Assembly (NCBI GenBank): GCA_964589175.1 | Contig: CAZPRY010000007.1 | Coordinates: forward strand, 52,938 to 116,937 | Source: an uncultured bacterium | Lineage (GTDB): Bacteria > Fidelibacterota > UBA2242 | Direction: 5' to 3' | Length of the DNA: 64,000 nt | Shown: positions 1-64,000 of the stretch, one piece after another | How the letters are laid out: the number at the start of each line of letters is the position of its first letter | Numbering within the stretch: position 1 is the first letter of the stretch | The notes under the pieces: generated by a model | Told to the model about the DNA's origin: nothing | Database searches by the model: none | What the model saw: the letters and a program-made list of their open reading frames with translations, nothing else | Position numbers and translations under genes: made by a program

Positions 1-1070
1 ATTCGGCGATCTCCTTGGAAAGCGGGGCCCCTCCGGAGATAAACCGCTCCAACCGGCCGCCCGTTTTCTTGTGCAGCTTGCTGAAGACCAGTTTATCGGC
101 CAGCGCCAGACGTCGCTGATCCCACCAGTTGAGTTCCTCTTGCTGGATGATGGCATTCATGCGCTTCTTGCCGATTTTCAGGGCCCAATGGAAGATTTTC
201 TTCTTGAGATTCGAACCGGCCTGAACACCGGACATTACGGTCGCATAAATCTTTTCGAAGAGACGCGGCACGCTGACTAAAATGGTCGGCTGCACTTCAG
301 ACATATTCTGCAGCACCGTCTCGACACTCTCCGCAAACCCGATCGTCGCCCCGAGGATCATCGGCACATAGTATCCTCCCATCCTCTCCAAAACATGACT
401 GAGCGGCAGAAAAGACAGAAATACATCGCTGGGAAAAATCTGGATAATCTGGATGCTGTTTTCGACATCCTTTACAAAATTGGCATGGCTGAGCATGACG
501 CCTTTGGGAACCCCCGTGGTACCGGATGTATAGTTGATGCAGGCCAGATCATCGTCTCCGATCTGCTGCAGTAGATGATCGAACCAATCCGGTGTCCTCC
601 GGAGCAAGTCCATTCCTTGTATTTTCATTTCTTCCAGGCTTATCGTATTCTCCGCTTCGACACACTTATCGAAAGTAATGATGCGTTCAAAATGGTAACC
701 GCTGTCCATAACTTTCTGATACATTTCCAGGCTGGAAACAAAGATCGCCCGCGGTTTGGAATGCTCAAACAGGACCTGAATCTGCGGAACCGTCAGAGTC
801 GGATAAATCGGAACTGAAACGGCTCCGATGGAGAGGTTCGCCATGTCGGCCATGATCCATTCTTCACGGTTCTCCGACATAAGCGCCAAAATATCTCCCT
901 TTTTAAAGCCCCATGAATCCAGGACAAGGGCGATACTCTGCACGATTTTGCCCAATTCCCCGTATGTAACCGGCCGGTAGATCCCATCTATTTTGGACAG
1001 CAGCGCAGCTTTCTGGCGGTATTCGCGCACATTCGCGAAAAACCGTTGCGGTATAACTTTTGAATTCATC
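1..1070 (-). CDS. Long-chain-fatty-acid--CoA ligase (AMP-dependent synthetase/ligase), C-terminally truncated by the window edge
   Basis: Read by hand on the minus strand; it is not in the ORF track because it runs off the window. The start is ATG at 1068-1070 (MNSKVIPQRFFANVREYRQKAALLSKIDGIYRPVTYGELGKIV...). The AMP-binding signature INYTSGTTGVPKGVMLSHAN is encoded around 481-540. Confidence 0.85.
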
Positions 1071-1136
1071 CTAACCCCCTCAAATTTGTAGTTTGAATTT
1101 GTCAGCATAGTCCCTAAATTTGCAGGCCTTTGGATT

Positions 1137-1226
1137 GGAGAGGTGGCCGAGCTGGCTTAAGGCGCTCGCCTGCTAAGTGAGTATCCTGAGAAATCGGGAT
1201 CCCGGGTTCGAATCCCGGCCTCTCCG
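1137..1226 (+). tRNA. tRNA-Ser (anticodon GCU)
   Basis: Cloverleaf: acceptor GGAGAGG/CCTCTCC, D-arm GCC..GGC, anticodon stem CTCGC/GTGAG, loop CUGCUAA giving anticodon GCU. A long variable arm (TATCCTGAGAAATCGGGAT) is typical of Ser. T-arm CCGGG-TTCGAAT-CCCGG, discriminator G. CCA is not encoded. Confidence 0.85.
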
Positions 1227-1311
1227 CAAAAAATAACACCAGCTTTGTTCCCCATAAATTATCGCCTGCAAGTGCGCTAAAATTACGGGATTTATTTAAA
1301 CTTCCCAATTA

Positions 1312-2043
1312 TTAGATCGCGATCACGATTAAATCATAGAGAGTATGACTGTAAGCCGCGATTCCGAATCCGCGCAGGGCGTAGATGACCGCCAAAAAAA
1401 TACCGGCCAGGAAACGGATGATAAACGAGCGTGGATCGAAGGTATCGCCGAACGGGCCCAGATAATGGAACCAGGAGAAGATAAAAGACGAGAAAATCAC
1501 CGCGATTACAACGGCCAGACCGGCAGGCAGGGATAGAATATTTTTTAAGAAGAAAACCGATCCGCTGATCAGTACCACCCGGAAGATGAATTCTTCGTAA
1601 ACCCCGGCCCCCAAAGCCAGTGCGATCAGATGTTTGCCGGCCGCCTTCGGTCCGGCCTGCAGGGTAAAATTGCCGACTTTATCCACGATGATAAAAAGCA
1701 GCATGGCGTAGAGGCAGCTTTCCAGCAACATGAGCAGGAAGAAGCGCTTGTCGAATTTGCCGGATGGCTTTGATCGGGAATGGAAGTAGAAGGCGATGAT
1801 CAGGGCCAACAGTACGATAAAACCCACCAGGTAAAATCCGTAAATATTGAAAACCGAAAAAAACTGACGAAAGAGTACATCGGCCCCGTTGCGCATGCCC
1901 ATGATATCGGAATGATTCAGCGAGAACATCATCGCTTCGTAACCAAAAATCAGGGGAATTGTAAAGAGCAGACTGTAGAAAGCGGATTTGGATTGATGGA
2001 AATAATTGGCGAACAGCCGGACGATCTGCCGAAAACCGTTCAT
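1312..2043 (-). CDS. CPBP family intramembrane metalloprotease (CAAX protease/Abi domain)
   Basis: Multi-pass hydrophobic protein carrying the CPBP motifs EEFIFR (EExxxR) and FSxxFH (FSWFHY). I placed the start at the internal Met (MNGFRQIV, ATG at 2041-2043), because the longer ORF to 2184 would overlap the lepA 3' end. Confidence 0.7.
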   Translation of the reverse strand: MNGFRQIVRLFANYFHQSKSAFYSLLFTIPLIFGYEAMMFSLNHSDIMGMRNGADVLFRQFFSVFNIYGFYLVGFIVLLALIIAFYFHSRSKPSGKFDKRFFLLMLLESCLYAMLLFIIVDKVGNFTLQAGPKAAGKHLIALALGAGVYEEFIFRVVLISGSVFFLKNILSLPAGLAVVIAVIFSSFIFSWFHYLGPFGDTFDPRSFIIRFLAGIFLAVIYALRGFGIAAYSHTLYDLIVIAI

Positions 2044-2048
2044 CGGGA

Positions 2049-3881
2049 TCAGCGTTCCATTTTCAGGACGGCCAGAAAGGCTTCCTGCGGGATTTCCACC
2101 CTTCCGACCTGCTTCATACGGCGTTTCCCCTCTTTCTGCTTTTCGAGCAGTTTTCGCTTGCGGGTAATATCGCCGCCATAGCATTTGGCCGTCACGTTTT
2201 TGCGCAACGGTTTGACGGTGGAACGCGCGATGACCTTGCTGCCGATTGCAGCCTGGATCGCCACTTCAAACATCTGGCGCGGTATCAGTTCTTTGAGTTT
2301 GCGGCATAGCTCCTGCCCCTGATGAAAGGCGTTATCCCGGTGAACAATCAGGGATAATGCATCGACCGGTTCGGCGGAGAGCAGGATATCCAGCTTGACG
2401 AGATCACCGGGCCGGAATCCAATCTGTTCGTAATCAAAAGAGGCGTAACCTCTGGAAACCGATTTGAGTTTATCGTAAAAATCGTAGACGATTTCGCCCA
2501 ATGGAAGTTCGTAAACCAGCTGGACCTTTTCGGCATCGAGATAGTGCGTGCTCTTGTAGATACCCCGCCGATCCTGACAAAGCTTCAATATATTCCCCAG
2601 ATAGGTCGTCGGGACGATAATCTCGGCCTTCACATAGGGTTCGTGAATACCTTCAATGTCACCGACCGGCGGCATCTGGGACGGATTGTTGATTTCGATT
2701 CGGGCGCCGTTTCTCTGAAATGCCACGTACTTCACATTCGGCATGGTGGTGATCAGGTTCAGATTAAATTCCCGCTCCAGCCGTTCCTGCACCACTTCCA
2801 TGTGCAGCAATCCGAGATAGCCGCAGCGAAACCCGAAACCCAGGGCGTTGGATGTTTCCGGCTCATAGATCAGCGAAGAGTCGTTCAACTTCATCTTTTC
2901 CAGCGCATTGCGTAAATCTTCGAAGTTCTCGCTATCCACGGGATACATCCCGCTGAAGACCATCGGCTTGATTTCCTGGTAACCGGCCAGCGGTTCCGTC
3001 GCCGGGTGGATCCTGGTCGTGATGGTATCGCCAACGTTGATATTGGAGATGTCCTTAATGGCTCCGACGATGTAGCCGACATCACCGGCCTGGAGGGTGT
3101 CCGCTTTGAGCCGTTTCATCTTAAAATGACCGACTTCCGTCACTTCGTACACCGAATTATTGGAGAAGAAGCGGATGACGTCGCCGGCTTTAACCTGACC
3201 TTCAAATACGCGTATGTAGGGAATCGCGCCCCGGAAGGCATCATACGTGGAATCGAAAATCAGCGCCCGCAGTGGTTTATCCGGTATTTTTTCAGGGGAT
3301 GGAATTCGCTCGATGATAGCTGCAAAAACGTCCGCCAATCCCAAACCTGTCTTGGCACTGGTCAGGATAATCTCTTCCTCGTCGCAGCCAATCAAATCCA
3401 TAATCTGGTGTTTGGCATGCTCTACCTGCGCACCGGGCAGATCAACCTTATTGATAATCGGGATGATAACCAGGTCGTTCTCAATAGCCAGATAGGCGTT
3501 GCTGACCGTCTGAGCCTCGACGCCCTGGGCCGCATCAACCAGGAGCAGCGCCCCTTCACAGGCGGCCAGACTGCGGGATACCTCATAAGTGAAATCCACA
3601 TGCCCGGGTGTATCGATCAGGTTCAGGATGTAGTTTACGCCTTTCGGATCCCGGTATTCCATCTGGATCGGATGGGATTTAATCGTGATCCCACGCTCGC
3701 GTTCGAGATCCATATCATCCAGCACCTGGGCTTTCATATCGCGCTGGCTGATCGTATGGGTGAATTCCAGCATGCGATCGGCCAGAGTTGATTTTCCGTG
3801 ATCTATGTGAGCAATGATAGAAAAATTTCGAATGCGATTATCCATAGCCAAAAATTTATCGAAAATCTCTCCTCGAAACAA
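2049..3881 (-). CDS. lepA: Elongation factor 4 (LepA)
   Basis: 610 aa with a translational GTPase N-terminus [18 protein letters not shown], the DTPGHVDF and NKVD motifs, and the LepA-specific C-terminal domain. Confidence 0.95.
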
Positions 3882-3932
3882 GAAGGGTTTTGTCTATCTC
3901 CACGGATAAATTCAGCGCTGAAGGTAACGGAT

Positions 3933-4529
3933 TTATTGCGCTTCCGTCCGGTAAAGCTGATGTTCGCAAATATAGGCCTCTACCGCAGGGTTGACCAGGT
4001 AGCGGATCGACTCTCCGCACCGTAGTTTCTCCCTGATCCGGCTGGAGGAAATTTCGATCACCGGCGATTGTATGAATTGCACTTCCGCCAGGAATTCCGG
4101 CTGTACGCGGCCGGGATCGAAGCCGGGGCGAGGAGCCACCAGAAGTGTGACGCGTCTCAGTATTTCCTGCGGTTGACGCCACCTGTGCAACTCCATCAAA
4201 CTGTCGCTGCCGATCAGAAAATAGAAATCCTCGCGGGATAAATGATACACACGGTTGATTGCATTGATCGTATCGATGGTGTAGGAGATGTCTGCGCGGT
4301 CGGCTTCCAGCGTGGACAGTTCGAAGCGCGGATTACCGGCAATCGCCAGTCTGACCATCGCGACTCGATGCTGAATTGCGCTGCAGTCCTGAGACGACTT
4401 GTGCGGCGCCAGATATGCCGGTAAAAATAGAATTTTATCCAGTCCGAACTGATCTAATAGCGACTCCGCAATTATCGCGTGCGCAATATGGGGAGGATCG
4501 AAGGTTCCGCCGTACAGACAGAGGCTCAT
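3933..4529 (-). CDS. nadD: Nicotinate-nucleotide adenylyltransferase
   Basis: 198 aa. The N-terminus LYGGTFDPPHIAHA is the (H/T)xGH nucleotidyltransferase motif characteristic of NadD, and there is a C-terminal SSSRIR motif. Confidence 0.85.
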   Translation of the reverse strand: MSLCLYGGTFDPPHIAHAIIAESLLDQFGLDKILFLPAYLAPHKSSQDCSAIQHRVAMVRLAIAGNPRFELSTLEADRADISYTIDTINAINRVYHLSREDFYFLIGSDSLMELHRWRQPQEILRRVTLLVAPRPGFDPGRVQPEFLAEVQFIQSPVIEISSSRIREKLRCGESIRYLVNPAVEAYICEHQLYRTEAQ

Positions 4530-5329
4530 TGGGGAGACTTCTTTTCCTGTTCCTTCTGAATTTTCTTCTGCTCTTTATCCAGGGCTCGTTTCAGGACCAT
4601 CAGTTTGTCTTTCCTGGCCGTCAAATCTTCTTTCGCCTGCAGATCGCCGAGCAGAGTTTCATACTCCTCAAATTTCCGCAGATGGATCAGACACAGCGCC
4701 TTGTCGAGTTTGGCAGGTATCGCCCATTGGCTGTCGTAATACGTGGCGAGTAAATTATCGAAGTAAATAATAGCCGATTCCCATTCCTGAAGTTTGATAT
4801 AGAGAACCCCGGATTCATAATTTTTGCGCGCCAGTTTATTGCGTATATCCCGAATCTTCTCTTCAACCTCGCTGCGATATTTACTCTGCGGGTAAGAATC
4901 CAGAAATTCCTGGAGTGACTGCAAGGCCCGCTCGGTATTGGTCTGATCGCGTTGATACCGGGGAGATAAATTATAGTAACAACGGGCTATTTTATAGGCT
5001 CCGTCTTCCGCCAGCGGGCTGTAGCTGTAGCGCTCCGTCAGGGCCTGGTATTCGGAAATCGCCAGTAAATAGTCTTTTTTCTGAAAGTAACTCTCGCCGA
5101 CATAATATTGAGCGTCATCCGCCAACTCGCCGCCGGGGCTGTTCAGCAGCACCAGGTTGAAACTCTGGATGGCCTTCTCCCAGCGCTTCTTCTTGAATTG
5201 CTCCATGCCCTGTTCATAGTATTTCGTGTAGTCGCTGAAGGCCTGGGGCTTGACATCCGCACAGCGCATGAAAATCAGGGCAAACAGACCTGCCAGTAAA
5301 CCCGTAAGATACCGCTTCATTTTTATCAT
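4526..5329 (-). CDS. TPR-repeat outer-membrane assembly factor BamD-like protein (YfiO family)
   Basis: Signal peptide followed by TPR-like repeats with a BamD-like pattern (YYVGESYF...AISEYQALTERY...YPQSKY...). It ends in a K/E-rich tail. It overlaps the nadD start by 4 nt. Confidence 0.6.
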   Translation of the reverse strand: MIKMKRYLTGLLAGLFALIFMRCADVKPQAFSDYTKYYEQGMEQFKKKRWEKAIQSFNLVLLNSPGGELADDAQYYVGESYFQKKDYLLAISEYQALTERYSYSPLAEDGAYKIARCYYNLSPRYQRDQTNTERALQSLQEFLDSYPQSKYRSEVEEKIRDIRNKLARKNYESGVLYIKLQEWESAIIYFDNLLATYYDSQWAIPAKLDKALCLIHLRKFEEYETLLGDLQAKEDLTARKDKLMVLKRALDKEQKKIQKEQEKKSPQ

Positions 5330-5382
5330 AAATTCATTTCACCTATGGTGATTCCGTTATTTTACTAATTCTATTTGCCCGG

Positions 5383-6309
5383 CTAGAACGCCAGATTGAG
5401 GCTGACACCGCGCAACGGATTACGCTGGCGATAGTCAGTGATCAGGCCGAGGTGCCAGCTGACCTGGGTTTCCCCTTTAAATTTTTTGGCCGCGATATTA
5501 GCGTCGAAGGCGCTGATCAGGTGGTTAAACATCAGGACAGTCACAAAATTGGTCGCCATCTTGAGCGCATCGTTTGATTCTTTACGCTGGGTCAAATAAT
5601 CATTCCGGTAATCATTCATATATAACGTATCTGGTTCGGTTCCATTATTCTTTACTCCGAAATCATCCCAGCCACCGGCAAACTGGTCGTATTTCCCGAT
5701 ATTCTCGTAAAAATCGCGAGTCTTGATTGGGGTGATATCATCGCTACCGCTCGCCATCAGGGAAACCCAGCCCGGAACATACTTATTCAGCGTGTCCGCC
5801 TGGGCCATATATTCCTGTTCGTTGTATTCGACGTAGATGTGATGCGATCCGAAATTCTTACTATGGTATCCGCTCGGGCCGGACATGGTGTTCCAGAGAT
5901 TATTGGCCCATTCCTGGATGTTCCAGTGGGTGTCGGCGTAATCCTCAAAATCTCCTTCCAGGCGCAGACCGCGGGATTTGCTACCGTACCACAGGCCCCA
6001 GCCGGCGGCCTCAATCCCGGCATAGATCAAGGCTCTCCACTTGGCCCCGGCGTACAATTGGCCGGTACCCGGAACTACGGCTGAGAACAGAAAGGCCCGT
6101 CCGGGAGATTTGATATATTGAAAAGTGGTATCAACACCCTCATCGGATTCCCCGTACTTCAGCTGGTTTATGAATTGGCCGCGCAGGACCGAATTCTGAT
6201 CCTGATTTGCGGGGAGTTCCTGGGCCCCCGCCAAGCTCAGGATCAAGGCAACTGTCAAAACAATCAGGGTTAGTATTCTGCTGCTCATCTTACCTCCATC
6301 AAAGTCCAA
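5383..6309 (-). CDS. Secreted hypothetical protein with a conserved SAVVPGTGQLYAG motif (DUF5683-like)
   Basis: An N-terminal signal/TM segment is followed by FLFSAVVPGTGQLYAGAKWRALIYAGIE, which resembles the DUF5683 core. The alternative start at 6288 (MSSRIL) avoids an 11-nt overlap with the upstream gene. Confidence 0.55.
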   Translation of the reverse strand: MDFDGGKMSSRILTLIVLTVALILSLAGAQELPANQDQNSVLRGQFINQLKYGESDEGVDTTFQYIKSPGRAFLFSAVVPGTGQLYAGAKWRALIYAGIEAAGWGLWYGSKSRGLRLEGDFEDYADTHWNIQEWANNLWNTMSGPSGYHSKNFGSHHIYVEYNEQEYMAQADTLNKYVPGWVSLMASGSDDITPIKTRDFYENIGKYDQFAGGWDDFGVKNNGTEPDTLYMNDYRNDYLTQRKESNDALKMATNFVTVLMFNHLISAFDANIAAKKFKGETQVSWHLGLITDYRQRNPLRGVSLNLAF

Positions 6310-9300
6310 ATAAAATTGTTATGTATGTTCGCCATTCACCGCCATAAATATGCGCCTCATCGCGCCTGTCGATAAGCTCAAATTTATCCAATCCGTAGAC
6401 AAAGTCTAGACTTATTGCGGTCGGATAGGCATAAAATGAAAATCCGCTGAAACGCAACTGCATGCCCACGTCGGTTTTAAAATCCGCCGTGATCTGTTGA
6501 ATAACATCCGCCGGGCTATTCGCAAATTTCTTCCAGCCCAGTTGGGGATAGTCCTCAACCTGGCTCCAGGCATTACCGGTCTCCACGTACGCGCCGACAA
6601 ATGCGTTCTGCAGATTGAATACGCCCAATTGCATGTTTTTTTCAACAAACAGCGGGTGGCGCACGGTGTAATGAAAGGTCAACAGATTACGCCCTTCAAT
6701 GCTGTAAAACGGGTAGCCTCTCAGCCCCGGCAGCCCTCCGGCGAAGAAATGGAAAAACGAATCCACATCCGGCATGCTGATCCAACCCAAACGCCATTTG
6801 AAATTTCCGACCATCTTTTTTAGAACGGGATACTTATGGTAAACGTTCCCTTCATGATCGATTTTCCAGTAATAATTTTTACGAAAAATTTCCCTCAGGG
6901 TGCCGAAATCCTCATAAATCCCGAATTCCTGCATGAAATTGTCGAAGTTGCGCGAAATGTTGGTGGTCATTTCGAAGCCGTTATCGGGATTCGTCTCGGA
7001 GTTGACATTGGGCAGGATTTTGCGCTTGTTCCAGCTCAGTTTCAGATAACTACCGCGATAGTAATCATAGGTAAATCCGGAACTGTAAATTCCCTGAGAT
7101 TCGATCCTCTCATCCGTGCTGGTCCGGTAACGGGCCAGCCCTGCGTCGAGACGCAGGTGGTTGAAACCGTCGATCGGGCGCGATACACCGAAGATGGCCT
7201 CGGTCAGGTAGAAGGTATAATCGGTATTGATCGGGTAACCCTTCCAGGTCAGCTTCTGGTTGAGAATATTGCGGCTGATATTGTAAAATTCGAGGAAAAA
7301 GGTGGGCTCCCACTGATGATACTCGAGCGTTACGAATAGATCACGGTCGCCGATCCGGTTCAACGAGGCCGTACCGAAAATGCTGAAGCGCTCCAGAATC
7401 TCCGAGGAATAGAAATAGAAACCCGGTTTGGCGGTACCGTAATCGATCATCAATTTGGGTAGAATGAAAATCTTGGCGAACTGGTCCCGGTACTTCTGGG
7501 GTTCGGGGAAATCCTGCTGCACCACGGCCATCATCGCCGGCTCCTGCATCGGCTCCGGAAAGTACACGGCCTCTTGCGCCGCAAGTACGGCAACCGTATC
7601 CAGCCGCGCGACTTTAAAAGCCGAATTATCGAACAGCGCAAAAACCAGCTGCCCTTGCCGGTTGACGGCCGGCATCATCGCGCCGCCGACAACATTGGTC
7701 AGCAGTTCCGTCTCCCCCGTCGCCAGTAAGCGCCGGTAGATGTTGAAAATCCCGGTCTGGTCGGAGGCGTAATACAACCATCGGCCGTCAGGGCTGTAGT
7801 AGGGATTGCGTGTATCCCAGTCGTGCCCGTCGAAAATTGTCATGGAATCCGATTCCAGGTGATACACGGAGATGTCGCGGCCGTGATTCAGGGTGTAATC
7901 GAAGGCAATCCGTTTCCCGTCCGGCGCCCAGTGGACGGAGAAGAGTTCGATACCGTCGTCAAAATGGGTCAGCTGCTTTTCTTCCCGGGATTCGAGGTCA
8001 AGCAGCACCAGGTTGGAAGTGCCGTCTTCCCCGGTGATGAACACGATTTTCTTGCCGTCGGGTGAAAGCGCGGGCAGATAAGCCCGGCGAAATTTAGTGA
8101 TCTGCTTTTCTTTTTTGGTGTGTAAATCATAGTGGTAAATATCAAAATAGACCGAGCCATGTTTATTGGGCTTGCTCTTTTTGGAATAATAAAGGTATTT
8201 GTTATCGGGTGAAAGACTGATCCGCGAATGCACTTCCGCCTTCAGCAGCCGGTCTTCGTTCGTCACCGCATTATGGACATATAACGAGGTCTGGCCGTAG
8301 TAATCACGACCTTTGTTGGAGAGATAATAAATCAGCGTGTCGGCACCCCATTCGGGATAGATCTGGGTTGTGCCATCCCCCAGAATTATTTCTCCGCTCA
8401 CCGCATGTTGCCGGATTCGTTCGGTCTTTGCGGCGTAATCTTTTTCAAGCGTGTTTTTCCAGTCCCGGTAAATTTCGTCAGCCGATACTCCGGTAGCCTT
8501 CTTCAGAGCGCTGGTAACAGAAAATTGCAGCGGTGCCGACAACAGGTCCATCATCCGCGGGCAAATTTCGGAACCGAAGCGCCCGGTCAAATATCGTACA
8601 AACGCATAGCCCTGGTTGTACACCGATTCGTTGCCGATGCCTCTTTTACCGAAGCTGCCCATTTGGTCGAGGCTCAGCAGGTGATGATTCAAAACACGGT
8701 CGCGCAGGAGCATGTCCCGGTGCGTATCCCAGAGATCGTTGGTCGATCCCGGGTACTGGAACTGCGCCACACCTTCCGCCAGCCACATCGGCATCACAAG
8801 GCCCGGCAGCGGGTAGGAGGCGATCACGCGCGGATAACCGTAAACGACATCGTCCCGCTTTTCATCCTCGTAGTCGATGACCTGCAGGTAGGCAGCCGGA
8901 ATACTGCGCGGTAATTTCATCGCCTTTTGCAGGCTGACGATATGGGCGAATTCATGCGCGATTACGTCTCTCAGCCACTGATGGTTGCCGCGCAGCAGGA
9001 AGTCCAGCGGCGTCGCCCAGAGCTCGATCTTATTGTCGTAATAATAGGTCGCGCCGTTCGAGTAATCATCATAATCCTTGACGTACAGGTGCGTCTTGGA
9101 ATCCGGTTCGAAATTGTAAAATGAAGTTATCGGACCGTAAACGGCCTCGCCGATTAGAGCCGTCTCTTTGGCGGTCCATTCCGCCCCTTCATGATAATGA
9201 ATTTTGAAGTGCGGAGTCTCGAAACTCAGCCAGTCCAATTCGGGATGATTATATCGTTCCTGAGCAAAGATTATAACCGTACCGATTAAAAGAGTCAATA

Positions 9301-9337
9301 TTGCAGATAGAATTTTCGGGAATATTTTTGCGATCAA
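6299..9337 (-). CDS. Omp85-superfamily outer-membrane protein with an N-terminal Peptidase_MA_2-like zincin domain and TolB/PD40 beta-propeller repeats, and no POTRA domains
   Basis: 1012 aa. Signal peptide; zincin motif HEFAH...WLAEGVAQF; PD40-like repeats (SPDGKKIVFI, WAPDGKRIAF, YSPDGRWLYYASD). The C-terminal barrel carries the Omp85 motif FAGGLPGLRGYPF. It is a paralog of the 25166-28276 protein. Confidence 0.7.
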   Translation of the reverse strand: MIAKIFPKILSAILTLLIGTVIIFAQERYNHPELDWLSFETPHFKIHYHEGAEWTAKETALIGEAVYGPITSFYNFEPDSKTHLYVKDYDDYSNGATYYYDNKIELWATPLDFLLRGNHQWLRDVIAHEFAHIVSLQKAMKLPRSIPAAYLQVIDYEDEKRDDVVYGYPRVIASYPLPGLVMPMWLAEGVAQFQYPGSTNDLWDTHRDMLLRDRVLNHHLLSLDQMGSFGKRGIGNESVYNQGYAFVRYLTGRFGSEICPRMMDLLSAPLQFSVTSALKKATGVSADEIYRDWKNTLEKDYAAKTERIRQHAVSGEIILGDGTTQIYPEWGADTLIYYLSNKGRDYYGQTSLYVHNAVTNEDRLLKAEVHSRISLSPDNKYLYYSKKSKPNKHGSVYFDIYHYDLHTKKEKQITKFRRAYLPALSPDGKKIVFITGEDGTSNLVLLDLESREEKQLTHFDDGIELFSVHWAPDGKRIAFDYTLNHGRDISVYHLESDSMTIFDGHDWDTRNPYYSPDGRWLYYASDQTGIFNIYRRLLATGETELLTNVVGGAMMPAVNRQGQLVFALFDNSAFKVARLDTVAVLAAQEAVYFPEPMQEPAMMAVVQQDFPEPQKYRDQFAKIFILPKLMIDYGTAKPGFYFYSSEILERFSIFGTASLNRIGDRDLFVTLEYHQWEPTFFLEFYNISRNILNQKLTWKGYPINTDYTFYLTEAIFGVSRPIDGFNHLRLDAGLARYRTSTDERIESQGIYSSGFTYDYYRGSYLKLSWNKRKILPNVNSETNPDNGFEMTTNISRNFDNFMQEFGIYEDFGTLREIFRKNYYWKIDHEGNVYHKYPVLKKMVGNFKWRLGWISMPDVDSFFHFFAGGLPGLRGYPFYSIEGRNLLTFHYTVRHPLFVEKNMQLGVFNLQNAFVGAYVETGNAWSQVEDYPQLGWKKFANSPADVIQQITADFKTDVGMQLRFSGFSFYAYPTAISLDFVYGLDKFELIDRRDEAHIYGGEWRTYITILFGL

Positions 9338-9355
9338 ATCTCAGCTCATTCTGTG

Positions 9356-12300
9356 CTATCGAATTATCATTACTTTGACGATCTTACTGATCGATTCACT
9401 GCCCTGCTGCGCTTTTACAACGGCAAAATACACGCCGCTCTGAACGCCGGAGACATCCCAGACTGTTTCGTTATAATCACCGACGAGGGGATCTTCATCC
9501 GTTAGCGCAGCCACGAAATCTCCGGCCAGATCGTAGACCTGGATCGAAACACGGCAGGATTTCCGGACGAAATAGCGGAATGCCGTTTCGTTACCTTTTA
9601 CCGGATTGGGCCAATTGAAAACACGCTGCAGATCAAGCAGTTCGTCCGGCGGCGGAGCTTGCGTATCGGATTTAATCGAGATGGAAAAATTGCGCTGGGG
9701 ATTGCTGCCGTAGGCAGTCCACATAATATCCGTCAACTGCCCCGCAGAGAGTTTACGCGCATTCAACTGAGTGCCGGCGGCATCCACAGAAACGTGTACG
9801 ATCCCGTCGGGCGAATCCAGCAATAGGACGCTGTTGCCATTGTAGACGGGAAGCGTGACGGGGAAATTCGGGAGCAGCTGGCCCTTGCGGTCGAAGGCTG
9901 CAATGCCGACACCATGAATTCCGGCGAGGAGCGTCAGCCGCCCGGCGTCATCACAGCTTGTCAGCAGGTAAGGATCGAAATAACTGTAGTTGAATTGGTT
10001 CGGAATCGACGCCGGAAAATTGGCTTCCAATACCAATCGCTCTGTGAAGACGTAGATGTGCGCCGAATCGGCCAAGGCGATCTCGATTTTGTCATCTCCG
10101 TCGATATCCGCCAGGACCGGGAACGGGTAATAATTTTTCAGTGGATAGGAAAATTGCCGGATGTTTTCCGGTTCCGCCAAAGCTGCATCCAGAACGGTGA
10201 CGATTCTATCTTCCCCGCAAAGGACCACATCCGCCACGCTGTTGTCGTCCAGCCAGCCGACCACCATATCGCCGATCATCGTCAGGTCGACATCGGTCAG
10301 CAGTTGCAGCGCCAGCGGCGCAGTTTCCAGCAGGTATAATTCCCCTTCCCCGCTAACAGCGAAAACCTGATCGGCATCCCCTGCTAGTCGCGCAATAGGC
10401 TCCGGCACGGAAATCTGTTCCGGACCGTAGCGCAAGATATTTTGGTCCGTTGCCGAATCGTAGAATGAAAAGAGCGGCTTGCCATGGAGAATCATTGCAT
10501 TGGAAGTGAGCACTGCCGCCGGGAAGGACTCCCGGTTGGCGTATTGCAGCCGATTATTGAGCAGGCGATAACGGTACAGACTCAGGCTGCCGTCAGTCTC
10601 CACAGTCGGGATATAGACGGAAATCTCGCCCGCATCGACGGCCAGCAGCGGCGTAGCAATGGTCGACAGATTGCTCGTAAAGCCAGTCGAGATCCGTTGC
10701 AGAATCATCCCCTGAGAATCGATCAGGAAAAGACTGTCCCGGTCCACCACAACGAAGTTCAAGACTCCGTCTTCCGCTCCTGTATCGAGCTGCAGCAGCC
10801 CCAGAATTTTTCGATCCTGACCCAATGGAAGGGGAAAATTTCCAAGGTTCCGATCCAGATGAATACGGAAATTCATCTGTTCGCCGGCGGGACCAATTTG
10901 ATCAATCGCGATCCCGGTGTAAGCATTGGCATAACTGCGCGACGAAGGTTGGGTGGAGTTCGTCAATCCGACACTGCGGATGGAGTCTTCCGGATATTCG
11001 GGATTCAAATCCCAGAAGCCGTCATTTCCGGCAAACCACGGATCGAAGTACCAGCCGATGTCGACATTCGCGCCGAAGAGCTGGCCTTCATAGCCAAGGT
11101 CCTGGGCGCCGTCGCCTTCCTCGAGATCAACCCCGCGGTGCTCCCGGTCGATATTGACTTTATTGGCTGAAAGATTTGCCTCGATCACCGATTCGTCGAT
11201 GTGCCAGATCAGCAATCCCGATCCGGGCAACCCGGCATCATACCGCGGCACGGACAGCAGGACTCCCGTTCGCGCCGAGAATTCCGCCTGCAGTGAATCG
11301 CGGATCAGCGGGAAAATCAGCGGCCATCTCTCCTCGCCGTTGTCTTTGTAAATTTTATACTGAATACTGTCGAGACTGACGCCCGGGCGCAGTTCGGCGT
11401 TGCGGTTCTCTACCAGGAAATATTCGTTTTCATCGATCGGAACCTTCCAGATGGATGAAGTCGTCGCCGTCTCGGCGTTTTGCAGCGTGATCTCCTGATC
11501 CGTCCCGGCCGGCAGCGGTTCTTCCCAACCCATAAAAACGCGTGACCAGGCCGTCGGAAGAGGCGGAATCAAACCGTTCAGATTGGCGGAACCCTGGTCC
11601 ATCAAACCGAACTTGCCGACGCCGGTTTCACCGGTTTCGGTATTGTACAATCCCGGCAATCCCAGATAGAAGCCGGTCATGAAGGCGAAGGTGCCGTTCA
11701 AGCCGATCTGGTAGGCACATGGTTCGTCGGCTCCGCCGAAAACTTCCTCCCAGTTCGAGAACAGCAGATGGTTTTGGGTTTCCGGTAAAATCATACCGGA
11801 TACAATCAGATCATTGCCGCCGTCGACCGGGATACCCGCAAACGACGCATTTCCCGGAGCAGCAAAGAGGGCCAGGTCACCGGTATTCAGATAAACCGAG
11901 GGAATATCGTAGGGCGTCGGATCCAAATCCAGATCGAAATCCTGCCCCACCCCGGCGTGGAATACAACCACGAGATCATAATCCGCGAACTGCAAATCCG
12001 CGTCCGCCAGTTGCACGGCTTCGTAAAATAGTTGCGCCAGGCGGGTATCCACCGAGTCTTTCACTAGAAACGGGTGGTAATATTCCATTTTACGGGGCAG
12101 CTGATAAGTCAGCGCGTCGTCGAGCGGATAGACCTCCGAACGCAGCGTATCAAGAAGCAGATGGCCTTTGGACACATGGCCGTAGTAGTTGGAAAGCGCC
12201 CGGATATGATCCTTGAAATAAGCCCTGTTATGCGGCGGTGGATCGACCACCAGGGAGGCGCAGACCGTGTCCTGGGCGGTGGTTAAAAACCGGCCGTCGC

Positions 12301-12496
12301 CGGTCGTGTAATCGCTTTCATCCGGGATAAAAGAAACCCGTAACGCACAGATTGATATGTTATTACTATGTGTCTGAACTTCTACAAGCCGCTTCCCCGT
12401 TTGCAGGGAAGGGCTAATTCGCCGCGTCGCGGAATCATTCGCCGCGAATAAAATATGGCATACCAGCAGAGCAAAAATAAGACGATGTATTTTCAT
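9356..12496 (-). CDS. Large secreted M6 (immune inhibitor A)-like pseudo-peptidase with a T9SS C-terminal sorting domain
   Basis: 1046 aa with a signal peptide. It matches the M6/InhA-conserved blocks VVFHAGVGQ and GLLIWHIDES. At the position of the catalytic HEFGHDLGLPDEYD it has FAFMTGFYLGLPGLYN, so the HExxH is lost. The C-terminal ~90 aa (NWPNPVKGNETAFRYFV...VSIQVYDLAGDFVAAL...SGVYFAVVKAQ) fits the T9SS type A CTD (TIGR04183-like). Confidence 0.65.
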   Translation of the reverse strand: MKIHRLIFALLVCHILFAANDSATRRISPSLQTGKRLVEVQTHSNNISICALRVSFIPDESDYTTGDGRFLTTAQDTVCASLVVDPPPHNRAYFKDHIRALSNYYGHVSKGHLLLDTLRSEVYPLDDALTYQLPRKMEYYHPFLVKDSVDTRLAQLFYEAVQLADADLQFADYDLVVVFHAGVGQDFDLDLDPTPYDIPSVYLNTGDLALFAAPGNASFAGIPVDGGNDLIVSGMILPETQNHLLFSNWEEVFGGADEPCAYQIGLNGTFAFMTGFYLGLPGLYNTETGETGVGKFGLMDQGSANLNGLIPPLPTAWSRVFMGWEEPLPAGTDQEITLQNAETATTSSIWKVPIDENEYFLVENRNAELRPGVSLDSIQYKIYKDNGEERWPLIFPLIRDSLQAEFSARTGVLLSVPRYDAGLPGSGLLIWHIDESVIEANLSANKVNIDREHRGVDLEEGDGAQDLGYEGQLFGANVDIGWYFDPWFAGNDGFWDLNPEYPEDSIRSVGLTNSTQPSSRSYANAYTGIAIDQIGPAGEQMNFRIHLDRNLGNFPLPLGQDRKILGLLQLDTGAEDGVLNFVVVDRDSLFLIDSQGMILQRISTGFTSNLSTIATPLLAVDAGEISVYIPTVETDGSLSLYRYRLLNNRLQYANRESFPAAVLTSNAMILHGKPLFSFYDSATDQNILRYGPEQISVPEPIARLAGDADQVFAVSGEGELYLLETAPLALQLLTDVDLTMIGDMVVGWLDDNSVADVVLCGEDRIVTVLDAALAEPENIRQFSYPLKNYYPFPVLADIDGDDKIEIALADSAHIYVFTERLVLEANFPASIPNQFNYSYFDPYLLTSCDDAGRLTLLAGIHGVGIAAFDRKGQLLPNFPVTLPVYNGNSVLLLDSPDGIVHVSVDAAGTQLNARKLSAGQLTDIMWTAYGSNPQRNFSISIKSDTQAPPPDELLDLQRVFNWPNPVKGNETAFRYFVRKSCRVSIQVYDLAGDFVAALTDEDPLVGDYNETVWDVSGVQSGVYFAVVKAQQGSESISKIVKVMIIR

Positions 12497-12563
12497 TTTG
12501 TGACAACAATTGAAGTAAAATTATCGATATTTCACCAGATCTGAATCGGCCTCCGGATCTGCT

Positions 12564-13787
12564 CTAGAATTGAATATTCAGTGAAAACAGCATGGTATTC
12601 TGACGGGGATGCCCGGGATCGCCGGCGGTGTAACCGAAATCGAATCCCAGCCCGGCATAGCGCAAGCCCGCACCGAAGGTTGGCACCGGATACTTGTCTT
12701 TCATCAGGATCTTGCCCACTTTGTCATAGATAAATCCCAAACGCAGGGCAAACAGATTCGAATACCAGTATTCAACACCGAAATTATGCGTTAACTTTTC
12801 CAGCTCGCGGCCCAGAGAACCGTCTTTGGTGTTGCCGTCTTCGTCTTTTTCACCGAGGCCGTCCGCCTCCGAATCATGCAGCAACAGCCAGTCGTCAACC
12901 CAGGAAGTGAAAAGCCCAACATACCAATCGTCGGAATGCGCCTCTTCATAGCGACCGTCCTTGTTGTAAACGCCACCACTGAATTTATGGCCGTTTTCAT
13001 CATATCCGCCGATCTTCCCGTCGCCGTCAATGTCGCGATTAGGGTAGGAGGAGACCAATAATTTATTGATGTCGTAGGACACCGTGATTTTGTTGTAATT
13101 GCCTTTCATCGTATAAGCCAGCCCCATCTTCAGGTTGGTTGGCATCGGATCGGCCTGGGATACATCGATAAATGAAATTTTCGGTCCGATATTGGAAACC
13201 GAGGCGCCGAAAGTCAGGTTCTTCAACAGGAATTGTTTTTTCATATATCCCACATCAAAACCGAAATTCGTGGAGTAGCCCTTACCCTTTTCCTTACCGG
13301 CCAGAATATCGGTCAAATGCTGATAGATCATTTTCACACCCACGCCCACCGACGAAGTACGTGTGAGCTGGGTTCCGTATGAAGCTGTAAAAGCCATCAT
13401 GTATGAGGCAAATGTGCCGAGATAATTAGCGCGTTCATCCATGGCCACCTGCTCACCCAGGTTCATAATTGTGATATTACCGCCGATGGTGCCGATATCC
13501 CGGAAGAAAAAATGGCCGCCCAGGAAATCGTAGTAGATATCCGAGGCCAGGTTCGGCAGCCAGTTGGTGTGCATCAGGGCCGCTTCGCGTCCCCGTAAAA
13601 AGCCCAATCCGGCCGGATTCCAGTAGCTGGCATAGGCATCATCGGCAATGGCGACACCCGATTCACCCATCCCGCCTGAGCGGGCTCCCGGATTAATTAA
13701 CAGCCAGATGGCCCCGGCTTCACTCTGTGCCAGGGACAAACTGAACATCGCGCATAAAACAAGTGCAAGAATCAGTATTTTTTTCAT
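12564..13787 (-). CDS. Outer-membrane beta-barrel protein, PorV/PorQ-like (T9SS-associated family)
   Basis: 407 aa. Signal peptide followed by an N-terminal GARSGGMGESGVAIADDAYASYWNPAGLG block. The rest shows an alternating hydrophobic beta-strand pattern, with a C-terminal ...LFSLNIQF ending in Phe. It lies immediately upstream of the CTD cargo gene. Confidence 0.6.
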   Translation of the reverse strand: MKKILILALVLCAMFSLSLAQSEAGAIWLLINPGARSGGMGESGVAIADDAYASYWNPAGLGFLRGREAALMHTNWLPNLASDIYYDFLGGHFFFRDIGTIGGNITIMNLGEQVAMDERANYLGTFASYMMAFTASYGTQLTRTSSVGVGVKMIYQHLTDILAGKEKGKGYSTNFGFDVGYMKKQFLLKNLTFGASVSNIGPKISFIDVSQADPMPTNLKMGLAYTMKGNYNKITVSYDINKLLVSSYPNRDIDGDGKIGGYDENGHKFSGGVYNKDGRYEEAHSDDWYVGLFTSWVDDWLLLHDSEADGLGEKDEDGNTKDGSLGRELEKLTHNFGVEYWYSNLFALRLGFIYDKVGKILMKDKYPVPTFGAGLRYAGLGFDFGYTAGDPGHPRQNTMLFSLNIQF

Positions 13788-13969
13788 TCGTTCCTCCTAG
13801 TAACAAAAAACCGAACATAGACAATATTCGGCCTTCCAACTAGTTATTTTTAACTTAGTCCAGATTTTGTTGCTATTGATTAGTCACAGGATAACAATTA
13901 TTTTCGGCAAACTCCACTTAACCGGTGAAATCTAAGCGTATTCATATCAAGAATCAAGCCTAATTCGAT

Positions 13970-14134
13970 CTAAAAACCTTCGGCCTCTTCGATCAACATG
14001 ATCGGGATATCATCCTGAATATCATATCGCAAGTGGCAGGCAAGGCAGCTTAACTTTTGATTCTCCGGATCGTAATCCAGATCGCCCTTGCACCGGGGAC
14101 AGACCAATATTTCCAATAATTCTTTGGACAGCAT
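13970..14134 (-). CDS. Trm112 family protein (UPF0434 zinc-ribbon, 54 aa)
   Basis: Translated by hand as MLSKELLEILVCPRCKGDLDYDPENQKLSCLACHLRYDIQDDIPIMLIEEAEGF. It has the canonical Trm112/YcaR CPxC...C pattern. It is below the 60-aa cutoff of the ORF track. Confidence 0.65.
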   Translation of the reverse strand: MLSKELLEILVCPRCKGDLDYDPENQKLSCLACHLRYDIQDDIPIMLIEEAEGF

Positions 14135-14278
14135 ATCGATCTCCTGTTAAATCAAAACGGTTTGGGTTTGAAATTGAAGAAAGGTCGATATGGATCAGAC
14201 TCGCGGTAGCAAATTCAATCTTCATACTCGGCCTGGCTGCAAAAGTTCCCGGGCGCAATCATTCCAAGCATCAAAAAT

Positions 14279-14728
14279 CTAAAGAGACATTTTGTTGATC
14301 TGATCCTTGAACTCCTCCAAATCCTTGAACTGTTTATAGACGGAGGCAAAACGGATATAGGCAACTTCGTCGGTATCCTTGAGATGCTTCATCACCAGTT
14401 CACCGATTTGTTTGGATGCAATTTCACTGCCGGATGTCTCCTCGATACCCTTCTCAATTTCCAAGACAATCTCTTCGATTTTATCCTGTGGAATGGGACG
14501 TTTGTTGCAAGCGATTTTGATGCTCTTCTGGAGTTTCGCGCGATCGTATTCCTCGCGCGAACCATCGTTTTTAATAATCACCAGCGGGTAATCGACGACG
14601 TATTCATAGGTGGTGAAACGATGACCGCAATCCAGGCATTCCCGGCGGCGGCGAATCGCATTGTTCTTCTGGGCAGATCGCGAATCGATCACTTTGGTTT
14701 CCGGTGAACTGCAAAAAGGGCACTTCAT
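14279..14728 (-). CDS. nrdR: Transcriptional repressor NrdR
   Basis: MKCPFCSSPETKVIDSRSAQKNNAIRRRRECLDCGHRFTTYE is the NrdR zinc ribbon; an ATP-cone follows. Confidence 0.9.
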   Translation of the reverse strand: MKCPFCSSPETKVIDSRSAQKNNAIRRRRECLDCGHRFTTYEYVVDYPLVIIKNDGSREEYDRAKLQKSIKIACNKRPIPQDKIEEIVLEIEKGIEETSGSEIASKQIGELVMKHLKDTDEVAYIRFASVYKQFKDLEEFKDQINKMSL

Positions 14729-14735
14729 GTTTTAC

Positions 14736-16040
<1,305 letters not shown>

Positions 16041-16052
16041 CGTAAGATCTCC

Positions 16053-16481
16053 CTAGATTTCCATTTTCTCCACCCGGCGCTGATGCCGGCCACCCTCGAA
16101 GGGGGTGCTCAGCCAGGCCAGGAAAATTTCCTCGGCGTCTTCAGGTGTCACGAAATCGGCCCCGAAACAGAGCACATTGGCGTTATTGTGCCGACGGCTC
16201 AGTTCGGCAACTGCCCGGTTCCAGCCCAGCGCCGCCCGGATGCCCCTGATCTTGTTGGCCGCGATGGTCATGCCTTCTCCGCTACGGCAAATCAGAACAC
16301 CGAAATCGGTTTCACCGGAAGTTACACTGCAGCCTACTATCCGGGCATAATCCGGATAATCCACGCGCTGTTCTGAAAAGGTGCCAAAATCCAGAACCTC
16401 GTATCCCTGTTTTTGGGCGAAACTCAGCAGGTCGCCTTTCAGTTTAAAACCGCCATGGTCCGAACCAAAAGCAATTTTCAT
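16053..16481 (-). CDS. rpiB: Ribose-5-phosphate isomerase B
   Basis: MKIAFGSDHGGFKLK... is an RpiB/LacAB family N-terminus. The start ATG overlaps the upstream stop in a TAATG arrangement at 16479-16483. Confidence 0.85.
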   Translation of the reverse strand: MKIAFGSDHGGFKLKGDLLSFAQKQGYEVLDFGTFSEQRVDYPDYARIVGCSVTSGETDFGVLICRSGEGMTIAANKIRGIRAALGWNRAVAELSRRHNNANVLCFGADFVTPEDAEEIFLAWLSTPFEGGRHQRRVEKMEI

Positions 16482-17776
16482 TAATTCTGCTTTGCCTCGG
16501 CTGTAATCCAACTGTATTCCGGCATTTTAGGACGGAAGAGCTTGCGCTCGGCGCCGTCCGCATCATATTTATTCATAAACCAATCTTCATTTGTCGGGAT
16601 GAGATATTGTTTCAGAAAATCAATCCGGCTTTTGACTCCCAAATCGCCCATTTTCTGGGCTTGCAGATAATCGTCATACGCCAGTTTATAGACCAGTTTA
16701 TCTTCGAATGAGGGGGGCCGTCCGCTTGTGATCATCTCGGCGGCCTCAAAGTACACATCCGCGCGCATTTTATAGGTGAGCGCACTTTTTTCGATTGCCA
16801 GTGCTTTTTGGGACCACTCGTAAGCATCCGCCCACTTCGCGAGACGGCGGTAACCCCGAACGATATCTTCAATAATCGAGACATCTGTAAGGGCGATATT
16901 TTTATTGATATAGATGAAGGCCTCGATCGCTTCGTTATGCTTTTCCATCGTCGCGTAAATCTCGGCCATTCTCTCCCAGGCCTCACGATTGCGCATATCC
17001 AGGGCGGTCACCTTTTTGTAAACGGCGATGGCTTCGTTATAACTATACTGCTCCGCCAGAGCCCGCGCATATTCAAGGCCGTAACGGACATTGGTCGGAT
17101 TTTTCTCCCACTGCGCCTTCTGCACCGTCGTGATGTCCTTACCCAATTTCTGGTAAACAGTAATCCGGTCGTTGATAGCCTGTTCGTCATTGGGTTTCAG
17201 TCTCAGGATTTCGCTGATATAGAGCAAAACATCTTCGTAACGTTCGGCGGCAAAACCGAGTTTTACCAGACGGCGATAGTGGTCGATATTTTCCGGCTCA
17301 ATTTCTACCATTTTTTCGTATTCCCGAATTTCCAGATCGGTTTTCCCCTGCAATTGGTAGATGTAGGCAATATTTTTATGCAGAAAAATATCGTTGGGGA
17401 GGTGATCTTCTCCCTCCTGATACACATAGAGGGCACTGTCGAGATAAATGGGATTTTTAGTTGCCAATTGCTGGTAGGCGCGTCCGTAATATTGAAAAAT
17501 ATCCACCGCGCGCGTTTCTTCACAGCCGGCATTGATCATTTTTTTATAGTTACTGATCGCTCCGCGCCAATCCTGATTCTGATAGTACGAATAGGCAAAA
17601 CTGAGATACAGTTCGCATTTTACATCTCGTAACGAGTCCTGACGCGCTTTCTCCGCATTTTCGAGATTACTCATTTGCCCGGCGGCATCTGATGGTGGCA
17701 GGCAATTCACCAAATAGAAGCCCGCAAAAATCATTACAATCAGTATGGCGTATTTCCCAAGACGCGGTACCTTCAT
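16481..17776 (-). CDS. TPR-repeat protein with N-terminal signal/TM anchor
   Basis: Tetratricopeptide-like repeats run throughout. I placed the start at MKVPRLGKY (ATG at 17774-17776), which is preceded by a GGAGGAGGAG Shine-Dalgarno sequence. Confidence 0.65.
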   Translation of the reverse strand: MKVPRLGKYAILIVMIFAGFYLVNCLPPSDAAGQMSNLENAEKARQDSLRDVKCELYLSFAYSYYQNQDWRGAISNYKKMINAGCEETRAVDIFQYYGRAYQQLATKNPIYLDSALYVYQEGEDHLPNDIFLHKNIAYIYQLQGKTDLEIREYEKMVEIEPENIDHYRRLVKLGFAAERYEDVLLYISEILRLKPNDEQAINDRITVYQKLGKDITTVQKAQWEKNPTNVRYGLEYARALAEQYSYNEAIAVYKKVTALDMRNREAWERMAEIYATMEKHNEAIEAFIYINKNIALTDVSIIEDIVRGYRRLAKWADAYEWSQKALAIEKSALTYKMRADVYFEAAEMITSGRPPSFEDKLVYKLAYDDYLQAQKMGDLGVKSRIDFLKQYLIPTNEDWFMNKYDADGAERKLFRPKMPEYSWITAEAKQN

Positions 17777-17794
17777 GTCACACTCCTCCTCCAA

Positions 17795-19000
17795 TTAACG
17801 TCTTTTAAATTGTTTAAACCACAATTCACCCGTTGTAACCCCCACGTGCAACGAGATAAGGTTTTCGTTTCCGAATTGACTGCTGAATCCATCCCGGCGG
17901 GCTGCAATCAGAGCAATGTCCAAACGATTCAGACCTCCATAAAAGGGAATCCCTAATCCGACGGACACGCCGGTTTCTTTCAGGGGATCGGACTGGGAGA
18001 ATATCTCCGTCTTCTGATACAAACCAGCCCTGTAAGATAATTTTTGCAGCGCCTTCCTGTCTTTCCGAGGGGATGGACTCTTCTCGATTCCGATACCAAT
18101 CACATATGCATTTTGGGCATCCACCGGCTCATTCAGGTAGAACTCCTGAAACATGGAACCGGGCGCCGTATAATAACGGAAATCCGCCACAACAAGCAAG
18201 TCGTGCGGCAGTAGCCGGGCGCAGCCCAGGGAAAATGTCGAGGGATAATCCAGAGACCGGTTTTCCTGGGTACTGTCCGGACCGTACTGATAATCCAACA
18301 GAAAATCATATTGGAAATTAATATTCTGATCCCAGTAGGCCGCAATGGTCGTTTTTTGTGGGCGATCCGTCCAGGCCAGTCCAAGGCCGGTTTGCACTCC
18401 CCGCAGGTTATAGCGTCTCTGCTGGGAGATATCGATATCGTCGTCCTGCATGAGATCCACGTCATGCGTTGTGGCGATGTTGCCGTAGAAAAACCTGCCT
18501 ACGAGGCCCAGGCTCAGGTTCGGGGACAGTTTATAGCCGAATCCCGTGTAAAGTTCGGAAATTCCACCAACCGTCTTCTTGGTCGATTGATAGGTATATA
18601 CCGTATCCGCATATGGCGCGTCACCGGTATAAATTTGCTCACTCGACATGCGTGTTACCGGGCGCATTCCCATGGCAAAGCCCAACTTCTTTCCAATCGG
18701 CATTTTAAAAGCAAAGCCCATGAAACGGGTCATCGATCCCGTATAGTCCCGCTCGGCGGCATTGACAAACTGGGTGTTCAACTGCCCCTGCATGGAGGTT
18801 GTCAGAAAACCGTGCCACAATGCCGGGCCCAGGGTATTCAGACCGATCGAGTCGCGCGCGGCGCTTCCCGAAAAGCCCATTCCGATATTACGTACCGGAA
18901 CCGAAGGGGAACCCATTCCGAATCCGTACGACGAGTAGATCGAATTCTGAGAAAACAGAAAACCGGTGATCAGGATAACGGCAAGGACAATTTTACGCAT
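17795..19000 (-). CDS. Outer-membrane beta-barrel protein, a second PorV/PorQ-like paralog
   Basis: 401 aa. Signal peptide followed by an N-terminal GFGMGSPSVPVRNIGMGFSGSAARDSIGLNTLGPALW block resembling the 12564-13787 protein. The alternating beta-strand composition is the same. Confidence 0.5.
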   Translation of the reverse strand: MRKIVLAVILITGFLFSQNSIYSSYGFGMGSPSVPVRNIGMGFSGSAARDSIGLNTLGPALWHGFLTTSMQGQLNTQFVNAAERDYTGSMTRFMGFAFKMPIGKKLGFAMGMRPVTRMSSEQIYTGDAPYADTVYTYQSTKKTVGGISELYTGFGYKLSPNLSLGLVGRFFYGNIATTHDVDLMQDDDIDISQQRRYNLRGVQTGLGLAWTDRPQKTTIAAYWDQNINFQYDFLLDYQYGPDSTQENRSLDYPSTFSLGCARLLPHDLLVVADFRYYTAPGSMFQEFYLNEPVDAQNAYVIGIGIEKSPSPRKDRKALQKLSYRAGLYQKTEIFSQSDPLKETGVSVGLGIPFYGGLNRLDIALIAARRDGFSSQFGNENLISLHVGVTTGELWFKQFKRR

Positions 19001-19001
19001 G

Positions 19002-20264
19002 CTAATTCGTCTCTTTAATGGTAATTACTTGCAGATAGGGCGCCCGGGCCGTGTCCGTTTGGGCGGACGCATACAGACTCAGAACCGACAGATCCAGGGT
19101 CGAAGGTGACGACCAGAGCAGGAATCCAAAATTCTTCTGTTCGGTACTCATATATTGCTGAACCGTATAACTGATCTTGAAAATCGCCTCACCATCGCCG
19201 GGCTTCAGCGAACAGGTGGCGATATAATCGCTCGTACTTGTCGTCAACGCCTCATCGTACCATTCGGTCGAATCCAGCTGCGTCAGGTATAGGTAAAAAT
19301 TCTCGTTGTAATTGAAGGTCTGCGTTGTATCCACTTTAAGGTGAAGGATGGCTTCTCCGACGATTTCGTTTTTATCCGTGAGCGCATCCGTGAGATCGAT
19401 TTTTAGAAAGGAACGGTAAGCCTGCCCCTTGCTGACATAGCTATGGCCGGGGTCCGGTGCAATGTCAAAGAAGCGTATTACGGAAATATCTTCCGAAGCA
19501 TAGGTCGTCGTGGAGACCGTATCGCCCTCATAAAAGAAATCCGCGATCAGCGCCGGCGCATAGTAGGAATTTTCGGCGGAGGTAAAGGCCTGCATCAGCG
19601 GTTCGGTCGTATCCGCAGCCTGCAGCAACAAGCCGTAATTATACAGGGAATCGCCATTATACCAGTCATCGTACCAGCCCCGGAAAACAGAATTCGGGAT
19701 TTCAATTTCGATGGAATCATTATTAGAGTAGGCAAAAGTACCGAGCAGTTCCCGATCAAAACCCTCGAGTGACCAGGTGTCCGGAAAAGTATCCTGCGCC
19801 CAGTTGACATGACTATCGGAAGAGAGCAGGTATACCGCAATTTCGTGGTTGTGGACATTCAGCGAATCGTAAGGCAATTCCGATTCGGTGCGAATCACAA
19901 AAATGGAACTTATCAGCGAATCCACCAGGCTACTCAATCCCGTGAAATCGTTAAAACGGATCAGCGCATAAGCCGACGAATGTTCATCTCTGCCGGCCAG
20001 CAGCCGCAGACTCGACTTCAGTTTGGGGGTCAATATCTGAGTTGAATCGACGATGTGATCGGCTTCAATCCTGACGTCCGAAAACAAAAGGGGGGCGGTA
20101 TTGGTCTCCTCATACGGTATTTGTTCCGAACAGGAGGGCATTAGAGACAGAGCCGCGAACGCAATCACCAGGGCACCACGTACGATTCGGTTTCTATTTT
20201 CGGATTGAAGCAGCTCCCGACTGCCGCCGGATTTATATACTCTCGATAATCTTAATAATTTCAT
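19002..20264 (-). CDS. Hypothetical lipoprotein
   Basis: Signal peptide with a possible lipobox (LSLMPSC). The protein is acidic, Ser/Thr/Tyr-rich and likely periplasmic or surface-exposed. It is tightly packed in an operon with the flanking genes. Confidence 0.55.
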   Translation of the reverse strand: MKLLRLSRVYKSGGSRELLQSENRNRIVRGALVIAFAALSLMPSCSEQIPYEETNTAPLLFSDVRIEADHIVDSTQILTPKLKSSLRLLAGRDEHSSAYALIRFNDFTGLSSLVDSLISSIFVIRTESELPYDSLNVHNHEIAVYLLSSDSHVNWAQDTFPDTWSLEGFDRELLGTFAYSNNDSIEIEIPNSVFRGWYDDWYNGDSLYNYGLLLQAADTTEPLMQAFTSAENSYYAPALIADFFYEGDTVSTTTYASEDISVIRFFDIAPDPGHSYVSKGQAYRSFLKIDLTDALTDKNEIVGEAILHLKVDTTQTFNYNENFYLYLTQLDSTEWYDEALTTSTSDYIATCSLKPGDGEAIFKISYTVQQYMSTEQKNFGFLLWSSPSTLDLSVLSLYASAQTDTARAPYLQVITIKETN

Positions 20265-21069
20265 CGGCTAATAGTTGCCAGTCCTCGCTGGACTGACCTT
20301 TCAAATTATATACACTTATTTTCTGTTTCTGTTTCTCAAAAATCGGTCCAAATGTAGCATCTTTTTGATACTTATCCATCAGTTTATTGCCGGTGTCGAT
20401 CAGCAACGTATAATCGCTTAATGCTACAGAAGCCGCGACGGAATTGATCACGCCGCTCTTCTCAAATTGTTTATCCACATTGGTTAGGCCGATGCTTTCG
20501 TAATCGGGAACCGCATAGCGGGAAAGATCCGATTTGGAATGCAGGATTTGGACAACCTTGACGCCGTCGAAATATTCACGGTTGAGAATATTGGCATTGA
20601 CGAAGAGCTGCAGCAGGCTCATCTGCCAGTCGTTGCAGATAATGACTTCCGGCTTCCAGCGAAGGTAATTGAGAGTCGTCAACGCGGCGGAAGCAAAGTA
20701 ACCGAAGCGCACGATATTCTTGCTGTTTTCGCTGTCATCCTTGGATAGGTACAATGTTGGTTTCGTGGGCGTGTAATAATCCTCGTGTTCGAGGAAATAT
20801 ACCTGAACTTTGGTATTCGGTACGAAGGCCGACTTGACCGAAGCCATTATACTCTGATTCTTATAGGTCAATTCCATATCGCGTAAACGGATTACTTCAC
20901 GCAGGATATATCTTCTCTCACTAATAAAACCGTACTTGGGCATCATAACCCGAAAATCGTATTTGCGCTCATTGAATACAATCGGAATCTCTTTGGAAAA
21001 CGTTGCCAGAGAATATGTTTCGGCGAACGGGACGATTTCGGAGGTTAAAAAATAGATTCTCTTAATCAT
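20233..21069 (-). CDS. Stand-alone glycogen/starch-synthase N-terminal (GT5)-like domain protein, catalytically degenerate
   Basis: The N-terminus IYFLTSEIVPFAETYSLATFSKEIPIVFNERKYDFRVMMPKYGFI parallels GlgA (KILFVSSEVxPFAKTGGLADV...). The KTGGLADV ADP-glucose motif is degenerate (ETYSLATF), and the C-terminal GT1 half is absent. Confidence 0.55.
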   Translation of the reverse strand: MIKRIYFLTSEIVPFAETYSLATFSKEIPIVFNERKYDFRVMMPKYGFISERRYILREVIRLRDMELTYKNQSIMASVKSAFVPNTKVQVYFLEHEDYYTPTKPTLYLSKDDSENSKNIVRFGYFASAALTTLNYLRWKPEVIICNDWQMSLLQLFVNANILNREYFDGVKVVQILHSKSDLSRYAVPDYESIGLTNVDKQFEKSGVINSVAASVALSDYTLLIDTGNKLMDKYQKDATFGPIFEKQKQKISVYNLKGQSSEDWQLLADEIIKIIESI

Positions 21070-21674
21070 AATATAATTTCATTCGTTACTGGTTTCAAAT
21101 CGTTGTTGTTTCAATGCTGTCACTGCCATAAAGTTTCGAAAAAAGTCGGATTGCGCGGCTGCGCTCATTCCATTGGCCGGGATAAATAAGCCGGTATCGT
21201 CATTCGGTAAATAATAATTTCATGATATTTTGAGTTACGAAAATCAGCGTTGGGAGTAAAACGTGGTTCAATATCGCGGTCTGCCGTAAAATACTCCTTT
21301 TATTCAAAGGTCGCTTTAATCTTTTTTCTTTTGATGATTTTTCAAAGAAACACACTTTTCCAGCGTCGAAATTTACGAAATTCCGTCGAAAAAGCAATTA
21401 AATTTCATCAGCCGAAAGGCGGTCTCACGCTGGAAATTTAACATAAATCGCAATTTGATTTCCACCTACTGGGTTGATCTGCTGCCGATGAGCCATTGGG
21501 CGAGCCCATCCCGCCGCGTGTTTCCGGGGATTTCAGCCGATCGCATAGCGGACAGACCGGCCTGCGGCGAAAATCTGTGATGCCGTTCAAAACTCCGAAA
21601 ATGTCGCCATCAAAGCATTGATTCGGCTCCCAAAAAACCTTATATTGCAATTAATAGTAATGCGGGATTTAAAC

Positions 21675-21851
21675 ATGAGCAAAGCAAGCGAAGACAAAGA
21701 CAAAAACGTTTCCCGGCGAGACTTCTTGAAAAAAATGGCTGTGACCGCGGTCTTTACCGCCCCCGCGATAAAGACCTTCTCACTCCTCCAATCCAATCCG
21801 GATTGGAGTACCTGGACCGGTCACGGACACGGACACACCCCAAAAAAATAG
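21675..21851 (+). CDS. Small Tat-signal protein (58 aa) with a C-terminal GHGHGH motif
   Basis: MSKASEDKDKNVSRRDFLKKMAVTAVFTAPA matches a twin-arginine signal (SRRDFLK plus a hydrophobic region and AxA). The mature part is about 25 aa and ends GHGHGHTPKK. Confidence 0.4.
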   Translation: MSKASEDKDKNVSRRDFLKKMAVTAVFTAPAIKTFSLLQSNPDWSTWTGHGHGHTPKK

Positions 21852-22005
21852 CTTAGTACCGGAAATTTAATCGGCATTTTCCTCCGGTCGGGATATCTGC
21901 GGCAATTTCAATCCATTTCCCCCATTCGCACCCGGTAATTTTCAAGCAGCAAGAACGTCCCCAGTGCTTCTGCCGACTCTTTTCCCTATCGATTCATCAG
22001 GCCGG

Positions 22006-22848
22006 TTATGAGGACGAGCGTAATACTTTTTGCAGTTTCAGCTCAAATTCGGTCTTGCCGATGCCCTTCAGGCCATGCTCTTTTCCGTCGAGCAGATTGG
22101 CCAAACCCTGCAATTCCGCACCCGAGAAGCGCACGGCATTCAAGACGTGTTTCTCGAAGGCGGCATAGGCCATGGGGGCCACAGCATTGGTCATCATGGC
22201 AATGACCTTGCCGTATTCGCGGATTTCCCACTGGGCGTGGTAATCGAGGCGTAAATCCAGGAAATGCATCAGGTTGTGCAGGTCGATCTGCCAGTACCAC
22301 TGCGTATAAAGAGAGAGCGGCAGATTGATACGCGCCAGTTCCCGGGCGATATTGTCCTCGATCATATCACTGTAAGTTTCGTATAATTCCCTCTGACCTT
22401 TGAGAAGGATTTTCAATACTTTCTGACTCAGCTCCGGAGGAACCTCGTCGTTAGCACGCCCCTGCCGGTTGGACTGACTCTGGTAGCGAATCTGTTCCTC
22501 CGCAGGAACATAGAACTCATCCTCCATGACACTGTAGCGGCCGCTGATTTCATTGACACGGGCGGTCCGGTGCCGGATCCACTGGCGCGCCACGAAAATC
22601 GGCATTTTACAATGGAAGGTCAGAATTACCTGCTCGAAGGGCGAGCTATGTTGATGACTCATCAGGTATTCGATCAGGCCGCGGTCCTCCCGCACAGTCT
22701 TGGTGCCCTGCCCGTACGAAACACGGGCGCTTTGCACGATGCGGTCATCGCCGCCCATGTAATCCACCAGCCGAACAAACCCGTGATCGAGCGCCGGAAA
22801 CTCTTTATCGAGAATGGCCTCCGCTTCGGGAACGACAATGTGCGCCAT
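22006..22848 (-). CDS. thyX: FAD-dependent thymidylate synthase
   Basis: Contains the ThyX RHRX7S signature (IRHRTARVNEISGRY). Confidence 0.9.
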   Translation of the reverse strand: MAHIVVPEAEAILDKEFPALDHGFVRLVDYMGGDDRIVQSARVSYGQGTKTVREDRGLIEYLMSHQHSSPFEQVILTFHCKMPIFVARQWIRHRTARVNEISGRYSVMEDEFYVPAEEQIRYQSQSNRQGRANDEVPPELSQKVLKILLKGQRELYETYSDMIEDNIARELARINLPLSLYTQWYWQIDLHNLMHFLDLRLDYHAQWEIREYGKVIAMMTNAVAPMAYAAFEKHVLNAVRFSGAELQGLANLLDGKEHGLKGIGKTEFELKLQKVLRSSS

Positions 22849-23004
22849 ACGATTCTCCTACTTTTTCCGATCCAAATCTACGGATTTTTGCTTTGCCGGA
22901 GAAGTCTGAATTTACCGGGCCACGGTTGAACGGGGGAACCATTCTTCTGCCGCTCGAATATAAGTCGTTGATAATCTCAGTATTTTTTCTAATTTCGAAA
23001 TCAG

Positions 23005-24972
23005 ATGAGATGTTTAAAAACCAGCATTGTTTTCTTCCTAATTGCCTTGCCCCTGATCGGAATACGGGCGCAGTATGACGAGGACTGGCTCGATCGGGAG
23101 ATCCAGACCAAGCAGCGGCTTCTGCAGGACCGCCGGGCGCTGGCTAAACTGGCCGCGAGTACCAACGCCGCCGATTATGACATCGGTTATTACGGTCTCG
23201 ATCTCCATGTCAACGTCGATTCACAGACAATTGCCGGCTCCGTTACCATTCGTGGAAAATCGCGTATAGATTCTTTAAACCTTGTTGAACTGGACCTCGC
23301 CAGCGGACTGAATGTCCATGCCGTGACTGGCCAGGCTGTCTCTTATCAACACGGCAACAACATTCTGCAGATTCGGCTGCCTGAAGCGCTCTCAACAGGT
23401 GAAGGATTTGAATTCACCATCGATTATTCGGGTTCGCCTTTAACGGGCGGGTTCCAGGGTTTCAGTTTCGGTAGCTACAACGGCAGCCCGATAGTATCCA
23501 CCCTCAGTCAGCCCTATTATGCCTACGGCTGGTTTCCCTGCAAAGACCGACCCAACGACAAGGCCGATTCCGTCGATATCACCCTCACCGTCCCGGCCAA
23601 CCTGGAGGCCGTCGCGAACGGGACCTTGAAGAAAGTCGAAAATAATTCCGACGGCACGCGCACCTATTTCTGGCAGGAGCGCTACCCGATCGCCACCTAT
23701 CTGATTTCACTGGCCGTCTCGGAATATACTTCCTGGCAAGATACATACGTCTCACAGGACAGCAGCCTGACGATGCCGGTGATGTACTGGATCTATAAAG
23801 ACATGCCCTCCCCTTACACAACCGACTTGGCCTTGACCCCCTCCATGATTTCATTCTTTTCAAGTATTTGGGGCGAATATCCCTTCATCAAGGAGAAATA
23901 TGGCCAGGCACAGTTCTCCTGGGGCGGCGGCATGGAGCACCAGACCTGCGCCAGCATGGGCAGTTTTAACGAAATGCTGATCTGTCATGAACTGGCGCAT
24001 CAGTGGTGGGGCGATATGGTCACCTGCGCCAACTGGAAAAACATCTGGCTCAACGAAGGTTTTGCGCGCTATGCGGAAGCGCTCTGGCGTGAGCATATTG
24101 ACGGTAAAACGGGCTTAGAAGCATATATGCAGATCCTCAACCGGCCGCAAAGCTGGCAGAACAGCAGTGTCTATATCACCGACACAACCCGGGTCAGCGC
24201 CATCTTCAATCGCATCGTTTACGATAAAGGCGCCTGGATTCTGCACATGCTTCGCAAGATCGCAGGCAAGGAAAATTTCCGCGCGATTTTTCTGGCATAC
24301 CGCGAGCGACACTCCATGGGCGCCGCCGACACCGAAGATTTTCAGCGCGTCTGTGAAGAGGTCAGCGGCCTCGATCTTGACTATTTCTTTTCGGAGTGGG
24401 TTTACGGCCTCGGCCAGCCGCATTACCAGGTGAGCTGGCACCGGGTCCCGGCCTCCGACGAGCACTGGACTGTCAGCGTCCGAATCCAGCAGATTCAGAC
24501 CACGGCAACTTATTTCTCGATGCCGATCGAACTCTATCTGCAGACCGAAACGGGCGATACGATCATCACCGTCTGGAACAGCCGACGCCTGCAGGACCAC
24601 GAATTCCAGATCAACAGCAAACCGCTGGAATTGATTATCGATCCCGATAACTACATCCTGAAAAGCGTCGCCTATTCGACAGTCGATCCCGATCTGGTCA
24701 CAAATCCGACGGAATTCGAACTGTCCGGGGCTTACCCGAATCCGTTTAACGGCTCCACCCATTTCCGGCTCTACCTGCCCCATGACATCCTGGGGCAACT
24801 GCGCGTCTACAACCTGGCCGGTCAGCAAGTGGCCTTGATCGGGGACGGCCGGTTTCGATCGGGATATCGCACCTATCAATGGTCGCCGACGACCCAAGCA
24901 TCCGGAATTTACTTTATCCGGCTGGAATCCGACGATCAATTTCTGGAACGGAAGGTGTTGTACCTGAAATAA
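23005..24972 (+). CDS. M1 family aminopeptidase (aminopeptidase N-like) with a T9SS C-terminal sorting domain
   Basis: Signal peptide. GGMEHQ (a GxMEN variant), HELAHQWWGD, and WLNEGFARY providing the third Zn ligand. The C-terminal ~85 aa (AYPNPFNGSTHFRLYLP...LRVYNLAGQQVALI...SGIYFIRLESD...KVLYLK) is typical of a T9SS CTD. Confidence 0.85.
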   Translation: MRCLKTSIVFFLIALPLIGIRAQYDEDWLDREIQTKQRLLQDRRALAKLAASTNAADYDIGYYGLDLHVNVDSQTIAGSVTIRGKSRIDSLNLVELDLASGLNVHAVTGQAVSYQHGNNILQIRLPEALSTGEGFEFTIDYSGSPLTGGFQGFSFGSYNGSPIVSTLSQPYYAYGWFPCKDRPNDKADSVDITLTVPANLEAVANGTLKKVENNSDGTRTYFWQERYPIATYLISLAVSEYTSWQDTYVSQDSSLTMPVMYWIYKDMPSPYTTDLALTPSMISFFSSIWGEYPFIKEKYGQAQFSWGGGMEHQTCASMGSFNEMLICHELAHQWWGDMVTCANWKNIWLNEGFARYAEALWREHIDGKTGLEAYMQILNRPQSWQNSSVYITDTTRVSAIFNRIVYDKGAWILHMLRKIAGKENFRAIFLAYRERHSMGAADTEDFQRVCEEVSGLDLDYFFSEWVYGLGQPHYQVSWHRVPASDEHWTVSVRIQQIQTTATYFSMPIELYLQTETGDTIITVWNSRRLQDHEFQINSKPLELIIDPDNYILKSVAYSTVDPDLVTNPTEFELSGAYPNPFNGSTHFRLYLPHDILGQLRVYNLAGQQVALIGDGRFRSGYRTYQWSPTTQASGIYFIRLESDDQFLERKVLYLK

Positions 24973-25165
24973 ATCCCTGAACCGCTCCCGTTGAAGTAGC
25001 GTTCGAACGTTCCCTGGGGAAAATAGATGCGTATTGCACTGAAAAATAATGTAGCTTTTTATGACTTTAAGAGTCTAAATTTTGTTGTGCCTGAAATGGC
25101 AAAAAAAATGACCGTTTTTTATGAATGACAAGGAACAAAAACCACTCATCAAAGTATAGACCACT

Positions 25166-28100
25166 ATGAAGAAAATATTTTTAGTGCTTGTATTCGTTGC
25201 GCTGTGCCTTCCTTTAATCGGGTACTCGCAAAATTTTGGAAAAAATAAGGTCCAGTACGACGATTTCAACTGGTCTTATATTCAAACGCCGAATTTTGAC
25301 ATTTACTTCTACGACGACCGCGAGAAACTGGCGGAATTTGCGGCCCCGATCGCCGAACAGGTATTTACCGAGATCCACAGTATACTCAACTGGCGGATGC
25401 ACAAACGCACATCACTGATTCTGTATGCCTCGCACAGCGATTTTCAGCAGACCAATGTTCTGCTGGATTATCTTACCGAAGGCACCGGCGGATTTACGGA
25501 GCTTTTCAAAAACCGGGCCGTTGTCGCTTTCGACGGCTCGTATTCCGATCTCTGGCACGTCATCCGCCATGAGCTTGTCCACGTTTTCGTGAATGACATG
25601 ATTTACGGGGGCAACATCCAGAGCGTAATCTCGGGAAGAGTCCGCCTGAACATTCCGCTGTGGATGAATGAAGGCTTGGCGGAATACATCTCGATGGGCT
25701 GGGACACCAACGCCGATATGATCCTCCGTGATCTGGCCACGATGAACGAAATTCCGACCATCGATCAGCTAAACTACTATATGGCCTATAAAGGTGGACA
25801 GTCTGTCTACCGCTTCATTGCCGACAAATACGGCGAGCCAAAAATCGGCGAAATCTGGGACAAGATGAAAAGCCGTAAAAATGTCGAAAGAGGTTTTCGG
25901 GCATCGATCGGTATGGATACAAAAGAATTGACCGAAAAATGGCATCGCTGGCTGCGACGGGAATATTGGTCGGACGTGATCGACCGCAACGAGCTCGGAG
26001 AAATCTCAACCAAATTGACCGACCATGAAAAATTGCGCAATTACTTTAATACCAGCCCGGCAATCTCCCCGGCCGGAGATCAGGTTGCTATAATGTCGGA
26101 TCGCAAAGGCTACGCTGACATTTACCTGATTTCCATTATCGACGGCAAGGAAATCAAGAAAATTCTCAGCGGCCAGAAAAAGCCAGACCTGGAAGAGTTG
26201 AAATGGCTCTATCCGCGCCTGAGCTGGTCGCCCGACGGAAAGAAGATCGTGTTGGCCGTGAAGAGCGGCGAGAGCGACGGTTTAATTATCCTGGATGTCG
26301 AATCGGGCAACACCGAAAAGCACAATTTCGACGGAATCGAGGAATTGTTCACTGCCGCTTGGTCACCTAACGGACAGAAAATCGCCTTCGTCGGATTACA
26401 GAATGACCGCACCGACATTTTCCTGTACGACCTGTCCGCCGATGAGATTACGCAACTAACCGATGATCAGTATTCCGATTTTGAACCGGCCTGGTCGCCG
26501 GACAGTAAACAGTTGATTTTCTCATCGCAAAGAGGGCTGGAAGGCGACAGCCTGGGACTGGCTGGCGAGACCGACCTGTCCTCAGTCGTATTCCGCCAGA
26601 AAGACCTGTTCATCTATGATCTCGAAAGCAGTTCAACAAGGCGTGTTACCAGCACGGCCTGGAATGAGAATTATCCCGTTTGGGCCAACACTCGCAACGC
26701 CATTTTCTACACATCCGACAATTGCGGAATTTCCAATTTGCGCCTGCTGGATCTGGACACGCACGAGGACCGTACTCTCACGAACGTGATTACGGGCCTT
26801 TTCCAGCCCAGTCTGACCTTGGATGATTCCCGGCTCGTGTACGCCGGCTACGAAGATGTCGGCTGGGACATTTTTGTTATCAGCAATCCGTTGGAGATGG
26901 AAGACCTTTCGGCCAAAATCCGTCCCACAAACTACGCCATTGAGTTAGATGACCTATTGAATAGACCGGCTGTTGTCGTAGAGAAGGATACAACGAAATT
27001 ATCCCTGACGGAAGCGTCCTATACGAAAAACGTCGAGACGGACGCCAGTTATACCAATTATATTTTCGCGCCCGGATATGAGGATTACCAGCCGGAACCC
27101 ACCCCGGAAGACAGTGCAGGGATGAGCCCGGATTCGCTAAAATTTAAGACGGATGACGGCGACTATATCATCAACCAGTACAAAACCAAATTCACGCTTG
27201 ATTTGATCGACAGCCAGGCCGGCTATAACACTTTCTGGGGATTTCAGGGCACGACCGTCTTCGCCTTCAGCGACTTACTGGGCGATCATCGCTTCATGCT
27301 CGGAACGGAACTGTACATCGATCTCGAAAACAGCGATTACTACCTGGCCTATGAGTATCTCCAGAAACGGACCAACTATTCGGTAATGGGGTTCCACACG
27401 GCCAATTTCTTCGGACTCAGTTTCTACCAGGTGTTGCGCCTGCGAAATTACGGAGCGGATTTTTCCGTTTCACGACCATTCTCCAAATTCTCGCGCGTCG
27501 AACTCGGCGCAACTTCCTATAATGTCGAACAAAAGCTGATCAACCTGCTCACGGGTACAACCGATTACCATCGCAGCATCAACACGATTCTGCCCCGCAC
27601 TGCATTGATTTATGACAATACCCTCTGGGGCTACTTTTATCCCGTCGACGGCTGGAGAATGCGTCTGGATTTTATCGCCAGTCCGAAATACAACAACAAC
27701 AGCCTGCAATTTAATACGCTCGAAATGGATGCGCGCCGTTACTTCAAACTCAATCGCGAGTACTCCTTCGGATTGCGTTTGACAGCCGGTCTGAGCGAGG
27801 GTTCGAACGCCCAGCGATTCTTCCTCGGCGGCGAATCCAACTGGATAAACCAGCAATTCAAGCAATACCACAATTACGAAGATGTCGAATCGATCTACTT
27901 CTCCGAGTTCGTCACGCCCCTGCGCGGCGCCCGCTATTACGAAAGAGAGGGCGACCGTTTCTTTCTCGGCAATTTCGAATTTCGTTACCCCTTCATTAAA
28001 TATCTGGCCATGGGCTGGCCGATACCACTGACTATGGCGAGTATTCAGGGAGCGACTTTTCTGGATATCGGTTCGGCCTGGTTCGGAGATAAATTCCAGC

Positions 28101-28276
28101 CCTTCGGTAAAGATCCCTTCCGCGGCCTCTATATGAACGACCTGGTAAGCGGCTTCGGATTCGGGGCGCGCTTTTTCTTCGGATATTTCATTCTGAAAGT
28201 TGACGTCGCCTGGCGTTACGACTTCGACCAGGTCTCGGCGCCGCGCTACTATTTCTCGCTGGGTACGGATTTCTAA
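25166..28276 (+). CDS. Omp85-superfamily outer-membrane protein with an N-terminal Peptidase_MA_2-like zincin domain and TolB/PD40 beta-propeller repeats (paralog of 6299-9337)
   Basis: 1036 aa with a signal peptide. HELVHVFVNDM...WMNEGLAEYIS; PD40 repeats (WSPDGKKIVLAV, SPNGQKIAFVG, WSPDSKQLIFSS). The C-terminal barrel carries the Omp85 motifs RFFLGGESN, PLRGARYY and GFGFGARFFFGYFILKVDVAWRY, and ends ...SLGTDF. Confidence 0.75.
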   Translation: MKKIFLVLVFVALCLPLIGYSQNFGKNKVQYDDFNWSYIQTPNFDIYFYDDREKLAEFAAPIAEQVFTEIHSILNWRMHKRTSLILYASHSDFQQTNVLLDYLTEGTGGFTELFKNRAVVAFDGSYSDLWHVIRHELVHVFVNDMIYGGNIQSVISGRVRLNIPLWMNEGLAEYISMGWDTNADMILRDLATMNEIPTIDQLNYYMAYKGGQSVYRFIADKYGEPKIGEIWDKMKSRKNVERGFRASIGMDTKELTEKWHRWLRREYWSDVIDRNELGEISTKLTDHEKLRNYFNTSPAISPAGDQVAIMSDRKGYADIYLISIIDGKEIKKILSGQKKPDLEELKWLYPRLSWSPDGKKIVLAVKSGESDGLIILDVESGNTEKHNFDGIEELFTAAWSPNGQKIAFVGLQNDRTDIFLYDLSADEITQLTDDQYSDFEPAWSPDSKQLIFSSQRGLEGDSLGLAGETDLSSVVFRQKDLFIYDLESSSTRRVTSTAWNENYPVWANTRNAIFYTSDNCGISNLRLLDLDTHEDRTLTNVITGLFQPSLTLDDSRLVYAGYEDVGWDIFVISNPLEMEDLSAKIRPTNYAIELDDLLNRPAVVVEKDTTKLSLTEASYTKNVETDASYTNYIFAPGYEDYQPEPTPEDSAGMSPDSLKFKTDDGDYIINQYKTKFTLDLIDSQAGYNTFWGFQGTTVFAFSDLLGDHRFMLGTELYIDLENSDYYLAYEYLQKRTNYSVMGFHTANFFGLSFYQVLRLRNYGADFSVSRPFSKFSRVELGATSYNVEQKLINLLTGTTDYHRSINTILPRTALIYDNTLWGYFYPVDGWRMRLDFIASPKYNNNSLQFNTLEMDARRYFKLNREYSFGLRLTAGLSEGSNAQRFFLGGESNWINQQFKQYHNYEDVESIYFSEFVTPLRGARYYEREGDRFFLGNFEFRYPFIKYLAMGWPIPLTMASIQGATFLDIGSAWFGDKFQPFGKDPFRGLYMNDLVSGFGFGARFFFGYFILKVDVAWRYDFDQVSAPRYYFSLGTDF

Positions 28277-28427
28277 GACGGGTTGCGAAATCCGGCCGGC
28301 GTCACCGCAAATTGCCATCATCCCGCAAAAGGAACGATATTTTCGTTTTCATCGATATACGCTAAATTATACAGACGTCAGGGTTGAATTTGTAAGCAAT
28401 CCCTGCAAAATGAAGGATTTATAAATC

Positions 28428-29768
28428 ATGACGGAATTAATAGCCAAACCGATTGTCGTCTACGGCGGTCCGCTTTTTAATGGAATCGATCAATTCTGGG
28501 AAAACGGCGCGATCTTCATCGAAAACGGCAAGATTGCCGCGATCGGGACGGAAGAAGAGGTATTCGAGCGCATTCCCAAAGCTCTCGACATCGATACCTA
28601 CGACAGTATGGGCAATGTGATCTTTCCGGGATTAATCAACCTGCATCACCATTTTTACCTGTCCCTGGCGAAGGGATTTCCGGCCACCGGACCGCTGGAC
28701 AGCTACCAGGACCGCCTGCGGAATTTCTGGTGGAAACTGGATAAAGCGCTCGATCTGAACGCGATCCAGCTGTCCGCGCTGGTATCGATCCTGGATCTCA
28801 TCCGCTCCGGCGTCACGACCGTTTTCGATCACCATTCCTCTCCGCTGATCGTCAAGAACAGCCTGGAAAGTATCGTGGGAGCCGTCAAACGTTCCGGGAT
28901 TCGGGCCAACCTGTGTTACGGCGTTTCGGATCGCCACGGCGAACGGGTCATGCACCAGGGCCTGGAAGAGAACCTGGCGGTTATGGAACGCTACACCGGG
29001 GATAATAATATCAGCGGCACGATGGGACTCTATGCCAATTTCGCCCTGTCGGAAGAGTCTCTGAAAGAAATTGCCGGACGCTATCAACCGGAGATGGGCA
29101 TCCATATTCTCGTCGGAGAGGATAGCACCGATCTGAAACACAGCCAGGACCTGGGTTATGACGGACCGGTAGATCGCCTGCAGCATTTTGGATTGCTGAG
29201 CAATAAAGCGCTCCTGGTTCACGGATTGCATCTCTCCCCAAAAGACCTGCGCCTGATTGCCGAAAGCGGAGCGACGCTGGTCCACAATCCCGAATCGAAT
29301 ATGCTGCACAACGTCGGAAGTTTGACTCTGCCTTTGCCGGAAGACATCAGCACCGGCTTCGGCACCGATGGACTCAGCAGTAATCCGCTCAACGCACTCC
29401 GCAGCGCCTACTATCACTACCGCAGCACCGGCCTGGAAGACAAGGTCATTATTCCCGCTCTTATGAACGCCCTTTTCGAAGGCAATCGCAAGGCCGCCGG
29501 CCGCTACTTCAACGGCTATCCCGGCGTTCTGAAAGAGGGTACTCGCGCCGATATAACGGTTTTTGCATATATGCCCCTCAGTCCATTTCAATCCGATACA
29601 CTCTTTGAACACCTCATCGCAGGCATTTCACAGCGCCAGGCCGGCATGGTCATGGCCGGCGGGCACATCATTTTTTCCGAACATGCATTCTACACCCTCG
29701 ATGAGGAGGTGGTCCGCTCGGAAGCCCAGAAAGTCGGTAAGTTCGTGTTCAACCGTTATCTGGCCTGA
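28428..29768 (+). CDS. Amidohydrolase family protein (SsnA/chlorohydrolase-like aminohydrolase)
   Basis: 446 aa with the metal-binding HxH motif (GLINLHHHFY). The overall length and layout match the SsnA / cytosine-deaminase-like subgroup. Confidence 0.75.
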   Translation: MTELIAKPIVVYGGPLFNGIDQFWENGAIFIENGKIAAIGTEEEVFERIPKALDIDTYDSMGNVIFPGLINLHHHFYLSLAKGFPATGPLDSYQDRLRNFWWKLDKALDLNAIQLSALVSILDLIRSGVTTVFDHHSSPLIVKNSLESIVGAVKRSGIRANLCYGVSDRHGERVMHQGLEENLAVMERYTGDNNISGTMGLYANFALSEESLKEIAGRYQPEMGIHILVGEDSTDLKHSQDLGYDGPVDRLQHFGLLSNKALLVHGLHLSPKDLRLIAESGATLVHNPESNMLHNVGSLTLPLPEDISTGFGTDGLSSNPLNALRSAYYHYRSTGLEDKVIIPALMNALFEGNRKAAGRYFNGYPGVLKEGTRADITVFAYMPLSPFQSDTLFEHLIAGISQRQAGMVMAGGHIIFSEHAFYTLDEEVVRSEAQKVGKFVFNRYLA

Positions 29769-29823
29769 TCGGCCCAATTGCATTATTGTATCTGAAACGG
29801 ATTGCTATTATATTCCACATGCA

Positions 29824-30279
29824 ATGAAGATCCTCGTCATTCACGGACCGAACCTGCCTCTGCTCGGGAAAGTCTCGGCCCGGACCGGAACGCGGCTGAC
29901 CCTCGACAAAGTGAATTCCTCTCTACGCAAAAAGGCCCGGGAGCTGGGCGTTGAGATAAATATATTCCAGTTCTACGATGAACGCCATATGCTCAAGGCG
30001 ATCAGCACGCACCGCAACGATATGGACGGTCTGCTGCTTAGCCCCGGCGCCCTGTCGCGCAGCTGCTTTGCCCTCCGGGAACTGCTGGCCATCGTCTCGA
30101 TTCCAACAGTCGAGCTTCATCTTATGGATCTGCCTTTCGCCGCTGAGAGCTTTGCGGACTCCGTCCTGAAAGATATCATTCAGCAACGCTTTATCCTGCC
30201 GGGTCCAGAGGCCTATCCCAAAGCCCTGGAGCAGCTCGTTGCCGGTCTTCCCATTCAAAATCTACACCAAAAAGAATAA
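29824..30279 (+). CDS. Type II 3-dehydroquinate dehydratase (AroQ)-like protein with divergent active-site motifs
   Basis: MKILVIHGPNLPLLGK... matches the AroQ N-terminus. The catalytic-Tyr segment (REPxxYG) reads SARTGTR, and the H(I/L)SN motif reads HLMD. I placed the start at ATG 29824 rather than the longer ORF from 29563. Confidence 0.55.
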   Translation: MKILVIHGPNLPLLGKVSARTGTRLTLDKVNSSLRKKARELGVEINIFQFYDERHMLKAISTHRNDMDGLLLSPGALSRSCFALRELLAIVSIPTVELHLMDLPFAAESFADSVLKDIIQQRFILPGPEAYPKALEQLVAGLPIQNLHQKE

Positions 30280-30297
30280 ACATTTAGGAGTAACGCC

Positions 30298-31890
30298 ATG
30301 AAACGAGCGAGCCTGATTATCGTCTTTTTTCTCATGGCAGTGGTCCAGCTGAGTGCCTATCCGGGTGAAGTCATTCAGTCGTTCCCCACGCCGGGCAGCT
30401 GCCCGACCGGATTGACTTTCGATGGCCAAAACCTCTGGCTGGCTGACCGCAAGGCCGATAAACTGTTTTGTATTTCGCCCGTCACCGGCAAGGTTCTCAA
30501 AACGCTCGACGCGCCGGCTTACTGGCCGATGGGCCTCACCTGGGACGGAACCTGCCTCTGGAATGCCGACAACCAGGAGGGCAAGATCTACCGGATCGAT
30601 CCCGAAAAGGGCACGATCCTCAGAACTGTCGAGGCTCCCGAACGCAGTCCGCGCGGCCTGGCCTGGGACGGCCGGTACCTCTGGTGCGCCGACGATCAGG
30701 CCGACCAGATCATCCAGTTCAGTCCCGATGACGGCACCACCATTCGCGCCTTCCCGTCACCCGCCACCGATCCGCGGGGAATCTGTTACGACGGCAGTTA
30801 TCTCTGGATCTCGGATCGCATCAAAGACGAAATCTACATGGTCGATCCGAACAGCGGAGCGGTGCTTCTGATCACCGATGCGCCCGGACCGTTCACGCGC
30901 GGCCTGGCCTTCGACGGAACTAACCTGTGGGCGGTCGATTACCAGAATGACAAACTCTATCGCCTGAAAATGCGCGACGATCAGCAATTCATCCGCAAAA
31001 ACGAGCGCAAGGCCAAAATCCTGTTCACCCACCAGGTCAGGAATTTCGGACCCGGGAAAATCCGCGATCTCGACGTCCACCTGGCCGTTCCCCTGAACCG
31101 CGACAACCAGGTCATCATCGGGGACGTAGTCTACGAATCGCGACCGGAGGATTTCGTCCGGGATCAATGGGACCAGGAGACGGCGCATTTCCGTTACAAA
31201 AACATTAAGCAGGGTGAGACGATCAATACCGTGTCGACCACAACCGCCACGATTTACGAGACGCGCTACTTCCTTTTTCCGGACCATATCGGCATCCTGG
31301 ACGACATTCCCCAGGAGATTAAAGACAAATATCTGGCCGACGATGAAAAATATCAGCTAAATCATCCCGTCATTCAATCCGCTCTGCTTCAAAGCGTCGG
31401 GGATGAACAAAATCCCTACTGGATCGCCCGCAGGATTTTCGATTACCTGATCGAGAAACTGTTCTACGAGCGGGTCGGCGGCTGGAACACGGCTCCGACG
31501 GTGCTCGAACGCGGCAACGGCTCCTGCTCGGAATATACCTTCGTCTATATCTCAATGTGCCGCGCGGCCGGATTGCCGGCCCGCTATGTCGGCTCGGTAG
31601 TCGTGCGCGGCGACGACGCCAGCATGGATGACGTCTATCATCGCTGGGTCGAGGTTTACCTGCCCAATTACGGCTGGATTCCCGTCGATCCTAGCGGCGG
31701 CGATCGGGAATTGCCGCGCGATCAGGCCGACTATTTCGGGCATCTGGCGAACCGCTTTTTGATCACGACCGAAAGCGGCGGCGGATCGGAGACCATGGGC
31801 TGGACCTACAATTCCAACGAATTCTGGACGACCGATCCCCAGACCAAGGTCTATATTGAAACGATCGCGGAGTGGGAACCGCTACCATAA
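30298..31890 (+). CDS. Secreted transglutaminase-like cysteine protease-fold protein with an N-terminal 5-repeat beta-propeller-like domain
   Basis: Signal peptide. Five tandem ~47-aa repeats (P...GL.[FW]DG..LW.AD...D.[IL]Y.IDP..G..L). A C-terminal transglutaminase core carries the Cys/His/Asp triad (GSCSEYTFVYISMCRAAGLPARY...HRWVEVYL...IPVDPS). Confidence 0.7.
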   Translation: MKRASLIIVFFLMAVVQLSAYPGEVIQSFPTPGSCPTGLTFDGQNLWLADRKADKLFCISPVTGKVLKTLDAPAYWPMGLTWDGTCLWNADNQEGKIYRIDPEKGTILRTVEAPERSPRGLAWDGRYLWCADDQADQIIQFSPDDGTTIRAFPSPATDPRGICYDGSYLWISDRIKDEIYMVDPNSGAVLLITDAPGPFTRGLAFDGTNLWAVDYQNDKLYRLKMRDDQQFIRKNERKAKILFTHQVRNFGPGKIRDLDVHLAVPLNRDNQVIIGDVVYESRPEDFVRDQWDQETAHFRYKNIKQGETINTVSTTTATIYETRYFLFPDHIGILDDIPQEIKDKYLADDEKYQLNHPVIQSALLQSVGDEQNPYWIARRIFDYLIEKLFYERVGGWNTAPTVLERGNGSCSEYTFVYISMCRAAGLPARYVGSVVVRGDDASMDDVYHRWVEVYLPNYGWIPVDPSGGDRELPRDQADYFGHLANRFLITTESGGGSETMGWTYNSNEFWTTDPQTKVYIETIAEWEPLP

Positions 31891-31934
31891 TGGAATTTGC
31901 ATTCGGGTATTTTGAAATGAATTAGGAGAATTTT

Positions 31935-33158
31935 ATGCCTCTCGAAAAACTAGGAAAAACGCTGCAAGAAAATCTTGACGATCTGGCCCGCAGTGGCCGC
32001 GCGAAGGGGGAAGAGAAGATCATCGTCCGCGTGAAAAAAGCGGAGGGCAAAAAGGGACCACGTTACTATCTGCAGGGCTGGAACGACCGGGAATTTATCA
32101 AAATGAATTCCAACTCCTACCTCGGCATGTCCCTGCGCGAAGATATCATCGCGGCCGAAGAAGCCGCTGCCCGGGAATTCGGCGTCGGCCCCGGCGCGGT
32201 GCGTTTCATATCGGGAACTCATCAACCGCACATCGAACTCGAAGACCGGCTGGCGCGCTTCCATGGGCGTGAGGCAGGTATGATCTTCAGCTCGGCCTAT
32301 GTCACCAGCATGGGCGTCATCGTGCCGTTGGTCACGCCCGAGACAATCATTATCAGCGACGCTCTGAATCATAACTGCATCATCAACGCCATCCGGCTCT
32401 CACGTCCTGCCGACAAGGCCATCTACAAACACAACGACATGGCCGACTTGGAAGCACGACTGCAGGAAAGCATTGGCAAAGCCAAGCGCGTCCTGGTAAT
32501 CACCGACGGCATCTTCAGTATGCGTGGCGACAATGCGCCGCTGGACCGGCTGGTGGCGATCTGTCAAAAATTCGATCCTCACTTCGAAGAGGGCGTCATC
32601 TCCATCGCCGACGATTCGCACGGCGTGGGCGCTTTCGGACCGAGCGGGCGCGGCACCGAGGAATATTGCGGCACCAAGGTGGATGTGCTCATCGGGACCC
32701 TGGGCAAGGCTTTCGGCGTCAACGGCGGCTACGTCGTTTCCAGCGCCCCCTTGATCCGGTTTCTGCGCGAGACTGCGCCGATGTACATCTACTCCAATCC
32801 GATCACCGTCTCCGAAGCGCAGGCGTCTCTGAAATCACTGGAAATCCTGGACAGCCCCGAAGGCTTGCGCCTGTTGAAACATCTGCGTGCCATGACTGCG
32901 AAATTCGAACAGGGCCTGGTCGCACTGGGTTATGAAACGATTCCGGGCGAGCACCCGGTAGTGCCGTTAATGGTCCGGGATACCGCCAGGACAGCCGACA
33001 TCGTGAAGCATCTGACCGCCAACGGGGTCCTGGCTACCGGCCTGAATTTCCCGGTGGTACCCAAAGGCGATGAAGAGATCCGCTTCCAGGTTTGTGCCGA
33101 TCATACGGAAACGGATATTGATTATGTACTGAGTGTTTTAGCGGATTACCGAAAATAA
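31935..33158 (+). CDS. kbl: Glycine C-acetyltransferase (2-amino-3-ketobutyrate CoA ligase), alpha-oxoamine synthase family
   Basis: Near-collinear with Kbl blocks: ISDALNH, DGIFSMRGD, DDSHGVGAFG, the PLP lysine in IGTLGKAFG, and FPVVPKGDEEIRF. Confidence 0.8.
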   Translation: MPLEKLGKTLQENLDDLARSGRAKGEEKIIVRVKKAEGKKGPRYYLQGWNDREFIKMNSNSYLGMSLREDIIAAEEAAAREFGVGPGAVRFISGTHQPHIELEDRLARFHGREAGMIFSSAYVTSMGVIVPLVTPETIIISDALNHNCIINAIRLSRPADKAIYKHNDMADLEARLQESIGKAKRVLVITDGIFSMRGDNAPLDRLVAICQKFDPHFEEGVISIADDSHGVGAFGPSGRGTEEYCGTKVDVLIGTLGKAFGVNGGYVVSSAPLIRFLRETAPMYIYSNPITVSEAQASLKSLEILDSPEGLRLLKHLRAMTAKFEQGLVALGYETIPGEHPVVPLMVRDTARTADIVKHLTANGVLATGLNFPVVPKGDEEIRFQVCADHTETDIDYVLSVLADYRK

Positions 33159-33235
33159 TACGGATTACAGTGTCAAATCAAAAAGGGGCTACTCTTGCGG
33201 AACGGCCCCTTTTTATATCCACCTAAAAGTTAAAT

Positions 33236-34282
33236 CTACGCCGCACCCTTATCCTTGTGCATGTACAGCGTGCGAATCGGGAACGGAATTTCGATGCCTT
33301 CCTTTTTATAGCGGCGGTGCAGGCGCTTGACAAACTCGTGCTTAACCAAAAACTGGTCCATAAATTCACCGGCCTTCATAATGACCGTGAAATTGATGCT
33401 GCTGTCCCCAAACGTATGAAAGCGCACCAGCGGCTCGGAATCCGGTATGCCGCCCGGTACGGTCTGCATAACCTCTTGAGCCACTTCTTTGGTCACCCTT
33501 TCCACCATCTCGAGATCGCTGTCATAATGCACGCCGACCTGGAGGCGGACGCCGAGTTCCTGCACCGGTTGGTTGAAATTGGTCAGGATCGAAGAGGATA
33601 ATTTCCCGTTGGGTATGATGATCATGTTGTTCTGCATGGCCCGGATGGTGGTATTGCGCCAGGATACATCCGTGACGTAGCCTTCCTGCCCGCTGTCGAG
33701 TTGCACATAGTCGCCCGGAACCACCAGCCGGGTGCCGATGATGTACAGGCCGGCGAAGAAATTGGATAGCGTGTCCTGCAGCGCCAGGGCGACCGCCAAA
33801 CCACCAACGCCCAAAGCGGTCAGAATGGGCGTAATCGATATTCCCAATGTCTGCAGAATGATCAAACCGCCCAGAACAAAAACGAGGACCTTGGTCAGGT
33901 TGGCAAACAGCGATACGGACGGCATGCTGGTTTTCTCGGCCTGCAGGCGAATCAGACCCACAGCGATCCGCGACGCCATCACTACTCCCGAGAAAATCGC
34001 AACAACGAGCAGTATCTTACCGATCAGATCCAGATTTTCCTTGCTTAACTGCAAAAACTTGGAGGCAATGTCGATCCCGGCCAGACTGAACCAGATGATC
34101 GGCATCCGGCGCAGGACCTTTGTGAGAACCGCAACGCCTTTCCATCTTTTTTTGCCGCGCCGCCGGGCGAGACGCGCCAGACGCCGCATGATCACCACTT
34201 CAACCAGAAAACCGATTAATACACCGAGAAGGATGATCCCGATCGGAATCGCCCATTTGATAATTTCTTGCTTTATATCCAT
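33236..34282 (-). CDS. Mechanosensitive ion channel (MscS family)
   Basis: N-terminal TM helices. Conserved MscS pore and beta-domain region (VLGGLIILQTLGISITPILTALGVGGLAVALALQDTLSNFFAGLYII...GDYV). Confidence 0.85.
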   Translation of the reverse strand: MDIKQEIIKWAIPIGIILLGVLIGFLVEVVIMRRLARLARRRGKKRWKGVAVLTKVLRRMPIIWFSLAGIDIASKFLQLSKENLDLIGKILLVVAIFSGVVMASRIAVGLIRLQAEKTSMPSVSLFANLTKVLVFVLGGLIILQTLGISITPILTALGVGGLAVALALQDTLSNFFAGLYIIGTRLVVPGDYVQLDSGQEGYVTDVSWRNTTIRAMQNNMIIIPNGKLSSSILTNFNQPVQELGVRLQVGVHYDSDLEMVERVTKEVAQEVMQTVPGGIPDSEPLVRFHTFGDSSINFTVIMKAGEFMDQFLVKHEFVKRLHRRYKKEGIEIPFPIRTLYMHKDKGAA

Positions 34283-34338
34283 ACTCTCCCCAGGATAGTT
34301 GTATGCTGATCGTTCATTCTTTGTATTGAAAAGCTACT

Positions 34339-35112
34339 TTATCGCCTTGCGGAAAACCAGGGAAAAAAGGCACTGGTGCCGGCTTTGTAAGCTTCGAATT
34401 CAGGATTGCCGGCGTATTTCTTTTCCAGCATGGGAATTCCGGAGACTTTCAACAATAGAAAGCTAATCGCCAGCGGGCTGATTATCGCCGTCCAGCCGTA
34501 CGGCAGCGGCAACGCGAGCAGGAAAACGCCCCACCACATCGCCGTCTCGCCGAAGTAATTCGGATGCCGTGTGCAGCGCCAGAGCCCGGTTGTCATGATT
34601 TTGCCCCGATTGGCGGGATTCTTTTTAAAGCGGCTCATCTGGTAATCACCGACAGCCTCGAAAAAGAAGCCGATCACCCAGATCATTCCGCCGGCCATTT
34701 CAATCAAACCAACGGGGGTGAACGGTGCAACAGTTATGAGTACAAGCGGGTAAGCCACGATCAGCATTATCAAACCCTGCAGCATGAAAATCTGCAGGTA
34801 GCTGCGCAGAACGAAGTTTCTGCCCCATTCTCTGCGCCAGGCGGCATAGCGAAAATCCTCTCCCCTGCCGCGATTGCGGAAGAAGACGTAGACGGCTAAC
34901 CGTAATCCCCACAGCAGCATCAGGAAGTACGCAATTCCACGCATCCCGGGAAAAGGGTGCCCATAAATGATCGTTACGATTGAAACGAGGATAAAACCCG
35001 GGCCCCAGCCGATATCCACAATCGAGTTGTCTTTGAGGGTTAAGGCCAGCAGGAATAACAGCGTCATGTAGACAAATATAGCAACGGCTGAAATAGTTAA
35101 TAGCTCGATCAT
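34339..35112 (-). CDS. DUF1295/steroid 5-alpha-reductase-like polytopic membrane protein
   Basis: Multi-TM protein. The C-terminal motif TTGLWRCTRHPNYFGE is characteristic of the DUF1295/ICMT/5-alpha-reductase fold. Confidence 0.7.
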   Translation of the reverse strand: MIELLTISAVAIFVYMTLLFLLALTLKDNSIVDIGWGPGFILVSIVTIIYGHPFPGMRGIAYFLMLLWGLRLAVYVFFRNRGRGEDFRYAAWRREWGRNFVLRSYLQIFMLQGLIMLIVAYPLVLITVAPFTPVGLIEMAGGMIWVIGFFFEAVGDYQMSRFKKNPANRGKIMTTGLWRCTRHPNYFGETAMWWGVFLLALPLPYGWTAIISPLAISFLLLKVSGIPMLEKKYAGNPEFEAYKAGTSAFFPWFSARR

Positions 35113-35257
35113 TCTATTCCCCTATCAAACATGATCCAATCCAATTTCTTAGCCACTTCAAAGACCGATGAAGTTATTCACTCCTGACTTGATCGCACCG
35201 AAAACCATAATATTGGCCTCTAGATTTTTGATTCGACATTGCAGTCCTGATGAAGGT

Positions 35258-36001
35258 TTAAAATTGCCCGACAGTGAAGAACTGCTTCACGGCCGAGATG
35301 CCCGATATTTTGGCTTGCTCCACGCTCCCGCTGAAAAGGATTTTACCGTCTTCCAGGAAAATAACCCGGTCGGCGACACGGTGGATACTGGCCAGCTCGT
35401 GGGTTACGATTACAATCGTCATATTCAACTGGTCGCGCAGTTTCAGAATTAATTCATCGAGCGAAGCACTGGTCAGCGGATCCAGGCCGGCCGACGGCTC
35501 GTCGCAGAAAAGAATTTTAGGATCGAGGGCGATGGCACGCGCCAGGGCGGCCCGCTTTTTCATACCGCCCGATAATTCGGACGGCAGGAGCTGCAAAGCA
35601 TGCCCCAGATTCACCAGGCCCAGTTTCACCTCGACGATTTTTTCGATGAGATCGCGGGAGAGGCGCGTATGCTGTTCGAGCGGCATGGCTACGTTGTCGG
35701 CCACGCTGATCGAGTTGATCAAGGCGCCGTTCTGGAACAGCATCCCGATGTGGATCAGAATCGCCTCGAAAGCGTTCTCGTCCATTCCGATGGTTTCCTG
35801 ACCGAGGATTTTCACTGATCCGCTTTCGGGATCGTGCAGGCGCAGGATATTTTTCAGCAACGTGGTTTTCCCGCAGCCGCTGCCGCCGATAATCACGGAA
35901 ATTTCGCCCGCGTAAATATCGAGATTGATATCACTCAGAATGACCCGTTCGTCATAACGGGCGATCATATTTCTGACTGCGATGATCGGGTTCTTTTCCA
36001 T
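35258..36001 (-). CDS. mlaF: ABC transporter ATP-binding protein, MlaF-like
   Basis: Walker A GGSGCGKTT, signature LSGGMKKRAALARA, Walker B ILFCDEPSAGLD. About 250 aa with no TM domain. Confidence 0.85.
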   Translation of the reverse strand: MEKNPIIAVRNMIARYDERVILSDINLDIYAGEISVIIGGSGCGKTTLLKNILRLHDPESGSVKILGQETIGMDENAFEAILIHIGMLFQNGALINSISVADNVAMPLEQHTRLSRDLIEKIVEVKLGLVNLGHALQLLPSELSGGMKKRAALARAIALDPKILFCDEPSAGLDPLTSASLDELILKLRDQLNMTIVIVTHELASIHRVADRVIFLEDGKILFSGSVEQAKISGISAVKQFFTVGQF

Positions 36002-37189
36002 TTAAATCATATAGAAGAGACTAAACAGGGCATCCAGAATAATCACGGCGAAAATAGAGGCGACGACCGCTTTGGTGGTGACTTTGCCGACGCCTTCCGC
36101 ACCGCCCTTGACTTGGAAGCCGAAATAGCTGCCGATGATGACAATCACCCAGGCAAAGAAGATGCTTTTACTGAAGCCGATCAGCAAATCCTCGGCATTC
36201 AGAATTAAGATGGTCTCATTCATGTAGGCCGACACCGATAGCCCCAGGTAAGTCAGACCGATCAGGACGCCGCCTAAAATACCGGCCGCGATCGAGAGCA
36301 TGACCAGGAGCGGCATACAGAAAGTCATGGCGTGCAGTTTGGGAATCACCACATAACGGACGGGGTGAATCGCCATCATCTTCAGGGCATCGATCTCTTC
36401 GGTCACTTTCATCGTGGCAATCTCGGCCGCGATGGCCGATCCGCTGCGGCCCGCCACCAGAATCGCCGTCATCATCGGCCCCATCTCCCGTACCATCGAT
36501 ACCGCCAAGAGATCGGCGACATAGATATTCGCACCGAATTGCCGCAGCTGCGCCGCCGATTGCAGGGCCAGGATCAAGCCCAGGATGAAAGACAGCAGGC
36601 CGACGATACCGACCGCATCCGCGCCGATCAGCAGCGCCTGCTGCAGGACGGCCCCCTTGCGCTGTCCGCGATGGTTAAAAAGCCCGATAAAAGACCAGAA
36701 GGCGATGTCCGACGTCAGGTACATCCCCTCGACGAATGCTTTCCAGGCCTGGTAGAAATTATTCCCGATAGCCTCTAAGAAATTCGGTGAGGGTTTTTTC
36801 GCGGCGGGTTTCAGGCGTTTGCCTGAGAAGGTGCTGATCGTATCCCGGAAATGATCCGGAACGCGGCTCAGTTCGATATCGGGCTTCCGGAGCTTTTCGG
36901 CGATCCAGTCCAGAAAGGCCACGCCGCTGCTGTCCAGCACCGTTAGCGCCTGCAGATCGATGCTCTTCGCCGCAGTGGCATCCAACCGCGAAAACTGTTT
37001 CGTCAGGAGCGGAACGGTCTCTTTGGTCAGTTCCCCTTCGAGCTGAATGCGCGCGCTCTCTTTATCGAATGATAATCCCACTTTCTTCTCTTCATCCTCC
37101 CCGGTTGTGTCCGGAACTGAAAGATTTGCCTCAGCGCAGGAAATAGGTGATGCGCAGGAACAGCGTGTGCCGGTCGACAATATACTCAT
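36002..37189 (-). CDS. mlaE: MlaE-like ABC permease fused to an N-terminal STAS (MlaB-like) domain
   Basis: The N-terminal ~110 aa match a STAS anti-sigma-antagonist fold (LTVLDSSGVAFLDWI). The C-terminal ~260 aa form an MlaE/YrbE permease. The first 59 nt overlap the upstream lipoprotein gene; the true start may be GTG near 37081. Confidence 0.8.
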   Translation of the reverse strand: MSILSTGTRCSCASPISCAEANLSVPDTTGEDEEKKVGLSFDKESARIQLEGELTKETVPLLTKQFSRLDATAAKSIDLQALTVLDSSGVAFLDWIAEKLRKPDIELSRVPDHFRDTISTFSGKRLKPAAKKPSPNFLEAIGNNFYQAWKAFVEGMYLTSDIAFWSFIGLFNHRGQRKGAVLQQALLIGADAVGIVGLLSFILGLILALQSAAQLRQFGANIYVADLLAVSMVREMGPMMTAILVAGRSGSAIAAEIATMKVTEEIDALKMMAIHPVRYVVIPKLHAMTFCMPLLVMLSIAAGILGGVLIGLTYLGLSVSAYMNETILILNAEDLLIGFSKSIFFAWVIVIIGSYFGFQVKGGAEGVGKVTTKAVVASIFAVIILDALFSLFYMI

Positions 37190-39254
37190 TGCCGTCTTCG
37201 GACTGTTTATTGCGCAGACGGATTTTGTAATCCAGGGATATGTATTTGAATAATTTCAGATTGAATACATTTTCCCACTCCACCGCCATATCCTGGTCCG
37301 GATTGAACGGAAACAGGAAATCGGCGGTTGTGTAATAGGTCAGGTTGAGCGGCAGCTGGAAATTGCCCACCACCGATACCTCGGTACCCTCCTTGTAGGC
37401 CGATTCCTTCTCGATATACACTTTATAGACCTCGCTGCCGATTGTCTCCGGCACATCCGAAAGATTGAATACATTGTCGTTGATATCCTGGCGCATACCG
37501 AATCCGAAACGCAGGTTCAGGTTGGCCTGCGCCGTGTTGAAAATCCGGTAGTTGATGCCGACGCCCTCTTTCAACACCAACGGAAAAAAAGGCTGCTTGA
37601 TGCTAACCTTATCCACGCCAATCCTGCGCTCCAGGTCGTTCCCGTTCAGGTCTTTTTTGACATAATTAAAATCACCGGCGCTGTAAAAATTTTCCATGAA
37701 TAAATGGCTCTCGGTATCGAATCTTCCGTAGAAACCGATGTTTTTGAAGAAATAATAGATAAACGTATTCTTGAGATAAAAATCATCCGTTGAAATCCGG
37801 AACCCGGTATCCGTGGTTTTGGTCGTCCCCAGTTCGATCAGGTTGCGCATGGTATAGTGAATCGGCCGCTTATCAAAGATCACGGTATTGTCGAACTGCG
37901 TATTCAGGGTGACGGTGACCTCATGATTCTCCTTATCCTTCTCGTTATCACTGTTCATGTTGGCGTTGCCGTGAACGGCATTCGAGAAGCGCCAGTTTTC
38001 CAGAGAGGTGAGCAGGTCGCCCTCTTCCAGAATACCGGCTCCGAGCATGGTGGTCGGGTTACCCTCGTCATCGGTATCAACCACGATCGTGAACTTCTTG
38101 ACCTGACCTTCTTCGAGGAAAACCGTGCCGAAATCGCGGTAAGTATTGAACGTCTCTCCGTTAATCGTGATTTTGTACAGGGCGGGTTTCAGAACCCAGA
38201 TTTTCTGCTGTTCGCCGAGCTCCTTCTCGGCCGGAAATTCGGTTCCGTAGCTCATGCCGCTCTCCGAATCGAAAATCTCATAGCGCACTTTGGCGAAGTT
38301 GCGTTTCTCATCAATAACATCCACGATCAGGCAACCCCAGACGGGCTCGATAATCGTTTTATAGCGTGGAATGATCTCGATCTCCTCAGTACCCATCAAC
38401 TGCGCAACGCTGCCAGATCCGTATTTCACGGAATACTTGCCTTCCTCAAGCGGCATGGGTACGCCCATCTGCCCGGCGATTTCCTGCCCCTCCGCATCGT
38501 ATATTTTATACGGCGGTTCGTTATTGGTCTTGGTAATCGAAGGCAAAAGCAGCGATCCCATTCCCTGCGATTCCCCCTCGTCGGGAACCATTTCGACGAT
38601 TCGCTCTTCATCTTTTATTTGATCGGATTTGAGGATGGGCCGTTTCTCCCGGAAACTGATGATGATCTTCTCGATGAATTTGTCACTCTCCTCCATGATC
38701 ATATCGTTGATAATCTGCACATACGTCTCGACTTCATCATCCAGCAAAACCCGCTCACGATTCATCGAATGCTGCACCTGGTAGGTCTGCTGATCCATGC
38801 GGCGGAGATAAAAATCCATGTTCAGCCGGGCCTCTTTGACGGATTCGGATTCATAGAGTTCGATGTTGTTAATCTGGGTAAAAACAACGTAATCCGGCCG
38901 GGCTTCGGTGATTTCACGTTCCACGTGCCGGAATACGTTATAACGTTCGAGCCGTTTGCCGATCAGGTTGGGAATGATCTCCGACAATTCCACGGCCCAG
39001 ATATCATGGCTGGAATAGGTGATCCGCGGTCCGAAATGACGCACAACCAGTTGTTTGCGATCGTAGGTATTCGGAATCTTGGTATCTTCGACGATTGCCG
39101 AAAAATTAAAGGGCTGGGTTTGAATCAATTCCGGCTTTTCGGAATAGGGAAAATACTCCAGCACATAATAATTGGTCGGCACCGCCTGTCGAAACGAACA
39201 TCCCACCATCAGGAAAAGCAGCAGGAACGGGATAACTTTATGTATAGATTTCAT
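37131..39254 (-). CDS. Lipoprotein with an N-terminal PqiC/YmbA-like (DUF330, ABC-transport auxiliary) domain fused to a ~500-aa beta-strand-rich C-terminal domain
   Basis: Lipobox LMVGCS. The N-terminal ~190 aa (NYYVLEYFP...) resemble PqiC-type MCE-associated lipoproteins. The C-terminal part has alternating hydrophobic/polar dyads and an aromatic-rich terminus (...RITYFLR), which suggests an OM beta-barrel. Confidence 0.6.
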   Translation of the reverse strand: MKSIHKVIPFLLLFLMVGCSFRQAVPTNYYVLEYFPYSEKPELIQTQPFNFSAIVEDTKIPNTYDRKQLVVRHFGPRITYSSHDIWAVELSEIIPNLIGKRLERYNVFRHVEREITEARPDYVVFTQINNIELYESESVKEARLNMDFYLRRMDQQTYQVQHSMNRERVLLDDEVETYVQIINDMIMEESDKFIEKIIISFREKRPILKSDQIKDEERIVEMVPDEGESQGMGSLLLPSITKTNNEPPYKIYDAEGQEIAGQMGVPMPLEEGKYSVKYGSGSVAQLMGTEEIEIIPRYKTIIEPVWGCLIVDVIDEKRNFAKVRYEIFDSESGMSYGTEFPAEKELGEQQKIWVLKPALYKITINGETFNTYRDFGTVFLEEGQVKKFTIVVDTDDEGNPTTMLGAGILEEGDLLTSLENWRFSNAVHGNANMNSDNEKDKENHEVTVTLNTQFDNTVIFDKRPIHYTMRNLIELGTTKTTDTGFRISTDDFYLKNTFIYYFFKNIGFYGRFDTESHLFMENFYSAGDFNYVKKDLNGNDLERRIGVDKVSIKQPFFPLVLKEGVGINYRIFNTAQANLNLRFGFGMRQDINDNVFNLSDVPETIGSEVYKVYIEKESAYKEGTEVSVVGNFQLPLNLTYYTTADFLFPFNPDQDMAVEWENVFNLKLFKYISLDYKIRLRNKQSEDGNEYIVDRHTLFLRITYFLR

Positions 39255-39268
39255 CGGCTTTCCTACGA

Positions 39269-40252
39269 TTATTTTTTAGAACGTAAAAGGAAAGATGGAT
39301 CGTCGCTGATCTGCCGCGAAAATTCATTCAGATAATCAGCCGTCTCTTTGAGTACCTCGAGCGATTTGAGCAAATCCTGCCGCCCGCGCAGTACCACCAG
39401 GTCGACGTGCGCAAAGGTGGTGTTGATCTGATTCACCGCCTTGCGGATATCCTCGATGGTCGCAACCAGGTCCGTTTGGCTCAGGCTTTCGGAGAATTGG
39501 GCGGTGTTGACGAGGACGTCGCGGATTTCGGGCGAATCCAGGATGGCGTTCAGCTTTTCCAGGGTCGCGTTGGCGGAAATGCTCAATTGGTTGAGATTGG
39601 CGGAGGTCGCCCCGATGTTGGCGATCGTCGCGGCGATTGGTTGCCGGTTCTCGCTGATCACCAGGTTCAGATTTTCCAGTACCTCACTCACTCTTTCGCG
39701 GTTCTCGCTGATGAGTGTGTCGCTGTTGGCCAGAATTCTGCTGATCTTCTCACGGTTCGAAATGTTCGTGATCTCGCCGAGATTCTGAATCAGCAGTTCG
39801 AGCTTCTCGGCAATGTCTTCCGCTTTCCCCGTGATGTCATCGAAATAGGAACTCCCGGCGTTAATACGGGCCCCGGGTTCGAGCAGCACGGCCTCGTTCG
39901 AACCGCCGGTCAATTCAATCTGTTTCAGGCCGGTGATGCCGACCGTAACCAGCGTCGCGTAGACATCTTCCTTGATCGGGGTCCCCTGTTTAATTCCGAT
40001 CTTGACGATGACGTTCCGGATATCCTCCTTATCGATCGAAATATCATCGACTCCGCCGATATTGATACCGGAGTATTTGACGGAACTGCCGATCTGCAGG
40101 CCGTTCACGGATGCGTCCCGGTAATGAATATAATAGGTATCTTTGCGTTCCATGAGCTTATTGCCGGCCACGATAATGAAGAAACCAATCAGCAGTGCGG
40201 AACAGAGCAGGATAAAAATTCCCAGTCGAAATTTTTGTGCTTTACTAATCAT
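39269..40252 (-). CDS. mlaD: MCE-family protein (MlaD-like)
   Basis: An N-terminal TM anchor, an MCE domain (YYIHYRDASVNGLQIGSSVKYSGINIGGVDDISI...), and a long C-terminal coiled-coil/helical extension. Confidence 0.85.
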   Translation of the reverse strand: MISKAQKFRLGIFILLCSALLIGFFIIVAGNKLMERKDTYYIHYRDASVNGLQIGSSVKYSGINIGGVDDISIDKEDIRNVIVKIGIKQGTPIKEDVYATLVTVGITGLKQIELTGGSNEAVLLEPGARINAGSSYFDDITGKAEDIAEKLELLIQNLGEITNISNREKISRILANSDTLISENRERVSEVLENLNLVISENRQPIAATIANIGATSANLNQLSISANATLEKLNAILDSPEIRDVLVNTAQFSESLSQTDLVATIEDIRKAVNQINTTFAHVDLVVLRGRQDLLKSLEVLKETADYLNEFSRQISDDPSFLLRSKK

Positions 40253-40303
40253 TGCTTACCGATTCTAAGCGCGCACGCATTTGAGTTGAGAATCTACGGA
40301 AAT

Positions 40304-41272
40304 CTAATGATTATTTCCGCTCGCGTCGAGATTATCTTTTTCATCGTAGGCTTTGATGATCTCTTTCACCAGACGATGGCGAACCACATCGCGGGAATCA
40401 AAATAGATAAAATCGATTCCGTCGATTCCCTGCAGGATACGCTGGGCTTCGATCAGACCCGAGTGCTCCTTATTGGGAATATCGATCTGGGTAATATCGC
40501 CGGTAATGATGGCCTTCGAGTTGGCGCCCAGGCGCGTCAGGAACATCTTCATCTGCATACTGGAGGTGTTCTGGGCTTCATCCAGGATCACGTAAGCATT
40601 GTTGAGAGTCCGCCCGCGCATATAGGCCAGCGGCAGAATCTCGATCGAGTGCTGTTCGGTGTAGTTGCGCAGTTTTTCGGGCGGCAGCATGTCATGCAGA
40701 GCATCGTCCAGCGGCGCCAGATAGGGCTCGATCTTCTCCTTTAAATCTCCGGGCAGGAACCCGAGACTTTCGCCGGCTTCCACCGCCGGCCGGGTCAGGA
40801 TAATGCGCTGAACGTCGTGATTGCGCAGGGCCGCCACGGCAATCGCCACCGCCAGGTAGGTTTTCCCGGTACCCGCCGGTCCGATCGCAAAGACGATATC
40901 GTTCTTCAACGTCGACCGATAATAGTTTTCCTGGCTCAGCGAGCGCGGCTTGATCACCCCGCTTTTCTTGAAAAGAATCACCGTTTCCGGCGTAATCTCA
41001 CCCTGCAACCGGCCGCCGCCGGTCTCGACATTGACCAGCGCCCGGATATCGTTTTCGTCCACAAAGCCCTTTTGGTTGATCGTCAGGAGCATCTCCCCCA
41101 GGATGCGGTCAACCTGGTCGATGCAGGCCGGTTCGCCTTCCAGGGTCACCCGGTTCCCGCGCGCGAATATCTTCAGCGGAAAACTCTTCTCCAGCAGGGT
41201 TAAAAAAATATCATTGGCACCGTACACCAGAAACGGATCAACGCCGCGTAATTCTATAACCTTCGAACTCAT
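40304..41272 (-). CDS. phoH: PhoH family ATPase
   Basis: Walker A FAIGPAGTGKTYLAVAIAV, and PhoH signature blocks throughout the protein. Confidence 0.9.
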   Translation of the reverse strand: MSSKVIELRGVDPFLVYGANDIFLTLLEKSFPLKIFARGNRVTLEGEPACIDQVDRILGEMLLTINQKGFVDENDIRALVNVETGGGRLQGEITPETVILFKKSGVIKPRSLSQENYYRSTLKNDIVFAIGPAGTGKTYLAVAIAVAALRNHDVQRIILTRPAVEAGESLGFLPGDLKEKIEPYLAPLDDALHDMLPPEKLRNYTEQHSIEILPLAYMRGRTLNNAYVILDEAQNTSSMQMKMFLTRLGANSKAIITGDITQIDIPNKEHSGLIEAQRILQGIDGIDFIYFDSRDVVRHRLVKEIIKAYDEKDNLDASGNNH

Positions 41273-41362
41273 CTTTCCTCATTCAATAGTACAATGTTGC
41301 TTACCTGGCTATATACACATTGTCGTGGGATAATCTGAGATTTTTCCAGCATAGTATCAAGT

Positions 41363-41392
41363 CAAAAAAAGAGGGAGTTGCCTCCCCCTCTA
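41363..41392 (-). terminator. Rho-independent terminator downstream of the OsmC-like gene
   Basis: On the minus strand: GAGGGGGAGG-CAA-CTCCCTC hairpin followed by TTTTTTT. Confidence 0.55.
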
Positions 41393-41443
41393 TCGTAATC
41401 CCGGGGCCAGAACCGTCCTTAGACCGTTCTGCCGCTCTTTCCT

Positions 41444-41862
41444 CTAGTTTTCAACGGCAACAGGTGACGCCACTTCGGTGTGCACATTGAACTGCGGCGG
41501 AGTTTCGAGATGCCGTTTGACCGCACACAGATTGGCCGACCGAATCAGGGCTTCTTTGTACTTCTCCGGAAAGTCCGGCGCGGTACCTGAATTTCCAGTT
41601 CGATGTCGCTGATCAAACCGTTCATCGGATTGCTGCGCATTCTCTGGACTATACGGATATTGTCGGTATCCAGACCGCGCTGCCGGCAGAATCCGAGCAC
41701 ATAAATCCCGGCGCAGGTGCCGATCGACGACAGAAACAATGCGAACGGAGCGGGTGCTTCGCCGCCGCCACCGGCCTGCAGCGGTTGATCCGTCATGACG
41801 GTCTGCCCTCCGAAATGCGCATCCACCCGTAAACCTTTGGGAAAATCAATCACCATCTCCAT
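41444..41862 (-). pseudogene. OsmC/Ohr family peroxiredoxin-like gene interrupted by a frameshift
   Basis: The ORF at 41545-41862 encodes the OsmC N-terminal and core region up to ...DIELEIQVP. The conserved OsmC C-terminus (APDFPEKYKEALIRSANLCAVKRHLETPPQFNVHTEVASPVAVEN*) continues in another frame, to the stop at 41444-41446. The shift is near 41575-41585. Confidence 0.7.
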
Positions 41863-42130
41863 GTTGCCTGGCTCCTTTTTAACTTTTATTAATTGTTAAA
41901 TTTTACACACTCTTCAGATAAAAATCCCCGATCAAGGTTACAGACATATGCATGCTGTTGGAATTGAATTTCAGGCGCGCTAGATTTCGCCTCATTAATT
42001 TGAAAACCGATATGGAATGCTCATGAAGGTCGCAGGCATTATTCTATTGACCATCGGATAGCGACTCCGATTAATTTTACATGCGTATTCGCTTCAAATG
42101 ACTTACATTTCGATTAACGGGAATTTTTTA

Positions 42131-42137
42131 AAGGAGG
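42131..42137 (+). promoter_or_regulatory. Shine-Dalgarno sequence (AAGGAGG) for the downstream lipoprotein gene
   Basis: AAGGAGG lies 5 nt upstream of ATG 42143. Confidence 0.5.
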
Positions 42138-42142
42138 AAATT

Positions 42143-42478
42143 ATGCGGACCGTATTTAAATCAACACTTCCGATAATGGCCGTGTTTATGTTCCTGATGC
42201 TCGTGGGCTGCGCCACGATCGGGACCGAATTCAACACGGATGCCGTCTCGCGTATCGTCATCGGTGAAACCGGCAAAGCCGACATGCAAACCCTTTTCGG
42301 CGATCCGTGGCGCACCGGGATCGAGGACGGCAGCCCGACCTGGACCTACGCCTGCTACCGCCTGCGCCTCTTCAAAGCGCCGGAAACCAGCGATCTATAC
42401 GTGCGCTTCGATGCGACCGGGAAAGTAGCATCCTACGCCTTCAACAGCACCAAACCTGTTCCCCGGCCGGCGAAGTAG
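42143..42478 (+). CDS. Small outer-membrane lipoprotein, BamE/SmpA-OmlA-like
   Basis: Starts at MRTVFKS, preceded by a strong RBS. Lipobox LMLVGCA. It is about 110 aa and has an SmpA/OmlA-like core (IVIGETGKADMQTLFGDP...TWTY). Confidence 0.5.
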   Translation: MRTVFKSTLPIMAVFMFLMLVGCATIGTEFNTDAVSRIVIGETGKADMQTLFGDPWRTGIEDGSPTWTYACYRLRLFKAPETSDLYVRFDATGKVASYAFNSTKPVPRPAK

Positions 42479-42792
42479 ATATCACGTAGGGATCGGATTT
42501 CTCGTTTTCAGTTCCGTCAGGAGCTCAGTTATGTCAGCCCTGACGTCCTCGTTCCCAAATTGGATTTGGCAATAAAAGTCTTCCGATATTTATGTTTGGC
42601 AGAATACCTTAAGATTTCCGCTCCCAAATCAGAGTTTGGGAGCGAGGAGAACACGAGATAAACGGTTCCGTCAAAAGATCACTACTGACGGCCTTGCAGT
42701 CATTTCGTACAAGCCGGGTATTAGACAGCGGCACGGGCCCGCGCTTATCGGATCAGGTCTTAAAAATAATTTGTGATGATCGAGGTATTGAT

Positions 42793-44568
42793 TTATCCGG
42801 CCTCTTCCTTGCCGCGGATAATCCGAATTCCCAGCTCTTCCAATTGTTTCTCATCGACCGGGGTCGGGCAGCCGTCCATCAGAGAGGAAGCGCTGGTGGT
42901 CTTGGGGAAGGCGATCACGTCGCGGATATTATCGGCACCGCACAGGATCATAATCAGGCGATCGAAACCTAGCGCGATGCCGCCGTGCGGCGGTGCGCCG
43001 TAAGTCAGGGCTTCCAGCAGAAAACCGAATTTGCTCTCGACTTCCGCCCGGCGCATGCCGAGCACATCGAACATCTCCTGCTGCATTTCCATAGTATGAT
43101 TACGGATACTGCCGCCGCCGATTTCGTGGCCGTTGATAACGACATCGTAGGCGCGGGCGTGCACCTTTTCCGGGACGCTTTTCAGCAACGCACGCTCTTC
43201 CGGCACGGCCGACGTGAAGGGATGATGCATCGCCACAAAGCGATCGGCGTCGGCGTCCCATTCGAGCAGCGGGAAGCGCGTCACCCACAGGGCTTTGAAC
43301 ACATTGCCCGGGATCATCTCCAGGCGATGCGCAATCTCCAGGCGCAATGTTCCCAGAGCCGGGTAAACAACCTTGGCCTGATCCGCCACGAAGAGCAAAA
43401 TGTCACCGGGAACGGCCGCGAACTCGTGGACGAATTCCTTTTCCGTACCGGACAAAAATTTGGCGATTCCGGCATCCAGGCCGGTTTTCATGACCTTGCA
43501 GAAAGCTAATCCCTTGGCGCCCAGGTTCTGAACCTTAAGCGTCAGTTCGTCGATGATCTTGCGTGAGAACTGCGCCCCACCGGGCACACGGATACCAGCG
43601 ACGATACCGCCATTTTCGACGGTAGCTTGGAATACGCGAAAATCGGTCCGGGCCGCCAATTCGTTCAACGTATGAATTTCCATAGCAAAGCGCAGATCGG
43701 GTTTGTCGGAGCCGTAGGTCTGCATCGCTTCCTCGTAATTCATGCGCGGGAAGCGGCTCTCCAGTTCCACGCCGATCACCGCGCGAAACACCTGCCGCAG
43801 CATGTCTTCGGTAATCTGCAGGATATCTTCTTCATCAACAAAACTCATTTCCACATCGATCTGCGTGAATTCCGGCTGGCGGTCCGCCCGCAGATCCTCG
43901 TCGCGAAAGCATTTAACAACCTGGAAATAGCGGTCGAAACCGGCCATCATCAGCAATTGCTTGTACTGCTGCGGCGATTGCGGCAGGGCATAGAACGAAC
44001 CCTTGTGAATACGGGAGGGCACCAGGTAATCGCGGGCGCCTTCCGGAGTGCTTTTCATCAGGACAGGTGTTTCAATTTCATAAAATTGATGCTCGTTATA
44101 AAACTTGCGCACGGCCTGGGCCGCGGTATGCCGGATCGCCAGGTTACGCTGCAGCTCTTTCGTGCGCAGATCGATATAGCGGTATTTCAGGCGCAAATCC
44201 TCGAGCGCGGTATTGCGGTCGGTTACCAGAAAAGGCAGTACCCGGGCCTTATTCAGAATTTCCAACTCCGCTCCCAGCAGTTCGATCTCCCCGGTTGCCA
44301 GGTCCGGGTTGAAGGCATCCCCGGGGCGCAGCCGGACCAATCCTTTTACGGCGACGACATCTTCATGCCCGAGTTTTTTGGCCTGTTCGATCAATTCCAG
44401 GCCCTGTGCCGGATCGAAAACCAATTGGGTCATCCCGTAGCGGTCGCGCAGATCGATAAAAATCAATCCACCCAGATCCCGTCGGCGATTAACCCAACCG
44501 TTCAGGACCACCGTTTGGCCGGCGTGTTCTTTCCGCAATTCTCCGCAAGTCAGCGTACGTTTTAGCAT
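42793..44568 (-). CDS. aspS: Aspartate--tRNA ligase
   Basis: 591 aa. N-terminal OB-fold (VVLNGWVNRRRDLGGLIFIDLRDRYG), class II motifs (FRDEDLRADRQPEFTQID, GGGSIR) and the bacterial GAD insertion. Confidence 0.95.
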   Translation of the reverse strand: MLKRTLTCGELRKEHAGQTVVLNGWVNRRRDLGGLIFIDLRDRYGMTQLVFDPAQGLELIEQAKKLGHEDVVAVKGLVRLRPGDAFNPDLATGEIELLGAELEILNKARVLPFLVTDRNTALEDLRLKYRYIDLRTKELQRNLAIRHTAAQAVRKFYNEHQFYEIETPVLMKSTPEGARDYLVPSRIHKGSFYALPQSPQQYKQLLMMAGFDRYFQVVKCFRDEDLRADRQPEFTQIDVEMSFVDEEDILQITEDMLRQVFRAVIGVELESRFPRMNYEEAMQTYGSDKPDLRFAMEIHTLNELAARTDFRVFQATVENGGIVAGIRVPGGAQFSRKIIDELTLKVQNLGAKGLAFCKVMKTGLDAGIAKFLSGTEKEFVHEFAAVPGDILLFVADQAKVVYPALGTLRLEIAHRLEMIPGNVFKALWVTRFPLLEWDADADRFVAMHHPFTSAVPEERALLKSVPEKVHARAYDVVINGHEIGGGSIRNHTMEMQQEMFDVLGMRRAEVESKFGFLLEALTYGAPPHGGIALGFDRLIMILCGADNIRDVIAFPKTTSASSLMDGCPTPVDEKQLEELGIRIIRGKEEAG

Positions 44569-44576
44569 ATATTACC

Positions 44577-46853
44577 TTAATCCGTTTTCCTGTTTTTAGA
44601 AGGATCTGTCTGTGAAAACAGTCCGGTCCGTTTCCGTCTCCCGGAACGTCCCCTGGGCCCGCCTTTGGTCAAAGCCTCATACATCTGTTTGGAACTTTTG
44701 CATTCGAGCAGCAGGTCGCGCCCTTCTTCATTTAGGGCCTGGCTGATCATCGACATGAACTGCATATGCGGCGCTGAGGCGCTTTCCGGCGAGAGGGTCA
44801 GGATAATTATTTTGGCCGGCTGCCCGTCAATCGAATCGAAATTGATTCCATCCGTTTTCAAGCCGATGGCACAGACCAGTTTCACGACCGCGTCCGTCCG
44901 GCCGTGCGGAATGGCGATTCCGAATTGAATCCCGGTCGACATGCTTTCTTCCCGGGCCATGACCGCCTCCCGGGCTTTTTTCAAATCTTTGATCAGGCCG
45001 TTTTGATCGAGAACATTTAAAAGTTCATAAATGATCTCCACCTTGGTCCGGCCGCTCAGATTCGGCTTCAGGACATTCCGGGTGATGTAAGCCGACAGAT
45101 CGGGCCGATGCAGTCCATCCGGAACATGTTCCTGGAGTTTGCGGCCGATCTCCACGCCATCAATCGGTTTGCGCAGTTCCTTGATCATGGCTTCAAACTC
45201 CGCCAGCACCTCATACATAGCGGTATTGATGTAGGGCACCTGGATTTTGCTGCAATCGAATTGAATCAATCCGTCCTTGCGCTGAATGTCGATGACAATA
45301 TCGTCCTTGCGCAACTGGTACAATTCTTTACGCTGGCTGAGAGTATGGACGTAGAATCCTTCCGTATCGAAAAGATATAATAATTTGGACAGGATCAGCT
45401 CGGCGGTCTGGATCGATGGGAATTTGAAATTCACATAGGTCACTTCCTCGGCCACCTGCTGTTTCCGCACGCCGCTGCCGGGACGCCGGAAAAGCCGGAT
45501 CAGGACCGGGGGGGCAGCCAGAGTCGTGAGCAGCGTCATGAGCACACCAACGCCGAAGATTTCAGGCGTCAGAATTCCGGCAGCCAGTCCGATGCCGGCC
45601 ACAATCAGGGCAACCTCACCTCTCGGCAGCATTCCGACACCGATACGCAGGGCTCCGCGCAGATTAAAATTCGTCAGAAGCGCGGGCAAGCCGCCGCCTA
45701 AAATTTTGGCTACGATCGCAAGCAGAGAATAGATAATTCCGAAAAGGAGCACGCTTCGCGAGGCAAAAAGCCGGACGTTGACCAGCATGCCCATTACGGT
45801 GAAAAAAATCGGCACCAGAAAGGCCTGGATCGGATTCAGTTTTTCCATGATGACCTGGTTGATATCGGTCTTGGACAGTGACAATCCCATGATATAGGCT
45901 CCGATGATCATCGCCAGGCCGGCTTCCTCAAACATACCGGCCAGGATCAGAGCCAGCCCCAACGACATCATCGCAATCGAGGAGCGATCGCCAAACCATT
46001 TCAGAAGGATGCTGATCTTGCGCGACATTATCAGGCCGATGGCGGTGGCGGCCAGCCAGATGCCGATGGCCTTTGCCGCAATGATGCCGATATGTCCCCA
46101 ATCCACACTCCCCGAATGCTGCGAAGCCGAAATGATACCGAGACCAATCGCCAGCAGAACAATGCCGATTACGTCATCGATCACCGCTCCGGCTAGAATC
46201 GTGACACCTTCGGGGGAATCGAGATGGTTTTGTTCGGATAGAATTCGCGCCGTAATACCCACGGATGTCGCCGTCGAAATGATTCCCAGAAACAGGCTGG
46301 ACGGCGCAAAAAAACCGTGGTGTACGCCGAAGAGCAGCTTGGAAAACAAGACGGCGGATAGATCCCCCAGTAAGAAAGAGAAAATCACACCGCCGATGCC
46401 GACCAGGCTGCCTACAACCGAATAGCGCAAGAACAGTTTGAGGTCCGTTTCCAGGCCGATCATGAAGAGCAGCACAATCGAAGCCAGGGTGCAGACGCCG
46501 TAAAGCTCCGGGGAAACCGGAAATTCAGCGGTGAAGACCGGGAAGATCCCGTTGGGAAAAAGGGGCAAGGAAATACCGCCCAGAATATAAGGCCCGATGA
46601 AAATTCCGGCGCTGAGTTCACCCAGCACACCGGGCATATTCAGGCGCTCGAAGAGCAGATTGCCCAGGCGGGCCGCGAAAAGGATGATGCCGAGCTGCAG
46701 CATCAACATCATCATTCTGTGCGTCATCGTCATGCTGGCGGGCCCAATTTCGGAGCCCATCAGCCCCGTCAGCGGTAGTAACACCACTAAAACTATGAAT
46801 ATTTTATTCCAGCTGATTTTCAATTTTCCACCTTTATGAGAAGACTGATGCAA
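44577..46853 (-). CDS. CPA2-family cation:proton antiporter fused to a C-terminal PTS EIIA type-2 (PtsN/EIIA-Ntr-like) domain
   Basis: The N-terminal ~420 aa form a Kef/NapA-type multi-TM antiporter. The C-terminal ~150 aa contain the PTS_EIIA_2 phosphorylatable-His region (GIAIPHGRTDAV...IIILTLSPES). Confidence 0.8.
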   Translation of the reverse strand: MHQSSHKGGKLKISWNKIFIVLVVLLPLTGLMGSEIGPASMTMTHRMMMLMLQLGIILFAARLGNLLFERLNMPGVLGELSAGIFIGPYILGGISLPLFPNGIFPVFTAEFPVSPELYGVCTLASIVLLFMIGLETDLKLFLRYSVVGSLVGIGGVIFSFLLGDLSAVLFSKLLFGVHHGFFAPSSLFLGIISTATSVGITARILSEQNHLDSPEGVTILAGAVIDDVIGIVLLAIGLGIISASQHSGSVDWGHIGIIAAKAIGIWLAATAIGLIMSRKISILLKWFGDRSSIAMMSLGLALILAGMFEEAGLAMIIGAYIMGLSLSKTDINQVIMEKLNPIQAFLVPIFFTVMGMLVNVRLFASRSVLLFGIIYSLLAIVAKILGGGLPALLTNFNLRGALRIGVGMLPRGEVALIVAGIGLAAGILTPEIFGVGVLMTLLTTLAAPPVLIRLFRRPGSGVRKQQVAEEVTYVNFKFPSIQTAELILSKLLYLFDTEGFYVHTLSQRKELYQLRKDDIVIDIQRKDGLIQFDCSKIQVPYINTAMYEVLAEFEAMIKELRKPIDGVEIGRKLQEHVPDGLHRPDLSAYITRNVLKPNLSGRTKVEIIYELLNVLDQNGLIKDLKKAREAVMAREESMSTGIQFGIAIPHGRTDAVVKLVCAIGLKTDGINFDSIDGQPAKIIILTLSPESASAPHMQFMSMISQALNEEGRDLLLECKSSKQMYEALTKGGPRGRSGRRKRTGLFSQTDPSKNRKTD

Positions 46854-46982
46854 AGTACAGCGCTCAATTTAAGTGCTTCTCTGCAAATTCTCAAATGCAG
46901 AATTCCGTTCAAAAATATTGGGTATGGGCGAGTTGTATCGTTCTTCTGAAAACTGCGACGGGAATAGAGAGTCGGAACCCGA

Positions 46983-47354
46983 TCAGGCTTCATCGCGACG
47001 TGACGGAGTGGAAGAATGGGCCTGCATATCGCATCGGCCTTCGAAATGGGCGCCTTCTTCGATCACAATCTGGGAGGCTTTCATATCGCCGTGCAGAACG
47101 GATTTATCGCCGAGCATCACTTTGCCCACAGCCATGACATTTCCCTCAACATGTCCTCCAATCTGCAAATCGGTACCAATCAGTTTGCCCTCGATTTCGG
47201 CACCCGGACCAATTCGGATCGTTCCGTCGGTCTCGATATCCCCCAGGATTTTTCCGTAAACCACGATATTGCCGTCGAGCTTGATATTCCCCTGAATAAC
47301 CGTATCTTCGCCGATTATCGTATTGATGGCAGTATCTTTCTTTTTCGTTTCCAC
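46983..47354 (-). CDS. Bactofilin family cytoskeletal protein
   Basis: 123 aa built from beta-helical repeats (G.I.G.V.G...G.I.G.V.G), which is typical of the DUF583/bactofilin domain. Confidence 0.8.
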   Translation of the reverse strand: METKKKDTAINTIIGEDTVIQGNIKLDGNIVVYGKILGDIETDGTIRIGPGAEIEGKLIGTDLQIGGHVEGNVMAVGKVMLGDKSVLHGDMKASQIVIEEGAHFEGRCDMQAHSSTPSRRDEA

Positions 47355-47363
47355 GCTTCCTCC

Positions 47364-48179
47364 TTAGCCTCCGACATTACTTACGGATACATCCATACGT
47401 CGATATGAAAATATCATACTCTGAGGATCAATCGGGCTGCCCTCCCGCCAAATCTCAAAATGAAGGTGCGGTCCGTTACTGACACCCGTGTCGCCGATAT
47501 AGCCGATCACATCCCCCCTGTCAACATACTGATGTTCCGTGACAATATTCCTTTGGTTGTGTCCATATATCGTAAAATAGCCGTTTTTATGGTAGAGGAT
47601 AATCATATAACCCAGGTCATAGGTCCAGTTGGAGAATACCACGACTCCCGAGGCAGAGGCTTTGATCGGCTCACCCTCCGGCGCTGCTACATCCACACCG
47701 TAATGATTCTGATCCGTGAATACGTTATCATCGACAAAACCCTGGGTAATGTAACCGTCGACCGGCGGGTAAATTGGGATATTATCCAGGTAACTGATCT
47801 CAATTTCACTGTCTTGAAGCGTCTGGTTGGAGCCGGGCGGGATAAAGAGCGAATCGAAACTGATCGAATCCATCGAAGGCAAATTCAGATCGGGACCGAG
47901 AACCGACCGGATATGGCGATCCATCTGCATAATCTGGTTGTAATCACTGATAATCTTGGTAACCTTCAGGCGATCCTGAACCAGTTGCTCATTCTCAACC
48001 ATCAGATTGCGGAAATTCAGCGCCTTGGGCAAATAGAAAAAAGTAGCCACCAGGAGCAGAACCGCGATAATTCCGAATCCGATCAGGAAAATACGCAGCG
48101 CCAGCTCGCTGAATGTCAAAATAAACGGTTTTTCCTTATTTTCGGATACTATATGAACGGTATAGTAACTTTTCTTCAT
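47364..48179 (-). CDS. M23 family metallopeptidase (LytM-like) with N-terminal TM anchor
   Basis: M23 signature HxxxD...YGHN...GDTGVSNGPHLHFEIW. Its stop overlaps the parB start region. Confidence 0.85.
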   Translation of the reverse strand: MKKSYYTVHIVSENKEKPFILTFSELALRIFLIGFGIIAVLLLVATFFYLPKALNFRNLMVENEQLVQDRLKVTKIISDYNQIMQMDRHIRSVLGPDLNLPSMDSISFDSLFIPPGSNQTLQDSEIEISYLDNIPIYPPVDGYITQGFVDDNVFTDQNHYGVDVAAPEGEPIKASASGVVVFSNWTYDLGYMIILYHKNGYFTIYGHNQRNIVTEHQYVDRGDVIGYIGDTGVSNGPHLHFEIWREGSPIDPQSMIFSYRRMDVSVSNVGG

Positions 48180-49048
48180 TATACTGATTCCTCGATAGAA
48201 TCAAGAATTTCTATTAGCCGGGTCAGATCCTCCCGGGAATAAAACTCGATTTCAATGCAGCCCTTGCTCTCGTTCCCGCGGATATGAACCCGCGAGCCGA
48301 TGACCTTCATCAGTTTTTCCTCTAATTCCTGGAAATAGGGCGGTTTTTGGGGAACAGGGGCATTTTTTTCGATGGGCTTTTCATCAGTTGCTTTTTTGGT
48401 CAAGGCCTCCACGGCACGCACGCTCAGGCCATCCCGGCGAATGCGATGCCAAAGATTAATTTGCTGCTGTTCACTGCCGAGGGTGAGCAGCGGGCGGGCA
48501 TGCCCGGCGCTCAGGTTGCCGTCCCGCACATCCTTGAGAATGGGATCGGGGAGATTGAGAAGCCGAATGGAGTTGGTAATCGTAGAACGGTCCTTCCCTA
48601 CTTTCTGCGAAATTTCTTCATGGGAAAGATTGAAGGTGTTGGCCAGCAGGGCATAGGCCTGGGCTTCATCGACGGCATTCAGGTCCTCGCGCTGGACATT
48701 CTCGACCAGGGCCAGTTCCATCATCTCCACATCACTCGAAACCGGCAAGACATAGGCCGGTATAGTCGCCATGCCCAATTCCAGGCTCGCGCGCAATCTC
48801 CGCTCGCCGGCGATCAGTTCGAAACCGCCATCCACCTGCCGGACCGTGATCGGCTGGATAATACCTTTTTCGCGAATCGAGTACTTCAGTTCTTCCATCG
48901 ATTGCACTTTGAATTCCTTGCGCGGCTGTTGCGGATTGGCGCTGATCTTCCCAACGTCGATCTCGGCGACTTTATAGACCAGCTCCGTCCCCTCCGGAAA
49001 TTCGGGAATGAGAGCGCTGATCCCTTTACCCAAGCGTTTGGCCATCAT
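48179..49048 (-). CDS. parB: Chromosome partitioning protein ParB
   Basis: ParB box GERRLRA in LIAGERRLRASLELG, an HTH, and a C-terminal dimerisation domain. Confidence 0.9.
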   Translation of the reverse strand: MMAKRLGKGISALIPEFPEGTELVYKVAEIDVGKISANPQQPRKEFKVQSMEELKYSIREKGIIQPITVRQVDGGFELIAGERRLRASLELGMATIPAYVLPVSSDVEMMELALVENVQREDLNAVDEAQAYALLANTFNLSHEEISQKVGKDRSTITNSIRLLNLPDPILKDVRDGNLSAGHARPLLTLGSEQQQINLWHRIRRDGLSVRAVEALTKKATDEKPIEKNAPVPQKPPYFQELEEKLMKVIGSRVHIRGNESKGCIEIEFYSREDLTRLIEILDSIEESV

Positions 49049-49802
49049 TCTTTAGCACCTCTCCCACCAAATTCATGTAATCCTGTGCTCCGGCCGACGA
49101 GGCATCATATAGAATAATCGGTTTCCCGAAACTGGGAGATTCTCCCAGACGAACATTGCGGCGGATAACAGTCTGATATACTTTTTCCTTGAAATGGCTG
49201 CGAACCTGCTCCGCAACCTCATTCGAAAGCCTGAGACGGGAATCATACATCGTGATCAGGACGCCCTCAATCTGCAACGATCGGTTCAGACTTCTCTGCA
49301 CGAGCCGGATTGTATGCAGCAATTGCCCCAAACCTTCCATGGCATAGTACTCACATTGAATCGGAATGACGATCGAATGTGAGGCGGTCAGACTGTTCAG
49401 GGTCAGCAGGCCCAGCGATGGCGGACAATCGATAATCACATAGCGATACGATTTGTCCAGATTTTCCAGTGCTTTCTTGAGTACGTTTTCACGGCCCATC
49501 ATCGAGACCATTTCGATCTCAGCCCCGACCAAACGGGTCGTTGACGGCAAAATATCCAGGAAGGGAATTTCGGTATGCATGATTGCCGCATTGATATCCA
49601 CTTCTTCGACCAGCACTTCGTAAACACTTTTACTTATATCTTTATAATCAATCCCGCAGCCCAGCGTGGCATTAGCCTGGGGATCGATATCGATTAAGAG
49701 GGTTTTCACTTCAGAAACGGCGAAACCGGCAGCCATATTTACAGAAGTTGTCGTTTTCCCAACCCCGCCTTTCTGATTTGCGACGGTCAATATTTTGGTC
49801 AT
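49026..49802 (-). CDS. parA: Chromosome partitioning ATPase ParA (Soj)
   Basis: Deviant Walker A KGGVGKTT. 258 aa, of the Soj/MinD class. Confidence 0.9.
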   Translation of the reverse strand: MTKILTVANQKGGVGKTTTSVNMAAGFAVSEVKTLLIDIDPQANATLGCGIDYKDISKSVYEVLVEEVDINAAIMHTEIPFLDILPSTTRLVGAEIEMVSMMGRENVLKKALENLDKSYRYVIIDCPPSLGLLTLNSLTASHSIVIPIQCEYYAMEGLGQLLHTIRLVQRSLNRSLQIEGVLITMYDSRLRLSNEVAEQVRSHFKEKVYQTVIRRNVRLGESPSFGKPIILYDASSAGAQDYMNLVGEVLKNDGQTLG

Positions 49803-50029
49803 GCCAACAACTCCAACCTATGTATTAACAATATATTACGAACGGTCCCATGCGATTTTAAAAACACCAAGAATTTAATTCCGCACTACCTCAAAAACAA
49901 GTCAAAAGGCTTGGGGCCGATCCCCATACAGCATTCCAATCTCTGAATCCTTCTGCCGTAGAAATGCCATCCGAACAGCGCTCCGGAAATATTTTTCAGA
50001 GTGGATTCTCGTCGGAAATACGGTGCGCG

Positions 50030-51172
50030 TTAAGGCTCCTCCGGCAGCAGCATTTCCTCGACCTGGTAATGCACCCCGCGCGCCGCCAGATAAGCCAGCA
50101 CATGATCGAAGCAGGCTTGATCCGCGCCGATGTATTCCGGCGGACAGACACCTTTCTGCTTGAATTTACCTTCTAGAAAAAGGTCGACGACGGCGGTGCA
50201 GGTGTAACCCGTCGTGCGCGCCATGGAACTCGTCATGGTCTTCTTATCGAAGTGATCGAAGAGATGGTAGTTGTACTGTTTGCGGCGCCCGTTCTCGTTA
50301 CCGGTGATAACGATTTTCATCACGGTGAATTCCGGTTCATCCTTCTTTAGATACCATTTCGGGAAGAGCAGATGTTCGGTCAATTGCAGCGGCACCAGCT
50401 CCTGCCCGCCGACGGAAACCGGTTCCCGGCCAAAAAAACCAGTCGCTTTCAGAATTTCGATCACGGAACGGTGTCCCGGGTAACGCAGCGTCTTCTCCTT
50501 CATCTGCGGAATCCTGACCGTTTTCAACAACGTCCGTAAACCGTCGGTGTTGAAGGCCTCGAGTGAACCGATCGGGTCAATATCGATAAATTCCGGGTCG
50601 GACAGGGCCGGCTTCACTACGATCTTGCCGTCCACCACCATGCGCGCCGGACGGATATACTCCTCGATGACATCGCTGGGCGAGAAAGGTGCCTTGTAAT
50701 AGTAAGGCCATTTGCGCTCGAAAGGCATTCCACCGACGTAACATTCATAACTTTCGATTTCCATGCGCGCGTTGTGATAACCCAGAATAATATTGCTCAT
50801 ACCCGGCGCAACCCCGCAGTCCATCAGAACGGTTACGTCTTTTTCTTTGGCAAAATCATCCAACTCGAAAGGGTCCTCGTTGAAAAAGGAAATATCGATC
50901 ACATCCTTCCCGGCATCCACGATCGGCCAGAGAGTATTGAAGCCCATAAAACCCGGCAATGCCCCAACGACCAGATCGCAATCACTGACCAGTTCGCGGA
51001 TTTTCTCCGGATCATGGATTTCGGCTTCAATGGTTTCTACCGGACAATTCCCGCGCATTCCCTTGAGCCGTTCCTCATTCAGATCGACGGCCACAACATT
51101 GAAGCGCTTACACAGATCCAGCGCGATAGCACTGCCGACCATGCCTGCACCCAGTACCACGACTTTCTTCAT
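50030..51172 (-). CDS. Saccharopine dehydrogenase family oxidoreductase (saccharopine/carboxynorspermidine dehydrogenase-like)
   Basis: Rossmann fold MKKVVVLGAGMVGSAIALDL, and a saccharopine-DH C-terminal domain. The start at ATG 51172 is preceded by a GAGAGAGGGG Shine-Dalgarno sequence. Confidence 0.8.
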   Translation of the reverse strand: MKKVVVLGAGMVGSAIALDLCKRFNVVAVDLNEERLKGMRGNCPVETIEAEIHDPEKIRELVSDCDLVVGALPGFMGFNTLWPIVDAGKDVIDISFFNEDPFELDDFAKEKDVTVLMDCGVAPGMSNIILGYHNARMEIESYECYVGGMPFERKWPYYYKAPFSPSDVIEEYIRPARMVVDGKIVVKPALSDPEFIDIDPIGSLEAFNTDGLRTLLKTVRIPQMKEKTLRYPGHRSVIEILKATGFFGREPVSVGGQELVPLQLTEHLLFPKWYLKKDEPEFTVMKIVITGNENGRRKQYNYHLFDHFDKKTMTSSMARTTGYTCTAVVDLFLEGKFKQKGVCPPEYIGADQACFDHVLAYLAARGVHYQVEEMLLPEEP

Positions 51173-51346
51173 CGATTTTCCCCCTCTCTCAGCGTTACTA
51201 TTCACGATCCGTTGCGGCAATCCAATGGCTTTTCATGCTTTCCGGGTAACGAGCAACTGAAGAACTGGAAATTTCCGTCATCCTGATTTCCTTTGCTTAA
51301 GACTAATCGCATTCCACGAAAATGTCAAGGAAAACCGTAGATAATT

Positions 51347-52186
51347 TTAGCGATTGGCGTAGCAGTATATGCAGCCGTGCGCACAACTGTGATAACACCC
51401 GATATCACGGCTTGCATAACAGCCGCAGCCTGCGCGCGTTGGCTTCAGCCGGTCAGCGAATTGCTGATCCCGGAAAAGTTTCTGCAACAGCGGCGCATCG
51501 ATGCAATGTCCGGCCGTGATCCCGCTCGCCGCCGAGACACCATTCTCACAGCAGGTGAAAAGACGGATGTGTTCCCGTTCGGCAATTTTTCGCATTTCCT
51601 GCGCCAGTTCGATCTCGCGCTGCAGGTCGGGCTCCCAAAAGCGCAGCCGGCCGCTTTGCTCCAGCTGTTCAAATTTCCTGCGCACTTTACCGTACAGGTC
51701 CACAAAACTGATGTAGCAGCGCTCGGTGACATCATGCAGGATTGCGGCCAGGCCGGCGAAGCGCTCCAGGCGTTCCTGCGGCGGAGTCAGATCGGAAAAG
51801 ATAATCGGATCGAAGCGCCAGAAAATTCTGTCTTTGCCGTAACGCCGTGCCAATTCCCGCAGCGCGGGCAGGGTGTCCGCCAGGAGCGGCACGCCCGGCT
51901 CGAGCAGGTCGCGGGCAGTCTGCGTATATCCGGTCACGGTCACATGGAAAACGAAACGCTCAGCATACAGATCCCCGATCTCATCCAGGATGGGCAGAAA
52001 CGGCCGATAATCCCGGGACCAGAAAACGAAGGCGCCTACGTCTTCCGGGCGCAGCGATACGCAGTAGAATTTGCCTGAAAAGGGATTGGGCACCGCGACC
52101 ATTCCCGCTTTCACCTGCTGCCGAAACCAGTCGCCGAAAAAAGCCGGGATATCCGTGCGGCGACTGGCGGAGATGATCGATTTCAT
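51347..52186 (-). CDS. DUF1848 domain-containing protein (C-terminal Cys-cluster protein)
   Basis: N-terminal SASRRTDIPAFF and the C-terminal cluster GCGCYASRDIGCYHSCAHGCIYCYA. I placed the start at MKSII (ATG 52184-52186), which has a GAGG RBS. Confidence 0.6.
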   Translation of the reverse strand: MKSIISASRRTDIPAFFGDWFRQQVKAGMVAVPNPFSGKFYCVSLRPEDVGAFVFWSRDYRPFLPILDEIGDLYAERFVFHVTVTGYTQTARDLLEPGVPLLADTLPALRELARRYGKDRIFWRFDPIIFSDLTPPQERLERFAGLAAILHDVTERCYISFVDLYGKVRRKFEQLEQSGRLRFWEPDLQREIELAQEMRKIAEREHIRLFTCCENGVSAASGITAGHCIDAPLLQKLFRDQQFADRLKPTRAGCGCYASRDIGCYHSCAHGCIYCYANR

Positions 52187-52408
52187 CCGCGCCTCGTGTA
52201 GATTCATGATTTCACGAAGAAAGACCGATACGATTGATTGGGGATAAGTTAAGCAGTTTCCGCGACAAAAACAGCTTATCGGCCTGGCAGGCAGGCCGGG
52301 TCGACTGAGTCCTGTTTTTCGGGGATCGAGGAGATACCGTAGACGCAACAATCCCGCAATTCAACAAGGGAAAGTGGGTGTAACCCTATCGTAAATTGCG
52401 GGACCGGA

Positions 52409-52660
52409 CTATACTAGAATACTTACCAATTTTCTATCACGACCTTTGCGCTCGAACTTCACCTTACCATCGGCGAGCGCGAAGAGCGTGTAATCATGGC
52501 CGACACCGACATTGGTACCGGGATGAATTTTCGTGCCGTGCTGACGGACGATGATCGAACCTGCCGTAACGAATTCGCCACCGAAGCGCTTGACACCCAG
52601 CCGTTGAGCATTGCTGTCGCGACCGTTTTTCGAACTTCCAACACCTTTTTTATGTGCCAT
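52409..52660 (-). CDS. rpmA: 50S ribosomal protein L27
   Basis: [28 protein letters not shown]... is a canonical L27. Confidence 0.95.
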
Positions 52661-52672
52661 TACTCAGAACTC

Positions 52673-53107
52673 CTAGCTCTCTTTGCTCTCTTTGCTCTCT
52701 TTGCTTTCTTTGCTTTCTTCGGTTTTCTCGACCACCGGAGCGGGTTGCGCTTTGGGAGCGGCTTTTTTCGCCTGCTTTTTCGCCGGAGCACCAAATTTGC
52801 CCACTTCCAGCACGGTATATTGCTGACGATGACCGTTCTTTTTCTGGTAGCCTTTGCGGCGTTTTTTCTTAAAAACGATGACCTTTTTCAGCCGGGCGTG
52901 TTCGACAATCGTAGTATCGATGGATACGTTCTCGATAAAGGGATTCCCGATCTCCACCGTTTCACCGTTTCTCAGGTAAAGCACATTCTTTACAACAAAT
53001 GTGGCGCCGGCTTCCTGATCGAGTCTGGGAACCTTAATTTTCTTACCGGGTTCCATGATAATCTGTTGCCCTGCTATCTCGGCAATCGCGTAATTTTCTA
53101 ATCTCAT
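52673..53107 (-). CDS. rplU: 50S ribosomal protein L21 with a C-terminal Lys/Ala/Pro-rich and (KES)n extension
   Basis: The L21 core is MRLENYAIAEIAGQQIIMEPGKKIKV...HRQQYTVLEV. It is followed by a ~45-aa tail, PAKKQAKKAAPKAQPAPVVEKTEESKESKESKESKES. The start is at ATG 53105-53107. Confidence 0.9.
   Translation of the reverse strand: MRLENYAIAEIAGQQIIMEPGKKIKVPRLDQEAGATFVVKNVLYLRNGETVEIGNPFIENVSIDTTIVEHARLKKVIVFKKKRRKGYQKKNGHRQQYTVLEVGKFGAPAKKQAKKAAPKAQPAPVVEKTEESKESKESKESKES
52677..52721. repeat. Tandem 9-nt repeat (CTCTCTTTG)x5, imperfect, encoding (KES)n at the rplU 3' end
   Basis: ctctctttg ctctctttg ctctctttg ctttctttg ctttcttcg, seen directly in the sequence. Confidence 0.8.
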
Positions 53108-53173
53108 TCTTTTCTCTCTGTTTCCTTCCAAAAAGGCTGGTGAATTTAAATATTCCTTTTAGTGATGTCAAGT

Positions 53174-54727
53174 CTAATATTCATCCGTCAGGTCTTTCTC
53201 GGTGCGCGTGGAATAGACCCGGAATTCGTCGTTATTCAGGGCCGGATCGACGACCACTTTGATCAGGATGAAGTATTTCCACTGCAGTTTGCGCAGCAGG
53301 TTGCCCGTCGATAGACGCAGGTATTCGGCCATCTCCGGATTGAGATGCAGACGCAATTTGCGCTCGCGCGATTTGACCTTGAAACGCCGGAACCAACTTT
53401 CCATGCGCGTAACCATCGTGCCCTTGGAAGTCACCCGACCGGAACCGTGGCAGAGCGGACATTCGTCGCTGACCGCATCCAGCAGATGAATCCGGATGCG
53501 CTGACGGGTCATTTCCAGCAAACCGAAAGCCGAGATCGGCGATAAGGCCACCTTGGCCCGGTCGCGGTATAACTCGCGCCGTAATTCCTGGAACACTTTC
53601 TTCTTGTTCTCATCTTCATCCATATCGATGAAATCGATGACGATCAGACCACCGATATCCCGTAAGCGCAACTGGCGGGCGATCTCTTTCGCGGCCTGCT
53701 GATTGGTTTTCAAAGACGTTTTTTCGTGGTCTCTTTTGCTGATGAATTTCCCGCTGTTCACGTCAATCGTCGTCATGGCTTCGGTGTGCTCGATGACGAT
53801 AAATCCGCCGTTTTTCAGCCAGATCTTCTTACCGAGCGATTTCTCAAACTCTTTCTCGACATTGTACTGCTCGAACAGCGGCGCGCGCGAACTGTAATGT
53901 TCGATCTTCCTGACGAACTCGGGCGAGACACTCTTGACGTAACGATGCAGCTCTTTATAAAGCGATTTCGTATCGACCACAATTTTGCTCACATCATTGG
54001 TCAACAGGTCACGGATGACCACCGACGCCATTTCCATATCGCGGTAGACGCAGGCCGGCGCGGCTTCATTGCGGATCGCGTCCTCAATGTCTTTCCACTC
54101 CTTCATCAACTGCTTGAGGTCGGCTTCGAGCGCCTCACTCTCCTTTTTTCCGGCAACCGTACGGATGATCAGGCCAAAATTTTTGGGCTTGATCGCGCGG
54201 GCAATTTTGCGCAGACGGCGGCGCTCCTCGCGCCAGTGAATCTTCTTCGAAATGCCGATGTAATCGATGTTGGGCACCAGCACCAAAAAGCGGCCGGGCA
54301 GCGAAATATCCGTCGTGACGCGAGCGCCTTTGCTGGCAAACGGTTCCTTGATCACCTGCACCAGGATGTCCTGTCCTTTTTGCAGATTGGCCGAATCCAC
54401 CCCGCCCGGGCGGGTGTGTTTGGGTTTCGAATCGACTTCGTCTTCCTCGTCTTCTTCCTCGTTATCGCTCAAATCACCCATCATCGTCATGAGGTTCTGA
54501 GGATTGTTGATTTCAGAGAAAGGTAGAAACGCATTGTGCGGGGTGGCGATATCGACAAAGGCCGCCTGAATACCGGGAATGACGTTTTCAACCTTCCCTT
54601 TATAAATGTTCCCGATCATGCGGGTTCGTTCCGGTTTCTCTACATACAATTCCACCAACTCGCCGTCTTCCTGAATGGCAATCCGGGTCTCCTTGGCGGT
54701 TTCACTGATTAATATGACTTTATCCAT
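53174..54727 (-). CDS. rng: Ribonuclease E/G family endoribonuclease (RNase G-like)
   Basis: An S1 domain at the N-terminus (MIGNIYKGKVENVIPGIQAAFVDI), an RNase E/G catalytic core, and a zinc-link CPxCxGxG (CPLCHGSG). Confidence 0.9.
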   Translation of the reverse strand: MDKVILISETAKETRIAIQEDGELVELYVEKPERTRMIGNIYKGKVENVIPGIQAAFVDIATPHNAFLPFSEINNPQNLMTMMGDLSDNEEEDEEDEVDSKPKHTRPGGVDSANLQKGQDILVQVIKEPFASKGARVTTDISLPGRFLVLVPNIDYIGISKKIHWREERRRLRKIARAIKPKNFGLIIRTVAGKKESEALEADLKQLMKEWKDIEDAIRNEAAPACVYRDMEMASVVIRDLLTNDVSKIVVDTKSLYKELHRYVKSVSPEFVRKIEHYSSRAPLFEQYNVEKEFEKSLGKKIWLKNGGFIVIEHTEAMTTIDVNSGKFISKRDHEKTSLKTNQQAAKEIARQLRLRDIGGLIVIDFIDMDEDENKKKVFQELRRELYRDRAKVALSPISAFGLLEMTRQRIRIHLLDAVSDECPLCHGSGRVTSKGTMVTRMESWFRRFKVKSRERKLRLHLNPEMAEYLRLSTGNLLRKLQWKYFILIKVVVDPALNNDEFRVYSTRTEKDLTDEY

Positions 54728-54753
54728 TTTTTAAATCCTGATTCAAAATCTTG

Positions 54754-57270
54754 TTATGGTTCATGTACCAACAGGGCTGCGCGATGGACCTGGTAAGATC
54801 GATCCGACAAGCCCAGTACGTTTAAAATTTCATCCACTTTTACGGTGTGTCCATCCTTAATGCTCGTGCCGATAAGCAGACCACCATTCTTATCGCGCTC
54901 GATGGACTCCACAAATGCCCGAACATTGAAGGGTTTTTTGCGACCGCTCCGAATCCGGTGCACGATGACCTCTTCGCGTGATAGAAAATCGTCGATTGTC
55001 CCGTTTATGTCAACCGGCAGACTCTCCTCAAACGCCGCCGCATAGCGGGCGGCATAAATCAGACTGCTGACCGCCGGGTCGCGCAGCGGCAGCTCCGTCA
55101 CTTCCAGAATTTCCAATCCAATCGGGAAAGCCGCGTTGATCTTCTCGCGGACGGCCGGCGAGGGCTGGTTCAGCACGATTTCCAAGTACTCCGCTTCCGA
55201 CGTGTATCCGAAAGGCAAGGCCAATCCCATCGAAATACGCGGCCGCTGGTTGAATCCCCCGGTGTAGCGTAAATCCAATCCGCTCTGCCGCAAGGCGCGC
55301 TGGAAAATCCGCATCAGGTCCAGCTGCGATGTAAAACGGATTTCAGGCCCTTTTTTGAATTTCAGACGATAGCGGGTCGGAAGCGGCTCGGCGGTTTCCT
55401 GAACGACGCCGGCAGGCACACTTGCGCTCTCCCCGGCAATACGCATATCCAGCGCCCCGGGAACGCACACACCGCAGCTCAAACAACCGGAGCGGCAATC
55501 GGCGGTGCTTTCCGCGCGCAGGGCTTTTTCGCGCTCGCCCAGCAGGAATGCGCGGCTAATCAGCGGATCGATGATTTCCCAGGGAAGGACAGCATCTGTT
55601 GCAATTTTTTTTATATAATCATCCGGATTAACGCCGCTTTCCGCAAAGGCTTCGGACCACAATTGCGGCGCAAAGAATTCCGTCCAGGAATCGAAACGGG
55701 CACCCTTTTCCCAGGCGCGATAAATCACATCGGAAAGCCGCCGGTCGCCACGCGCCATGATGCCCTCCAGGCGCGACACCTGCGGGTCCCGCCCCATCAC
55801 CTTGATAAATTTCAGTTCGCGTAGGCGCGGCTTGAGAAAGTCCAGTTTGCGCTGATTCTCTTCGGGTGAATCCTGCGCCTCCCATTGAAAGGGCGTGAAC
55901 GCTTTGGGAATGAAGGGCGAGAGCGTGACATTCAGAGTGAGTTTGGATTTGCCAACGGCCAGCACCCGGGCGGTCAGATCAACGATGGCCTGCAAATCAT
56001 CATCGGTTTCGGTCGGTAATCCCAGCATAAAATACAGCTTCAGCGAGCGCCAGCCATGCCTGAGCGCAATTTCGACGGACTGCAGCAATTCGTCCTCGCT
56101 GATTCTTTTGTTGATCACCCGCCGCAAGCGTTCGGAACCGGCTTCCGGCGCGAAGGTCAAGCCCGATTTGCGCGTCTGGCTGGCAGCCTGCGCTACTCCT
56201 TCCGAAAAACTGTCAAGGCGCAACGAGGGCAGACTGATCGAGATGCGGCGCTGCTCCCGAAATTCCGTGGTATCTTCGACAACCCGCTGAAGCCCCGTAT
56301 AATCCGAAGTCGACAGTGACAGGAGCGACAGATCATCGTAGCCGGTGGCCTGCAAAGATTTCAATATCTGCTCCGTCAATTCGTCCGGCTCGCGCTCCCG
56401 GATCGGCCGGTAAAGCATGCCCGCCTGGCAAAAGCGGCAGCCCTGGGTGCACCCGCGCATGATCTCCGCAACCAGGCGATCCTGCGCAATTTCAACTAGC
56501 GGCATGATGGGTTTTTCCGGATAGTTGTCCGCTGCCAGTTCCGCCACCCGGTTGGCCTTAATCCTGGGTGGAATATCATCGTAGTCTGGGCGCAAGCCGT
56601 CAAACTGTCCATCCGGTCCGGTTTCAACATGGTAAAGCGAAGGCGCGTAAATACCGGAGAATCCGGTCGCCAGTTTACGCAGGATTTGCTCCCGGGGCAA
56701 CCCATCCCGCCGCAAGCGGGCCAGTTCCCTCACCACCGGAACGATCGACTCTTCGGCATCGCCGATAAAGAAAAAATCCACAAAGTCGGCCAGCGGTTCG
56801 GGATTGTAGGCACAACCGCCGCCGGCCACGATAAAGGGATCGCCCGCGCCTCGCTCCCGCGACCGTAGCGGGATTCCGGCCAGATCCAGCATATTCAGTA
56901 CATTGCTGTAGCATAATTCATACTGCAGTGTGAAACCGAGCAGATCAAAATCTTTCAGGGCCGTCTTGCTCTCAAGGCTGTAGAGCGGGATGGCGTGCCG
57001 GCGCAGTTCCGCCTCCATATCGTCCCAGGGCGCGAATACGCGTTCCGCCACGATATCTTTCTCCCGGTTGAGGAGATGATAGAGAATCTGGAAACCGTAG
57101 TACGACATGCCTACATCATAGAGATCCGGGAAAGCCAACGCCACGCTGACAGCCACCTCAACATGGTTTTTCCGGATGATATTTGTCTCATTGCCCGTGT
57201 AGCGGCCGGGCTTGGCGACACGGGGAAAGATCTCAGTTTCGAGCTGACGAAGGAGCTTATTTTCCAGCAA
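54754..57270 (-). CDS. Radical SAM protein (TIGR03960-type, B12-binding-like N-domain) fused to a DUF2344/TIGR03936 domain
   Basis: 838 aa with a Cx3Cx2C radical-SAM motif (CTQGCRFCQAG). The C-terminal ~250 aa match DUF2344, which is usually encoded next to the radical-SAM gene and rne/rng. Confidence 0.75.
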   Translation of the reverse strand: MLENKLLRQLETEIFPRVAKPGRYTGNETNIIRKNHVEVAVSVALAFPDLYDVGMSYYGFQILYHLLNREKDIVAERVFAPWDDMEAELRRHAIPLYSLESKTALKDFDLLGFTLQYELCYSNVLNMLDLAGIPLRSRERGAGDPFIVAGGGCAYNPEPLADFVDFFFIGDAEESIVPVVRELARLRRDGLPREQILRKLATGFSGIYAPSLYHVETGPDGQFDGLRPDYDDIPPRIKANRVAELAADNYPEKPIMPLVEIAQDRLVAEIMRGCTQGCRFCQAGMLYRPIREREPDELTEQILKSLQATGYDDLSLLSLSTSDYTGLQRVVEDTTEFREQRRISISLPSLRLDSFSEGVAQAASQTRKSGLTFAPEAGSERLRRVINKRISEDELLQSVEIALRHGWRSLKLYFMLGLPTETDDDLQAIVDLTARVLAVGKSKLTLNVTLSPFIPKAFTPFQWEAQDSPEENQRKLDFLKPRLRELKFIKVMGRDPQVSRLEGIMARGDRRLSDVIYRAWEKGARFDSWTEFFAPQLWSEAFAESGVNPDDYIKKIATDAVLPWEIIDPLISRAFLLGEREKALRAESTADCRSGCLSCGVCVPGALDMRIAGESASVPAGVVQETAEPLPTRYRLKFKKGPEIRFTSQLDLMRIFQRALRQSGLDLRYTGGFNQRPRISMGLALPFGYTSEAEYLEIVLNQPSPAVREKINAAFPIGLEILEVTELPLRDPAVSSLIYAARYAAAFEESLPVDINGTIDDFLSREEVIVHRIRSGRKKPFNVRAFVESIERDKNGGLLIGTSIKDGHTVKVDEILNVLGLSDRSYQVHRAALLVHEP

Positions 57271-57469
57271 AATTTTCTTCCAGCAAAGCTTTCGAATCTA
57301 TTTCACGGCAGATGGATTCTGACACCCAATCCGCTTTGCGGTCTGCCGGATTCTCACAATTTAGATGGTATGAACGGTTTCATACCATAGCGTATATTAA
57401 TGAATTTTCATGGGTTTATCAACCCATACAAAATTGCGTGATGCCCGCCCTCCCGAAAAAGTGCTTTCT

Positions 57470-58039
57470 TCAGACGGATAAATTTCCTTCCAGCTTCAAA
57501 TCTTTGGCAATGGTTTTGAGCGCATCGATCACGCGCTGGATGTGTTCGCTCTCCTCCACGCCGAGTTCAGCGATACCCTGCCGGATCTCCTCGCGGTTGA
57601 CCTTGGCCGCAAAAGAATGCTGCTTGAATTTCTTGCGCACCGATTGGGGCGTTACATCATAAACACTCTGCGAGGGACGCACCAGCGCCACGGCAATCAC
57701 AAAACCGGCCAGTTCGTCAACGGCGAAAAGCGTCTTGGCCAGCAGCGTATCCCGCTCCGTTCCGGTATAGTCGGCATGTCCCATAATGGCCTTGCGCATC
57801 TCTTCCGGGTAACCTTCCCGCGCCAGGATTTCATTCCCGCGATAGGGATGATTCTGCGCGTCCGGGAACATCTCATAATCGAAGTCATGCAGCAGGCCGA
57901 CAACTCCCCAATAGTCCGGATCTTCACCATAATATTCGGCGTAATGGCGCATCGCGGCCTCGACCGCCAGAGCATGTTTGATCAGGCTGTCTGTTTTCGT
58001 GTACTCATTTAAAAGTTTCCAGGCTTTCTCTCGATCCAT
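57470..58039 (-). CDS. HD-domain phosphohydrolase
   Basis: H...HD motif (ALAVEAAMRHY...VVGLLHDFD) and downstream His/Asp ligands (IMGHADY, AVDEL). Confidence 0.75.
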   Translation of the reverse strand: MDREKAWKLLNEYTKTDSLIKHALAVEAAMRHYAEYYGEDPDYWGVVGLLHDFDYEMFPDAQNHPYRGNEILAREGYPEEMRKAIMGHADYTGTERDTLLAKTLFAVDELAGFVIAVALVRPSQSVYDVTPQSVRKKFKQHSFAAKVNREEIRQGIAELGVEESEHIQRVIDALKTIAKDLKLEGNLSV

Positions 58040-58072
58040 AGCGGTTCTCCTTTTACAGCTAACGCAAAAATA

Positions 58073-58357
58073 TCAATCCGGGTCTTGCGGGCCATCACCG
58101 GGAACGCCCAGATTCGGACAATGCCCGCAGGCCAGAAGCACCCGTTTAAAGCGGCGGTCATAGATCATTTCGTACTCCCGCTCTTTGCCCGGGAAGTGCG
58201 TCAGGATCTTCTGCCGGGCGGTTTGCAGGATTTCCAGGGCTTCCGCCTCACTGAGACTCTCATTTCGCAGGCGCCCGACAACTCTATCCGAATAGCCGCG
58301 CAGCCAGAGCAGCCAACGCTCTTCCCGCATCTGTTCTTCCAATATAATCTGCGCCAT
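58073..58357 (-). CDS. Hypothetical small protein
   Basis: A 94-aa ORF packed between the HD-domain gene and ychF on the same strand. I recognise no family. Confidence 0.35.
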   Translation of the reverse strand: MAQIILEEQMREERWLLWLRGYSDRVVGRLRNESLSEAEALEILQTARQKILTHFPGKEREYEMIYDRRFKRVLLACGHCPNLGVPGDGPQDPD

Positions 58358-58472
58358 GATTCCGGTCCCGGATTTAATTCCTCAAAATGCTGTAAACGAG
58401 TTTACAAAATGAAGGATAAAGAAGAAAGTCCAAAATTCCGTGCAAAGGGACGTTACCCGGAGAACCAATCGG

Positions 58473-59558
58473 TCAGACGTTGAAACGGATTTCCATGATA
58501 TCGCCGTCCTGTACGACGTACTCCTTGCCTTCCAGGCGCGCTACGCCGTTGGCTTTGCAGGCGGGCATGCTGCCGTATTTGATCAGGTTATCGTACGAGA
58601 CTACTTCGGCGCGAATGAAGCCGCGTTCCAGATCGGAATGAATCACCCCGGCGGCCTTCTGGGCGTTGATGCCCTTGCGGATCGTCCATGAACGGCATTC
58701 GTCTTCACCCACCGTGAAAAACGACATCAGCCCCATCAGTTCATGCGAGTGATGAATGACGTTATACAGCGCCGGCCGCTCAATTCCCAATTCCTCCAGG
58801 AAGAGCTGCTGATCTTCTTCGCCAAGTTGCCCGATCTCGCCCTCGATTTCCGCGCATAATGCGGTTACGGCGGTTTTCGGCGTCAGGATAGACTGGAATT
58901 GATTCAGCGTCTCCGCGACGCCGGGCAGGTCTTTCTCATTGATGTTGATTACATAAAGCAGCGGCTTGGCAGTCAGAAACTGGAAGCCGCGCAGCACTTT
59001 TTCCTCAGCATCGGCCAGCTGCATCTCGCGCAGTGGTCTTTCCTCTTCGAGCTGCGCGCGGCATTTTTGGAGCAGATCGAATTCTTTCTTTTCATCGGCG
59101 TTCTGCACATTGCGCAGTGATTTCGCGAGTTTCTCCAGCCGGTTTTCCACGATCAGAAGGTCCGAGATCAGGAATTCGGTGTTCACAAATTCGATGTCGG
59201 CTTTCGGATCGATCCGTTCGAAAGGATGCGGAAACAAATCGTTATCGAAAGCCCGCACCATCAACAAAATGGCGTCGACCGTCTTCAGATTGGCGATAAA
59301 CTGGGCCGGCAGTCCCTTATCGCTACGTTCCATTTTTTCCAGGCCCGGTACCTTGAGATACTCGATAGTGGCGTTGACTTTGCGCCGCGGATTGTAGAGC
59401 CGGGTCAGGGTATCCAATCGCTCATCGGGAATTTTAACGATGCCGCGTTCGGCTTCCTGTCGCCCGCGGGTGCCGTCCCCGTCCGGTTTATGACTCAGGA
59501 GTGTCGCAAACAGGGTACTTTTCCCCGAATACGGCAACCCCACAATTCCTATCTGCAT
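58473..59558 (-). CDS. ychF: Ribosome-binding ATPase YchF
   Basis: G1 motif GIVGLPYSGKSTLF, YchF-specific NxxE, and a C-terminal TGS domain (VQDGDIMEIRFNV). Confidence 0.95.
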   Translation of the reverse strand: MQIGIVGLPYSGKSTLFATLLSHKPDGDGTRGRQEAERGIVKIPDERLDTLTRLYNPRRKVNATIEYLKVPGLEKMERSDKGLPAQFIANLKTVDAILLMVRAFDNDLFPHPFERIDPKADIEFVNTEFLISDLLIVENRLEKLAKSLRNVQNADEKKEFDLLQKCRAQLEEERPLREMQLADAEEKVLRGFQFLTAKPLLYVININEKDLPGVAETLNQFQSILTPKTAVTALCAEIEGEIGQLGEEDQQLFLEELGIERPALYNVIHHSHELMGLMSFFTVGEDECRSWTIRKGINAQKAAGVIHSDLERGFIRAEVVSYDNLIKYGSMPACKANGVARLEGKEYVVQDGDIMEIRFNV

Positions 59559-59744
59559 TCATTTCTCCAACATTGCATTCTAAAAAAGCAGGCGGCTAAT
59601 TTACCCTTAATCTGCGAGCAAACCCAATTTATTCCATGAATCCGGCTTTACTTTTTTCTTATCCATTTGGAATGATCTCGTTAAATTCCGGCTGAAGTTG
59701 AGGGTGAAAAAAAGAACGACTATTTCTTACACAGAGGCAGATTT

Positions 59745-60734
59745 ATGAAAGCATTGGTAACCGGATCGACAGGGTTCATCGGACAACACCTGGTCAAACA
59801 ACTACTTGCCGAAAAGTGGGAAGTCCGCTGCCTGGCCCGCAGCACCAGCTTTAAACCGCTGGAATTCCTGGATGATGTCGAATGGATGATCGGCGAGTTG
59901 AGCGATTTTCACGCACTCGAAACCGCCTGCAAAAACATCGATGTTATCTTCCACCTGGCCGGCGCAACCAAAGCCAAAAATTCCAAGTCCTTTTTCGAAA
60001 TAAATTATCTCGGAACGGAGAACCTGCTCGAAGCCATGACCCAGACCGGTAAAAAAACGGCCCAGTTCATTCTGATCAGTTCCCAGGCCGCCGGCGGACC
60101 GGCCAATGATCCCGATCATCCCAAAACGGAGGATGATCCCTGTTATCCCGTGTCCGCTTATGGGCAAAGCAAACTCGCTGCCGAAATCGCCGTCCTGAAA
60201 CGCAAACACCACCTGCGCAGTGCGATCGTCCGGCCGGCCATCGTGTACGGACCCGGCGACCAGGAAACCTGCCTGTTTTTCAAACTGGCCAAAGCCCATA
60301 TCAATCCCAAAATCGGCAGAGAGAAACATTTCATCAGTCTGATCTACATCGACGACCTGGTCCGGCTGCTGATCGACATCGCCAACGCGAAACCGGCTTC
60401 CGGCGAAATCTTCATCGCCACCGACAACGAAAACGGCCACCTGTTTCAGGATGTGATCAGGACCGCCAAAACGGCTCTGCGTACCTGGACATTGCCGGTT
60501 TTCATCCCTCTCTGGTGTCTTAAAATTGCCGCCGGAATCGCTGATCTCTGGCGCCGTCTGTCGGGGCGTACGATGATGTTCACCCCGGATAAATACCGGG
60601 AAATTGCCCGGCCGTTCTGGATTTGCAGCGCCGCCAAAGCCAAAGAAAAACTGAACTTTGAGCCCAAACACGATCTCGCCAGCGGTTTCGAGATCACGGC
60701 CCGCTGGTACCTCGATAACGGCTGGTTAAAGTAA
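59745..60734 (+). CDS. NAD-dependent epimerase/dehydratase family protein (extended SDR)
   Basis: TGSTGFIGQHLV Rossmann motif and a YxxxK catalytic dyad (YGQSK). Confidence 0.85.
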   Translation: MKALVTGSTGFIGQHLVKQLLAEKWEVRCLARSTSFKPLEFLDDVEWMIGELSDFHALETACKNIDVIFHLAGATKAKNSKSFFEINYLGTENLLEAMTQTGKKTAQFILISSQAAGGPANDPDHPKTEDDPCYPVSAYGQSKLAAEIAVLKRKHHLRSAIVRPAIVYGPGDQETCLFFKLAKAHINPKIGREKHFISLIYIDDLVRLLIDIANAKPASGEIFIATDNENGHLFQDVIRTAKTALRTWTLPVFIPLWCLKIAAGIADLWRRLSGRTMMFTPDKYREIARPFWICSAAKAKEKLNFEPKHDLASGFEITARWYLDNGWLK

Positions 60735-60840
60735 GCTTACTTGATTTTCGGCCAAAATGCGGTATCCCATAGATCGTTCCCTCCACCACTCCCGGCCCAT
60801 CCGTCGGACAGCCGGGCTCCCGAATCGATCTGAGTTTATA

Positions 60841-62085
60841 CTATTCTTTGTTTTTGAATTGAAGCAAAAGTTCGTTCACGGTGCGGCGCGTGGCCTTCTT
60901 CACGGTAATCGTCCCATTCTGAAGCTGGACTAGCTCACCGGTTCGCGGGATATGTTTCAGGGAGTGTACCACAAATCCGCCGACGGTTTCATAATCGCCG
61001 TCCGGGATTTCCAGACCGAAACGCTCATTGAATTCATCTATTTCCATGCGGCCGTTAACGACGATCCCGCCGTTGTCCAGTTTGCGATAGAGCGGCTGAA
61101 CCTTATCGTACTCGTCTTCGATCTCACCGACGACTTCCTCGAGAATGTCTTCGACGGTCACGATCCCTTCGGCGCCGCCGAATTCATCCACGACGACAGC
61201 CATGTTGCGGCGATTGTTCTGCAACTGTTCCAGCAGAACGGCCACGCTCATCGAAGGCGGCACAAAGTAGGTGCTGCGGACCAGGGATTTTATTTTCTTC
61301 TGCGGATCTTCCGCGAGAGTATCGAAACTGTTCAACACGCCCACGATCCGGTCAACCCGCTCGACGTAAACCGGCAGGCGGCGGTGTTTGGTCTGCACGA
61401 ATTTCTCGATCGCCTGGCCGACAGTGATCTGATCGCTGACGGCCTCCACCTCGATCAGCGGCACCATGATGTTCTGCACCTCGGTCTCCGTAAAAGAGAG
61501 CAGGCGGTTGATCATTTTCTTTTCGGATGGTTTAACATCGCTACGCTCCCCGGTCATCTGCATCAGGAGTTTGAGTTCCTCCTTGCTGATGAAACGGATA
61601 TCCGGGCTCGGCGGCTTGCCGCCCAACATGCTGGCCAGCAGCGACGCCATCTGCGAAAAGAGCCAGACGACCGGATAGGTCAGGATCGAAAAGCCGCGCA
61701 CGATAAAAGCAATCCGGGGCGTGATCGTGTTGCTCAGCTGCTGAAAAATGCTCTTCGGGACAATCTCGGCGAAAATCCAGTTTACGAACGCCATCACGGC
61801 GATCGAAACCGGAATTCCAATGGTGCCCAGCCAGCCGTGAAAAAGCGCCGCCGCCAGGGTCGTACTGGTGATAACAAAGACGTTGGTGCCGAGCAGGGTC
61901 GTGCCCAGAATCCATTCCGGTTTCTTGAGCATCTCCAGGATCAGGCGGGCGGAATGCTGACCGCGCTTGGCGGCATGCCGCAGCTGCAATTTGTCCATGG
62001 AAATGAGGCCGATCTCGGCCCCGGAGAAAAATCCCTCTCCGAGCACACACAGGGCGATGATCACGATTGATAGCGTCGTCGACAT
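60841..62085 (-). CDS. CNNM/CorC-HlyC family transporter (DUF21-CBS pair-CorC_HlyC)
   Basis: An N-terminal DUF21 4-TM domain, tandem CBS domains, and a C-terminal CorC/HlyC transporter-associated domain. Confidence 0.85.
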
Positions 62086-63338
62086 TATTTCTTCTTCACC
62101 GTCAGCATTTCGATACGGTTGCCCTCGATTTTATCCACGGTAAACTGCAGGTTGTGATACATGATGGTGGCCTTCTCTTTGGGCAGCTCACCAAAGAGCG
62201 AGAAAATCAACCCGCCGATCGTATCCACCTCGTCCGAAACCAGCGCGACATCCAGCAATTCACTGCATTCATCCAGCGTCATGGAAGCCCGAATCCGGTA
62301 AAGATATTCGGAAATTTTCTCGTGTTGTGAATCCTTTTCCTCGAACTCGTTACGAATTTCGCCGAAAATCTCTTCGAGTAAATCCTCCATCGTCACCAGC
62401 CCCAGCACGCCGCCGTACTCATCCAGGACAATGGCGATTGATATTTTGCGGTGCTGGAAGGCCCGGAACAGCTCCTCGGCTCGTTTCGTCACCGGCACGA
62501 AATAGGGCTTACGCAAAATCCGCCGGAGTGTACTGTCGGAATCTTCAATCTCCTTCCGGCTGAGTCCGATCAGATCGGTGGCAAAAAGAATCCCGAGGAT
62601 GTCATCGCGGTTATCCTTGTAAATCGGAACCTTGGAGACGTGTTTTTCCTTCAGTTCACGGATCATTTCCCTGAGCGGCATCTCCACCGGGAAGTAGAGC
62701 AGGTTGGCGCGGGGCGTCATAACCTCGTCCATTTTCACGTCCCCGAAATCGAAAATGTTGTAGATAAACTCCTTCTCCACCGAATCCAGAATGCCCTCTT
62801 TTTCGCCATCCTCGACGATGGTCTTGATCACATCTTCGTTGAGAATGCTGCCCCGGCGCGCCGATTGACTTACAAACAGATTGACGATATGGTCGGAGAT
62901 GCTGCGAATCAGCCAGCGCAACGGCGTAATCCAGCGCGCAAAAAGGCTCAATGGCGAGGCCACCATGCGGCTGAATCCTTCATTATTGCGGATTGCCAGC
63001 GTCTTGGGCGTGATTTCCCCGAAAAGGAGCAGAACCGGCAGCACCACTAGAATATTGATCCAGAGCAGATCCTTGTCGAAAATTTCGATGATCACAGCCG
63101 CCGACAGTGTAGAGATCGCGATGTTGACGAACTCATTGCCGAGCAAAATCGTAATGATCAGACGCCGGGGCTGTTCCAGCAACTCGTGAATCCGGCGCGT
63201 TTTTTTAGGCGTTTTCTGCGACAGCTTCTCGAGCTGGATTCTGGATAATGAAAATAAGGCCGTCTCCGAACCGGAGAAGAAACCGGACAGTAAAAGCAAC
63301 ACGACTACCAGCGGTATTTCTATGTATAGTGGAGACAT
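62085..63338 (-). CDS. CNNM/CorC-HlyC family transporter (DUF21-CBS pair-CorC_HlyC), tandem paralog
   Basis: Same architecture as the preceding gene. Its stop abuts the neighbour's start at 62085. Confidence 0.85.
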
Positions 63339-63524
63339 TGTCCTGTGGGATTATGAGTTTGCGATCCTGGGTCATCCGAATTCATCGACATTAATATAGT
63401 CATTGCTTGTTAATTTTCAAATTGGCATTCACGGGCGGTTTTTCTTCATGACTGTAACGAATTATTCACATTTTGATCCATCTGGCTTACATTGCACTCT
63501 TAAAAACTGAACCGGGAAAACATC

Positions 63525-64000
63525 ATGCTCAATCACTTATCGACCGCCCAGAACGCAGCCCGCGAAGCCGGGAAAATCATCCTCAAATATTATCAAAACG
63601 ATTTCCATATCGCCCGAAAAAGCCGTAACGATCCGGTAACGACCGCCGATTACGAAGCCGATCGCTACCTGCGCGAAACGCTGCTCGCCGCCACTCCGAA
63701 CTACGGCTGGCTTTCCGAAGAGACCAAGGATTCCGCCGAGCGTCTTTCCAAAAAGCGCGTCTGGGTCGTCGATCCGCTGGACGGCACGCGTGAGTTTATC
63801 CGCGGCATCCCGGAGTTCGTGGTTTCCATCGGCCTCGTCGAAAACGGCACGCCGATCATGGGCGTGATCTGCAATCCTGTAACGGGCGAAATGATCGCCG
63901 GGGCTAGGGGAATTCCGACCTTATACAACAATGAACCGGTCATGCTGACTGCTCGGAAAAATCTGGCGGAAGCCGTCATCTTTACCAGCCGCACGGAACA
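63525..64000 (+). CDS. Inositol monophosphatase/CysQ family phosphatase (3'(2'),5'-bisphosphate nucleotidase-like), truncated by the window edge
   Basis: Starts at ATG 63525. IMPase motifs: DPVTTADYEADRYL, and WVVDPLDGTREF (the DPxDGT motif). The ORF runs off the window end. Confidence 0.8.
   Translation, partial: MLNHLSTAQNAAREAGKIILKYYQNDFHIARKSRNDPVTTADYEADRYLRETLLAATPNYGWLSEETKDSAERLSKKRVWVVDPLDGTREFIRGIPEFVVSIGLVENGTPIMGVICNPVTGEMIAGARGIPTLYNNEPVMLTARKNLAEAVIFTSRTE

Follow-up and report, generated by a model that had tools for sequence, protein, structure and literature searches.

The gene described here lies on the reverse strand of a 64-kb window (the whole stretch of DNA that was analysed) from an uncultured Fidelibacterota bacterium. 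Its product belongs to the Omp85 superfamily of the outer membrane and matches the POTRA-less WD40-like Omp85 subfamily in layout. The presence of a Sec signal peptide, a 16-strand Omp85 barrel and, replacing POTRA, a gluzincin followed by a six-bladed TolB-like propeller is shown or well supported by the analyses below. The protein is a member of a discrete, divergent clade, and we consider it probable, if not firmly so, that it is an outer-membrane-anchored, propeller-gated periplasmic protease acting with the partners encoded in the same gene cassette.

Domain architecture

The open reading frame begins with TTG, the first possible start downstream of an in-frame TGA, and the stop codon of the upstream gene lies 18 nt before it (Table 1). 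Residues are given in ORF numbering; the ortholog alignment and the AF2 model begin at residue 2, and their numbers are one lower. The full-length AF2 model reached a pLDDT of 85.8 and a pTM of 0.84. The signal peptide, which was read from the sequence, displays K4 and K8, a hydrophobic stretch at residues 9-24 and a predicted cleavage between IFA and QE after A25. The same reading revealed no lipobox Cys, and the N-terminus is conserved among the orthologs.

Table 1. Features of the zincin-propeller-barrel gene and its neighbours in the window
Feature	Residues	Coordinates	Strand	Basis or remark
ORF of the zincin + PD40 propeller + Omp85 barrel protein	1012 aa plus stop	6299..9337	-
Signal peptide	1-25	9263..9337	-	predicted cleavage; read from sequence
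Gluzincin-type (Peptidase_MA_2-like) metallopeptidase domain	about 29-313	8399..9253	-	Pfam on 46/46 orthologs
HEFAH zinc-binding and catalytic motif	128-132	8942..8956	-	kept in 46/46 orthologs and 80/80 loci
Clade-specific insertion (beta-hairpin), HExxH helix to Glu helix	roughly 26-45 residues long	8798..8932	-	hhalign and model
WLAEG, presumed third zinc ligand	Glu188	8771..8785	-	motif conservation among orthologs and loci
Six-bladed TolB-like PD40 beta-propeller	about 314-581	7595..8398	-	Pfam, NCBIfam, PDB, AF2 model
Linker	about 582-621	7475..7594	-	mostly coil in model
16-strand Omp85-type beta-barrel	about 622-1012	6302..7474	-	ends in aromatic-rich beta-signal
L6-loop motif FFHFFAGGLPGLRGYPFY, between strands 11 and 12	861-878	6704..6757	-
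Partner 1: PorV/PorQ-family (FadL-type) outer-membrane barrel		12564..13787	-	NF033709 256.6 bits, PF19572
Partner 2: M6-like metalloprotease homolog, type A T9SS C-terminal sorting domain		9356..12496	-	NF052323, TIGR04183
Partner 3: DUF5683 protein, N-terminal signal or anchor		5383..6309	-	PF18935; one hydrophobic segment only
BamD		4526..5329	-	TIGR03302 128 bits, above cutoff; two genes downstream of the ORF

For the zincin, Peptidase_MA_2 (PF13485) scores 25.5 bits on the protein itself against a gathering score of 32.4, while it matches all 46 orthologs at E<=1 (best 1.2e-12); searching the zincin sequence profile against PDB sequences gave no match. The AF2 model of the domain has a beta-sheet followed by the HExxH helix and the Glu helix; H128, E129 and H132 share one helix (120-138 in model numbering), and E188, within the WLAEGVAQF segment at residues 185-193, sits on the next one (model 183-192). 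The three HExxH ligand and catalytic residues are kept in all 46 orthologs and Glu188 in 45 of them. Similarly, HE[FY]xH is found in 80/80 species loci and W[LF]AEG in 79/80, the latter beginning 57 residues after H128 in 77 of the 80; at the two W[LF]AEG loci with another offset, the regular expression had matched an earlier HExxH. The insertion between the two helices is unmatched in hhalign against the paralog family, forms a hairpin in the AF2 model and contains invariant K, P, Q, E, R, D, V, G and P columns. Intact and conserved across phyla, the HExxH...E site has the appearance of an active site under selection in a putative peptidase.

In the propeller region, PD40 matches with an E value of 1.6e-15 in Pfam, the NCBIfam TolB-propeller model at 2.1e-34 over part of its length, and a TolB entry in the PDB at 1.9e-16, and the AF2 model shows six four-stranded blades. 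TolB gives the best PDB sequence and Foldseek matches, and S9 peptidases, DPP IV and tricorn are also found among the Foldseek and HMM matches. As propeller matches dominated the Foldseek search with the full-length model, the C-terminal domain was modelled separately. No POTRA family matches the protein at E<=1 or is found among the 25 listed of 35 families for the 46 orthologs; furthermore, the linker between propeller and barrel has neither a POTRA fold in the model nor a POTRA HMM match.

The C-terminal domain folds into 16 strands in the model, with GLRGY (residues 871-875) in the loop between strands 11 and 12, where it matches the L6 pattern (V/I/L)RG(F/Y) and aligns to the FFAGG..IRGY segment of TamA; the family consensus of the C-terminal beta-signal is LFGF. 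The L6 motif is present in 75 of the 80 loci, and its general form is (L/I/M)(R/K/Q)GY. Its G and Y are kept in 46/46 orthologs, and K or Q stands in place of its R in 28/46, which suggests that the function of the barrel may differ from that of BamA. The sequence of the domain is divergent: PF01103 does not match the protein at E<=1 and matches 6 of the 46 orthologs (best 6.9e-10), and the barrel profiles find TamA in the PDB only marginally (E about 0.4-1). Searched against 1.84 billion sequences, the barrel profile retrieved 487 representatives at E<=1e-3, and it therefore misses the bulk of BamA sequences.

The initial annotation, made from the sequence alone, had read this gene as a signal peptide, an MA-clan zincin (from HEFAH and WLAEGVAQF), TolB-like PD40 repeats and an Omp85 barrel lacking POTRA domains, and each element of that reading proved correct. 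Its further proposal that the layout had not been described did not hold, since the WD40-like Omp85 subfamily was catalogued in 2014 (PMC4104836, Table S3). The annotation had also named a match to a well-characterised family as grounds for refutation, and this is not the case here: the layout has been known since 2014, yet it has been catalogued rather than characterised (PMC11116518).

A conserved gene cassette

The gene is the third of four in the order PorV-like, M6-like, zincin-barrel and DUF5683, which is kept across Marinimicrobia, KSB1, Calditrichota and Ignavibacteria. The PorV-like and M6-like genes precede the ortholog in 57 of 58 loci and the DUF5683 gene follows it in 71 of 72. 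BamD linkage was found in 42/68 loci and is confined to loci of the Marinimicrobia/Fidelibacterota type. In the window, the gaps are 67 nt (PorV-like to M6-like) and 18 nt (M6-like to the zincin-barrel gene), and the last two genes overlap by 11 nt. Since a promoter and terminator scan of positions 3800-14400 found sites no more numerous than in shuffled sequences, the operon structure rests on the short gaps and the conserved gene order. This order shows functional linkage, not physical contact.

The M6-like partner scores 519.6 bits with NF052323 against a cutoff of 600 and matches TIGR04183. It lacks an HExxH, the motif region reading FAFMTGFYLGLPGLY, and judged by its sequence it is catalytically dead. 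A literature search on DUF5683, on Omp85 proteins with PorV and on TolB-like Omp85 proteins found no functional study.

Distribution and the paralog in the window

The clade is present in at least 587 GTDB species of Marinimicrobia, KSB1, Calditrichota and Ignavibacteria, and full-length orthologs occur in Caldithrix sp. and Calditrichaeota genomes. A paralog with 21% identity is encoded in the same window. It passes the gathering score of PF13485 (44.2 bits, with the whole model covered), and in BLASTP its zincin motifs align with those of the protein motif to motif. At the family level, hhalign aligned the two groups over 813 columns (probability 100%, E 2e-57); the paralog family is positive for PF13485, often also for PF01103, and is homologous over the barrel. 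The cassette is absent around the window paralog and in the wider WD40-like subfamily, which indicates that the link to the partners is specific to the clade described here.

The paralog adjoins an M1 peptidase with a T9SS sorting domain. This adjacency was considered as a mirror of the M6-like neighbourhood and rejected, because two distant paralog loci do not conserve it. A BamG-like gene is also encoded in the window.

Proposed function and alternatives

To our knowledge, the Omp85 proteins that have been studied all insert or translocate proteins, with the exception of PlpD, which acts on lipids. If Omp85 topology and PlpD are a guide, the zincin and the propeller would be in the periplasm, held beneath the barrel. 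The propeller would admit or hold only unfolded polypeptide, as is the case for S9/tricorn-type peptidases and the peptide binding of TolB, and the zincin would cut this polypeptide where the outer membrane faces the periplasm. If the propeller and the zincin act in this way, the enzyme would either process envelope proteins on their way through or remove them, in a manner comparable to BepA at BAM, with a barrel of its own fused to it. The initial annotation suggested that substrates may be captured or processed in the periplasm and then inserted or exported by the barrel, and the conserved motifs and the gene context are compatible with such a coupling.

The gene order further suggests that the protein may form a single outer-membrane complex with the PorV/FadL-type barrel, the dead M6-like protein and the DUF5683 protein. 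The M6-like protein would be exposed on the surface, held there through its T9SS C-terminal sorting domain, and such an assembly would resemble the Bacteroidota BAM with its Omp85 barrel, FadL-type BamG and surface canopy. Taken further, the cassette could represent an outer-membrane machine that has so far gone unrecognised in the FCB phyla other than Bacteroidota. It would be a second complex, BAM-like or coupled to T9SS, whose Omp85 barrel bears a periplasmic protease for quality control or processing where POTRA domains would otherwise be, with a surface canopy on top; we put this forward as a speculative and rather doubtful extension.

The combination of a propeller and a peptidase is also the design of the S9 and tricorn oligopeptidases, which together with DPP IV are among the matches of this protein, and the same window encodes a secreted M1 aminopeptidase that bears a T9SS sorting domain. 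The barrel might accordingly be an anchor or a passive peptide channel, with the zincin and propeller trimming imported peptides and having no role in envelope biogenesis. Such a nutritional peptidase seems unlikely, since a plain anchor needs no conserved L6 motif and full 16-strand fold across at least 587 species, and the neighbouring cassette genes encode proteins of the outer membrane and the surface rather than transporters or catabolic functions. A PorV/PorQ-family barrel and a type A sorting-domain protein are linked to this gene almost without exception, which would suit a lineage-specific T9SS attachment or sorting module, in which the PorV-like barrel would shuttle cargo and the Omp85-zincin would either process sorting-domain cargo or assemble or anchor the PorV-like/M6-like surface complex. 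A large sorting-domain protein beside PorV is typical of the T9SS loci of P. gingivalis and F. johnsoniae (porU-porV-like), which speaks for this accessory role; however, in known T9SS the sorting domain is cleaved by PorU at the surface, not in the periplasm, and no paper in the searched literature links Omp85 to PorV or T9SS in this manner. On balance, we regard it as quite improbable.

Two further explanations concern the zincin itself, and we give little credence to either of them. The Pfam score below the gathering score, and the use of a dead metalloprotease fold by the adjacent gene, could point to a scaffold in which the zincin is a binding module without activity, like the M6-like protein. 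The strict conservation of HExxH (80/80) and of the Glu motif (79/80), with a spacing that is fixed in nearly all loci, argues against it, and the M6-like neighbour, by contrast, has lost its HExxH entirely. Equally far-fetched is a passenger that its own barrel exports and presents on the cell surface in the manner of type V secretion, an idea once put forward for PlpD and, in Heinz & Lithgow 2014 (PMC4104836), for the 'Metallo' Omp85 proteins. The enzyme domain of PlpD was shown to be periplasmic (PMC11116518), the N-terminus of an Omp85 barrel is periplasmic, a folded six-bladed propeller and a 285-aa zincin would have to cross, and the full-length model is one compact unit (pTM 0.84). The periplasmic, propeller-gated protease remains the reading that we prefer.

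Nothing established is overturned by these results, the domain layout having been on record since 2014. The WD40-like subfamily is among the last large Omp85 groups without an assigned function, and what is added here is one clade of this layout whose active site is strictly conserved and which occurs in hundreds of species from phyla that are abundant in the sea and in sediments. The clade is tied to a cassette that also encodes a PorV-type barrel and a surface protein dependent on T9SS, which provides concrete partners, and the cassette and the active site together suggest a candidate role in cleaving unfolded proteins of the envelope at the outer membrane.

Comparison with known systems

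Closest in layout are the WD40-like Omp85 proteins, defined by Heinz & Lithgow 2014 (Front Microbiol 5:370, PMC4104836) as having a TolB-like propeller instead of POTRA. In Table S3 of that work, the Phyre2 matches of the members are BamA/TamA barrels, TolB and a 'best aminopeptidase hit' (1z5h, 4kxd, 4fgm), and the members include Caldithrix H1XQ58, Rhodothermus D0MEQ5 and D0MCT8, Cloacimonas B0VIY2, myxobacteria and others. The protein likewise combines an Omp85 barrel, a TolB-like propeller and an N-terminal M1/aminopeptidase-like zincin region, and the two paralogs in the window agree with the several paralogs per genome often found in the subfamily (PMC4104836). The 2014 work is a sequence catalogue that mentions the zincin in a supplementary table only, and a decade later these proteins were still described as not well characterised (Hanson et al. 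2024, PMC11116518). The clade differs in its more divergent barrel (no PF01103 on the protein and 487 representatives at E<=1e-3), in its zincin insertion and in a conserved four-gene cassette that the 2014 work does not report.

With BamA and TamA, the protein shares the 16-strand fold, the L6 motif between strands 11 and 12 and the C-terminal aromatic signal, whereas the five POTRA domains of BamA and BamA-level sequence similarity are missing. The propeller resembles that of TolB in its six PD40 blades; however, TIGR02800 scores 119.2 bits against a cutoff of 343 and covers model positions 196-354 of 418 only, and both the TolB N-terminal domain and the Tol-Pal context are absent. PlpD, a patatin-like Omp85 protein, offers a precedent for an Omp85 barrel with an N-terminal enzyme domain, which was shown experimentally to remain periplasmic (Hanson et al. 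2024, PMC11116518), although PlpD retains one POTRA and carries a phospholipase instead of a protease and a propeller. BepA is a periplasmic M48 zinc protease that acts on stalled clients at BAM (PMC8423444). The likeness lies in a zinc metalloprotease of the periplasm that has a non-catalytic domain for binding substrates or partners and works at an Omp85 machine; it is a functional analogy only, as BepA is a soluble M48 enzyme with TPR, unfused to a barrel. Finally, in the BAM of F. johnsoniae a FadL-type barrel on the rear of BamA anchors a surface protein (Liu et al. 2025, PMC12611786), and an Omp85 barrel, a FadL/PorV-type BamG and a surface partner are the same types of part as those of the cassette. 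The Bacteroidota complex differs in its canonical five-POTRA BamA, its lipoprotein surface partners and its lack of a protease, while the cassette uses a T9SS sorting-domain protein.

Domain architecture of the target protein

The target, which combines a zincin, a TolB-like propeller and a barrel, starts at a TTG codon, 18 nt past the stop of the preceding gene and the first start to follow an in-frame TGA; ortholog alignments begin at residue 1. Residue numbers follow the ORF, those of alignment A1 and of the full-length model, which start at residue 2, being one lower. On inspection, the N-terminus appears signal-like (K4 and K8, a hydrophobic stretch at 9–24 and IFA/QE dividing after A25) and has no Cys lipobox in this segment. 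All of the elements listed in the initial annotation are present, namely the signal-like segment, HEFAH (residues 128–132), WLAEGVAQF (185–193), the PD40 repeats and FAGGLPGLRGYPF (within residues 861–878); the feature is real and its domain-level interpretation correct.

Features of the window discussed in the text
Feature	Position	Strand	Details
BamD	4526-5329	(-)	TIGR03302, above cutoff
DUF5683 protein	5383-6309	(-)	overlaps target by 11 nt
Target	6299-9337	(-)	ORF, 1012 residues
M6-like protein	9356-12496	(-)	1046 aa; 519.6 bits (cutoff 600) over the full length of NCBIfam "T9SS-dependent M6-like inactivated metalloprotease"
PorV/PorQ-family barrel	12564-13787	(-)	NF033709, 256.6 bits
TPR protein	16481-17794	(-)	
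BamG-like FadL-type barrel	17795-19000	(-)	NF053685, 177 bits (cutoff 250)
DNRLRE-domain protein	19002-20264	(-)	
M1 aminopeptidase	23005-24972	(+)	T9SS C-terminal sorting domain
Paralog	25166-28276	(+)	1036 aa, same three-domain layout; Peptidase_MA_2 44 bits, above gathering score
Mla-like lipid-transport operon	35258-40252	(-)	MlaF, MlaE, MCE/MlaD
ORF of 707 aa within the Mla-like operon	37131-39254	(-)	ABC_trans_aux (PF03886), DUF3078 and DUF481 matches

The two weakly matched domains of the target, the zincin and the barrel, were settled by a Pfam scan of 46 full-length orthologs (40–65% identical). Peptidase_MA_2 (PF13485) was found in all 46 (best E 1.2e-12), but the target itself stays below the gathering score (25.5 versus 32.4 bits). 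H128, E129 and H132 are kept in every ortholog and E188 in 45. Furthermore, among 80 loci that represent species of several phyla, all 80 have HE[FY]xH and 79 have W[LF]AEG. The distance from the first His to the start of the Glu motif is exactly 57 residues in these 79 except for two, in which the regular expression had picked up an earlier HExxH. The AlphaFold2 (AF2) model of the full-length target (pLDDT 85.8, pTM 0.84) predicts, in order, a beta-sheet, the HExxH helix, a beta-hairpin, the Glu helix and a helical subdomain, which corresponds to a zincin layout. The hairpin has no counterpart in the paralog family by hhalign and is a clade-specific insertion.

The PD40 propeller follows the zincin with six four-stranded blades in the model and is matched by Pfam with an E-value of 1.6e-15, DPPIV_N being matched as well. 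Its best sequence and Foldseek matches are the propellers of TolB and S9 peptidases, and the NCBIfam TolB model covers the propeller part only (119 bits versus a cutoff of 343). The linker that follows is modelled as coil, with no POTRA fold. Pfam gave no POTRA match for the target (E<=1) or among 25 listed families of the 35 matched by the orthologs, in agreement with the initial annotation.

A Foldseek search with the full-length model was dominated by propeller matches. When the barrel was compared separately, the ranked list was led by Omp85 proteins, with scores of 22.0 for Deinococcus radiodurans BamA, 20.6 for Sam50, 20.4 for TamA, 20.3 for FhaC, 19.9 for CdiB and 16.5 for Toc75, as against 14.7 for the first non-Omp85 barrel. 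Between strands 11 and 12, at the L6 position, lies an FFxFFxGG..G(L/I/M)(R/K/Q)GY motif that aligns with TamA FFAGG..IRGY; this match is marginal and was the sole one that sequence profiles of the barrel yielded against the PDB, where the zincin profile had none. Since Omp85 proteins outscore the first other barrel and the L6 motif is present, the C-terminal domain is an Omp85-type barrel, as initially proposed. The PF01103 search had a mixed outcome: 6/46 orthologs match (best E 6.9e-10), but the target has no match at E<=1. A profile of the barrel retrieved only 487 representatives (E<=1e-3) among 1.84 billion, the full-length ones carrying it at about 600–1050, and the barrel is highly divergent in sequence.

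A catalogued but unstudied Omp85 subfamily

The initial annotation regarded this layout as undescribed, which is mistaken. Heinz and Lithgow (2014) recognised ten subfamilies among Omp85/TpsB superfamily proteins, and the one that they termed "WD40-like" has a TolB-like propeller in place of POTRA domains, an arrangement that their discussion likens to a BamA-BamB fusion (PMC4104836). Its members in Table S3 include Caldithrix H1XQ58, Rhodothermus D0MEQ5 and D0MCT8, Cloacimonas B0VIY2, myxobacterial proteins and others, with Phyre2 matches to BamA/TamA barrels (4k3b, 4c00; confidence 99.7–100), to TolB (99.9–100) and, as "best aminopeptidase hit", to 1z5h, 4kxd, 4fgm and 3qnf (98.7–99.4) (PMC4104836). 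Because these members combine barrel, TolB and aminopeptidase matches, the exact layout was already catalogued. The subfamily was still "not well characterised" as of 2024 (PMC11116518), and the target is a member of this catalogued, unstudied group. What is new relative to the catalogue is an active site that is strictly conserved in the target clade, and a conserved four-gene outer-membrane cassette.

Relatives of the target were found by pattern scan in at least 587 GTDB species genomes. The best 80 of these are full-length, share 37–62% identity and come from Marinimicrobia/Neomarinimicrobiota/Fidelibacterota, KSB1, Caldithrix/Calditrichaeota and Ignavibacteria, and from MAGs carrying the labels Cytophagia, Chitinophagaceae or Deferribacteres. 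The window also encodes a paralog, just as several genomes in the 2014 survey hold multiple WD40-like members (PMC4104836). This paralog shares 21% identity with the target across residues 2–609, and the two families are homologous across 813 columns (hhalign probability 100%, E 2e-57). The paralog C-terminus matches TamL, and many of its homologs carry PF01103; NCBI gives some of the homologs the name "BamA/TamA family outer membrane protein". The paralog family is widespread in Marinimicrobia, and the paralog loci examined have no target-type cassette. An M1 aminopeptidase gene lies directly 5' of the paralog; the pair was considered as a counterpart of the target and M6-like pair and dropped, the adjacency not being kept in two distant paralog loci.

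A conserved gene cassette

Two genes precede the target and two follow it on the same strand. Their conservation was counted by tblastn of the window neighbours against 80 GTDB loci. The PorV-like and then the M6-like gene lie upstream on the strand of the target ortholog in 57/58 loci with sufficient flank, and DUF5683 lies downstream in 71/72. BamD comes next in 42/68 loci, of Marinimicrobia/Fidelibacterota type, and is missing from that place in the KSB1, Caldithrix and Ignavibacteria loci. Beyond the cassette, flanking genes vary. A literature search found no paper reporting this linkage, and a promoter and terminator scan around the cassette (3800–14400) yielded no more sites than shuffled sequence did.

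The PorV-like barrel is matched by PorV models in two stretches and has an Asp/Gly-rich insertion at about residues 245–330 (DIDGDGKIGGYDENG...) that looks like a calcium-binding loop. The M6-like protein has a C-terminal T9SS sorting domain of type A and lacks HExxH throughout, its M6 motif region reading FAFMTGFYLGLPGLY. The DUF5683 protein, matched by none of the NCBIfam models, is strongly hydrophobic in a single stretch at its N-terminus, a signal or anchor, and its last residues, LNLAF, look like an outer-membrane beta-signal.

Elsewhere in the window, the BamG-like barrel lies between the DNRLRE-domain protein on its upstream side, which may be a BamH-like surface partner, and the TPR protein downstream. 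About a dozen related loci have TPR matches upstream of the cassette, and four of these also have BamG matches. In addition, the odd 707-aa ORF of the Mla-like operon may be a lipoprotein-barrel fusion.

Proposed function

Beyond the fold, motif conservation and gene linkage demonstrated here, a function can be proposed. Omp85 topology would leave both barrel ends in the periplasm and L6 outside the cell, and experiments have placed the enzyme domain at the N-terminus of PlpD, another Omp85 protein, in the periplasm (PMC11116518); for these reasons, the zincin and propeller probably lie on the periplasmic side, beneath the barrel. If it acts like its counterparts in S9 and tricorn peptidases and in TolB, which binds peptides, the propeller would limit entry to unfolded chains, which the zincin could then cut on the inner side of the outer membrane. 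Taken together, architecture and function form a package that we hold to be slightly favoured, the architecture and family being near certain and the functional part much less so.

Four other readings were weighed. That the target is a nutritional peptidase, with the barrel a mere anchor, seems unlikely, and a dedicated role as a T9SS accessory is somewhat less likely still. Export of a passenger to the surface and a non-catalytic scaffold are both very improbable. A wider reading, and the most novel one, in which the four-gene cassette as a whole encodes an outer-membrane machine, is also rated as unlikely.

The favoured reading, cleavage of unfolded chains by the zincin, would amount to a BepA-like task for a protease joined to an Omp85 barrel of its own. 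In the same reading, based on the cassette and on the BAM structure of F. johnsoniae, the PorV-like barrel and the dead M6-like protein, tethered by its sorting domain, may form the outer part of a complex with the target, much as the FadL-type BamG sits on the rear of BamA in that structure and anchors a surface canopy.

What the first reader, a model, noticed from the sequence alone, without database searches (positions are those of the whole stretch)
6299..13787. Candidate outer-membrane export/processing module: PorV-like barrel, CTD cargo (M6 pseudo-protease), zincin-PD40-Omp85, DUF5683-like, BamD-like
Five co-oriented, tightly spaced genes on the minus strand: a PorV-like OMP (12564-13787), a 1046-aa T9SS-CTD protein, the Omp85 hybrid, a secreted DUF5683-like protein, and a BamD-like TPR protein (4526-5329). 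BamD is the obligate BamA partner in E. coli (established knowledge), and PorV shuttles CTD cargo in Bacteroidetes T9SS (established knowledge). The combination next to an Omp85 variant suggests a dedicated Bam-like/T9SS-hybrid secretion or surface-attachment unit. This hypothesis is inference.
Basis: inference. Interest (0 to 1): 0.85.

Follow-up and report, generated by a model that had tools for sequence, protein, structure and literature searches.

The report
PorV-linked Omp85 protease gene cassette
Four of the five flagged outer-membrane genes (a PorV barrel, a catalytically dead M6-like surface protein, a protease–propeller–Omp85 fusion and a small membrane protein) form a cassette kept together across many phyla related to Bacteroidota, which suggests an undescribed accessory of the type IX secretion system, whereas the BamD gene is only a local neighbour.

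Summary
All five minus-strand genes are real and correctly identified: a PorV-family barrel, a T9SS-CTD M6-like pseudo-protease (NCBIfam NF052323), a zincin + TolB-like propeller + 16-strand Omp85 barrel with no POTRA domain, a DUF5683-like protein, and BamD.

I compared 94 related loci, which fall into 20 clusters at 50% identity. Sources name Marinimicrobia/Fidelibacterota, Balneolota, Calditrichota, Gemmatimonadota, Latescibacterota, Krumholzibacteriaceae and Ca. Electryonea among family members.
- The Omp85 fusion is preceded by the pseudo-protease in 86 of 88 testable loci.
- The pseudo-protease is preceded by PorV in 53 of 55.
- The fusion is followed by the DUF5683-like gene in 76 of 77.
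- The outer flanks change completely between lineages.
- In four loci the PorU sortase gene sits directly upstream of porV, which ties the cassette to core T9SS genes.
- BamD (with nadD) follows only in Marinimicrobia-type clusters. Most other lineages have a short DUF5683 paralog there.

So this is a conserved four-gene, T9SS-linked cassette, not a BamD-containing Bam hybrid. The fusion's HExxH…E motif is invariant, and the M6-like protein lacks it throughout. The fusion architecture was already catalogued as "WD40-Omp85" in 2014. I found no report of its linkage to porV. Function is inferred, not shown.

The parts
12564..13787 (-). PorV-family 14-strand FadL-like outer-membrane barrel with a signal peptide; first gene of the cassette
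   Evidence: NF033709 scores 256.6 bits (cutoff 90). The PorV equivalog NF033710 scores 191.6, below its cutoff of 250. PDB hit 6h3i_F PorV at 4e-26, with no BamG hit. It lies upstream of M6i in 53 of 55 testable loci.
9356..12496 (-). M6-like inactivated metalloprotease ('M6i'): signal peptide, dead M6/InhA-like domain, FG-GAP-type middle region (seen in relatives), and a T9SS type A C-terminal sorting domain at residues 962-1041
   Evidence: NF052323 aligns over the full length at 519.6 bits, below the 600 cutoff; TIGR04183 CTD scores 30 bits. The Balneolaceae ortholog in L006 scores 1325 bits. 64 of 66 orthologs have no HExxH; the aligned motif is (F/L/M)M.GF..GLP.L(Y/W).
8402..9262 (-). 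Zincin (Peptidase_MA_2, gluzincin-type) domain of the 1012-aa fusion protein; HEFAH at residues 128-132 and Glu188
   Evidence: Pfam PF13485 gives 1.4e-5. H128, E129, H132 and E188 are invariant in 30 diverse homologs. HE(F/Y)xH is present in 90 of 92 orthologs.
7568..8401 (-). TolB-like (PD40) beta-propeller domain of the fusion protein
6302..7480 (-). Omp85-type 16-strand beta-barrel of the fusion protein, with no POTRA domain. The L6-like loop carries GLRGYPFY, and a conserved Phe lies 3 residues from the C-terminus (sequence ends ILFGL)
5383..6288 (-). DUF5683-like membrane protein: signal helix, two long partly hydrophobic helices, a small mixed domain, and a C-terminal beta-hairpin ending in Phe
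4526..5329 (-). BamD lipoprotein: a lineage-specific neighbour, not part of the conserved cassette
   Evidence: TIGR03302 scores 128 bits (cutoff 81.4). PDB hits are 3qky BamD at 3e-34 and F. johnsoniae BamD 9n2d_F at 5e-22. It is adjacent only in Marinimicrobia-type clusters, 51 of 73 testable loci.
13795..13850 (-). Stable hairpin followed by a U-run, just upstream of the porV ribosome-binding site. It is terminator-like and marks a probable transcription boundary before the cassette
   Evidence: Fold energy is -19.6 kcal/mol, z -5.2 against shuffles; sequence read.

Best explanation
The region holds a conserved four-gene cassette, porV, M6i, a zincin-propeller-Omp85 fusion and a DUF5683-like gene. 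It is a T9SS-linked outer-membrane unit found in FCB-superphylum lineages outside the classical Bacteroidia. The housekeeping bamD and nadD genes simply lie next to it in Marinimicrobia.

Proposed working, all of it inference:
- PorV is the CTD-binding outer-membrane shuttle.
- M6i is exported by the T9SS. Like PorU and PorZ in the Porphyromonas attachment complex, it stays on the cell surface docked to PorV through its CTD. It is catalytically dead, so it acts as a binding or scaffold subunit.
- The Omp85-family protein sits in the outer membrane. In the standard Omp85 topology its active zincin and TolB-like propeller face the periplasm. The propeller gates access to the active site, so only unfolded chains or peptides reach it. 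This would make it a built-in assembly or quality-control protease for the PorV/M6i (T9SS late-stage) machinery, functionally like BepA on BAM.
- The DUF5683-like protein is its membrane partner. It may engage the barrel through its C-terminal beta-hairpin, which ends in an aromatic residue.

What is shown: gene identities, domain architecture, conserved catalytic residues and conserved linkage. What is inferred: the physical complex, the topology and the substrate.
For: - **Linkage.** Across 94 loci (20 clusters at 50% identity), M6i is directly upstream of the fusion gene in 86 of 88 testable loci, PorV is upstream of M6i in 53 of 55, and the DUF5683-like gene is downstream in 76 of 77. Flanking genes differ between lineages: SHMT/nrdR, a TRAP transporter, thiolase, ACCA or an fn3 protein upstream, and BamD/NadD, a short DUF5683 paralog or a PASTA protein downstream.
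- **Tie to core T9SS genes.** The PorU sortase gene (NF033707, 647 bits, cutoff 420) lies immediately upstream of porV in L012, and PorU-model hits sit there in L081, L091 and L092.
- **PorV identity.** The barrel matches PorV, not BamG.
- **M6i.** It carries a type A CTD and is dead in 64 of 66 orthologs.
- **The fusion protein.** Its HExxH...E motif is invariant in 30 diverse homologs and an L6 RGY-type motif is retained. The fold is a 16-strand Omp85 barrel plus a TolB-like propeller.
- **Fixed architecture.** The barrel family is small, at 225 clusters, and almost every full-length hit is 970-1140 aa with the barrel at the C-terminus.
- **A second pairing.** A paralog with the same architecture (25166-28276) also follows a CTD-bearing metallopeptidase, an M1 peptidase at 23005-24972, in the same window.
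- **Precedent.** In P. gingivalis the T9SS genes porG and skpA share an operon with bamA (PMC12773653).
Against:
- The fusion protein lacks POTRA domains, so it may not behave like a canonical Omp85 insertase or translocase.
- The linkage breaks in a few lineages: L009 keeps only the fusion gene and the DUF5683-like gene, L011 keeps only M6i and the fusion gene, and L007 has neither PorV nor M6i upstream.
- No T9SS core genes (porK-N, sprA) were found in the window among the ORFs scanned, which were mainly the larger ones. Their presence in this genome is therefore assumed from the two type A CTD proteins.
- The window M6i and PorV both score below the NCBIfam equivalog cutoffs.
- A periplasmic location for the zincin is assumed from general Omp85 topology only.
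Confidence: 0.5

Rival explanations
1. One reading: a dedicated Bam-like unit in which BamD partners the Omp85 variant as it partners BamA. In this view the unit inserts or assembles specific outer-membrane proteins, such as PorV or other large T9SS barrels.
For: BamD lies one gene further downstream, after the DUF5683-like gene, in all Marinimicrobia-type loci (51 loci). A BamG homolog (PDB 9n2d_B at 6e-20; NF053685 at 177 bits) and a candidate BamH lipoprotein lie 4-6 kb upstream on the same strand in this window. The barrel has the Omp85 fold and keeps the L6 motif.
Against: BamD is absent from the neighbourhood in every non-Marinimicrobia lineage sampled. It looks like the ordinary housekeeping BamD, being the closest match to Rhodothermus and Flavobacterium BamD and always paired with nadD. 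The fusion protein has no POTRA domain, and POTRA5 is the BamD-binding element in BamA. BamG is upstream only in one Marinimicrobia subgroup.
Confidence: 0.12
2. A cell-surface peptide-degrading machine for nutrition. In this view the zincin-propeller is exported through, or anchored by, its own Omp85 barrel in the manner of a type Vd (PlpD-like) autotransporter. It works with surface proteins delivered by the T9SS: M6i as a substrate-binding subunit, and the M1 aminopeptidase for the paralog. This would resemble tricorn protease working with its aminopeptidase factors.
For: The N-terminal part resembles M1/F3-type aminopeptidases and tricorn or TolB propellers (Heinz & Lithgow Table S3; precomputed Pfam Tricorn_N and Tricorn_2nd hits). 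Both paralogs in the window follow CTD-bearing metallopeptidase-type proteins. The active site is strictly conserved.
Against: No POTRA domain or passenger-type linker is recognised. The fixed order next to porV, and in some loci porU, across about seven phyla looks like machinery rather than a variable nutritional enzyme set. M6i is catalytically dead everywhere.
Confidence: 0.2
3. There is no shared function. On this view the genes are unrelated envelope genes held together by inherited gene order in compact genomes.
For: The whole 1.3-22.8 kb stretch of the window is co-oriented and dense. Within close Marinimicrobia relatives even SHMT and nrdR stay syntenic.
Against: The four-gene core survives at 26-35% identity of the fusion protein while every flanking gene is replaced, across 20 clusters at 50% identity.
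Confidence: 0.08

Closest known systems
T9SS attachment complex of Porphyromonas gingivalis (PorU-PorV and PorZ-PorQ)
   Same: Both have a PorV-family barrel encoded beside large CTD-bearing surface proteins. In four related loci porU sits directly upstream of this porV. Like PorZ, M6i is a non-catalytic, propeller-containing protein with a CTD.
   Different: M6i is an inactivated M6-like metalloprotease, not a homolog of PorZ or PorU. No Omp85-family or DUF5683 component is known in the Porphyromonas or Flavobacterium systems. Whether M6i keeps its CTD is unknown.
'WD40-Omp85' (WD40-like) subfamily of the Omp85/TpsB superfamily (Heinz & Lithgow 2014, PMC4104836)
   Same: The architecture is the same: an aminopeptidase-like N-terminal domain, a TolB-like propeller and an Omp85 barrel without POTRA. 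The 2014 survey lists examples from Rhodothermus, Caldithrix and Cloacimonas.
   Different: That survey classified the proteins only. In the passages retrieved here it makes no mention of porV, M6i or DUF5683 linkage, and none of the T9SS. No functional study turned up in the searched literature.
BepA with the BAM complex (E. coli)
   Same: Both involve a periplasmic zinc metalloprotease with a substrate-gating or interaction domain working at an Omp85 machine. This is a functional analogy for the proposed quality-control role and rests on my own knowledge of BepA.
   Different: BepA is an M48 peptidase with TPR repeats and is a separate soluble protein. Here an MA_2-type zincin and a propeller are fused to the barrel itself. 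There is no homology between the two.
Type Vd autotransporter PlpD / two-partner secretion TpsB
   Same: Both have an Omp85-type barrel with an N-terminal enzyme domain (PlpD) or a large secreted protein encoded next door (TpsA/TpsB).
   Different: PlpD and TpsB have POTRA domains and this protein has none. M6i carries a T9SS CTD rather than a TPS domain.
Bacteroidota BAM complex (BamA-D-G-H; Liu et al. 2025, PMC12611786)
   Same: BamD lies next to the cassette, and a BamG homolog and a BamH-like lipoprotein lie upstream in this window. BamG and PorV are both FadL-type barrels.
   Different: The cassette's barrel matches PorV and not BamG. The BAM genes are not linked to the cassette outside Marinimicrobia.

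Membership tests
PorV (T9SS outer-membrane shuttle) | Sequence membership in the PorV/PorQ family model (NF033709) | tested here: met
   256.6 bits against a cutoff of 90; Pfam PorV 4e-25.
PorV (T9SS outer-membrane shuttle) | Score above the PorV equivalog cutoff (NF033710, 250 bits) | tested here: not met
   191.6 bits. The PorV next to PorU in L012 also scores only 204, so the shortfall probably reflects phylum-level divergence.
PorV (T9SS outer-membrane shuttle) | Closer to solved PorV than to other FadL-type barrels such as BamG | tested here: met
   The only PDB sequence hit is PorV 6h3i_F at 4e-26. BamG 9n2d_B is in the library but is not hit.
PorV (T9SS outer-membrane shuttle) | Binds the CTD of T9SS cargo | not testable with these tools
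   This needs biochemistry or complex modelling.
NF052323 T9SS-dependent M6-like inactivated metalloprotease | Full-length match above the curated cutoff (600 bits) | tested here: not met
   519.6 bits over residues 8-1046 against model positions 5-1043 of 1043. The positional ortholog in Balneolaceae (L006) scores 1325 bits.
NF052323 T9SS-dependent M6-like inactivated metalloprotease | Loss of the HExxH catalytic motif together with a type A CTD | tested here: met
   There is no HExxH in the window protein or in 64 of 66 orthologs. TIGR04183 scores 30.4 bits against a cutoff of 23.
Omp85/TpsB superfamily | 16-stranded C-terminal beta-barrel with the Omp85 fold | tested here: met
Omp85/TpsB superfamily | L6 loop with a conserved (V/I/L)RG(F/Y) motif | tested here: met
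   GLRGYPFY lies at residues 871-878, between strands 11 and 12. G871 is nearly invariant and Y875 invariant.
Omp85/TpsB superfamily | One or more N-terminal POTRA domains | tested here: not met
   No POTRA hit appears in Pfam or NCBIfam. Residues 26-590 are modelled as a zincin plus a propeller. This matches the POTRA-less 'WD40-Omp85' class.
BamD | Match to the BamD model above cutoff, and a TPR lipoprotein | tested here: met
   TIGR03302 scores 128 bits against 81.4. PDB BamD hits are 3e-34 and 5e-22. The N-terminus ends ...FMRC, an atypical lipobox.
BamD as a component of this module | Conserved adjacency to the Omp85 fusion beyond one lineage | tested here: not met
   BamD is adjacent in 51 of 73 testable loci, and all 51 lie in five related Marinimicrobia-type clusters. 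It is absent in Balneolaceae, Ca. Electryonea and the other non-Marinimicrobia-type loci examined.
Type Vd (PlpD-like) autotransporter | N-terminal passenger followed by POTRA and an Omp85 barrel, with the passenger surface-exposed | tested here: inconclusive
   An enzyme domain N-terminal to the barrel is present, but POTRA is absent. Surface exposure cannot be tested with these tools.

The most novel reading that the evidence does not exclude
PorV, M6i, the zincin-propeller-Omp85 fusion and the DUF5683-like protein form a physical late-stage T9SS complex that has not been described. It would be the first Omp85-family, protease-bearing component of a type IX system. In many FCB phyla outside Bacteroidia it would carry out or control cargo sorting, processing or attachment, complementing or replacing the PorU/PorZ/PorQ attachment complex.
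Probability: 0.3. Interest if true: 0.8.

Novelty: new variant of a known kind. Interest (0 to 1): 0.6.

Why it matters
T9SS components have been defined almost entirely in Porphyromonas and Flavobacterium. A cassette that travels with porV, and sometimes porU, across Fidelibacterota/Marinimicrobia, Balneolota and other FCB lineages (family members are also named from Calditrichota, Gemmatimonadota and Latescibacterota) would point to missing late-stage components. These would include an Omp85-family protein with a built-in active protease.

It would also give the orphan 'WD40-Omp85' class, the NCBIfam M6i family and DUF5683 their first functional context. The cassette occurs in cultured Rhodohalobacter (L014), so the idea can be tested by genetics and proteomics.

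It also corrects the tempting BamD inference: adjacency in one phylum is not evidence of partnership.

Tried and rejected
- **BamG/BamH identity for the PorV-like barrel and M6i.** BamG and BamH are adjacent genes in FCB phyla, so I tested this. It is rejected: the barrel hits PorV and not BamG, and the true BamG homolog is a different gene at 17795-19000.
- **Hidden BamD in other lineages.** I asked whether the 224-234-aa genes that follow the DUF5683-like gene elsewhere are diverged BamD. They are not. They have no BamD or TPR hits and are short DUF5683 paralogs.
- **Shared TPR genes.** I checked whether the TPR genes upstream of the cassette in Marinimicrobia and Balneolaceae are orthologous. 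Only weak repeat-level similarity was found, so I dropped this.
- **Close-relative synteny.** L001-L003 turned out to be uninformative because even SHMT and nrdR are conserved there. I therefore went to distant representatives.
- **Sequence searches of the barrel.** A PDB sequence search with the barrel alone found nothing, and the barrel phmmer search did not reach BamA or TamA. The Omp85 assignment rests on the fold, the L6 motif and PF01103 hits in homologs.
- **Tool limits.** The AFDB Foldseek library was unavailable.
- **Literature.** Searches for DUF5683, for Marinimicrobia with T9SS, for PorV2 and for WD40-Omp85 found no description of this cassette.

Full report
**What is in the window.**

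The region lies in a long run of co-oriented minus-strand genes. The closest genome matches are Candidatus Neomarinimicrobiota (Marinimicrobia, now Fidelibacterota), at 62-66% identity for the large fusion protein.

The five flagged genes are all real and were named essentially correctly.
- 12564-13787 is a PorV/PorQ-family barrel. NF033709 scores 256.6 bits against a cutoff of 90. The PorV equivalog scores 191.6, below its cutoff of 250. Its only solved relative by sequence is F. johnsoniae PorV at 4e-26. The BamG chain of the Flavobacterium BAM structure is in the library and is not hit.
- 9356-12496 aligns end to end with NCBIfam NF052323, 'T9SS-dependent M6-like inactivated metalloprotease', at 519.6 bits (cutoff 600). 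It has a type A CTD at residues 962-1041 and no HExxH.
- 6299-9337 has a Peptidase_MA_2 zincin with HEFAH and a PD40/TolB-like propeller.
- 5383-6309 is weakly DUF5683-like. Its probable start is the ATG at 6288.
- 4526-5329 is BamD. TIGR03302 scores 128 bits against 81.4, and the best solved relative is Rhodothermus BamD at 3e-34.

nadD and lepA follow downstream. nrdR, SHMT and rpiB precede upstream.

**The fusion protein.**

An alignment-based AF2 model (pLDDT 79, pTM 0.75) shows four parts: a signal helix, a helical zincin domain, a propeller, and a 16-strand barrel over residues 624-1010. A long loop between strands 11 and 12 carries GLRGYPFY.

Across 30 diverse homologs H128, E129, H132 and E188 are invariant, and the RGY-type loop motif is retained. 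HE(F/Y)xH is present in 90 of 92 orthologs. The protease is therefore under strong purifying selection.

A phmmer search with the barrel alone against 1.84 billion representatives finds only 225 clusters. Almost every full-length hit is 970-1140 aa with the barrel at the C-terminus. The three-part architecture is fixed, and the family is small.

This architecture is not new. Heinz & Lithgow (2014, PMC4104836) defined a POTRA-less 'WD40-Omp85' subfamily. Their supplementary table lists its best structural matches as TolB and aminopeptidase or tricorn folds, with members in Rhodothermus, Caldithrix and Cloacimonas. I found no functional follow-up.

**Is the gene order conserved?**

Close relatives (L001-L003) keep everything, including SHMT and nrdR, so they say little. 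I therefore examined two more distant sets.
- Distant representatives of the barrel family.
- Eighty further metagenomic loci found with a broad alignment.

I then ran an HMM-based census over all 94 loci. These form 86 clusters at 90% identity of the fusion protein and 20 clusters at 50% identity.

| Position relative to the fusion gene | Loci with the gene / testable loci | Exceptions |
|---|---|---|
| M6i directly upstream | 86 / 88 | L007, L009 |
| PorV upstream of M6i | 53 / 55 | L009, L011 |
| DUF5683-like gene directly downstream | 76 / 77 | L011 |
| Next gene is BamD (then NadD) | 51 / 73 | all 51 in five related Marinimicrobia-type clusters |
| Next gene is a short DUF5683 paralog | 15 / 73 | spread over nine other clusters |
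| Next gene is neither | 7 / 73 | a PASTA protein in Balneolaceae, for example |

Further points from the census:
- The short DUF5683 paralog is 224-234 aa in the three loci where it was first measured. It shows no BamD similarity.
- The outer flanks change completely between lineages.
- In Ca. Electryonea clarkiae (L012) the gene before porV is the PorU sortase, at 647 bits against a cutoff of 420. PorU-model hits also precede porV in L081, L091 and L092.
- The cassette is present in the cultured Balneolota isolate Rhodohalobacter barkolensis (L014). There NCBI already names the M6i gene product.
- Source names place family members in Marinimicrobia/Fidelibacterota, Balneolaceae, Gemmatimonadota, Calditrichota, Latescibacterota, Krumholzibacteriaceae and Ca. 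Electryonea.

**The other members.**

M6i orthologs share the dead motif (F/L/M)M.GF..GLP.L(Y/W) where M6 peptidases have HExxH..GLP.(L)Y. 64 of 66 lack HExxH anywhere. The pseudo-enzyme state is therefore ancient and conserved.

A strong hairpin with a U-run sits just before the porV ribosome-binding site, at -19.6 kcal/mol and z -5.2. This suggests a transcript boundary at the head of the cassette.

**Interpretation.**

The BamD part is not supported. BamD is the ordinary housekeeping gene and is a neighbour only in Marinimicrobia. The fusion protein also lacks POTRA domains, and in BamA it is POTRA5 that binds BamD (established knowledge).

The Marinimicrobia window is nevertheless rich in outer-membrane biogenesis genes. 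A BamG homolog (9n2d_B at 6e-20; NF053685 at 177 bits) and an adjacent DNRLRE-domain lipoprotein, a candidate BamH, lie 4-6 kb upstream. That too is lineage-specific.

My preferred reading has four parts.
- PorV is the genuine T9SS shuttle.
- M6i is a T9SS-exported, non-catalytic surface subunit that docks on PorV, as PorU and PorZ dock on PorV and PorQ.
- The Omp85 fusion is an outer-membrane-embedded protease with a propeller-gated zincin. It probably faces the periplasm and serves assembly or quality control at this late T9SS stage, by analogy with BepA on BAM.
- The DUF5683-like protein is its membrane partner.

Only the identities, the architecture, the conserved residues and the linkage are shown. 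The complex, the topology and the substrate are inferred.

The main rival is a surface peptide-degrading machine built like a PlpD-type autotransporter. The tricorn and F3-like resemblance supports it. So does a second paralog of the fusion (25166-28276, 21% identity, same architecture), which follows a CTD-bearing active M1 aminopeptidase (23005-24972). Conserved placement next to porV and porU, and the universally dead M6i, make me prefer a machinery role.

**Limits.**

The T9SS core genes of this genome could not be examined from a 64-kb window. None was found among the ORFs scanned. No multimer modelling or model coordinates were available. The AFDB library was offline.

**Verdict.**

Each gene belongs to a known family. 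The conserved porV-M6i-Omp85 fusion-DUF5683 cassette appears undescribed in the literature I could search. I rate it a new variant of a known kind, of moderate to high interest, and directly testable in cultured Balneolota and possibly Rhodothermus.

Noticed in passing
window 17795-20264 (-): The 401-aa gene at 17795-19000 is a BamG homolog (F. johnsoniae BamG 9n2d_B at 6.3e-20; NF053685 at 177 bits, below the 250 cutoff). Its upstream neighbour at 19002-20264 is a lipoprotein-like protein with a DNRLRE domain. That fits the BamG-BamH gene pair reported for FCB phyla.
   Followed up: partly
window 23005-28276 (+): A second zincin (HELVH) + PD40 propeller + Omp85-like barrel protein lies at 25166-28276 (1036 aa, 21% identical to the first, with a weak TamL hit at its C-terminus). 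It sits directly after an M1 aminopeptidase carrying a T9SS type A CTD at 23005-24972. I could not test whether this pairing is conserved.
   Followed up: partly
window 13795-14134 (-): A small Trm112-like zinc-ribbon ORF lies at about 13969-14134. It is followed by a strong terminator-like hairpin at 13795-13850 (-19.6 kcal/mol, z -5.2) placed immediately before the porV ribosome-binding site. The consensus terminator scan missed it.
   Followed up: partly
L010 11954-12628; L012 12484-13188; L013 9374-10069 and 12 further loci: In non-Marinimicrobia lineages a short DUF5683 paralog follows the long DUF5683-like gene (224-234 aa in L010, L012 and L013). It occupies the slot that BamD holds in Marinimicrobia and also ends in an aromatic residue.
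   Followed up: partly
window 36002-40252 (-): This is an Mla-like lipid-transport cluster, with MlaE at 36002-37189 and an MlaD-domain protein at 39269-40252. Between them is a 707-aa protein (37131-39254) that combines an ABC_trans_aux lipoprotein domain with DUF481 and DUF3078 barrel-like regions. It matches no NCBIfam family.
   Followed up: no
L092 3-839 (+): A truncated ORF upstream of the PorU gene gives a weak hit (71 bits) to the fusion-protein model. It is probably another PD40-type protein next to the T9SS genes.
   Followed up: no
window 30298-31890 (+): A 530-aa protein combines NHL/SGL-type propeller repeats with a transglutaminase-like core. It lies downstream of the second Omp85 paralog.
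   Followed up: no

What the first reader, a model, noticed from the sequence alone, without database searches (positions are those of the whole stretch)
9356..12496. M6/InhA-like domain with the zinc-binding HExxH replaced (FMTGF): a secreted pseudo-protease with a T9SS CTD
Blocks flanking the M6 active site are conserved: VVFHAGVGQ, GLPGLY aligning to GLPDEY, and GLLIWHIDES. At the position where M6 peptidases have HEFGH there is FMTGF, so both His ligands and the catalytic Glu are lost. A catalytically dead peptidase scaffold exported with a CTD would act as a binding or adhesin module. This alignment rests on my recall of InhA motifs.
Basis: partly seen in the sequence, partly recalled or inferred. 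Interest (0 to 1): 0.6.

Follow-up and report, generated by a model that had tools for sequence, protein, structure and literature searches.

The report
Dead M6-like protease beside PorV
This gene encodes a secreted protein built on a zinc-protease scaffold whose catalytic residues are all gone; NCBI already curates the family under that description, but it is almost always encoded right next to the type IX secretion genes porV (and often porU), so it probably works with the secretion machinery and is not a free-standing adhesin.

Summary
Window 9356..12496 (-) encodes a 1046-aa protein with four parts: a Sec signal peptide, an M6/InhA (thuringilysin)-like domain, an FG-GAP-type beta-propeller and a type-A T9SS C-terminal domain (CTD). 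FMTGF (aa 272-276) aligns with HExxH of authentic M6 enzymes and of InhA (PDB 4YU5). G282 replaces the third ligand, Asp. There is no HExxH anywhere in the protein.

The loss is family-wide: 0/113 homologs, 0/79 genomic orthologs and 0/139 distant representatives have HExxH at this site. Even so, this domain is the best-conserved part of the protein (52% mean identity against 22% for the propeller).

NCBIfam NF052323, "T9SS-dependent M6-like inactivated metalloprotease", matches end to end at 519.6 bits. That is below its 600-bit cutoff, which orthologs in Ignavibacteriales, KSB1 and Calditrichia pass.

What I add is the context. PorV lies directly upstream in 70/71 loci. A bona fide PorU precedes PorV in 10 loci. 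An Omp85/TamA-type barrel fused to an HExxH peptidase and propellers follows in 58/61 loci, and its HExxH is intact in 65/65. DUF5683 then follows in 55/55.

The protein is best read as a non-catalytic binding protein functionally tied to PorV/PorU. "Generic adhesin" is not supported. I found no publication on the family.

The parts
9356..12496 (-). Whole gene: 1046-aa T9SS-dependent M6-like inactivated metalloprotease (ortholog of NF052323 scoring below its cutoff)
   Evidence: ORF. NF052323.1 E=1.7e-155, 519.6 bits, aa 8-1046 against model 5-1043/1043. AlphaFold2 model pLDDT 87.8, pTM 0.85.
12440..12496 (-). Sec signal peptide (aa 1-19, MKIHRLIFALLVCHILFA|AN)
   Evidence: Read directly from the sequence. 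Predicted N-terminal helix aa 3-19. The cleavage site is inferred, not computed.
10856..12367 (-). M6/thuringilysin-like domain, catalytically dead (aa ~44-547), with an insertion at ~aa 370-418 relative to authentic M6
   Evidence: hhalign against Bacillus M6: aa 90-547, probability 99.1%, E=4.3e-19. BLASTP against Phyllobacterium M6: E=3e-18 with a 50-residue gap opposite aa 376-425. Mean pairwise identity in the family is 0.52, the highest of the three domains.
11651..11683 (-). Pseudo-active site FMTGFYLGLPG (aa 272-282), in place of HExxHxxGxxD
   Evidence: Alignments. Column statistics: G275 and G279 are (near) invariant, M273 in 103/113, F276 in 101/113. No HExxH at this site in 79 loci or in 139 representatives. 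Motif definition from PMC12237041.
11600..11602 (-). M299, invariant Met of FGLM, aligned with the Met of InhA SLMSGGS (candidate metzincin Met-turn)
   Evidence: Invariant in A1 and A2 and aligned. Its assignment as the Met-turn is an inference.
9692..10834 (-). FG-GAP/VCBS-type beta-propeller (aa ~555-935)
   Evidence: All-beta segment with pLDDT mostly above 90. Foldseek PDB hits are beta-propellers, headed by BT4663 and BT4673. Homologs carry precomputed PF13517/PF01839 hits. Weak match to the YesW propeller. Least conserved domain, 0.22 mean identity.
9359..9613 (-). Type-A T9SS C-terminal sorting domain (aa 962-1046)
   Evidence: PF18962 28.2 bits (cutoff 27) and TIGR04183 30.4 bits (cutoff 23). 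The family profile hits the PorU CTD in PDB 6za2_A at E=1.5e-4.
12564..13787 (-). Upstream partner gene: PorV-family outer-membrane protein, 67 nt upstream
   Evidence: NF033709 256.6 bits (cutoff 90). The PorV equivalog NF033710 gives 191.6 bits (cutoff 250). Orthologous neighbours pass the PorV equivalog cutoff in L080 (261.6) and L067 (252.5). Directly upstream in 70/71 loci.
6299..9337 (-). Downstream partner gene: signal peptide + HExxH (HEFAH, aa 128) Peptidase_MA_2 + TolB/Tricorn-type propellers + Omp85/TamA-like C-terminal barrel
   Evidence: HExxH intact in 65/65 orthologs. The C-terminal profile hits the TamA barrel 8us4_A at E=2.4e-5, including the FFAGG..RGY motif. Present downstream in 58/61 loci.
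5383..6309 (-). DUF5683 protein, the fourth gene of the conserved module
   Evidence: PF18935 32 bits (cutoff 26.7). Follows the MA/propeller gene in 55/55 loci.

Best explanation
The gene encodes a catalytically dead member of the M6 (InhA/thuringilysin) metzincin lineage. It is made with a Sec signal peptide and exported across the outer membrane by the type IX secretion system through its type-A CTD. It is a divergent Marinimicrobia (Fidelibacterota) ortholog of NCBIfam NF052323. Shown: the zinc site HExxHxxGxxD is replaced by FMTGFYLGLPG, so both His, the catalytic Glu and the Asp ligand are all lost, and the same loss holds throughout the family. The dead domain is nevertheless the most conserved part of the protein. 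The gene lies in a conserved module, (porU)-porV-M6-like-[Omp85-barrel/HExxH-peptidase/propeller]-DUF5683, in Marinimicrobia, KSB1, LCP-89, Calditrichia and Ignavibacteriales. Inferred: the protein acts by binding, not by cleavage. The preserved metzincin cleft and the propeller would hold a peptide or glycan ligand at the cell surface. Its conserved role is tied to the PorV shuttle and the PorU sortase, either as a PorV-docked accessory of cargo processing or attachment, or as a dedicated housekeeping cargo. It is not a lineage-variable adhesin.
For: Identity: NF052323 matches full length at 519.6 bits. Syntenic orthologs in other phyla score 586-775 bits. M6 homology and active-site register: using comparators validated by PF05547 and PDB 4YU5. 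Family-wide loss: no HExxH in 120 homologs, 79 loci or 139 50%-identity representatives. Lineages keep different remnants (HQxxH, Asp only, second His only), which fits ancient inactivation followed by drift of the ligands. Purifying selection on the dead domain: 0.52 mean identity (0.60 around the site) against 0.22 for the propeller. Internal control: the neighbouring MA peptidase keeps HExxH in 65/65 orthologs. T9SS link: the CTD passes curated cutoffs. PorV is directly upstream in 70/71 loci and is a bona fide PorV by the equivalog cutoff in L080 and L067. PorU (743-982 bits, cutoff 420) precedes PorV in 10 loci. In L053, L057 and L066 the module is just porU/porV plus the M6-like gene, followed by unrelated genes, so the tightest linkage is to porV/porU. 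The flanking genes differ between phyla.
Confidence: 0.7

Rival explanations
1. Ordinary T9SS cargo. The protein would be a surface adhesin or ligand-binding protein with no special relationship to the secretion machinery. Adjacency to porV would only reflect co-expression of an abundant cargo with its shuttle.
For: It has a generic type-A CTD that scores like an ordinary cargo CTD. It contains an FG-GAP propeller, a common binding module. The NCBIfam name calls it 'T9SS-dependent', which describes a cargo and not a component.
Against: Strict synteny across at least five phylum-level lineages with different flanking genes. The strongest conservation is in the dead catalytic core and not in a variable binding surface. 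The 80 loci come from 80 different assemblies with no sign of paralog expansion. The family has at least 150 clusters at 50% identity, all full length.
Confidence: 0.2
2. Pseudoenzyme partner of the neighbouring live metalloprotease. The dead M6-like protein would regulate, chaperone or present substrate to the Omp85-anchored HExxH peptidase/propeller protein encoded immediately downstream.
For: A dead and a live metalloprotease gene are adjacent in 58/61 loci. HExxH is intact in 65/65 orthologs of the neighbour and in 0/79 of the M6-like gene. The intergenic gap in the window is 18 nt.
Against: In L053, L057 and L066 the M6-like gene occurs with porU/porV but without the MA/propeller gene. 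Topology argues against direct contact, although this is an inference: N-terminal domains of Omp85 proteins are normally periplasmic, whereas a T9SS substrate ends up outside the outer membrane.
Confidence: 0.15
3. Still an enzyme. The scaffold would have acquired a non-canonical catalytic or metal site from other conserved residues.
For: Invariant polar residues survive in the domain (H89, H180, D192, D197, E239, H432, D434, E460, D462), and the region around the former active site is extremely conserved.
Against: Several of these residues (HAGVGQ, WHIDE) are also conserved in authentic M6 enzymes, so they are ancestral scaffold features and not a new site. The residues at the former ligand positions are hydrophobic or small and differ between lineages. 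No alternative motif was identified.
Confidence: 0.07
4. A functional replacement for the PorU sortase in lineages that lack it (my own working hypothesis midway through the analysis).
For: It occupies a porV-adjacent position like porU, has a similar size, and combines a protease-like domain with a CTD.
Against: A bona fide PorU (743-982 bits, cutoff 420) is encoded in the same operon, directly upstream of porV, in 10 loci. The M6-like protein also lacks any catalytic residues.
Confidence: 0.03

Closest known systems
NCBIfam NF052323.1 (T9SSA_dep_M6i), 'T9SS-dependent M6-like inactivated metalloprotease'
   Same: End-to-end match (aa 8-1046 against model positions 5-1043 of 1043, E=1.7e-155). 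Same architecture (dead M6-like domain, propeller, type-A CTD) and same synteny as members that pass the cutoff.
   Different: It scores 519.6 bits, below the 600-bit trusted cutoff. All Marinimicrobia members tested (411-547 bits) fall below it, whereas Ignavibacteriales, KSB1 and Calditrichia members pass. NCBI sources therefore name the homologs only 'T9SS type A sorting domain-containing protein'.
Immune inhibitor A (InhA) and the M6 peptidases (thuringilysins; Pfam PF05547, TIGR03296; PDB 4YU5/4YU6)
   Same: Homologous catalytic-domain scaffold. It shares the HAGVGQ block, the active-site helix position, the Gly of HExxHxxG, LGLP, the Met of ...LM..GS and the WHID(E) block.
   Different: All three zinc ligands and the catalytic Glu are replaced (F272, M273, F276, G282). 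It has a ~50-residue insertion (aa ~376-425). It is fused to an FG-GAP propeller and a T9SS CTD. It is below the TIGR03296 cutoff (72.1 against 110.8) and gives no PF05547 hit. Foldseek did not recover 4YU5.
PorZ (T9SS attachment-complex component of Porphyromonas gingivalis)
   Same: Secreted through a type-A CTD; carries a beta-propeller; genomic association with the porU/porV attachment genes. The full-length model's best PDB matches are BT4663 and BT4673, the proteins named as architectural analogues of PorZ (PMC5121618).
   Different: PorZ has two seven-bladed propellers and no protease-like domain (PMC5121618). Sequence similarity to the PorZ model is confined to the CTD (12.6 bits, E=0.032). 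The TM-scores to BT4663 are only 0.12-0.22. CTD retention, A-LPS binding and PorQ pairing are untested here.
PorU (T9SS sortase / C-terminal signal peptidase)
   Same: A large, CTD-bearing protein with a protease-type domain, encoded next to porV. The family profile's only PDB sequence hit at E<0.01 is the PorU CTD.
   Different: Unrelated catalytic domain: the NF033707 PorU model does not hit the M6-like protein. There are no catalytic residues. It co-occurs with a genuine PorU in the same operon.

Membership tests
NCBIfam NF052323 (T9SS-dependent M6-like inactivated metalloprotease) | Whole-protein score at or above the curated cutoff of 600 bits | tested here: not met
   519.6 bits, E=1.7e-155, full-length alignment. 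Syntenic orthologs score L080 770, L067 775, L051 643, L084 638 and L074 606, whereas the Marinimicrobia proteins P0041 and P0118 score 547 and 411.
NCBIfam NF052323 (T9SS-dependent M6-like inactivated metalloprotease) | Architecture: M6-like domain with the zinc site inactivated, plus a type-A T9SS CTD, over the full length of the model | tested here: met
   aa 8-1046 against model 5-1043/1043. HExxH replaced. CTD passes TIGR04183 and PF18962.
NCBIfam NF052323 (T9SS-dependent M6-like inactivated metalloprotease) | Orthology with members that pass the cutoff (same conserved gene neighbourhood) | tested here: met
   The order porV, M6-like, MA/propeller, DUF5683 is shared by the window and by loci whose proteins pass the cutoff (L051, L067, L074, L080, L084).
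Peptidase family M6 (InhA/thuringilysin; PF05547, TIGR03296) | Sequence homology of the catalytic domain | tested here: met
   TIGR03296 E=6.8e-20 (below its trusted cutoff). BLASTP E=3e-18. hhalign probability 99.1%, E=4.3e-19. PF05547 gave no hit at E<=1 for this protein.
Peptidase family M6 (InhA/thuringilysin; PF05547, TIGR03296) | Zinc-binding and catalytic motif HExxHxxGxxD (two His, catalytic Glu, third-ligand Asp) | tested here: not met
   FMTGFYLGLPG at aa 272-282 and no HExxH anywhere in the protein. Motif definition from PMC12237041. It is therefore a homolog of M6 peptidases but not a functional M6 peptidase.
Peptidase family M6 (InhA/thuringilysin; PF05547, TIGR03296) | Three-dimensional fold superposable on InhA (PDB 4YU5) | tested here: inconclusive
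T9SS type-A cargo / CTD proteins (TIGR04183, PF18962) | C-terminal type-A sorting domain above the curated cutoffs, plus an N-terminal Sec signal | tested here: met
   TIGR04183 30.4 bits (cutoff 23) and PF18962 28.2 bits (cutoff 27) at aa 962-1041. A hydrophobic N-terminal signal is visible in the sequence.
T9SS attachment-complex components (PorU/PorZ type) | CTD retained in the mature protein and stable association with a PorV/PorQ barrel | not testable with these tools
   This needs proteomics or pull-downs. The only supporting evidence is genomic: porV is adjacent in 70/71 loci and porU is in the operon in 10 loci.
T9SS attachment-complex components (PorU/PorZ type) | Sequence membership of the PorZ (NF052228) or PorU (NF033707) equivalog | tested here: not met
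   PorZ model: 12.6 bits against a cutoff of 260, in the CTD only. The PorU model gives no hit.
Bacteroidota-type BAM accessory subunits (BamG, H, I, J, K, M, P) | Homology or shared fold with a described subunit | tested here: not met
   The described subunits have FadL-like, carbohydrate-binding, six-bladed-propeller lipoprotein, PPIase or periplasmic folds and none has a CTD (PMC12611786 and PMC12578637). NCBIfam gives no Bam hit for this protein.

The most novel reading that the evidence does not exclude
The dead M6-like protein would be a previously unrecognised, widely conserved accessory subunit of the T9SS attachment and sorting apparatus in FCB lineages outside the classical Bacteroidia. 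It would dock on PorV through its CTD and use the preserved metzincin cleft and/or its propeller to hold cargo linker peptides or the anchoring glycolipid for the PorU sortase, a PorZ-like role. It might act together with the co-encoded Omp85-anchored HExxH peptidase and the DUF5683 protein as a four- or five-gene sorting module.
Probability: 0.25. Interest if true: 0.7.

Novelty: new member of a known kind. Interest (0 to 1): 0.42.

Why it matters
On its own, the finding rediscovers a curated family, NF052323, and the window protein is a divergent member that current NCBI thresholds do not name. The context is the useful part. A pseudo-protease whose dead active-site region is under the strongest constraint is encoded in or next to the porU-porV operon. 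This holds across Marinimicrobia, KSB1, LCP-89, Calditrichia and Ignavibacteriales. T9SS mechanism has been worked out almost entirely in Porphyromonas and Flavobacterium, and I found no paper on this family. If the protein is part of cargo sorting or attachment, it would show how the T9SS operates in the abundant, mostly uncultured marine and sediment FCB phyla. It would also add a clear bacterial example of a pseudoenzyme recruited into a secretion machine. On the practical side, the results suggest that the NF052323 cutoff excludes a whole phylum of syntenic orthologs.

Tried and rejected
1. 'M6-like protein replaces PorU'. Rejected: a genuine PorU sits upstream of porV in the same operon in 10 loci.

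2. 'Its CTD is specifically PorU-like, implying a retained CTD'. The lead came and from PorU C-termini hitting NF052323. Rejected: an HMM of family CTDs scores PorU CTDs at 15-36 bits and an ordinary cargo CTD in the window at 22.7 bits.

3. 'It is one of the new Bacteroidota BAM subunits'. This was prompted by BamG-like and BamD genes nearby. Rejected after reading PMC12611786 and PMC12578637. BamD and BamG linkage is also confined to Marinimicrobia.

4. 'The ORFs downstream in L053, L057 and L066 are PorZ/PorQ'. Rejected: they are RNase R, LptG, PurM and a MATE transporter.

5. Direct sequence search of the protein and of the family profile against the PDB found no M6 enzyme, only the PorU CTD and a weak YesW propeller match. 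InhA was reached only transitively, through the Phyllobacterium M6 protein.

7. Literature searches for T9SS in Marinimicrobia or Fidelibacterota, for T9SS pseudo-proteases and for DUF5683 returned nothing relevant.

8. A decaying pseudogene. Rejected: the ORF is intact and conserved in more than 270 species genomes, and the replacement motif is itself conserved.
Full report
**1. The observation**

Window 9356..12496 (minus strand) is one uninterrupted ORF of 1046 aa.
- VVFHAGVGQ at aa 177-185
- FMTGF at aa 272-276
- GLPGLY at aa 280-285
- GLLIWHIDES at aa 427-436

The protein has no HExxH or HxxEH anywhere. The N-terminus (MKIHRLIFALLVCHILFA|AN) looks like a Sec signal peptide. The C-terminal 85 residues pass the curated cutoffs of both type-A T9SS sorting-domain models: PF18962 at 28.2 bits against 27, and TIGR04183 at 30.4 bits against 23.

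**2. Is it really M6-like, and which residues sit in the metal-ligand columns?**

Pfam PF05547 gave no hit at E<=1. NCBIfam's M6 domain model TIGR03296 matched at E=6.8e-20, 72.1 bits, which is below its trusted cutoff of 110.8.

To see the columns, I fetched authentic M6 genes by tblastn against plasmid records:
- A Bacillus toyonensis gene annotated "M6 family metalloprotease domain-containing protein", containing HELGHSFGLPDLY.
- A Phyllobacterium ORF containing HEFGHFLGLPDLYDT.

Both pass the PF05547 gathering score of 22, at 33.6 and 109.5 bits. The Phyllobacterium protein in turn finds InhA, PDB 4YU5/4YU6, at E=8.7e-22.

The comparisons with the window protein and its family profile were:
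- BLASTP of the window protein against the Phyllobacterium M6: E=3e-18.
- hhalign of a 34-sequence family profile against the Bacillus M6: probability 99.1%, E=4.3e-19 over 316 columns, covering query aa 90-547.
- hhalign against InhA residues 159-366 as printed: E=2.4e-4.

All three use the same register:
- VVVFHAGVGQ lies over InhA LMVIHAGVGQ.
- GTFAFMTGFYLGLPGLYNTETG..GVGKFGLM lies over GVFAH(E/A)FGHDLGLPDEYDT....WSLM.

Thuringilysins (the M6 family) use the metzincin motif HExxHxxGxxD, with Asp as the third ligand (PMC12237041). Here H becomes F272, E becomes M273, H becomes F276, the structural G279 is kept, and D becomes G282. The invariant M299 aligns with the Met that follows the motif in InhA; it is a candidate Met-turn, which is an inference.

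**3. Structure**

AlphaFold2 with a 96-sequence alignment gave a confident full-length model (pLDDT 87.8, pTM 0.85). It has:
- a mixed alpha/beta N-terminal domain (aa ~44-547),
- an all-beta propeller region (aa ~555-935),
- a beta-sandwich CTD.

**4. Already known**

NCBIfam holds an equivalog model, NF052323.1, "T9SS-dependent M6-like inactivated metalloprotease". It aligns with the window protein from end to end (aa 8-1046 against positions 5-1043 of 1043; E=1.7e-155), but at 519.6 bits, below its cutoff of 600. Scores for orthologs from other lineages:

| Ortholog | Lineage | Bits |
|---|---|---|
| L067 | Bacteroidota-labelled MAG | 775 |
| L080 | Ignavibacteriales | 770 |
| L051 | KSB1 | 643 |
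| L084 | KSB1 | 638 |
| L074 | Calditrichia | 606 |
| L053 | Bacteroidota-labelled MAG | 599.9 |
| L081 | unclassified | 586 |
| P0041 | Marinimicrobia (by conserved synteny with the window) | 547 |
| P0118 | Marinimicrobia (by conserved synteny with the window) | 411 |

The window protein is a divergent member that scores below the cutoff. Public sources name its homologs only "T9SS type A sorting domain-containing protein", mostly from Candidatus Marinimicrobia, Neomarinimicrobiota or Fidelibacterota. I found no paper on the family.

**5. The loss of the active site is family-wide and ancient, and the domain is under selection**

None of the 120 best homologs has an HExxH anywhere. In 113 full-length homologs the replacement motif is itself conserved as [LF]-M-x-G-[FY]: G275 is invariant, M273 occurs in 103/113 and F276 in 101/113.

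A scan of one genome per species found relatives in at least 272 genomes. In the 79 loci that could be aligned, none has HExxH at the site. An exhaustive profile search of 1.84 billion representatives gave 1584 hits at E<=1e-30, and the best 150 all score at least 552 bits. Among 139 new representatives, none has HExxH at the site. Their patterns were:
- no ligand residue left: 71
- only the third-ligand Asp: 44
- only the second His: 15
- HQxxH (both His kept, Glu to Gln): 5

The catalytic Glu is missing in every member, and different lineages keep different ligand remnants. This fits a single early inactivation followed by relaxed constraint on the ligands.

The domain as a whole is not relaxed. 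Mean pairwise identity is 0.52 for the M6-like domain and 0.60 for aa 170-330 around the dead site. It is 0.22 for the propeller and 0.48 for the CTD. A decaying pseudogene is excluded.

**6. Genomic context**

In the window, a PorV-family gene (12564..13787) ends 67 nt upstream. It scores 256.6 bits on NF033709 (cutoff 90) and 191.6 bits on the PorV equivalog (cutoff 250). A 1012-aa gene (6299..9337) starts 18 nt downstream.

Across the 80 loci:
- A PorV homolog is directly upstream on the same strand in 70 of 71 loci that have enough upstream DNA.
- The 1012-aa homolog follows in 58 of 61.
- A DUF5683 gene follows that in 55 of 55.

The flanking genes outside this block differ between phyla. 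They are SHMT, nrdR and trm112 in Marinimicrobia, gcvP and accC in KSB1, and nuoN in Calditrichia. In L080 and L067 the upstream gene passes the PorV equivalog cutoff, at 261.6 and 252.5 bits against 250. It is therefore PorV itself, not PorQ or PorV2.

In 10 loci the gene directly upstream of porV is a bona fide PorU sortase, scoring 743-982 bits on NF033707 against a cutoff of 420. These loci are L034 and L050 (LCP-89), L080 (Ignavibacteriales), L084 (a KSB1 single-cell genome), four Bacteroidota-labelled MAGs (L057, L066, L067, L072), and L081 and L086 (lineage uncertain). The fullest form of the module is therefore porU-porV-M6-like-MA/propeller-DUF5683.

In L053, L057 and L066 the module stops after the M6-like gene, and RNase R, LptG or PurM follow. 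The tightest linkage is thus with porV and porU.

**7. The constant downstream neighbour**

The downstream protein has a signal peptide, an HExxH site (HEFAH, aa 128; weak Peptidase_MA_2 match) and TolB/Tricorn-type propellers. A profile of its C-terminal 430 aa hits the TamA barrel (PDB 8us4_A) at E=2.4e-5, through the FFAGG..RGY loop-6-type motif. Many orthologs end in ...LLFGF.

It is therefore an Omp85/TamA-type outer-membrane barrel whose N-terminal part is a metallopeptidase plus propellers instead of POTRA domains. Its HExxH is intact in 65 of 65 orthologs. That makes it a useful internal control, because in the same operons selection keeps one zinc site and has discarded the other. A paralog lies at 25166..28276 (BLASTP E=3e-32), and that paralog's C-terminus has a TamL-like hit.

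**8. Hypotheses tested and dropped**

- Replacement of PorU is refuted by co-occurrence with PorU in one operon.
- A specifically PorU-like CTD is not supported.
- Identity with a Bacteroidota BAM subunit is not supported. The Marinimicrobia neighbourhood does contain BamD (4526..5329; TIGR03302 128 bits) and a BamG-like gene (17795..19000; NF053685 177 bits against a cutoff of 250). However, the described BamG-K, BamM and BamP have unrelated folds and no CTD (PMC12611786 and PMC12578637), and BamD linkage is confined to Marinimicrobia.

**9. Most likely mechanism**

Shown: the protein is a Sec- and T9SS-targeted protein on an M6-derived scaffold that cannot bind zinc or catalyse hydrolysis in the canonical way. 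It is conserved, with strongest constraint around the former active site, and is encoded with PorV and often PorU.

Inferred: it acts by binding. The former substrate cleft and/or the propeller would hold a peptide or glycan at the cell surface, in functional association with the PorV shuttle and the PorU sortase.

Whether it is a stable accessory of an attachment complex or a dedicated housekeeping cargo cannot be decided here. A PorZ-like role is attractive because PorZ combines propellers with a retained CTD and is architecturally BT4663-like (PMC5121618). But sequence similarity to PorZ is limited to the CTD, and the structural similarity is generic.

The remaining rivals are:
- a pseudoenzyme partner of the neighbouring live peptidase, weakened by the loci that lack that gene and by the expected topology;
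- a non-canonical enzyme, for which there is no positive evidence.

**10. Verdict**

The window protein is a new, divergent member of a known kind. Interest is moderate. The finding itself is a rediscovery. The conserved porU-porV-pseudoprotease module outside the model Bacteroidota is, as far as I could find, unpublished, and it is testable.

Noticed in passing
window 6299..9337 (-); paralog at window 25166..28276 (+): Proteins of ~1000 aa that fuse a signal peptide, an HExxH Peptidase_MA_2 domain and TolB/Tricorn-type propellers to a C-terminal Omp85/TamA-like barrel (FFAGG..RGY motif, C-terminal ...LFGF/LFGL). In effect this is an Omp85 protein with a protease and propellers in place of POTRA domains. 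HExxH is intact in 65/65 orthologs next to the M6-like gene. NCBIfam has no curated equivalog for it.
   Followed up: partly
window 5383..6309 (-): A DUF5683 protein (PF18935, 32 bits) always follows the MA/propeller gene (55/55 loci). Its function is unknown, and the only paper that mentions the DUF is irrelevant.
   Followed up: partly
window 17795..19000 (-) and 19002..20264 (-): A BamG-like FadL-family protein (NF053685, 177 bits against a cutoff of 250, full length) lies next to a DNRLRE-domain protein that could be a BamH counterpart. With BamD at 4526..5329, this suggests that Marinimicrobia have the Bacteroidota-type BAM complex, as PMC12611786 predicts for FCB phyla.
   Followed up: partly
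L019, L081, L084 (M6-like ortholog, aligned active-site position); also 5 of 139 representatives: A KSB1-related subgroup keeps both His residues but has Gln for the catalytic Glu (HQF[GA]H) and Ser for the third ligand. Other lineages keep only the Asp (SNFGS...D, ASFGS...D) or only the second His (IMFGH). These may be frozen intermediates of active-site decay.
   Followed up: partly
L034, L050, L057, L066, L067, L072, L080, L081, L084, L086 (~500-4700 in each locus): A bona fide PorU sortase gene lies directly upstream of porV, giving porU-porV-M6-like operons. PorU in several of these loci carries an N-terminal extension of roughly 240-280 aa ahead of the region that matches the PorU model.
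   Followed up: partly
window 23005..24972 (+): An M1-family (aminopeptidase N / LTA4 hydrolase-like) peptidase with a type-A T9SS CTD (TIGR04183, 35 bits). It is an ordinary T9SS cargo in the same window and served as the comparison CTD.
   Followed up: partly
NCBIfam accessions NF052323, NF052324 and NF052325: The M6-like model is numbered consecutively with 'putative T9SS sortase PorU2' and 'putative type IX sorting system protein PorV2'. This suggests the curators built them as one batch around T9SS sorting genes, but I could not see any documentation.
   Followed up: no
model mebde473d4976 (window aa 44-560): Foldseek against the PDB returned no hit better than E about 1 for a confident model. 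Yet profile methods link the sequence to InhA, and 4YU5 is in the PDB. Either the model departs from the InhA fold or Foldseek's prefilter missed it. Unexplained.
   Followed up: partly
window 36002..37189 (-) and 37131..39254 (-): An MlaE-family permease with an N-terminal MlaB/STAS-like extension is followed by a 707-aa protein that combines an ABC_trans_aux lipoprotein domain with DUF481 and DUF3078 (outer-membrane-like). This may be a lipid-transport cluster.
   Followed up: no
window 54754..57270 (-): An 838-aa fusion of a TIGR03960 B12-binding radical SAM protein with its usual partner, the TIGR03936 radical-SAM-associated protein.
   Followed up: no

Follow-up and report, generated by a model that had tools for sequence, protein, structure and literature searches.

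Omp85 proteins build the outer membrane in all diderm bacteria and in organelles. The locus described here raises the question of what an Omp85-type barrel would be doing when it is fused to a zinc peptidase and a beta-propeller, and why two proteins of this kind, referred to below as paralogs A and B, are encoded in one 64-kb stretch of DNA (the window, meaning the whole stretch that was analysed). Paralog A is confirmed as a real gene, and P0001, the protein called on the public contigs, is identical to it (1036 aa). The motifs that a sequence-only reading of the window had listed are all in its translation, namely HELVH (residues 135-139), WMNEGLAEY (166-174), RFFLGGESN (884-892), PLRGARYY (918-925) and GFGFGARFFFGYFILKVDVAWRY (996-1018), and the protein ends ...SLGTDF. 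The features of A are as follows; conservation was scored over 71 orthologs.

25166..28276, forward strand: paralog A, with zincin, PD40 propeller and Omp85 barrel; complete ORF that starts with ATG and has its stop inside these coordinates
25166..25228, forward strand: predicted Sec signal peptide, residues 1-21; hydrophobic helix at residues 2-19 of the AlphaFold2 model
25253..25990, forward strand: gluzincin domain, residues ~30-275; Pfam Peptidase_MA_2 at residues 64-264, E 2.6e-11; mainly helical in the model
25568..25582, forward strand: HELVH, the motif for zinc binding and catalysis (H135, E136, H139), 100% in the 71 orthologs
25661..25687, forward strand: WMNEGLAEY motif; E169 and E173 are each 100% in the 71 orthologs
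26033..26890, forward strand: TolB-like PD40 beta-propeller, residues ~290-575, with about six blades from the strand count
26891..27190, forward strand: linker, residues ~576-675; two short helices (589-612), then a low-confidence stretch, with pLDDT below 50 at 602-657
27191..28273, forward strand: Omp85-type beta-barrel of 16 strands, residues 676-1036, from the AlphaFold2 model, a TamL match and a barrel-only search
27917..27940, forward strand: PLRGARYY, at the position of the Omp85 loop-6 motif (V/I)RG(Y/F), on the long loop that joins strands 11 and 12 of the model
28058..28072, forward strand: FLDIG, an FxDxG motif in strand 13; F965 97%, D967 100% and G969 97% in the 71 orthologs
28256..28273, forward strand: SLGTDF, a beta-signal-like C-terminus with a terminal Phe; S1031, G1033 and D1035 are invariant in the 71 orthologs

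The Pfam domain matches of A are far beyond chance. The residue that follows the signal peptide, Q22, is invariant in the 71 orthologs, and we infer that A would be exported by Sec and cleaved before this glutamine. The first domain scores 44.2 bits against Peptidase_MA_2 (PF13485, cut-off 32.4), which places A among the gluzincins of MEROPS clan MA, and HExxH is present in 77 of the 78 A-type genome loci. The third zinc ligand is likely to be E169 or E173. Since both the HExxH and the downstream Glu are invariant, we predict that the zincin is an active enzyme under selection. A profile of this domain found no match better than E 0.6 in the PDB.

The propeller is recognized by Pfam PD40 (E 4e-21) and by several related matches, including precomputed Tricorn_N and Tricorn_2nd, Pfam DPPIV_N and, by Foldseek, 1k32 and 8wt1. 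A profile of the whole protein against PDB sequences returned propeller relatives alone and did not reach BamA. Public annotations name such proteins 'biopolymer transporter Tol' or 'Tol biopolymer transport system component', which would make A a TolB-type part of the Tol-Pal system. However, TIGR02800 reaches 115.4 bits where the cut-off is 343, with a match limited to the propeller; TolB is a soluble periplasmic protein of ~430 aa that has neither a peptidase domain nor a barrel; and no tol or pal genes adjoin A. The domain architecture of A already contradicts this identity, which we regard as extremely improbable, and so a widespread mis-annotation is corrected here.

The linker is flexible and ~90 residues long. 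Its low-confidence part of 45 residues is probably disordered, judging from the model (pLDDT 79.4 and pTM 0.72 for the whole protein), and it leaves room for domain arrangements other than the one modelled. Neither a Pfam POTRA family on A nor a POTRA-like fold in the modelled linker was found, and the corresponding segment of B (residues 580-623) is almost without regular secondary structure in its model. The missing POTRA is an exception that is shared by the published noNterm, Metallo and WD40-like Omp85 subfamilies (PMC4104836).

The assignment of the C-terminal domain was less direct. In the model, 16 long strands run across residues 676-1033, as expected of an Omp85 barrel, and the NCBIfam model for TamL, an Omp85 lipoprotein (NF052279), matches residues 922-1017 (E 1.5e-6). 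A local Pfam search of the last 376 aa returned neither PF01103 (Bac_surface_Ag / Omp85), not even with E relaxed to 10, nor any other family; precomputed PF01103 matches exist for a minority of the A orthologs listed and for P0006. Because the local PF01103 search is silent, the Omp85 label of A draws on three sources: the structure model, the match to TamL and this minority of PF01103 matches. The strand-13 motif of Omp85 proteins is presumably represented by FLDIG. In loop 6, P918, R920 and G921 are 100% conserved in the 71 orthologs (P918-[V/L]-R920-G921), as the Omp85 pattern would predict, and the final residue is F in 40, W in 18, L in nine and Y in four (aromatic in 62 of 71). Conservation of the loop-6 and strand-13 motifs and of the aromatic terminus indicates that the barrel is under selection. 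Going by published descriptions (PMC12611786), PLRGARYY would be the counterpart of the BamA L6 motif. We therefore hold the zincin-propeller-barrel architecture of A and its family assignment with high confidence.

Heinz & Lithgow 2014 (PMC4104836) had catalogued this architecture as the 'WD40-like Omp85' subfamily, to which A is matched on that basis: both have a TolB-like PD40 propeller before a BamA/TamA-like barrel, and both are without POTRA. Table S2 of that study lists architectures with PF07676 and PF01103, and its Table S3 has TolB together with N-terminal aminopeptidase-like template matches. Its members come from Caldithrix, Rhodothermus (two copies), Cloacimonas and Chloroherpeton (e.g., H1XQ58, D0MEQ5, D0MCT8 and B0VIY2), and this FCB range is the same as that found for the relatives of A. 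However, the published members form a single cluster, whereas here there are two deep ortholog groups in different genomic contexts. The subfamily was still called uncharacterised in 2024, and Omp85 subfamilies in which enzymes replace POTRA are an acknowledged blank (PMC11116518). BamA, TamA and TamL have in common with A the 16-strand barrel, the RG of loop 6, the FxDxG of strand 13 and the aromatic C-terminus; they differ in that A has no POTRA, that the part of it predicted to be periplasmic consists of an enzyme and a propeller, and that its sequence similarity to them is below what the local PF01103 scan detects. The new Bacteroidota BAM subunits BamG, BamH, BamM and BamP were considered as homes of the A/B family, which is not among them.

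Among GTDB species representatives, at least 559 have a relative. With the barrel alone as query and E<=1e-10, a search gave 884 clusters at 50% identity; among the best 150 of these, the barrel occupies the C-terminus or sits close to it, and in proteins of ~980-1170 aa, which are presumably full-length, it is the very end.

A second copy within the window is ordinary by itself. The sequence-only reading had taken the two proteins to be diverged paralogs of one architecture that arose by duplication and then specialised, each beside a different cargo gene. Paralog B and the genes around it are:

6299..9337, reverse strand: paralog B, 1012 aa, with HEFAH, a GLRGY loop 6, a 16-strand barrel at residues 624-1010 and no POTRA (model and Pfam)
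9356..12496, reverse strand: M6i, a T9SS-dependent M6-like inactivated metalloprotease with a CTD, the partner of B (NF052323 full-length, E 1.7e-155)
12564..13787, reverse strand: outer-membrane protein of the PorV/PorQ family, heading the B cluster (NF033709 256.6 bits, cut-off 90)
5383..6309, reverse strand: DUF5683-like protein of 308 aa, always immediately downstream of B (Pfam and synteny)
4526..5329, reverse strand: BamD (YfiO), conserved downstream in the B cluster (TIGR03302 128 bits, cut-off 81.4; synteny)

The shared architecture holds, as the model of B shows the same domain order as that of A and the same number of barrel strands. B scores 25.5 bits against PF13485, under the cut-off of 32.4, yet it keeps the motif, and its loop 6 reads G-[L/M]-[R/K]-G-Y, with G871, G874 and Y875 invariant. 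In pairwise comparison the similarity extends well outside the PD40 repeats: BLASTP aligns residues 1-609, including the entire zincin, at 21% identity (E 2e-32), and a profile-profile alignment with hhalign pairs A 20-1011 with B 14-946 over 836 columns (probability 100%, E 5.4e-59) and reaches into the barrel. A and B are true paralogs, because they are homologous along almost their entire length. The outcome that the sequence-only reading had named as its own refutation, a failure to align beyond the PD40 repeats, did not occur.

A local or recent duplication, however, is not borne out. When homologs are partitioned by BLAST bit scores, the 78 A-type orthologs reach 760-1396 bits with A against 76-161 with B, and for the 76 B-type orthologs the values are 640-1320 bits with B and 63-159 with A. 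A-type genes of 40-42% identity are present in Calditrichota (full-length, 41-42%), Ignavibacteriota, Bacteroidota and one Chlorobiaceae-labelled MAG, and B-type genes are also found in MAGs labelled Bacteroidota or Ignavibacteria. Both groups are clean, and both span Marinimicrobia to Ignavibacteria/Bacteroidota. Therefore, these sequence comparisons imply that the A/B split is older than these phyla and that A and B represent two ancient sister lineages; their 16-kb spacing is a feature of the gene order of the host lineage. The WD40-like subfamily would be large, anciently split in two, and under selection at the catalytic residues as well as in the motifs of the barrel.

The third part of the earlier claim, a different cargo gene beside each copy, is true of both in the window but is a conserved pairing for B only. 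Among the 41 window ORF products tested (>=150 aa), only two carry a T9SS type A sorting domain (CTD), and these are the upstream neighbours of A and B. For A, this neighbour is:

23005..24972, forward strand: M1 aminopeptidase with an intact HELAH and a T9SS type A CTD, upstream of A (profile and motif scan)

The upstream neighbour of B has a CTD in 65 of 72 loci, and it is always the same M6-like protein. HExxH is absent from it here and in 59 of 59 orthologs, so that M6i is, to judge from its sequence, catalytically dead; its NF052323 score of 519.6 bits is under the curated cut-off of 600. The order PorV-M6i-B-DUF5683-BamD is conserved, and PorU is upstream of PorV in the one distant B locus that was scanned. 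A literature search on the PorU-PorV-Omp85 cluster, DUF5683 and Peptidase_MA_2 found nothing relevant.

By contrast, a CTD protein is upstream of A in five of 73 loci (three on the same strand) and downstream in none of 70. A reading in line with the earlier claim, that A is dedicated to the adjacent M1 protein and might, for example, process, anchor or export it, could draw on the position of the M1 gene directly upstream on the same strand, on the conserved CTD partner of the sister protein, and on the retention of the M1-A pair in the nearest relatives. However, the pair is confined to those relatives (loci L006 and L009-L011, A identity 60-65%), and LMWPc takes the place of M1 already at 59-60% identity. 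In addition, the intergenic gap between M1 and A is 193 nt, and a family of at least 559 species with shifting neighbours is unlikely to serve a single lineage-specific cargo. A promoter and terminator scan of 22800-28500 gave counts at the shuffle level and is uninformative on co-transcription of M1 and A. Dedication to the M1 protein is, on balance, quite improbable.

The other neighbours of A differ among phyla. MlaE-MlaF lies 19 nt downstream of A in Calditrichota, TamB-like and heptose genes are upstream in Ignavibacteria, and RadA-Tgt is downstream in most Marinimicrobia. The signal for envelope biogenesis in these neighbourhoods is weak and phylum-dependent. Several candidate genes turned out to be something else. 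For example, a gene of ~720 aa that lies upstream of A in Ignavibacteria and was considered as TamL is RNase R, and only the 1540-aa gene that precedes it is weakly TamB-like in the one locus checked. Likewise, the 249- and 389-aa genes upstream of A in most Marinimicrobia, considered as Lpt/Lol ABC parts, encode a metallophosphatase and a HEAT-repeat protein. The 838-aa protein at 54754..57270, considered as BamA, is a radical SAM protein, and no BamA was found in the 64-kb window.

Given this wide distribution, and neighbours that vary but return to envelope genes, A would have a housekeeping role in the FCB superphylum; the copy described here belongs to a Marinimicrobia/Fidelibacterota genome. 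The best explanation, to which we give about an even chance, is that A is a periplasm-facing metallopeptidase of envelope housekeeping that is anchored in the outer membrane. The location of its N-terminal domains is the firmer part of this proposal. Neither TIGR04183 nor the Pfam CTD (PF18962) matches A, B is likewise without a CTD, and A has no lipobox. Since Omp85 barrels begin and finish on the periplasmic side, and A lacks both a CTD and a lipobox, the peptidase and propeller are probably periplasmic and tethered under the outer membrane. The closest precedent is PlpD/FplA ('type Vd'), in which an Omp85 barrel likewise carries an enzyme on its N-terminal side. In PlpD this enzyme domain is periplasmic (PMC11116518), the topology that we propose for A. 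However, the enzyme of PlpD is a patatin lipase and is accompanied by one POTRA, whereas A has neither and instead carries a zincin and a propeller; the N-terminal parts are not homologous.

The same precedent could be turned the other way, in that A might be a surface protease whose barrel exports its own zincin and propeller, as was first proposed for type Vd. A resembles PlpD in that its enzyme domain comes first and the Omp85 barrel closes the protein, and the model of A has a long flexible linker. Marinimicrobia invest heavily in the degradation of extracellular proteins, which would also suit a surface enzyme. Against export, the PlpD passenger stays periplasmic, and once an Omp85 barrel is complete, moving folded domains through it is considered unfavourable (PMC11116518); a zincin and rigid propeller of ~550 residues would be a poor passenger; and FCB surface enzymes travel by CTD/T9SS or lipoprotein export, for which A carries neither signal. 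We consider a surface location improbable.

For the periplasmic peptidase that we favour, the following steps are envisaged. BAM would insert the barrel through its C-terminal signal. The propeller may provide a platform for binding, or a filter by size, through which unfolded chains or peptides gain access to the zinc. Tricorn and the S9 peptidases (DPP-IV/acylaminoacyl) likewise combine a PD40-type propeller with a peptidase and are thought to gate unfolded substrates, but they are soluble serine peptidases, whereas A is a membrane-anchored gluzincin. At the membrane, the zincin would go on to trim envelope proteins or clear them. BepA at BAM offers an analogy of function only: it is a periplasmic zinc protease at an Omp85 machine that acts in outer-membrane protein quality control. 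BepA is a separate, soluble M48 and TPR protein that docks on BamA, whereas A has another zincin family fused to its own barrel. A proteostasis function of A is accordingly a tentative suggestion, somewhat short of an even bet.

Conservation of its motifs suggests that the barrel does more than anchor the protein and may bind clients directly. Carried further, this leads to A as a specialised Omp85 insertase or translocase, the BamA-BamB-like fusion proposed by Heinz & Lithgow (PMC4104836), in which the barrel would chiefly assemble or export particular clients, the propeller would offer a docking platform and the zincin would only mature the client. The RG of loop 6 and the FxDxG of strand 13 are important in BamA and invariant or nearly so in A; a mere anchor would need neither, and a client-handling role fits them at least equally well. 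Moreover, a TamB-like gene is two genes upstream of A in Ignavibacteria-type loci (its identity coming from one locus), and the sister B adjoins BamD. However, A has no POTRA, the module that binds clients or partners in all characterised insertases, its invariant catalytic residues make the peptidase central instead of accessory, and no conserved client gene adjoins it. An insertase with an accessory peptidase is thus unlikely, and the housekeeping peptidase is preferred.

Under the latter, A would be the generalist lineage and B the sister that was recruited into a T9SS-linked cluster. An unknown Omp85 variant thereby yields two testable hypotheses, one for A as an envelope housekeeping protease and one for B as a T9SS- and BamD-linked module. 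The two may also be read jointly as a pair of undescribed outer-membrane machines that couple an Omp85 barrel to proteolysis, a reading that we hold doubtful, if a little less so than the insertase. B would then belong, as an accessory so far unrecognised, to the apparatus for type IX secretion and attachment in FCB phyla. A would be its general counterpart, a 'BamA plus BepA' device complete in itself, which recognises barrel proteins or lipoproteins at the outer membrane and clears or matures them. As a minor observation on the B cluster, orthologs of its DUF5683-like protein end in F or W in 64 of 70 cases.

The gene studied and its partner in the window are the following.

25166..28276 (+): paralog A, ATG start, 1036 aa
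6299..9337 (-): paralog B, 1012 aa, with HEFAH and WLAEGVAQF and a C-terminal end ...ILFGL

The translation of A holds HELVH, WMNEGLAEY, RFFLGGESN, PLRGARYY and GFGFGARFFFGYFILKVDVAWRY and ends in ...SLGTDF, and so every motif string that the sequence-only reading had quoted for this gene is present. Several public metagenome contigs encode a 1036-aa protein identical to A, and the source labels of its close homologs assign the window to the Marinimicrobia (Neomarinimicrobiota/Fidelibacterota). Pfam matches Peptidase_MA_2 and PD40/DPPIV_N in A as well as in B. Residues ~30-275 of A are a gluzincin domain, helical for the most part, for which no PDB relative was detected by sequence profile. 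H135, E136, H139, E169 and E173 are invariant among 71 orthologs and the HExxH motif is kept in 77 of the 78 species-level A-type loci, which indicates that the enzyme is under selection. A begins with a hydrophobic leader, and the invariant Gln22 that comes next is read here as marking a predicted signal-peptidase I cleavage site; CTD (type IX sorting domain) and lipobox-type signals are absent from A. Three long antisense ORFs (274-326 aa) occur nearby, at 24115..24939 (-) in the M1 peptidase gene, 27470..28321 (-) in A and 28632..29612 (-) within an amidohydrolase gene; these are probably by-products of coding sequence with 52% G+C and not genes.

Judged from sequence alone, the case for an Omp85 identity of the A C-terminus is thin. 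A Pfam scan of the last 376 residues gave no match, even at E=10, and a profile of whole A run against the PDB did not reach BamA. One match comes from NCBIfam, whose TamL model hits residues 922-1017 at E 1.5e-6, and a minority of the listed A orthologs have a precomputed PF01103 match. P918, R920 and G921 are invariant and occupy the position of the Omp85 loop-6 (V/I)RG(Y/F) motif. F965, D967 and G969, conserved at 97-100%, form an FxDxG motif that is presumably the Omp85 strand-13 motif. Of 71 orthologs, 62 end in an aromatic residue (F, W or Y) and the other nine in L. The barrel motifs singled out beforehand are thus the ones that A orthologs conserve. Pfam finds no POTRA domain in A; in its place the predicted structure has two short helices and a low-confidence stretch (residues 576-675). 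Strand 13 of B (residues 917-924) reads YVETGNAW, the A counterpart being FLDIGSAW. Across the B family the FxDxG Asp is replaced by Gln or Glu, and the loop-6 Arg by Lys in half of the orthologs, and so these two positions may have changed together in B.

The architecture of A is known and common. Among the ten Omp85/TpsB subfamilies of Heinz and Lithgow (2014) is 'WD40-like', with a TolB-like propeller ahead of a BamA/TamA-like barrel and no POTRA; their tables also list an aminopeptidase-like template match and members from Caldithrix, Rhodothermus (two copies), Cloacimonas, Chloroherpeton and others, and they proposed a BamA-BamB-like fusion (PMC4104836). A barrel-only search of A against 1.84 billion cluster representatives leads to the same conclusion, with 1541 matches at E<=1e-3, of which 884 have E<=1e-10. 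The barrel lies at or near the C-terminus in the best 150, and at the very end in the presumed full-length proteins of ~980-1170 aa among them. The WD40-like subfamily was still among the uncharacterised ones in 2024 (Hanson et al., PMC11116518), and A is, by its architecture, a member of it. The name 'biopolymer transporter Tol', frequent in public records, is a mislabel made at the level of domains, and a TolB role for A is less likely: the TolB model does match A, but at 115 bits where the cut-off is 343.

A and B are paralogs along essentially their whole length, as had been claimed. BLASTP aligns residues 1-609 at 21% identity (E 2e-32), covering the zincin domain and the propeller, and comparison of the two family alignments by hhalign spans 836 columns, A 20-1011 to B 14-946, with a probability of 100% (E 5.4e-59); the proteins can therefore be aligned outside the PD40 repeats too. 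The AlphaFold2 model of B (pLDDT 88, pTM 0.85) has the domain order of A, 16 barrel strands (624-1010) and no POTRA, and it matches TolB, S9-peptidase propellers and TamA.

The reading of A and B as recent local duplicates is contradicted by their orthologs, which form separate full-length sets, each at 40-65% identity. The sample comprised 78 A-type loci, with each GTDB species represented by a single genome, and 76 B-type loci of metagenomic origin. A-type proteins score 760-1396 bits to A and 76-161 bits to B, and B-type proteins 640-1320 bits to B and 63-159 bits to A, a clean partition. The A-type search matched at least 559 species; genes at 40-42% identity occur in Calditrichota, Ignavibacteriota, Bacteroidota (Chitinophagales) and a Chlorobiaceae-labelled MAG, and B-type genes in MAGs labelled Bacteroidota and Ignavibacteria. 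This spread implies that the split predates these phyla. In none of the other A-type loci does a B-type gene lie within 10 kb, and the 16-kb spacing in the window reflects chance in the local gene order and does not indicate recent duplication.

Each copy had also been proposed to sit beside its own CTD cargo gene. Within the window this is so: the T9SS type A sorting domain (TIGR04183, NCBIfam) is found in two of the 41 ORF products of at least 150 aa, and both genes are direct upstream neighbours, one of A and one of B. Using a CTD profile built from the loci, we then counted such neighbours across both groups. In B-type loci the upstream neighbour carries a CTD in 65 of 72 cases, all on the same strand, and the downstream one in 0 of 67. 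For A-type loci the counts are 5 of 73 (three on the same strand) and 0 of 70, and CTD genes are 1.7% of all genes there. The pairing with a CTD gene is conserved for B, and for A the cargo reading fails. Dedication of A to the neighbouring M1 aminopeptidase (23005..24972 (+)) is accordingly less likely; the two genes do adjoin in the nearest relatives (L006, L009-L011) but solely there, and at 59-60% identity a different gene is already in that place. It is the sister, B, that points to a conserved T9SS-linked cluster.

3933..13787 (-): B cluster, PorV-family, M6i, B, DUF5683-like, BamD, NadD
9356..12496 (-): M6i, inactivated M6-like protein upstream of B, 1046 aa
5383..6309 (-): DUF5683-like protein, always 3' of B, 308 aa

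Among 80 metagenome loci, nearly all that are long enough to show this order retain it, down to 35% identity of B. The CTD partner M6i is no ordinary cargo. Its whole length matches the NCBIfam model 'T9SS-dependent M6-like inactivated metalloprotease' (E 1.7e-155), but the 519.6 bits fall short of the curated threshold of 600; HExxH is absent from the window copy and from 59 of 59 orthologs, and the one-time zinc site is now TFAFMTGFYLGLPGLY. Distant Ignavibacteria/Bacteroidota-type loci have a ~1300-aa gene upstream of PorV, which in L154, the sole such locus scanned, is a genuine PorU sortase, with a score of 996 bits; there PorV is above the equivalog cut-off and M6i reaches 891 bits. The DUF5683-like protein has no NCBIfam family and may itself be an outer-membrane barrel protein, since 64 of 70 orthologs have F or W as their last residue. 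No published description of the cluster was found in the literature searched, and the zincin-propeller-Omp85 family is not among the components of the recently solved Bacteroidota BAM complexes (PMC12611786).

The neighbourhoods of A lean faintly and non-uniformly to envelope biogenesis. Most Marinimicrobia have RadA-Tgt-Nudix downstream. In ten loci (Calditrichota L035, L045, L046, L053, L054, L056, L059 and L061, also L041 and L055) MlaE lies directly 3' of A, 19 nt away in L045 and followed by MlaF in most, an arrangement suggesting that the A ortholog shares an operon with the transporter for outer-membrane lipid asymmetry. Ignavibacteria- and Chitinophagales-type loci (L060, L063, L065, L068, L069, L071, L074, L079, L081, L083 and L084) share a gene-size run upstream of A; in L069, the sole one scanned, it consists of HldE, a heptose adenylyltransferase-like protein, a ~1540-aa weakly TamB-like protein (53 bits) and RNase R. 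The window has its own MlaF and MlaE, at 35258..39254 (-), with a 707-aa protein matching ABC_trans_aux, DUF481 and DUF3078, an unusual fused partner for a Mla-type transporter.

The domain order, intact catalytic site, conserved barrel motifs and wide vertical distribution of A are shown by these data, and a working scheme can be proposed. A would be exported by Sec, and its barrel would be inserted by BAM. Omp85 barrels start and finish on the periplasmic side. The zincin and propeller would thus be tethered in the periplasm beneath the outer membrane, much as PlpD, another Omp85 protein, keeps its enzyme domain in the periplasm (PMC11116518), and a surface-exposed passenger is less likely. 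The propeller might gate or present unfolded chains to the zinc site, a likeness we propose to tricorn and S9 peptidases, and the enzyme would trim or clear envelope proteins at the membrane. In function this would resemble BepA at BAM, except that here the enzyme and the barrel are one protein. From its conserved motifs in loop 6 and strand 13, this barrel is probably more than an anchor, which makes a client-handling Omp85 role the main rival to periplasmic proteolysis. With two lineages separated and the cluster of B defined, the function of this subfamily is open to experiment.

Two other gene pairs in the window deserve mention. Adjoining proteins of ~400 aa each (17795..19000 and 19002..20264 (-)) have no Pfam family, and relatives of 36-46% identity keep them next to a TPR protein (16481..17794). 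Tandem CNNM/CorC-type proteins (60841..62085 and 62085..63338 (-)) have C-termini that also match the model of GldE, which is gliding motility-associated.
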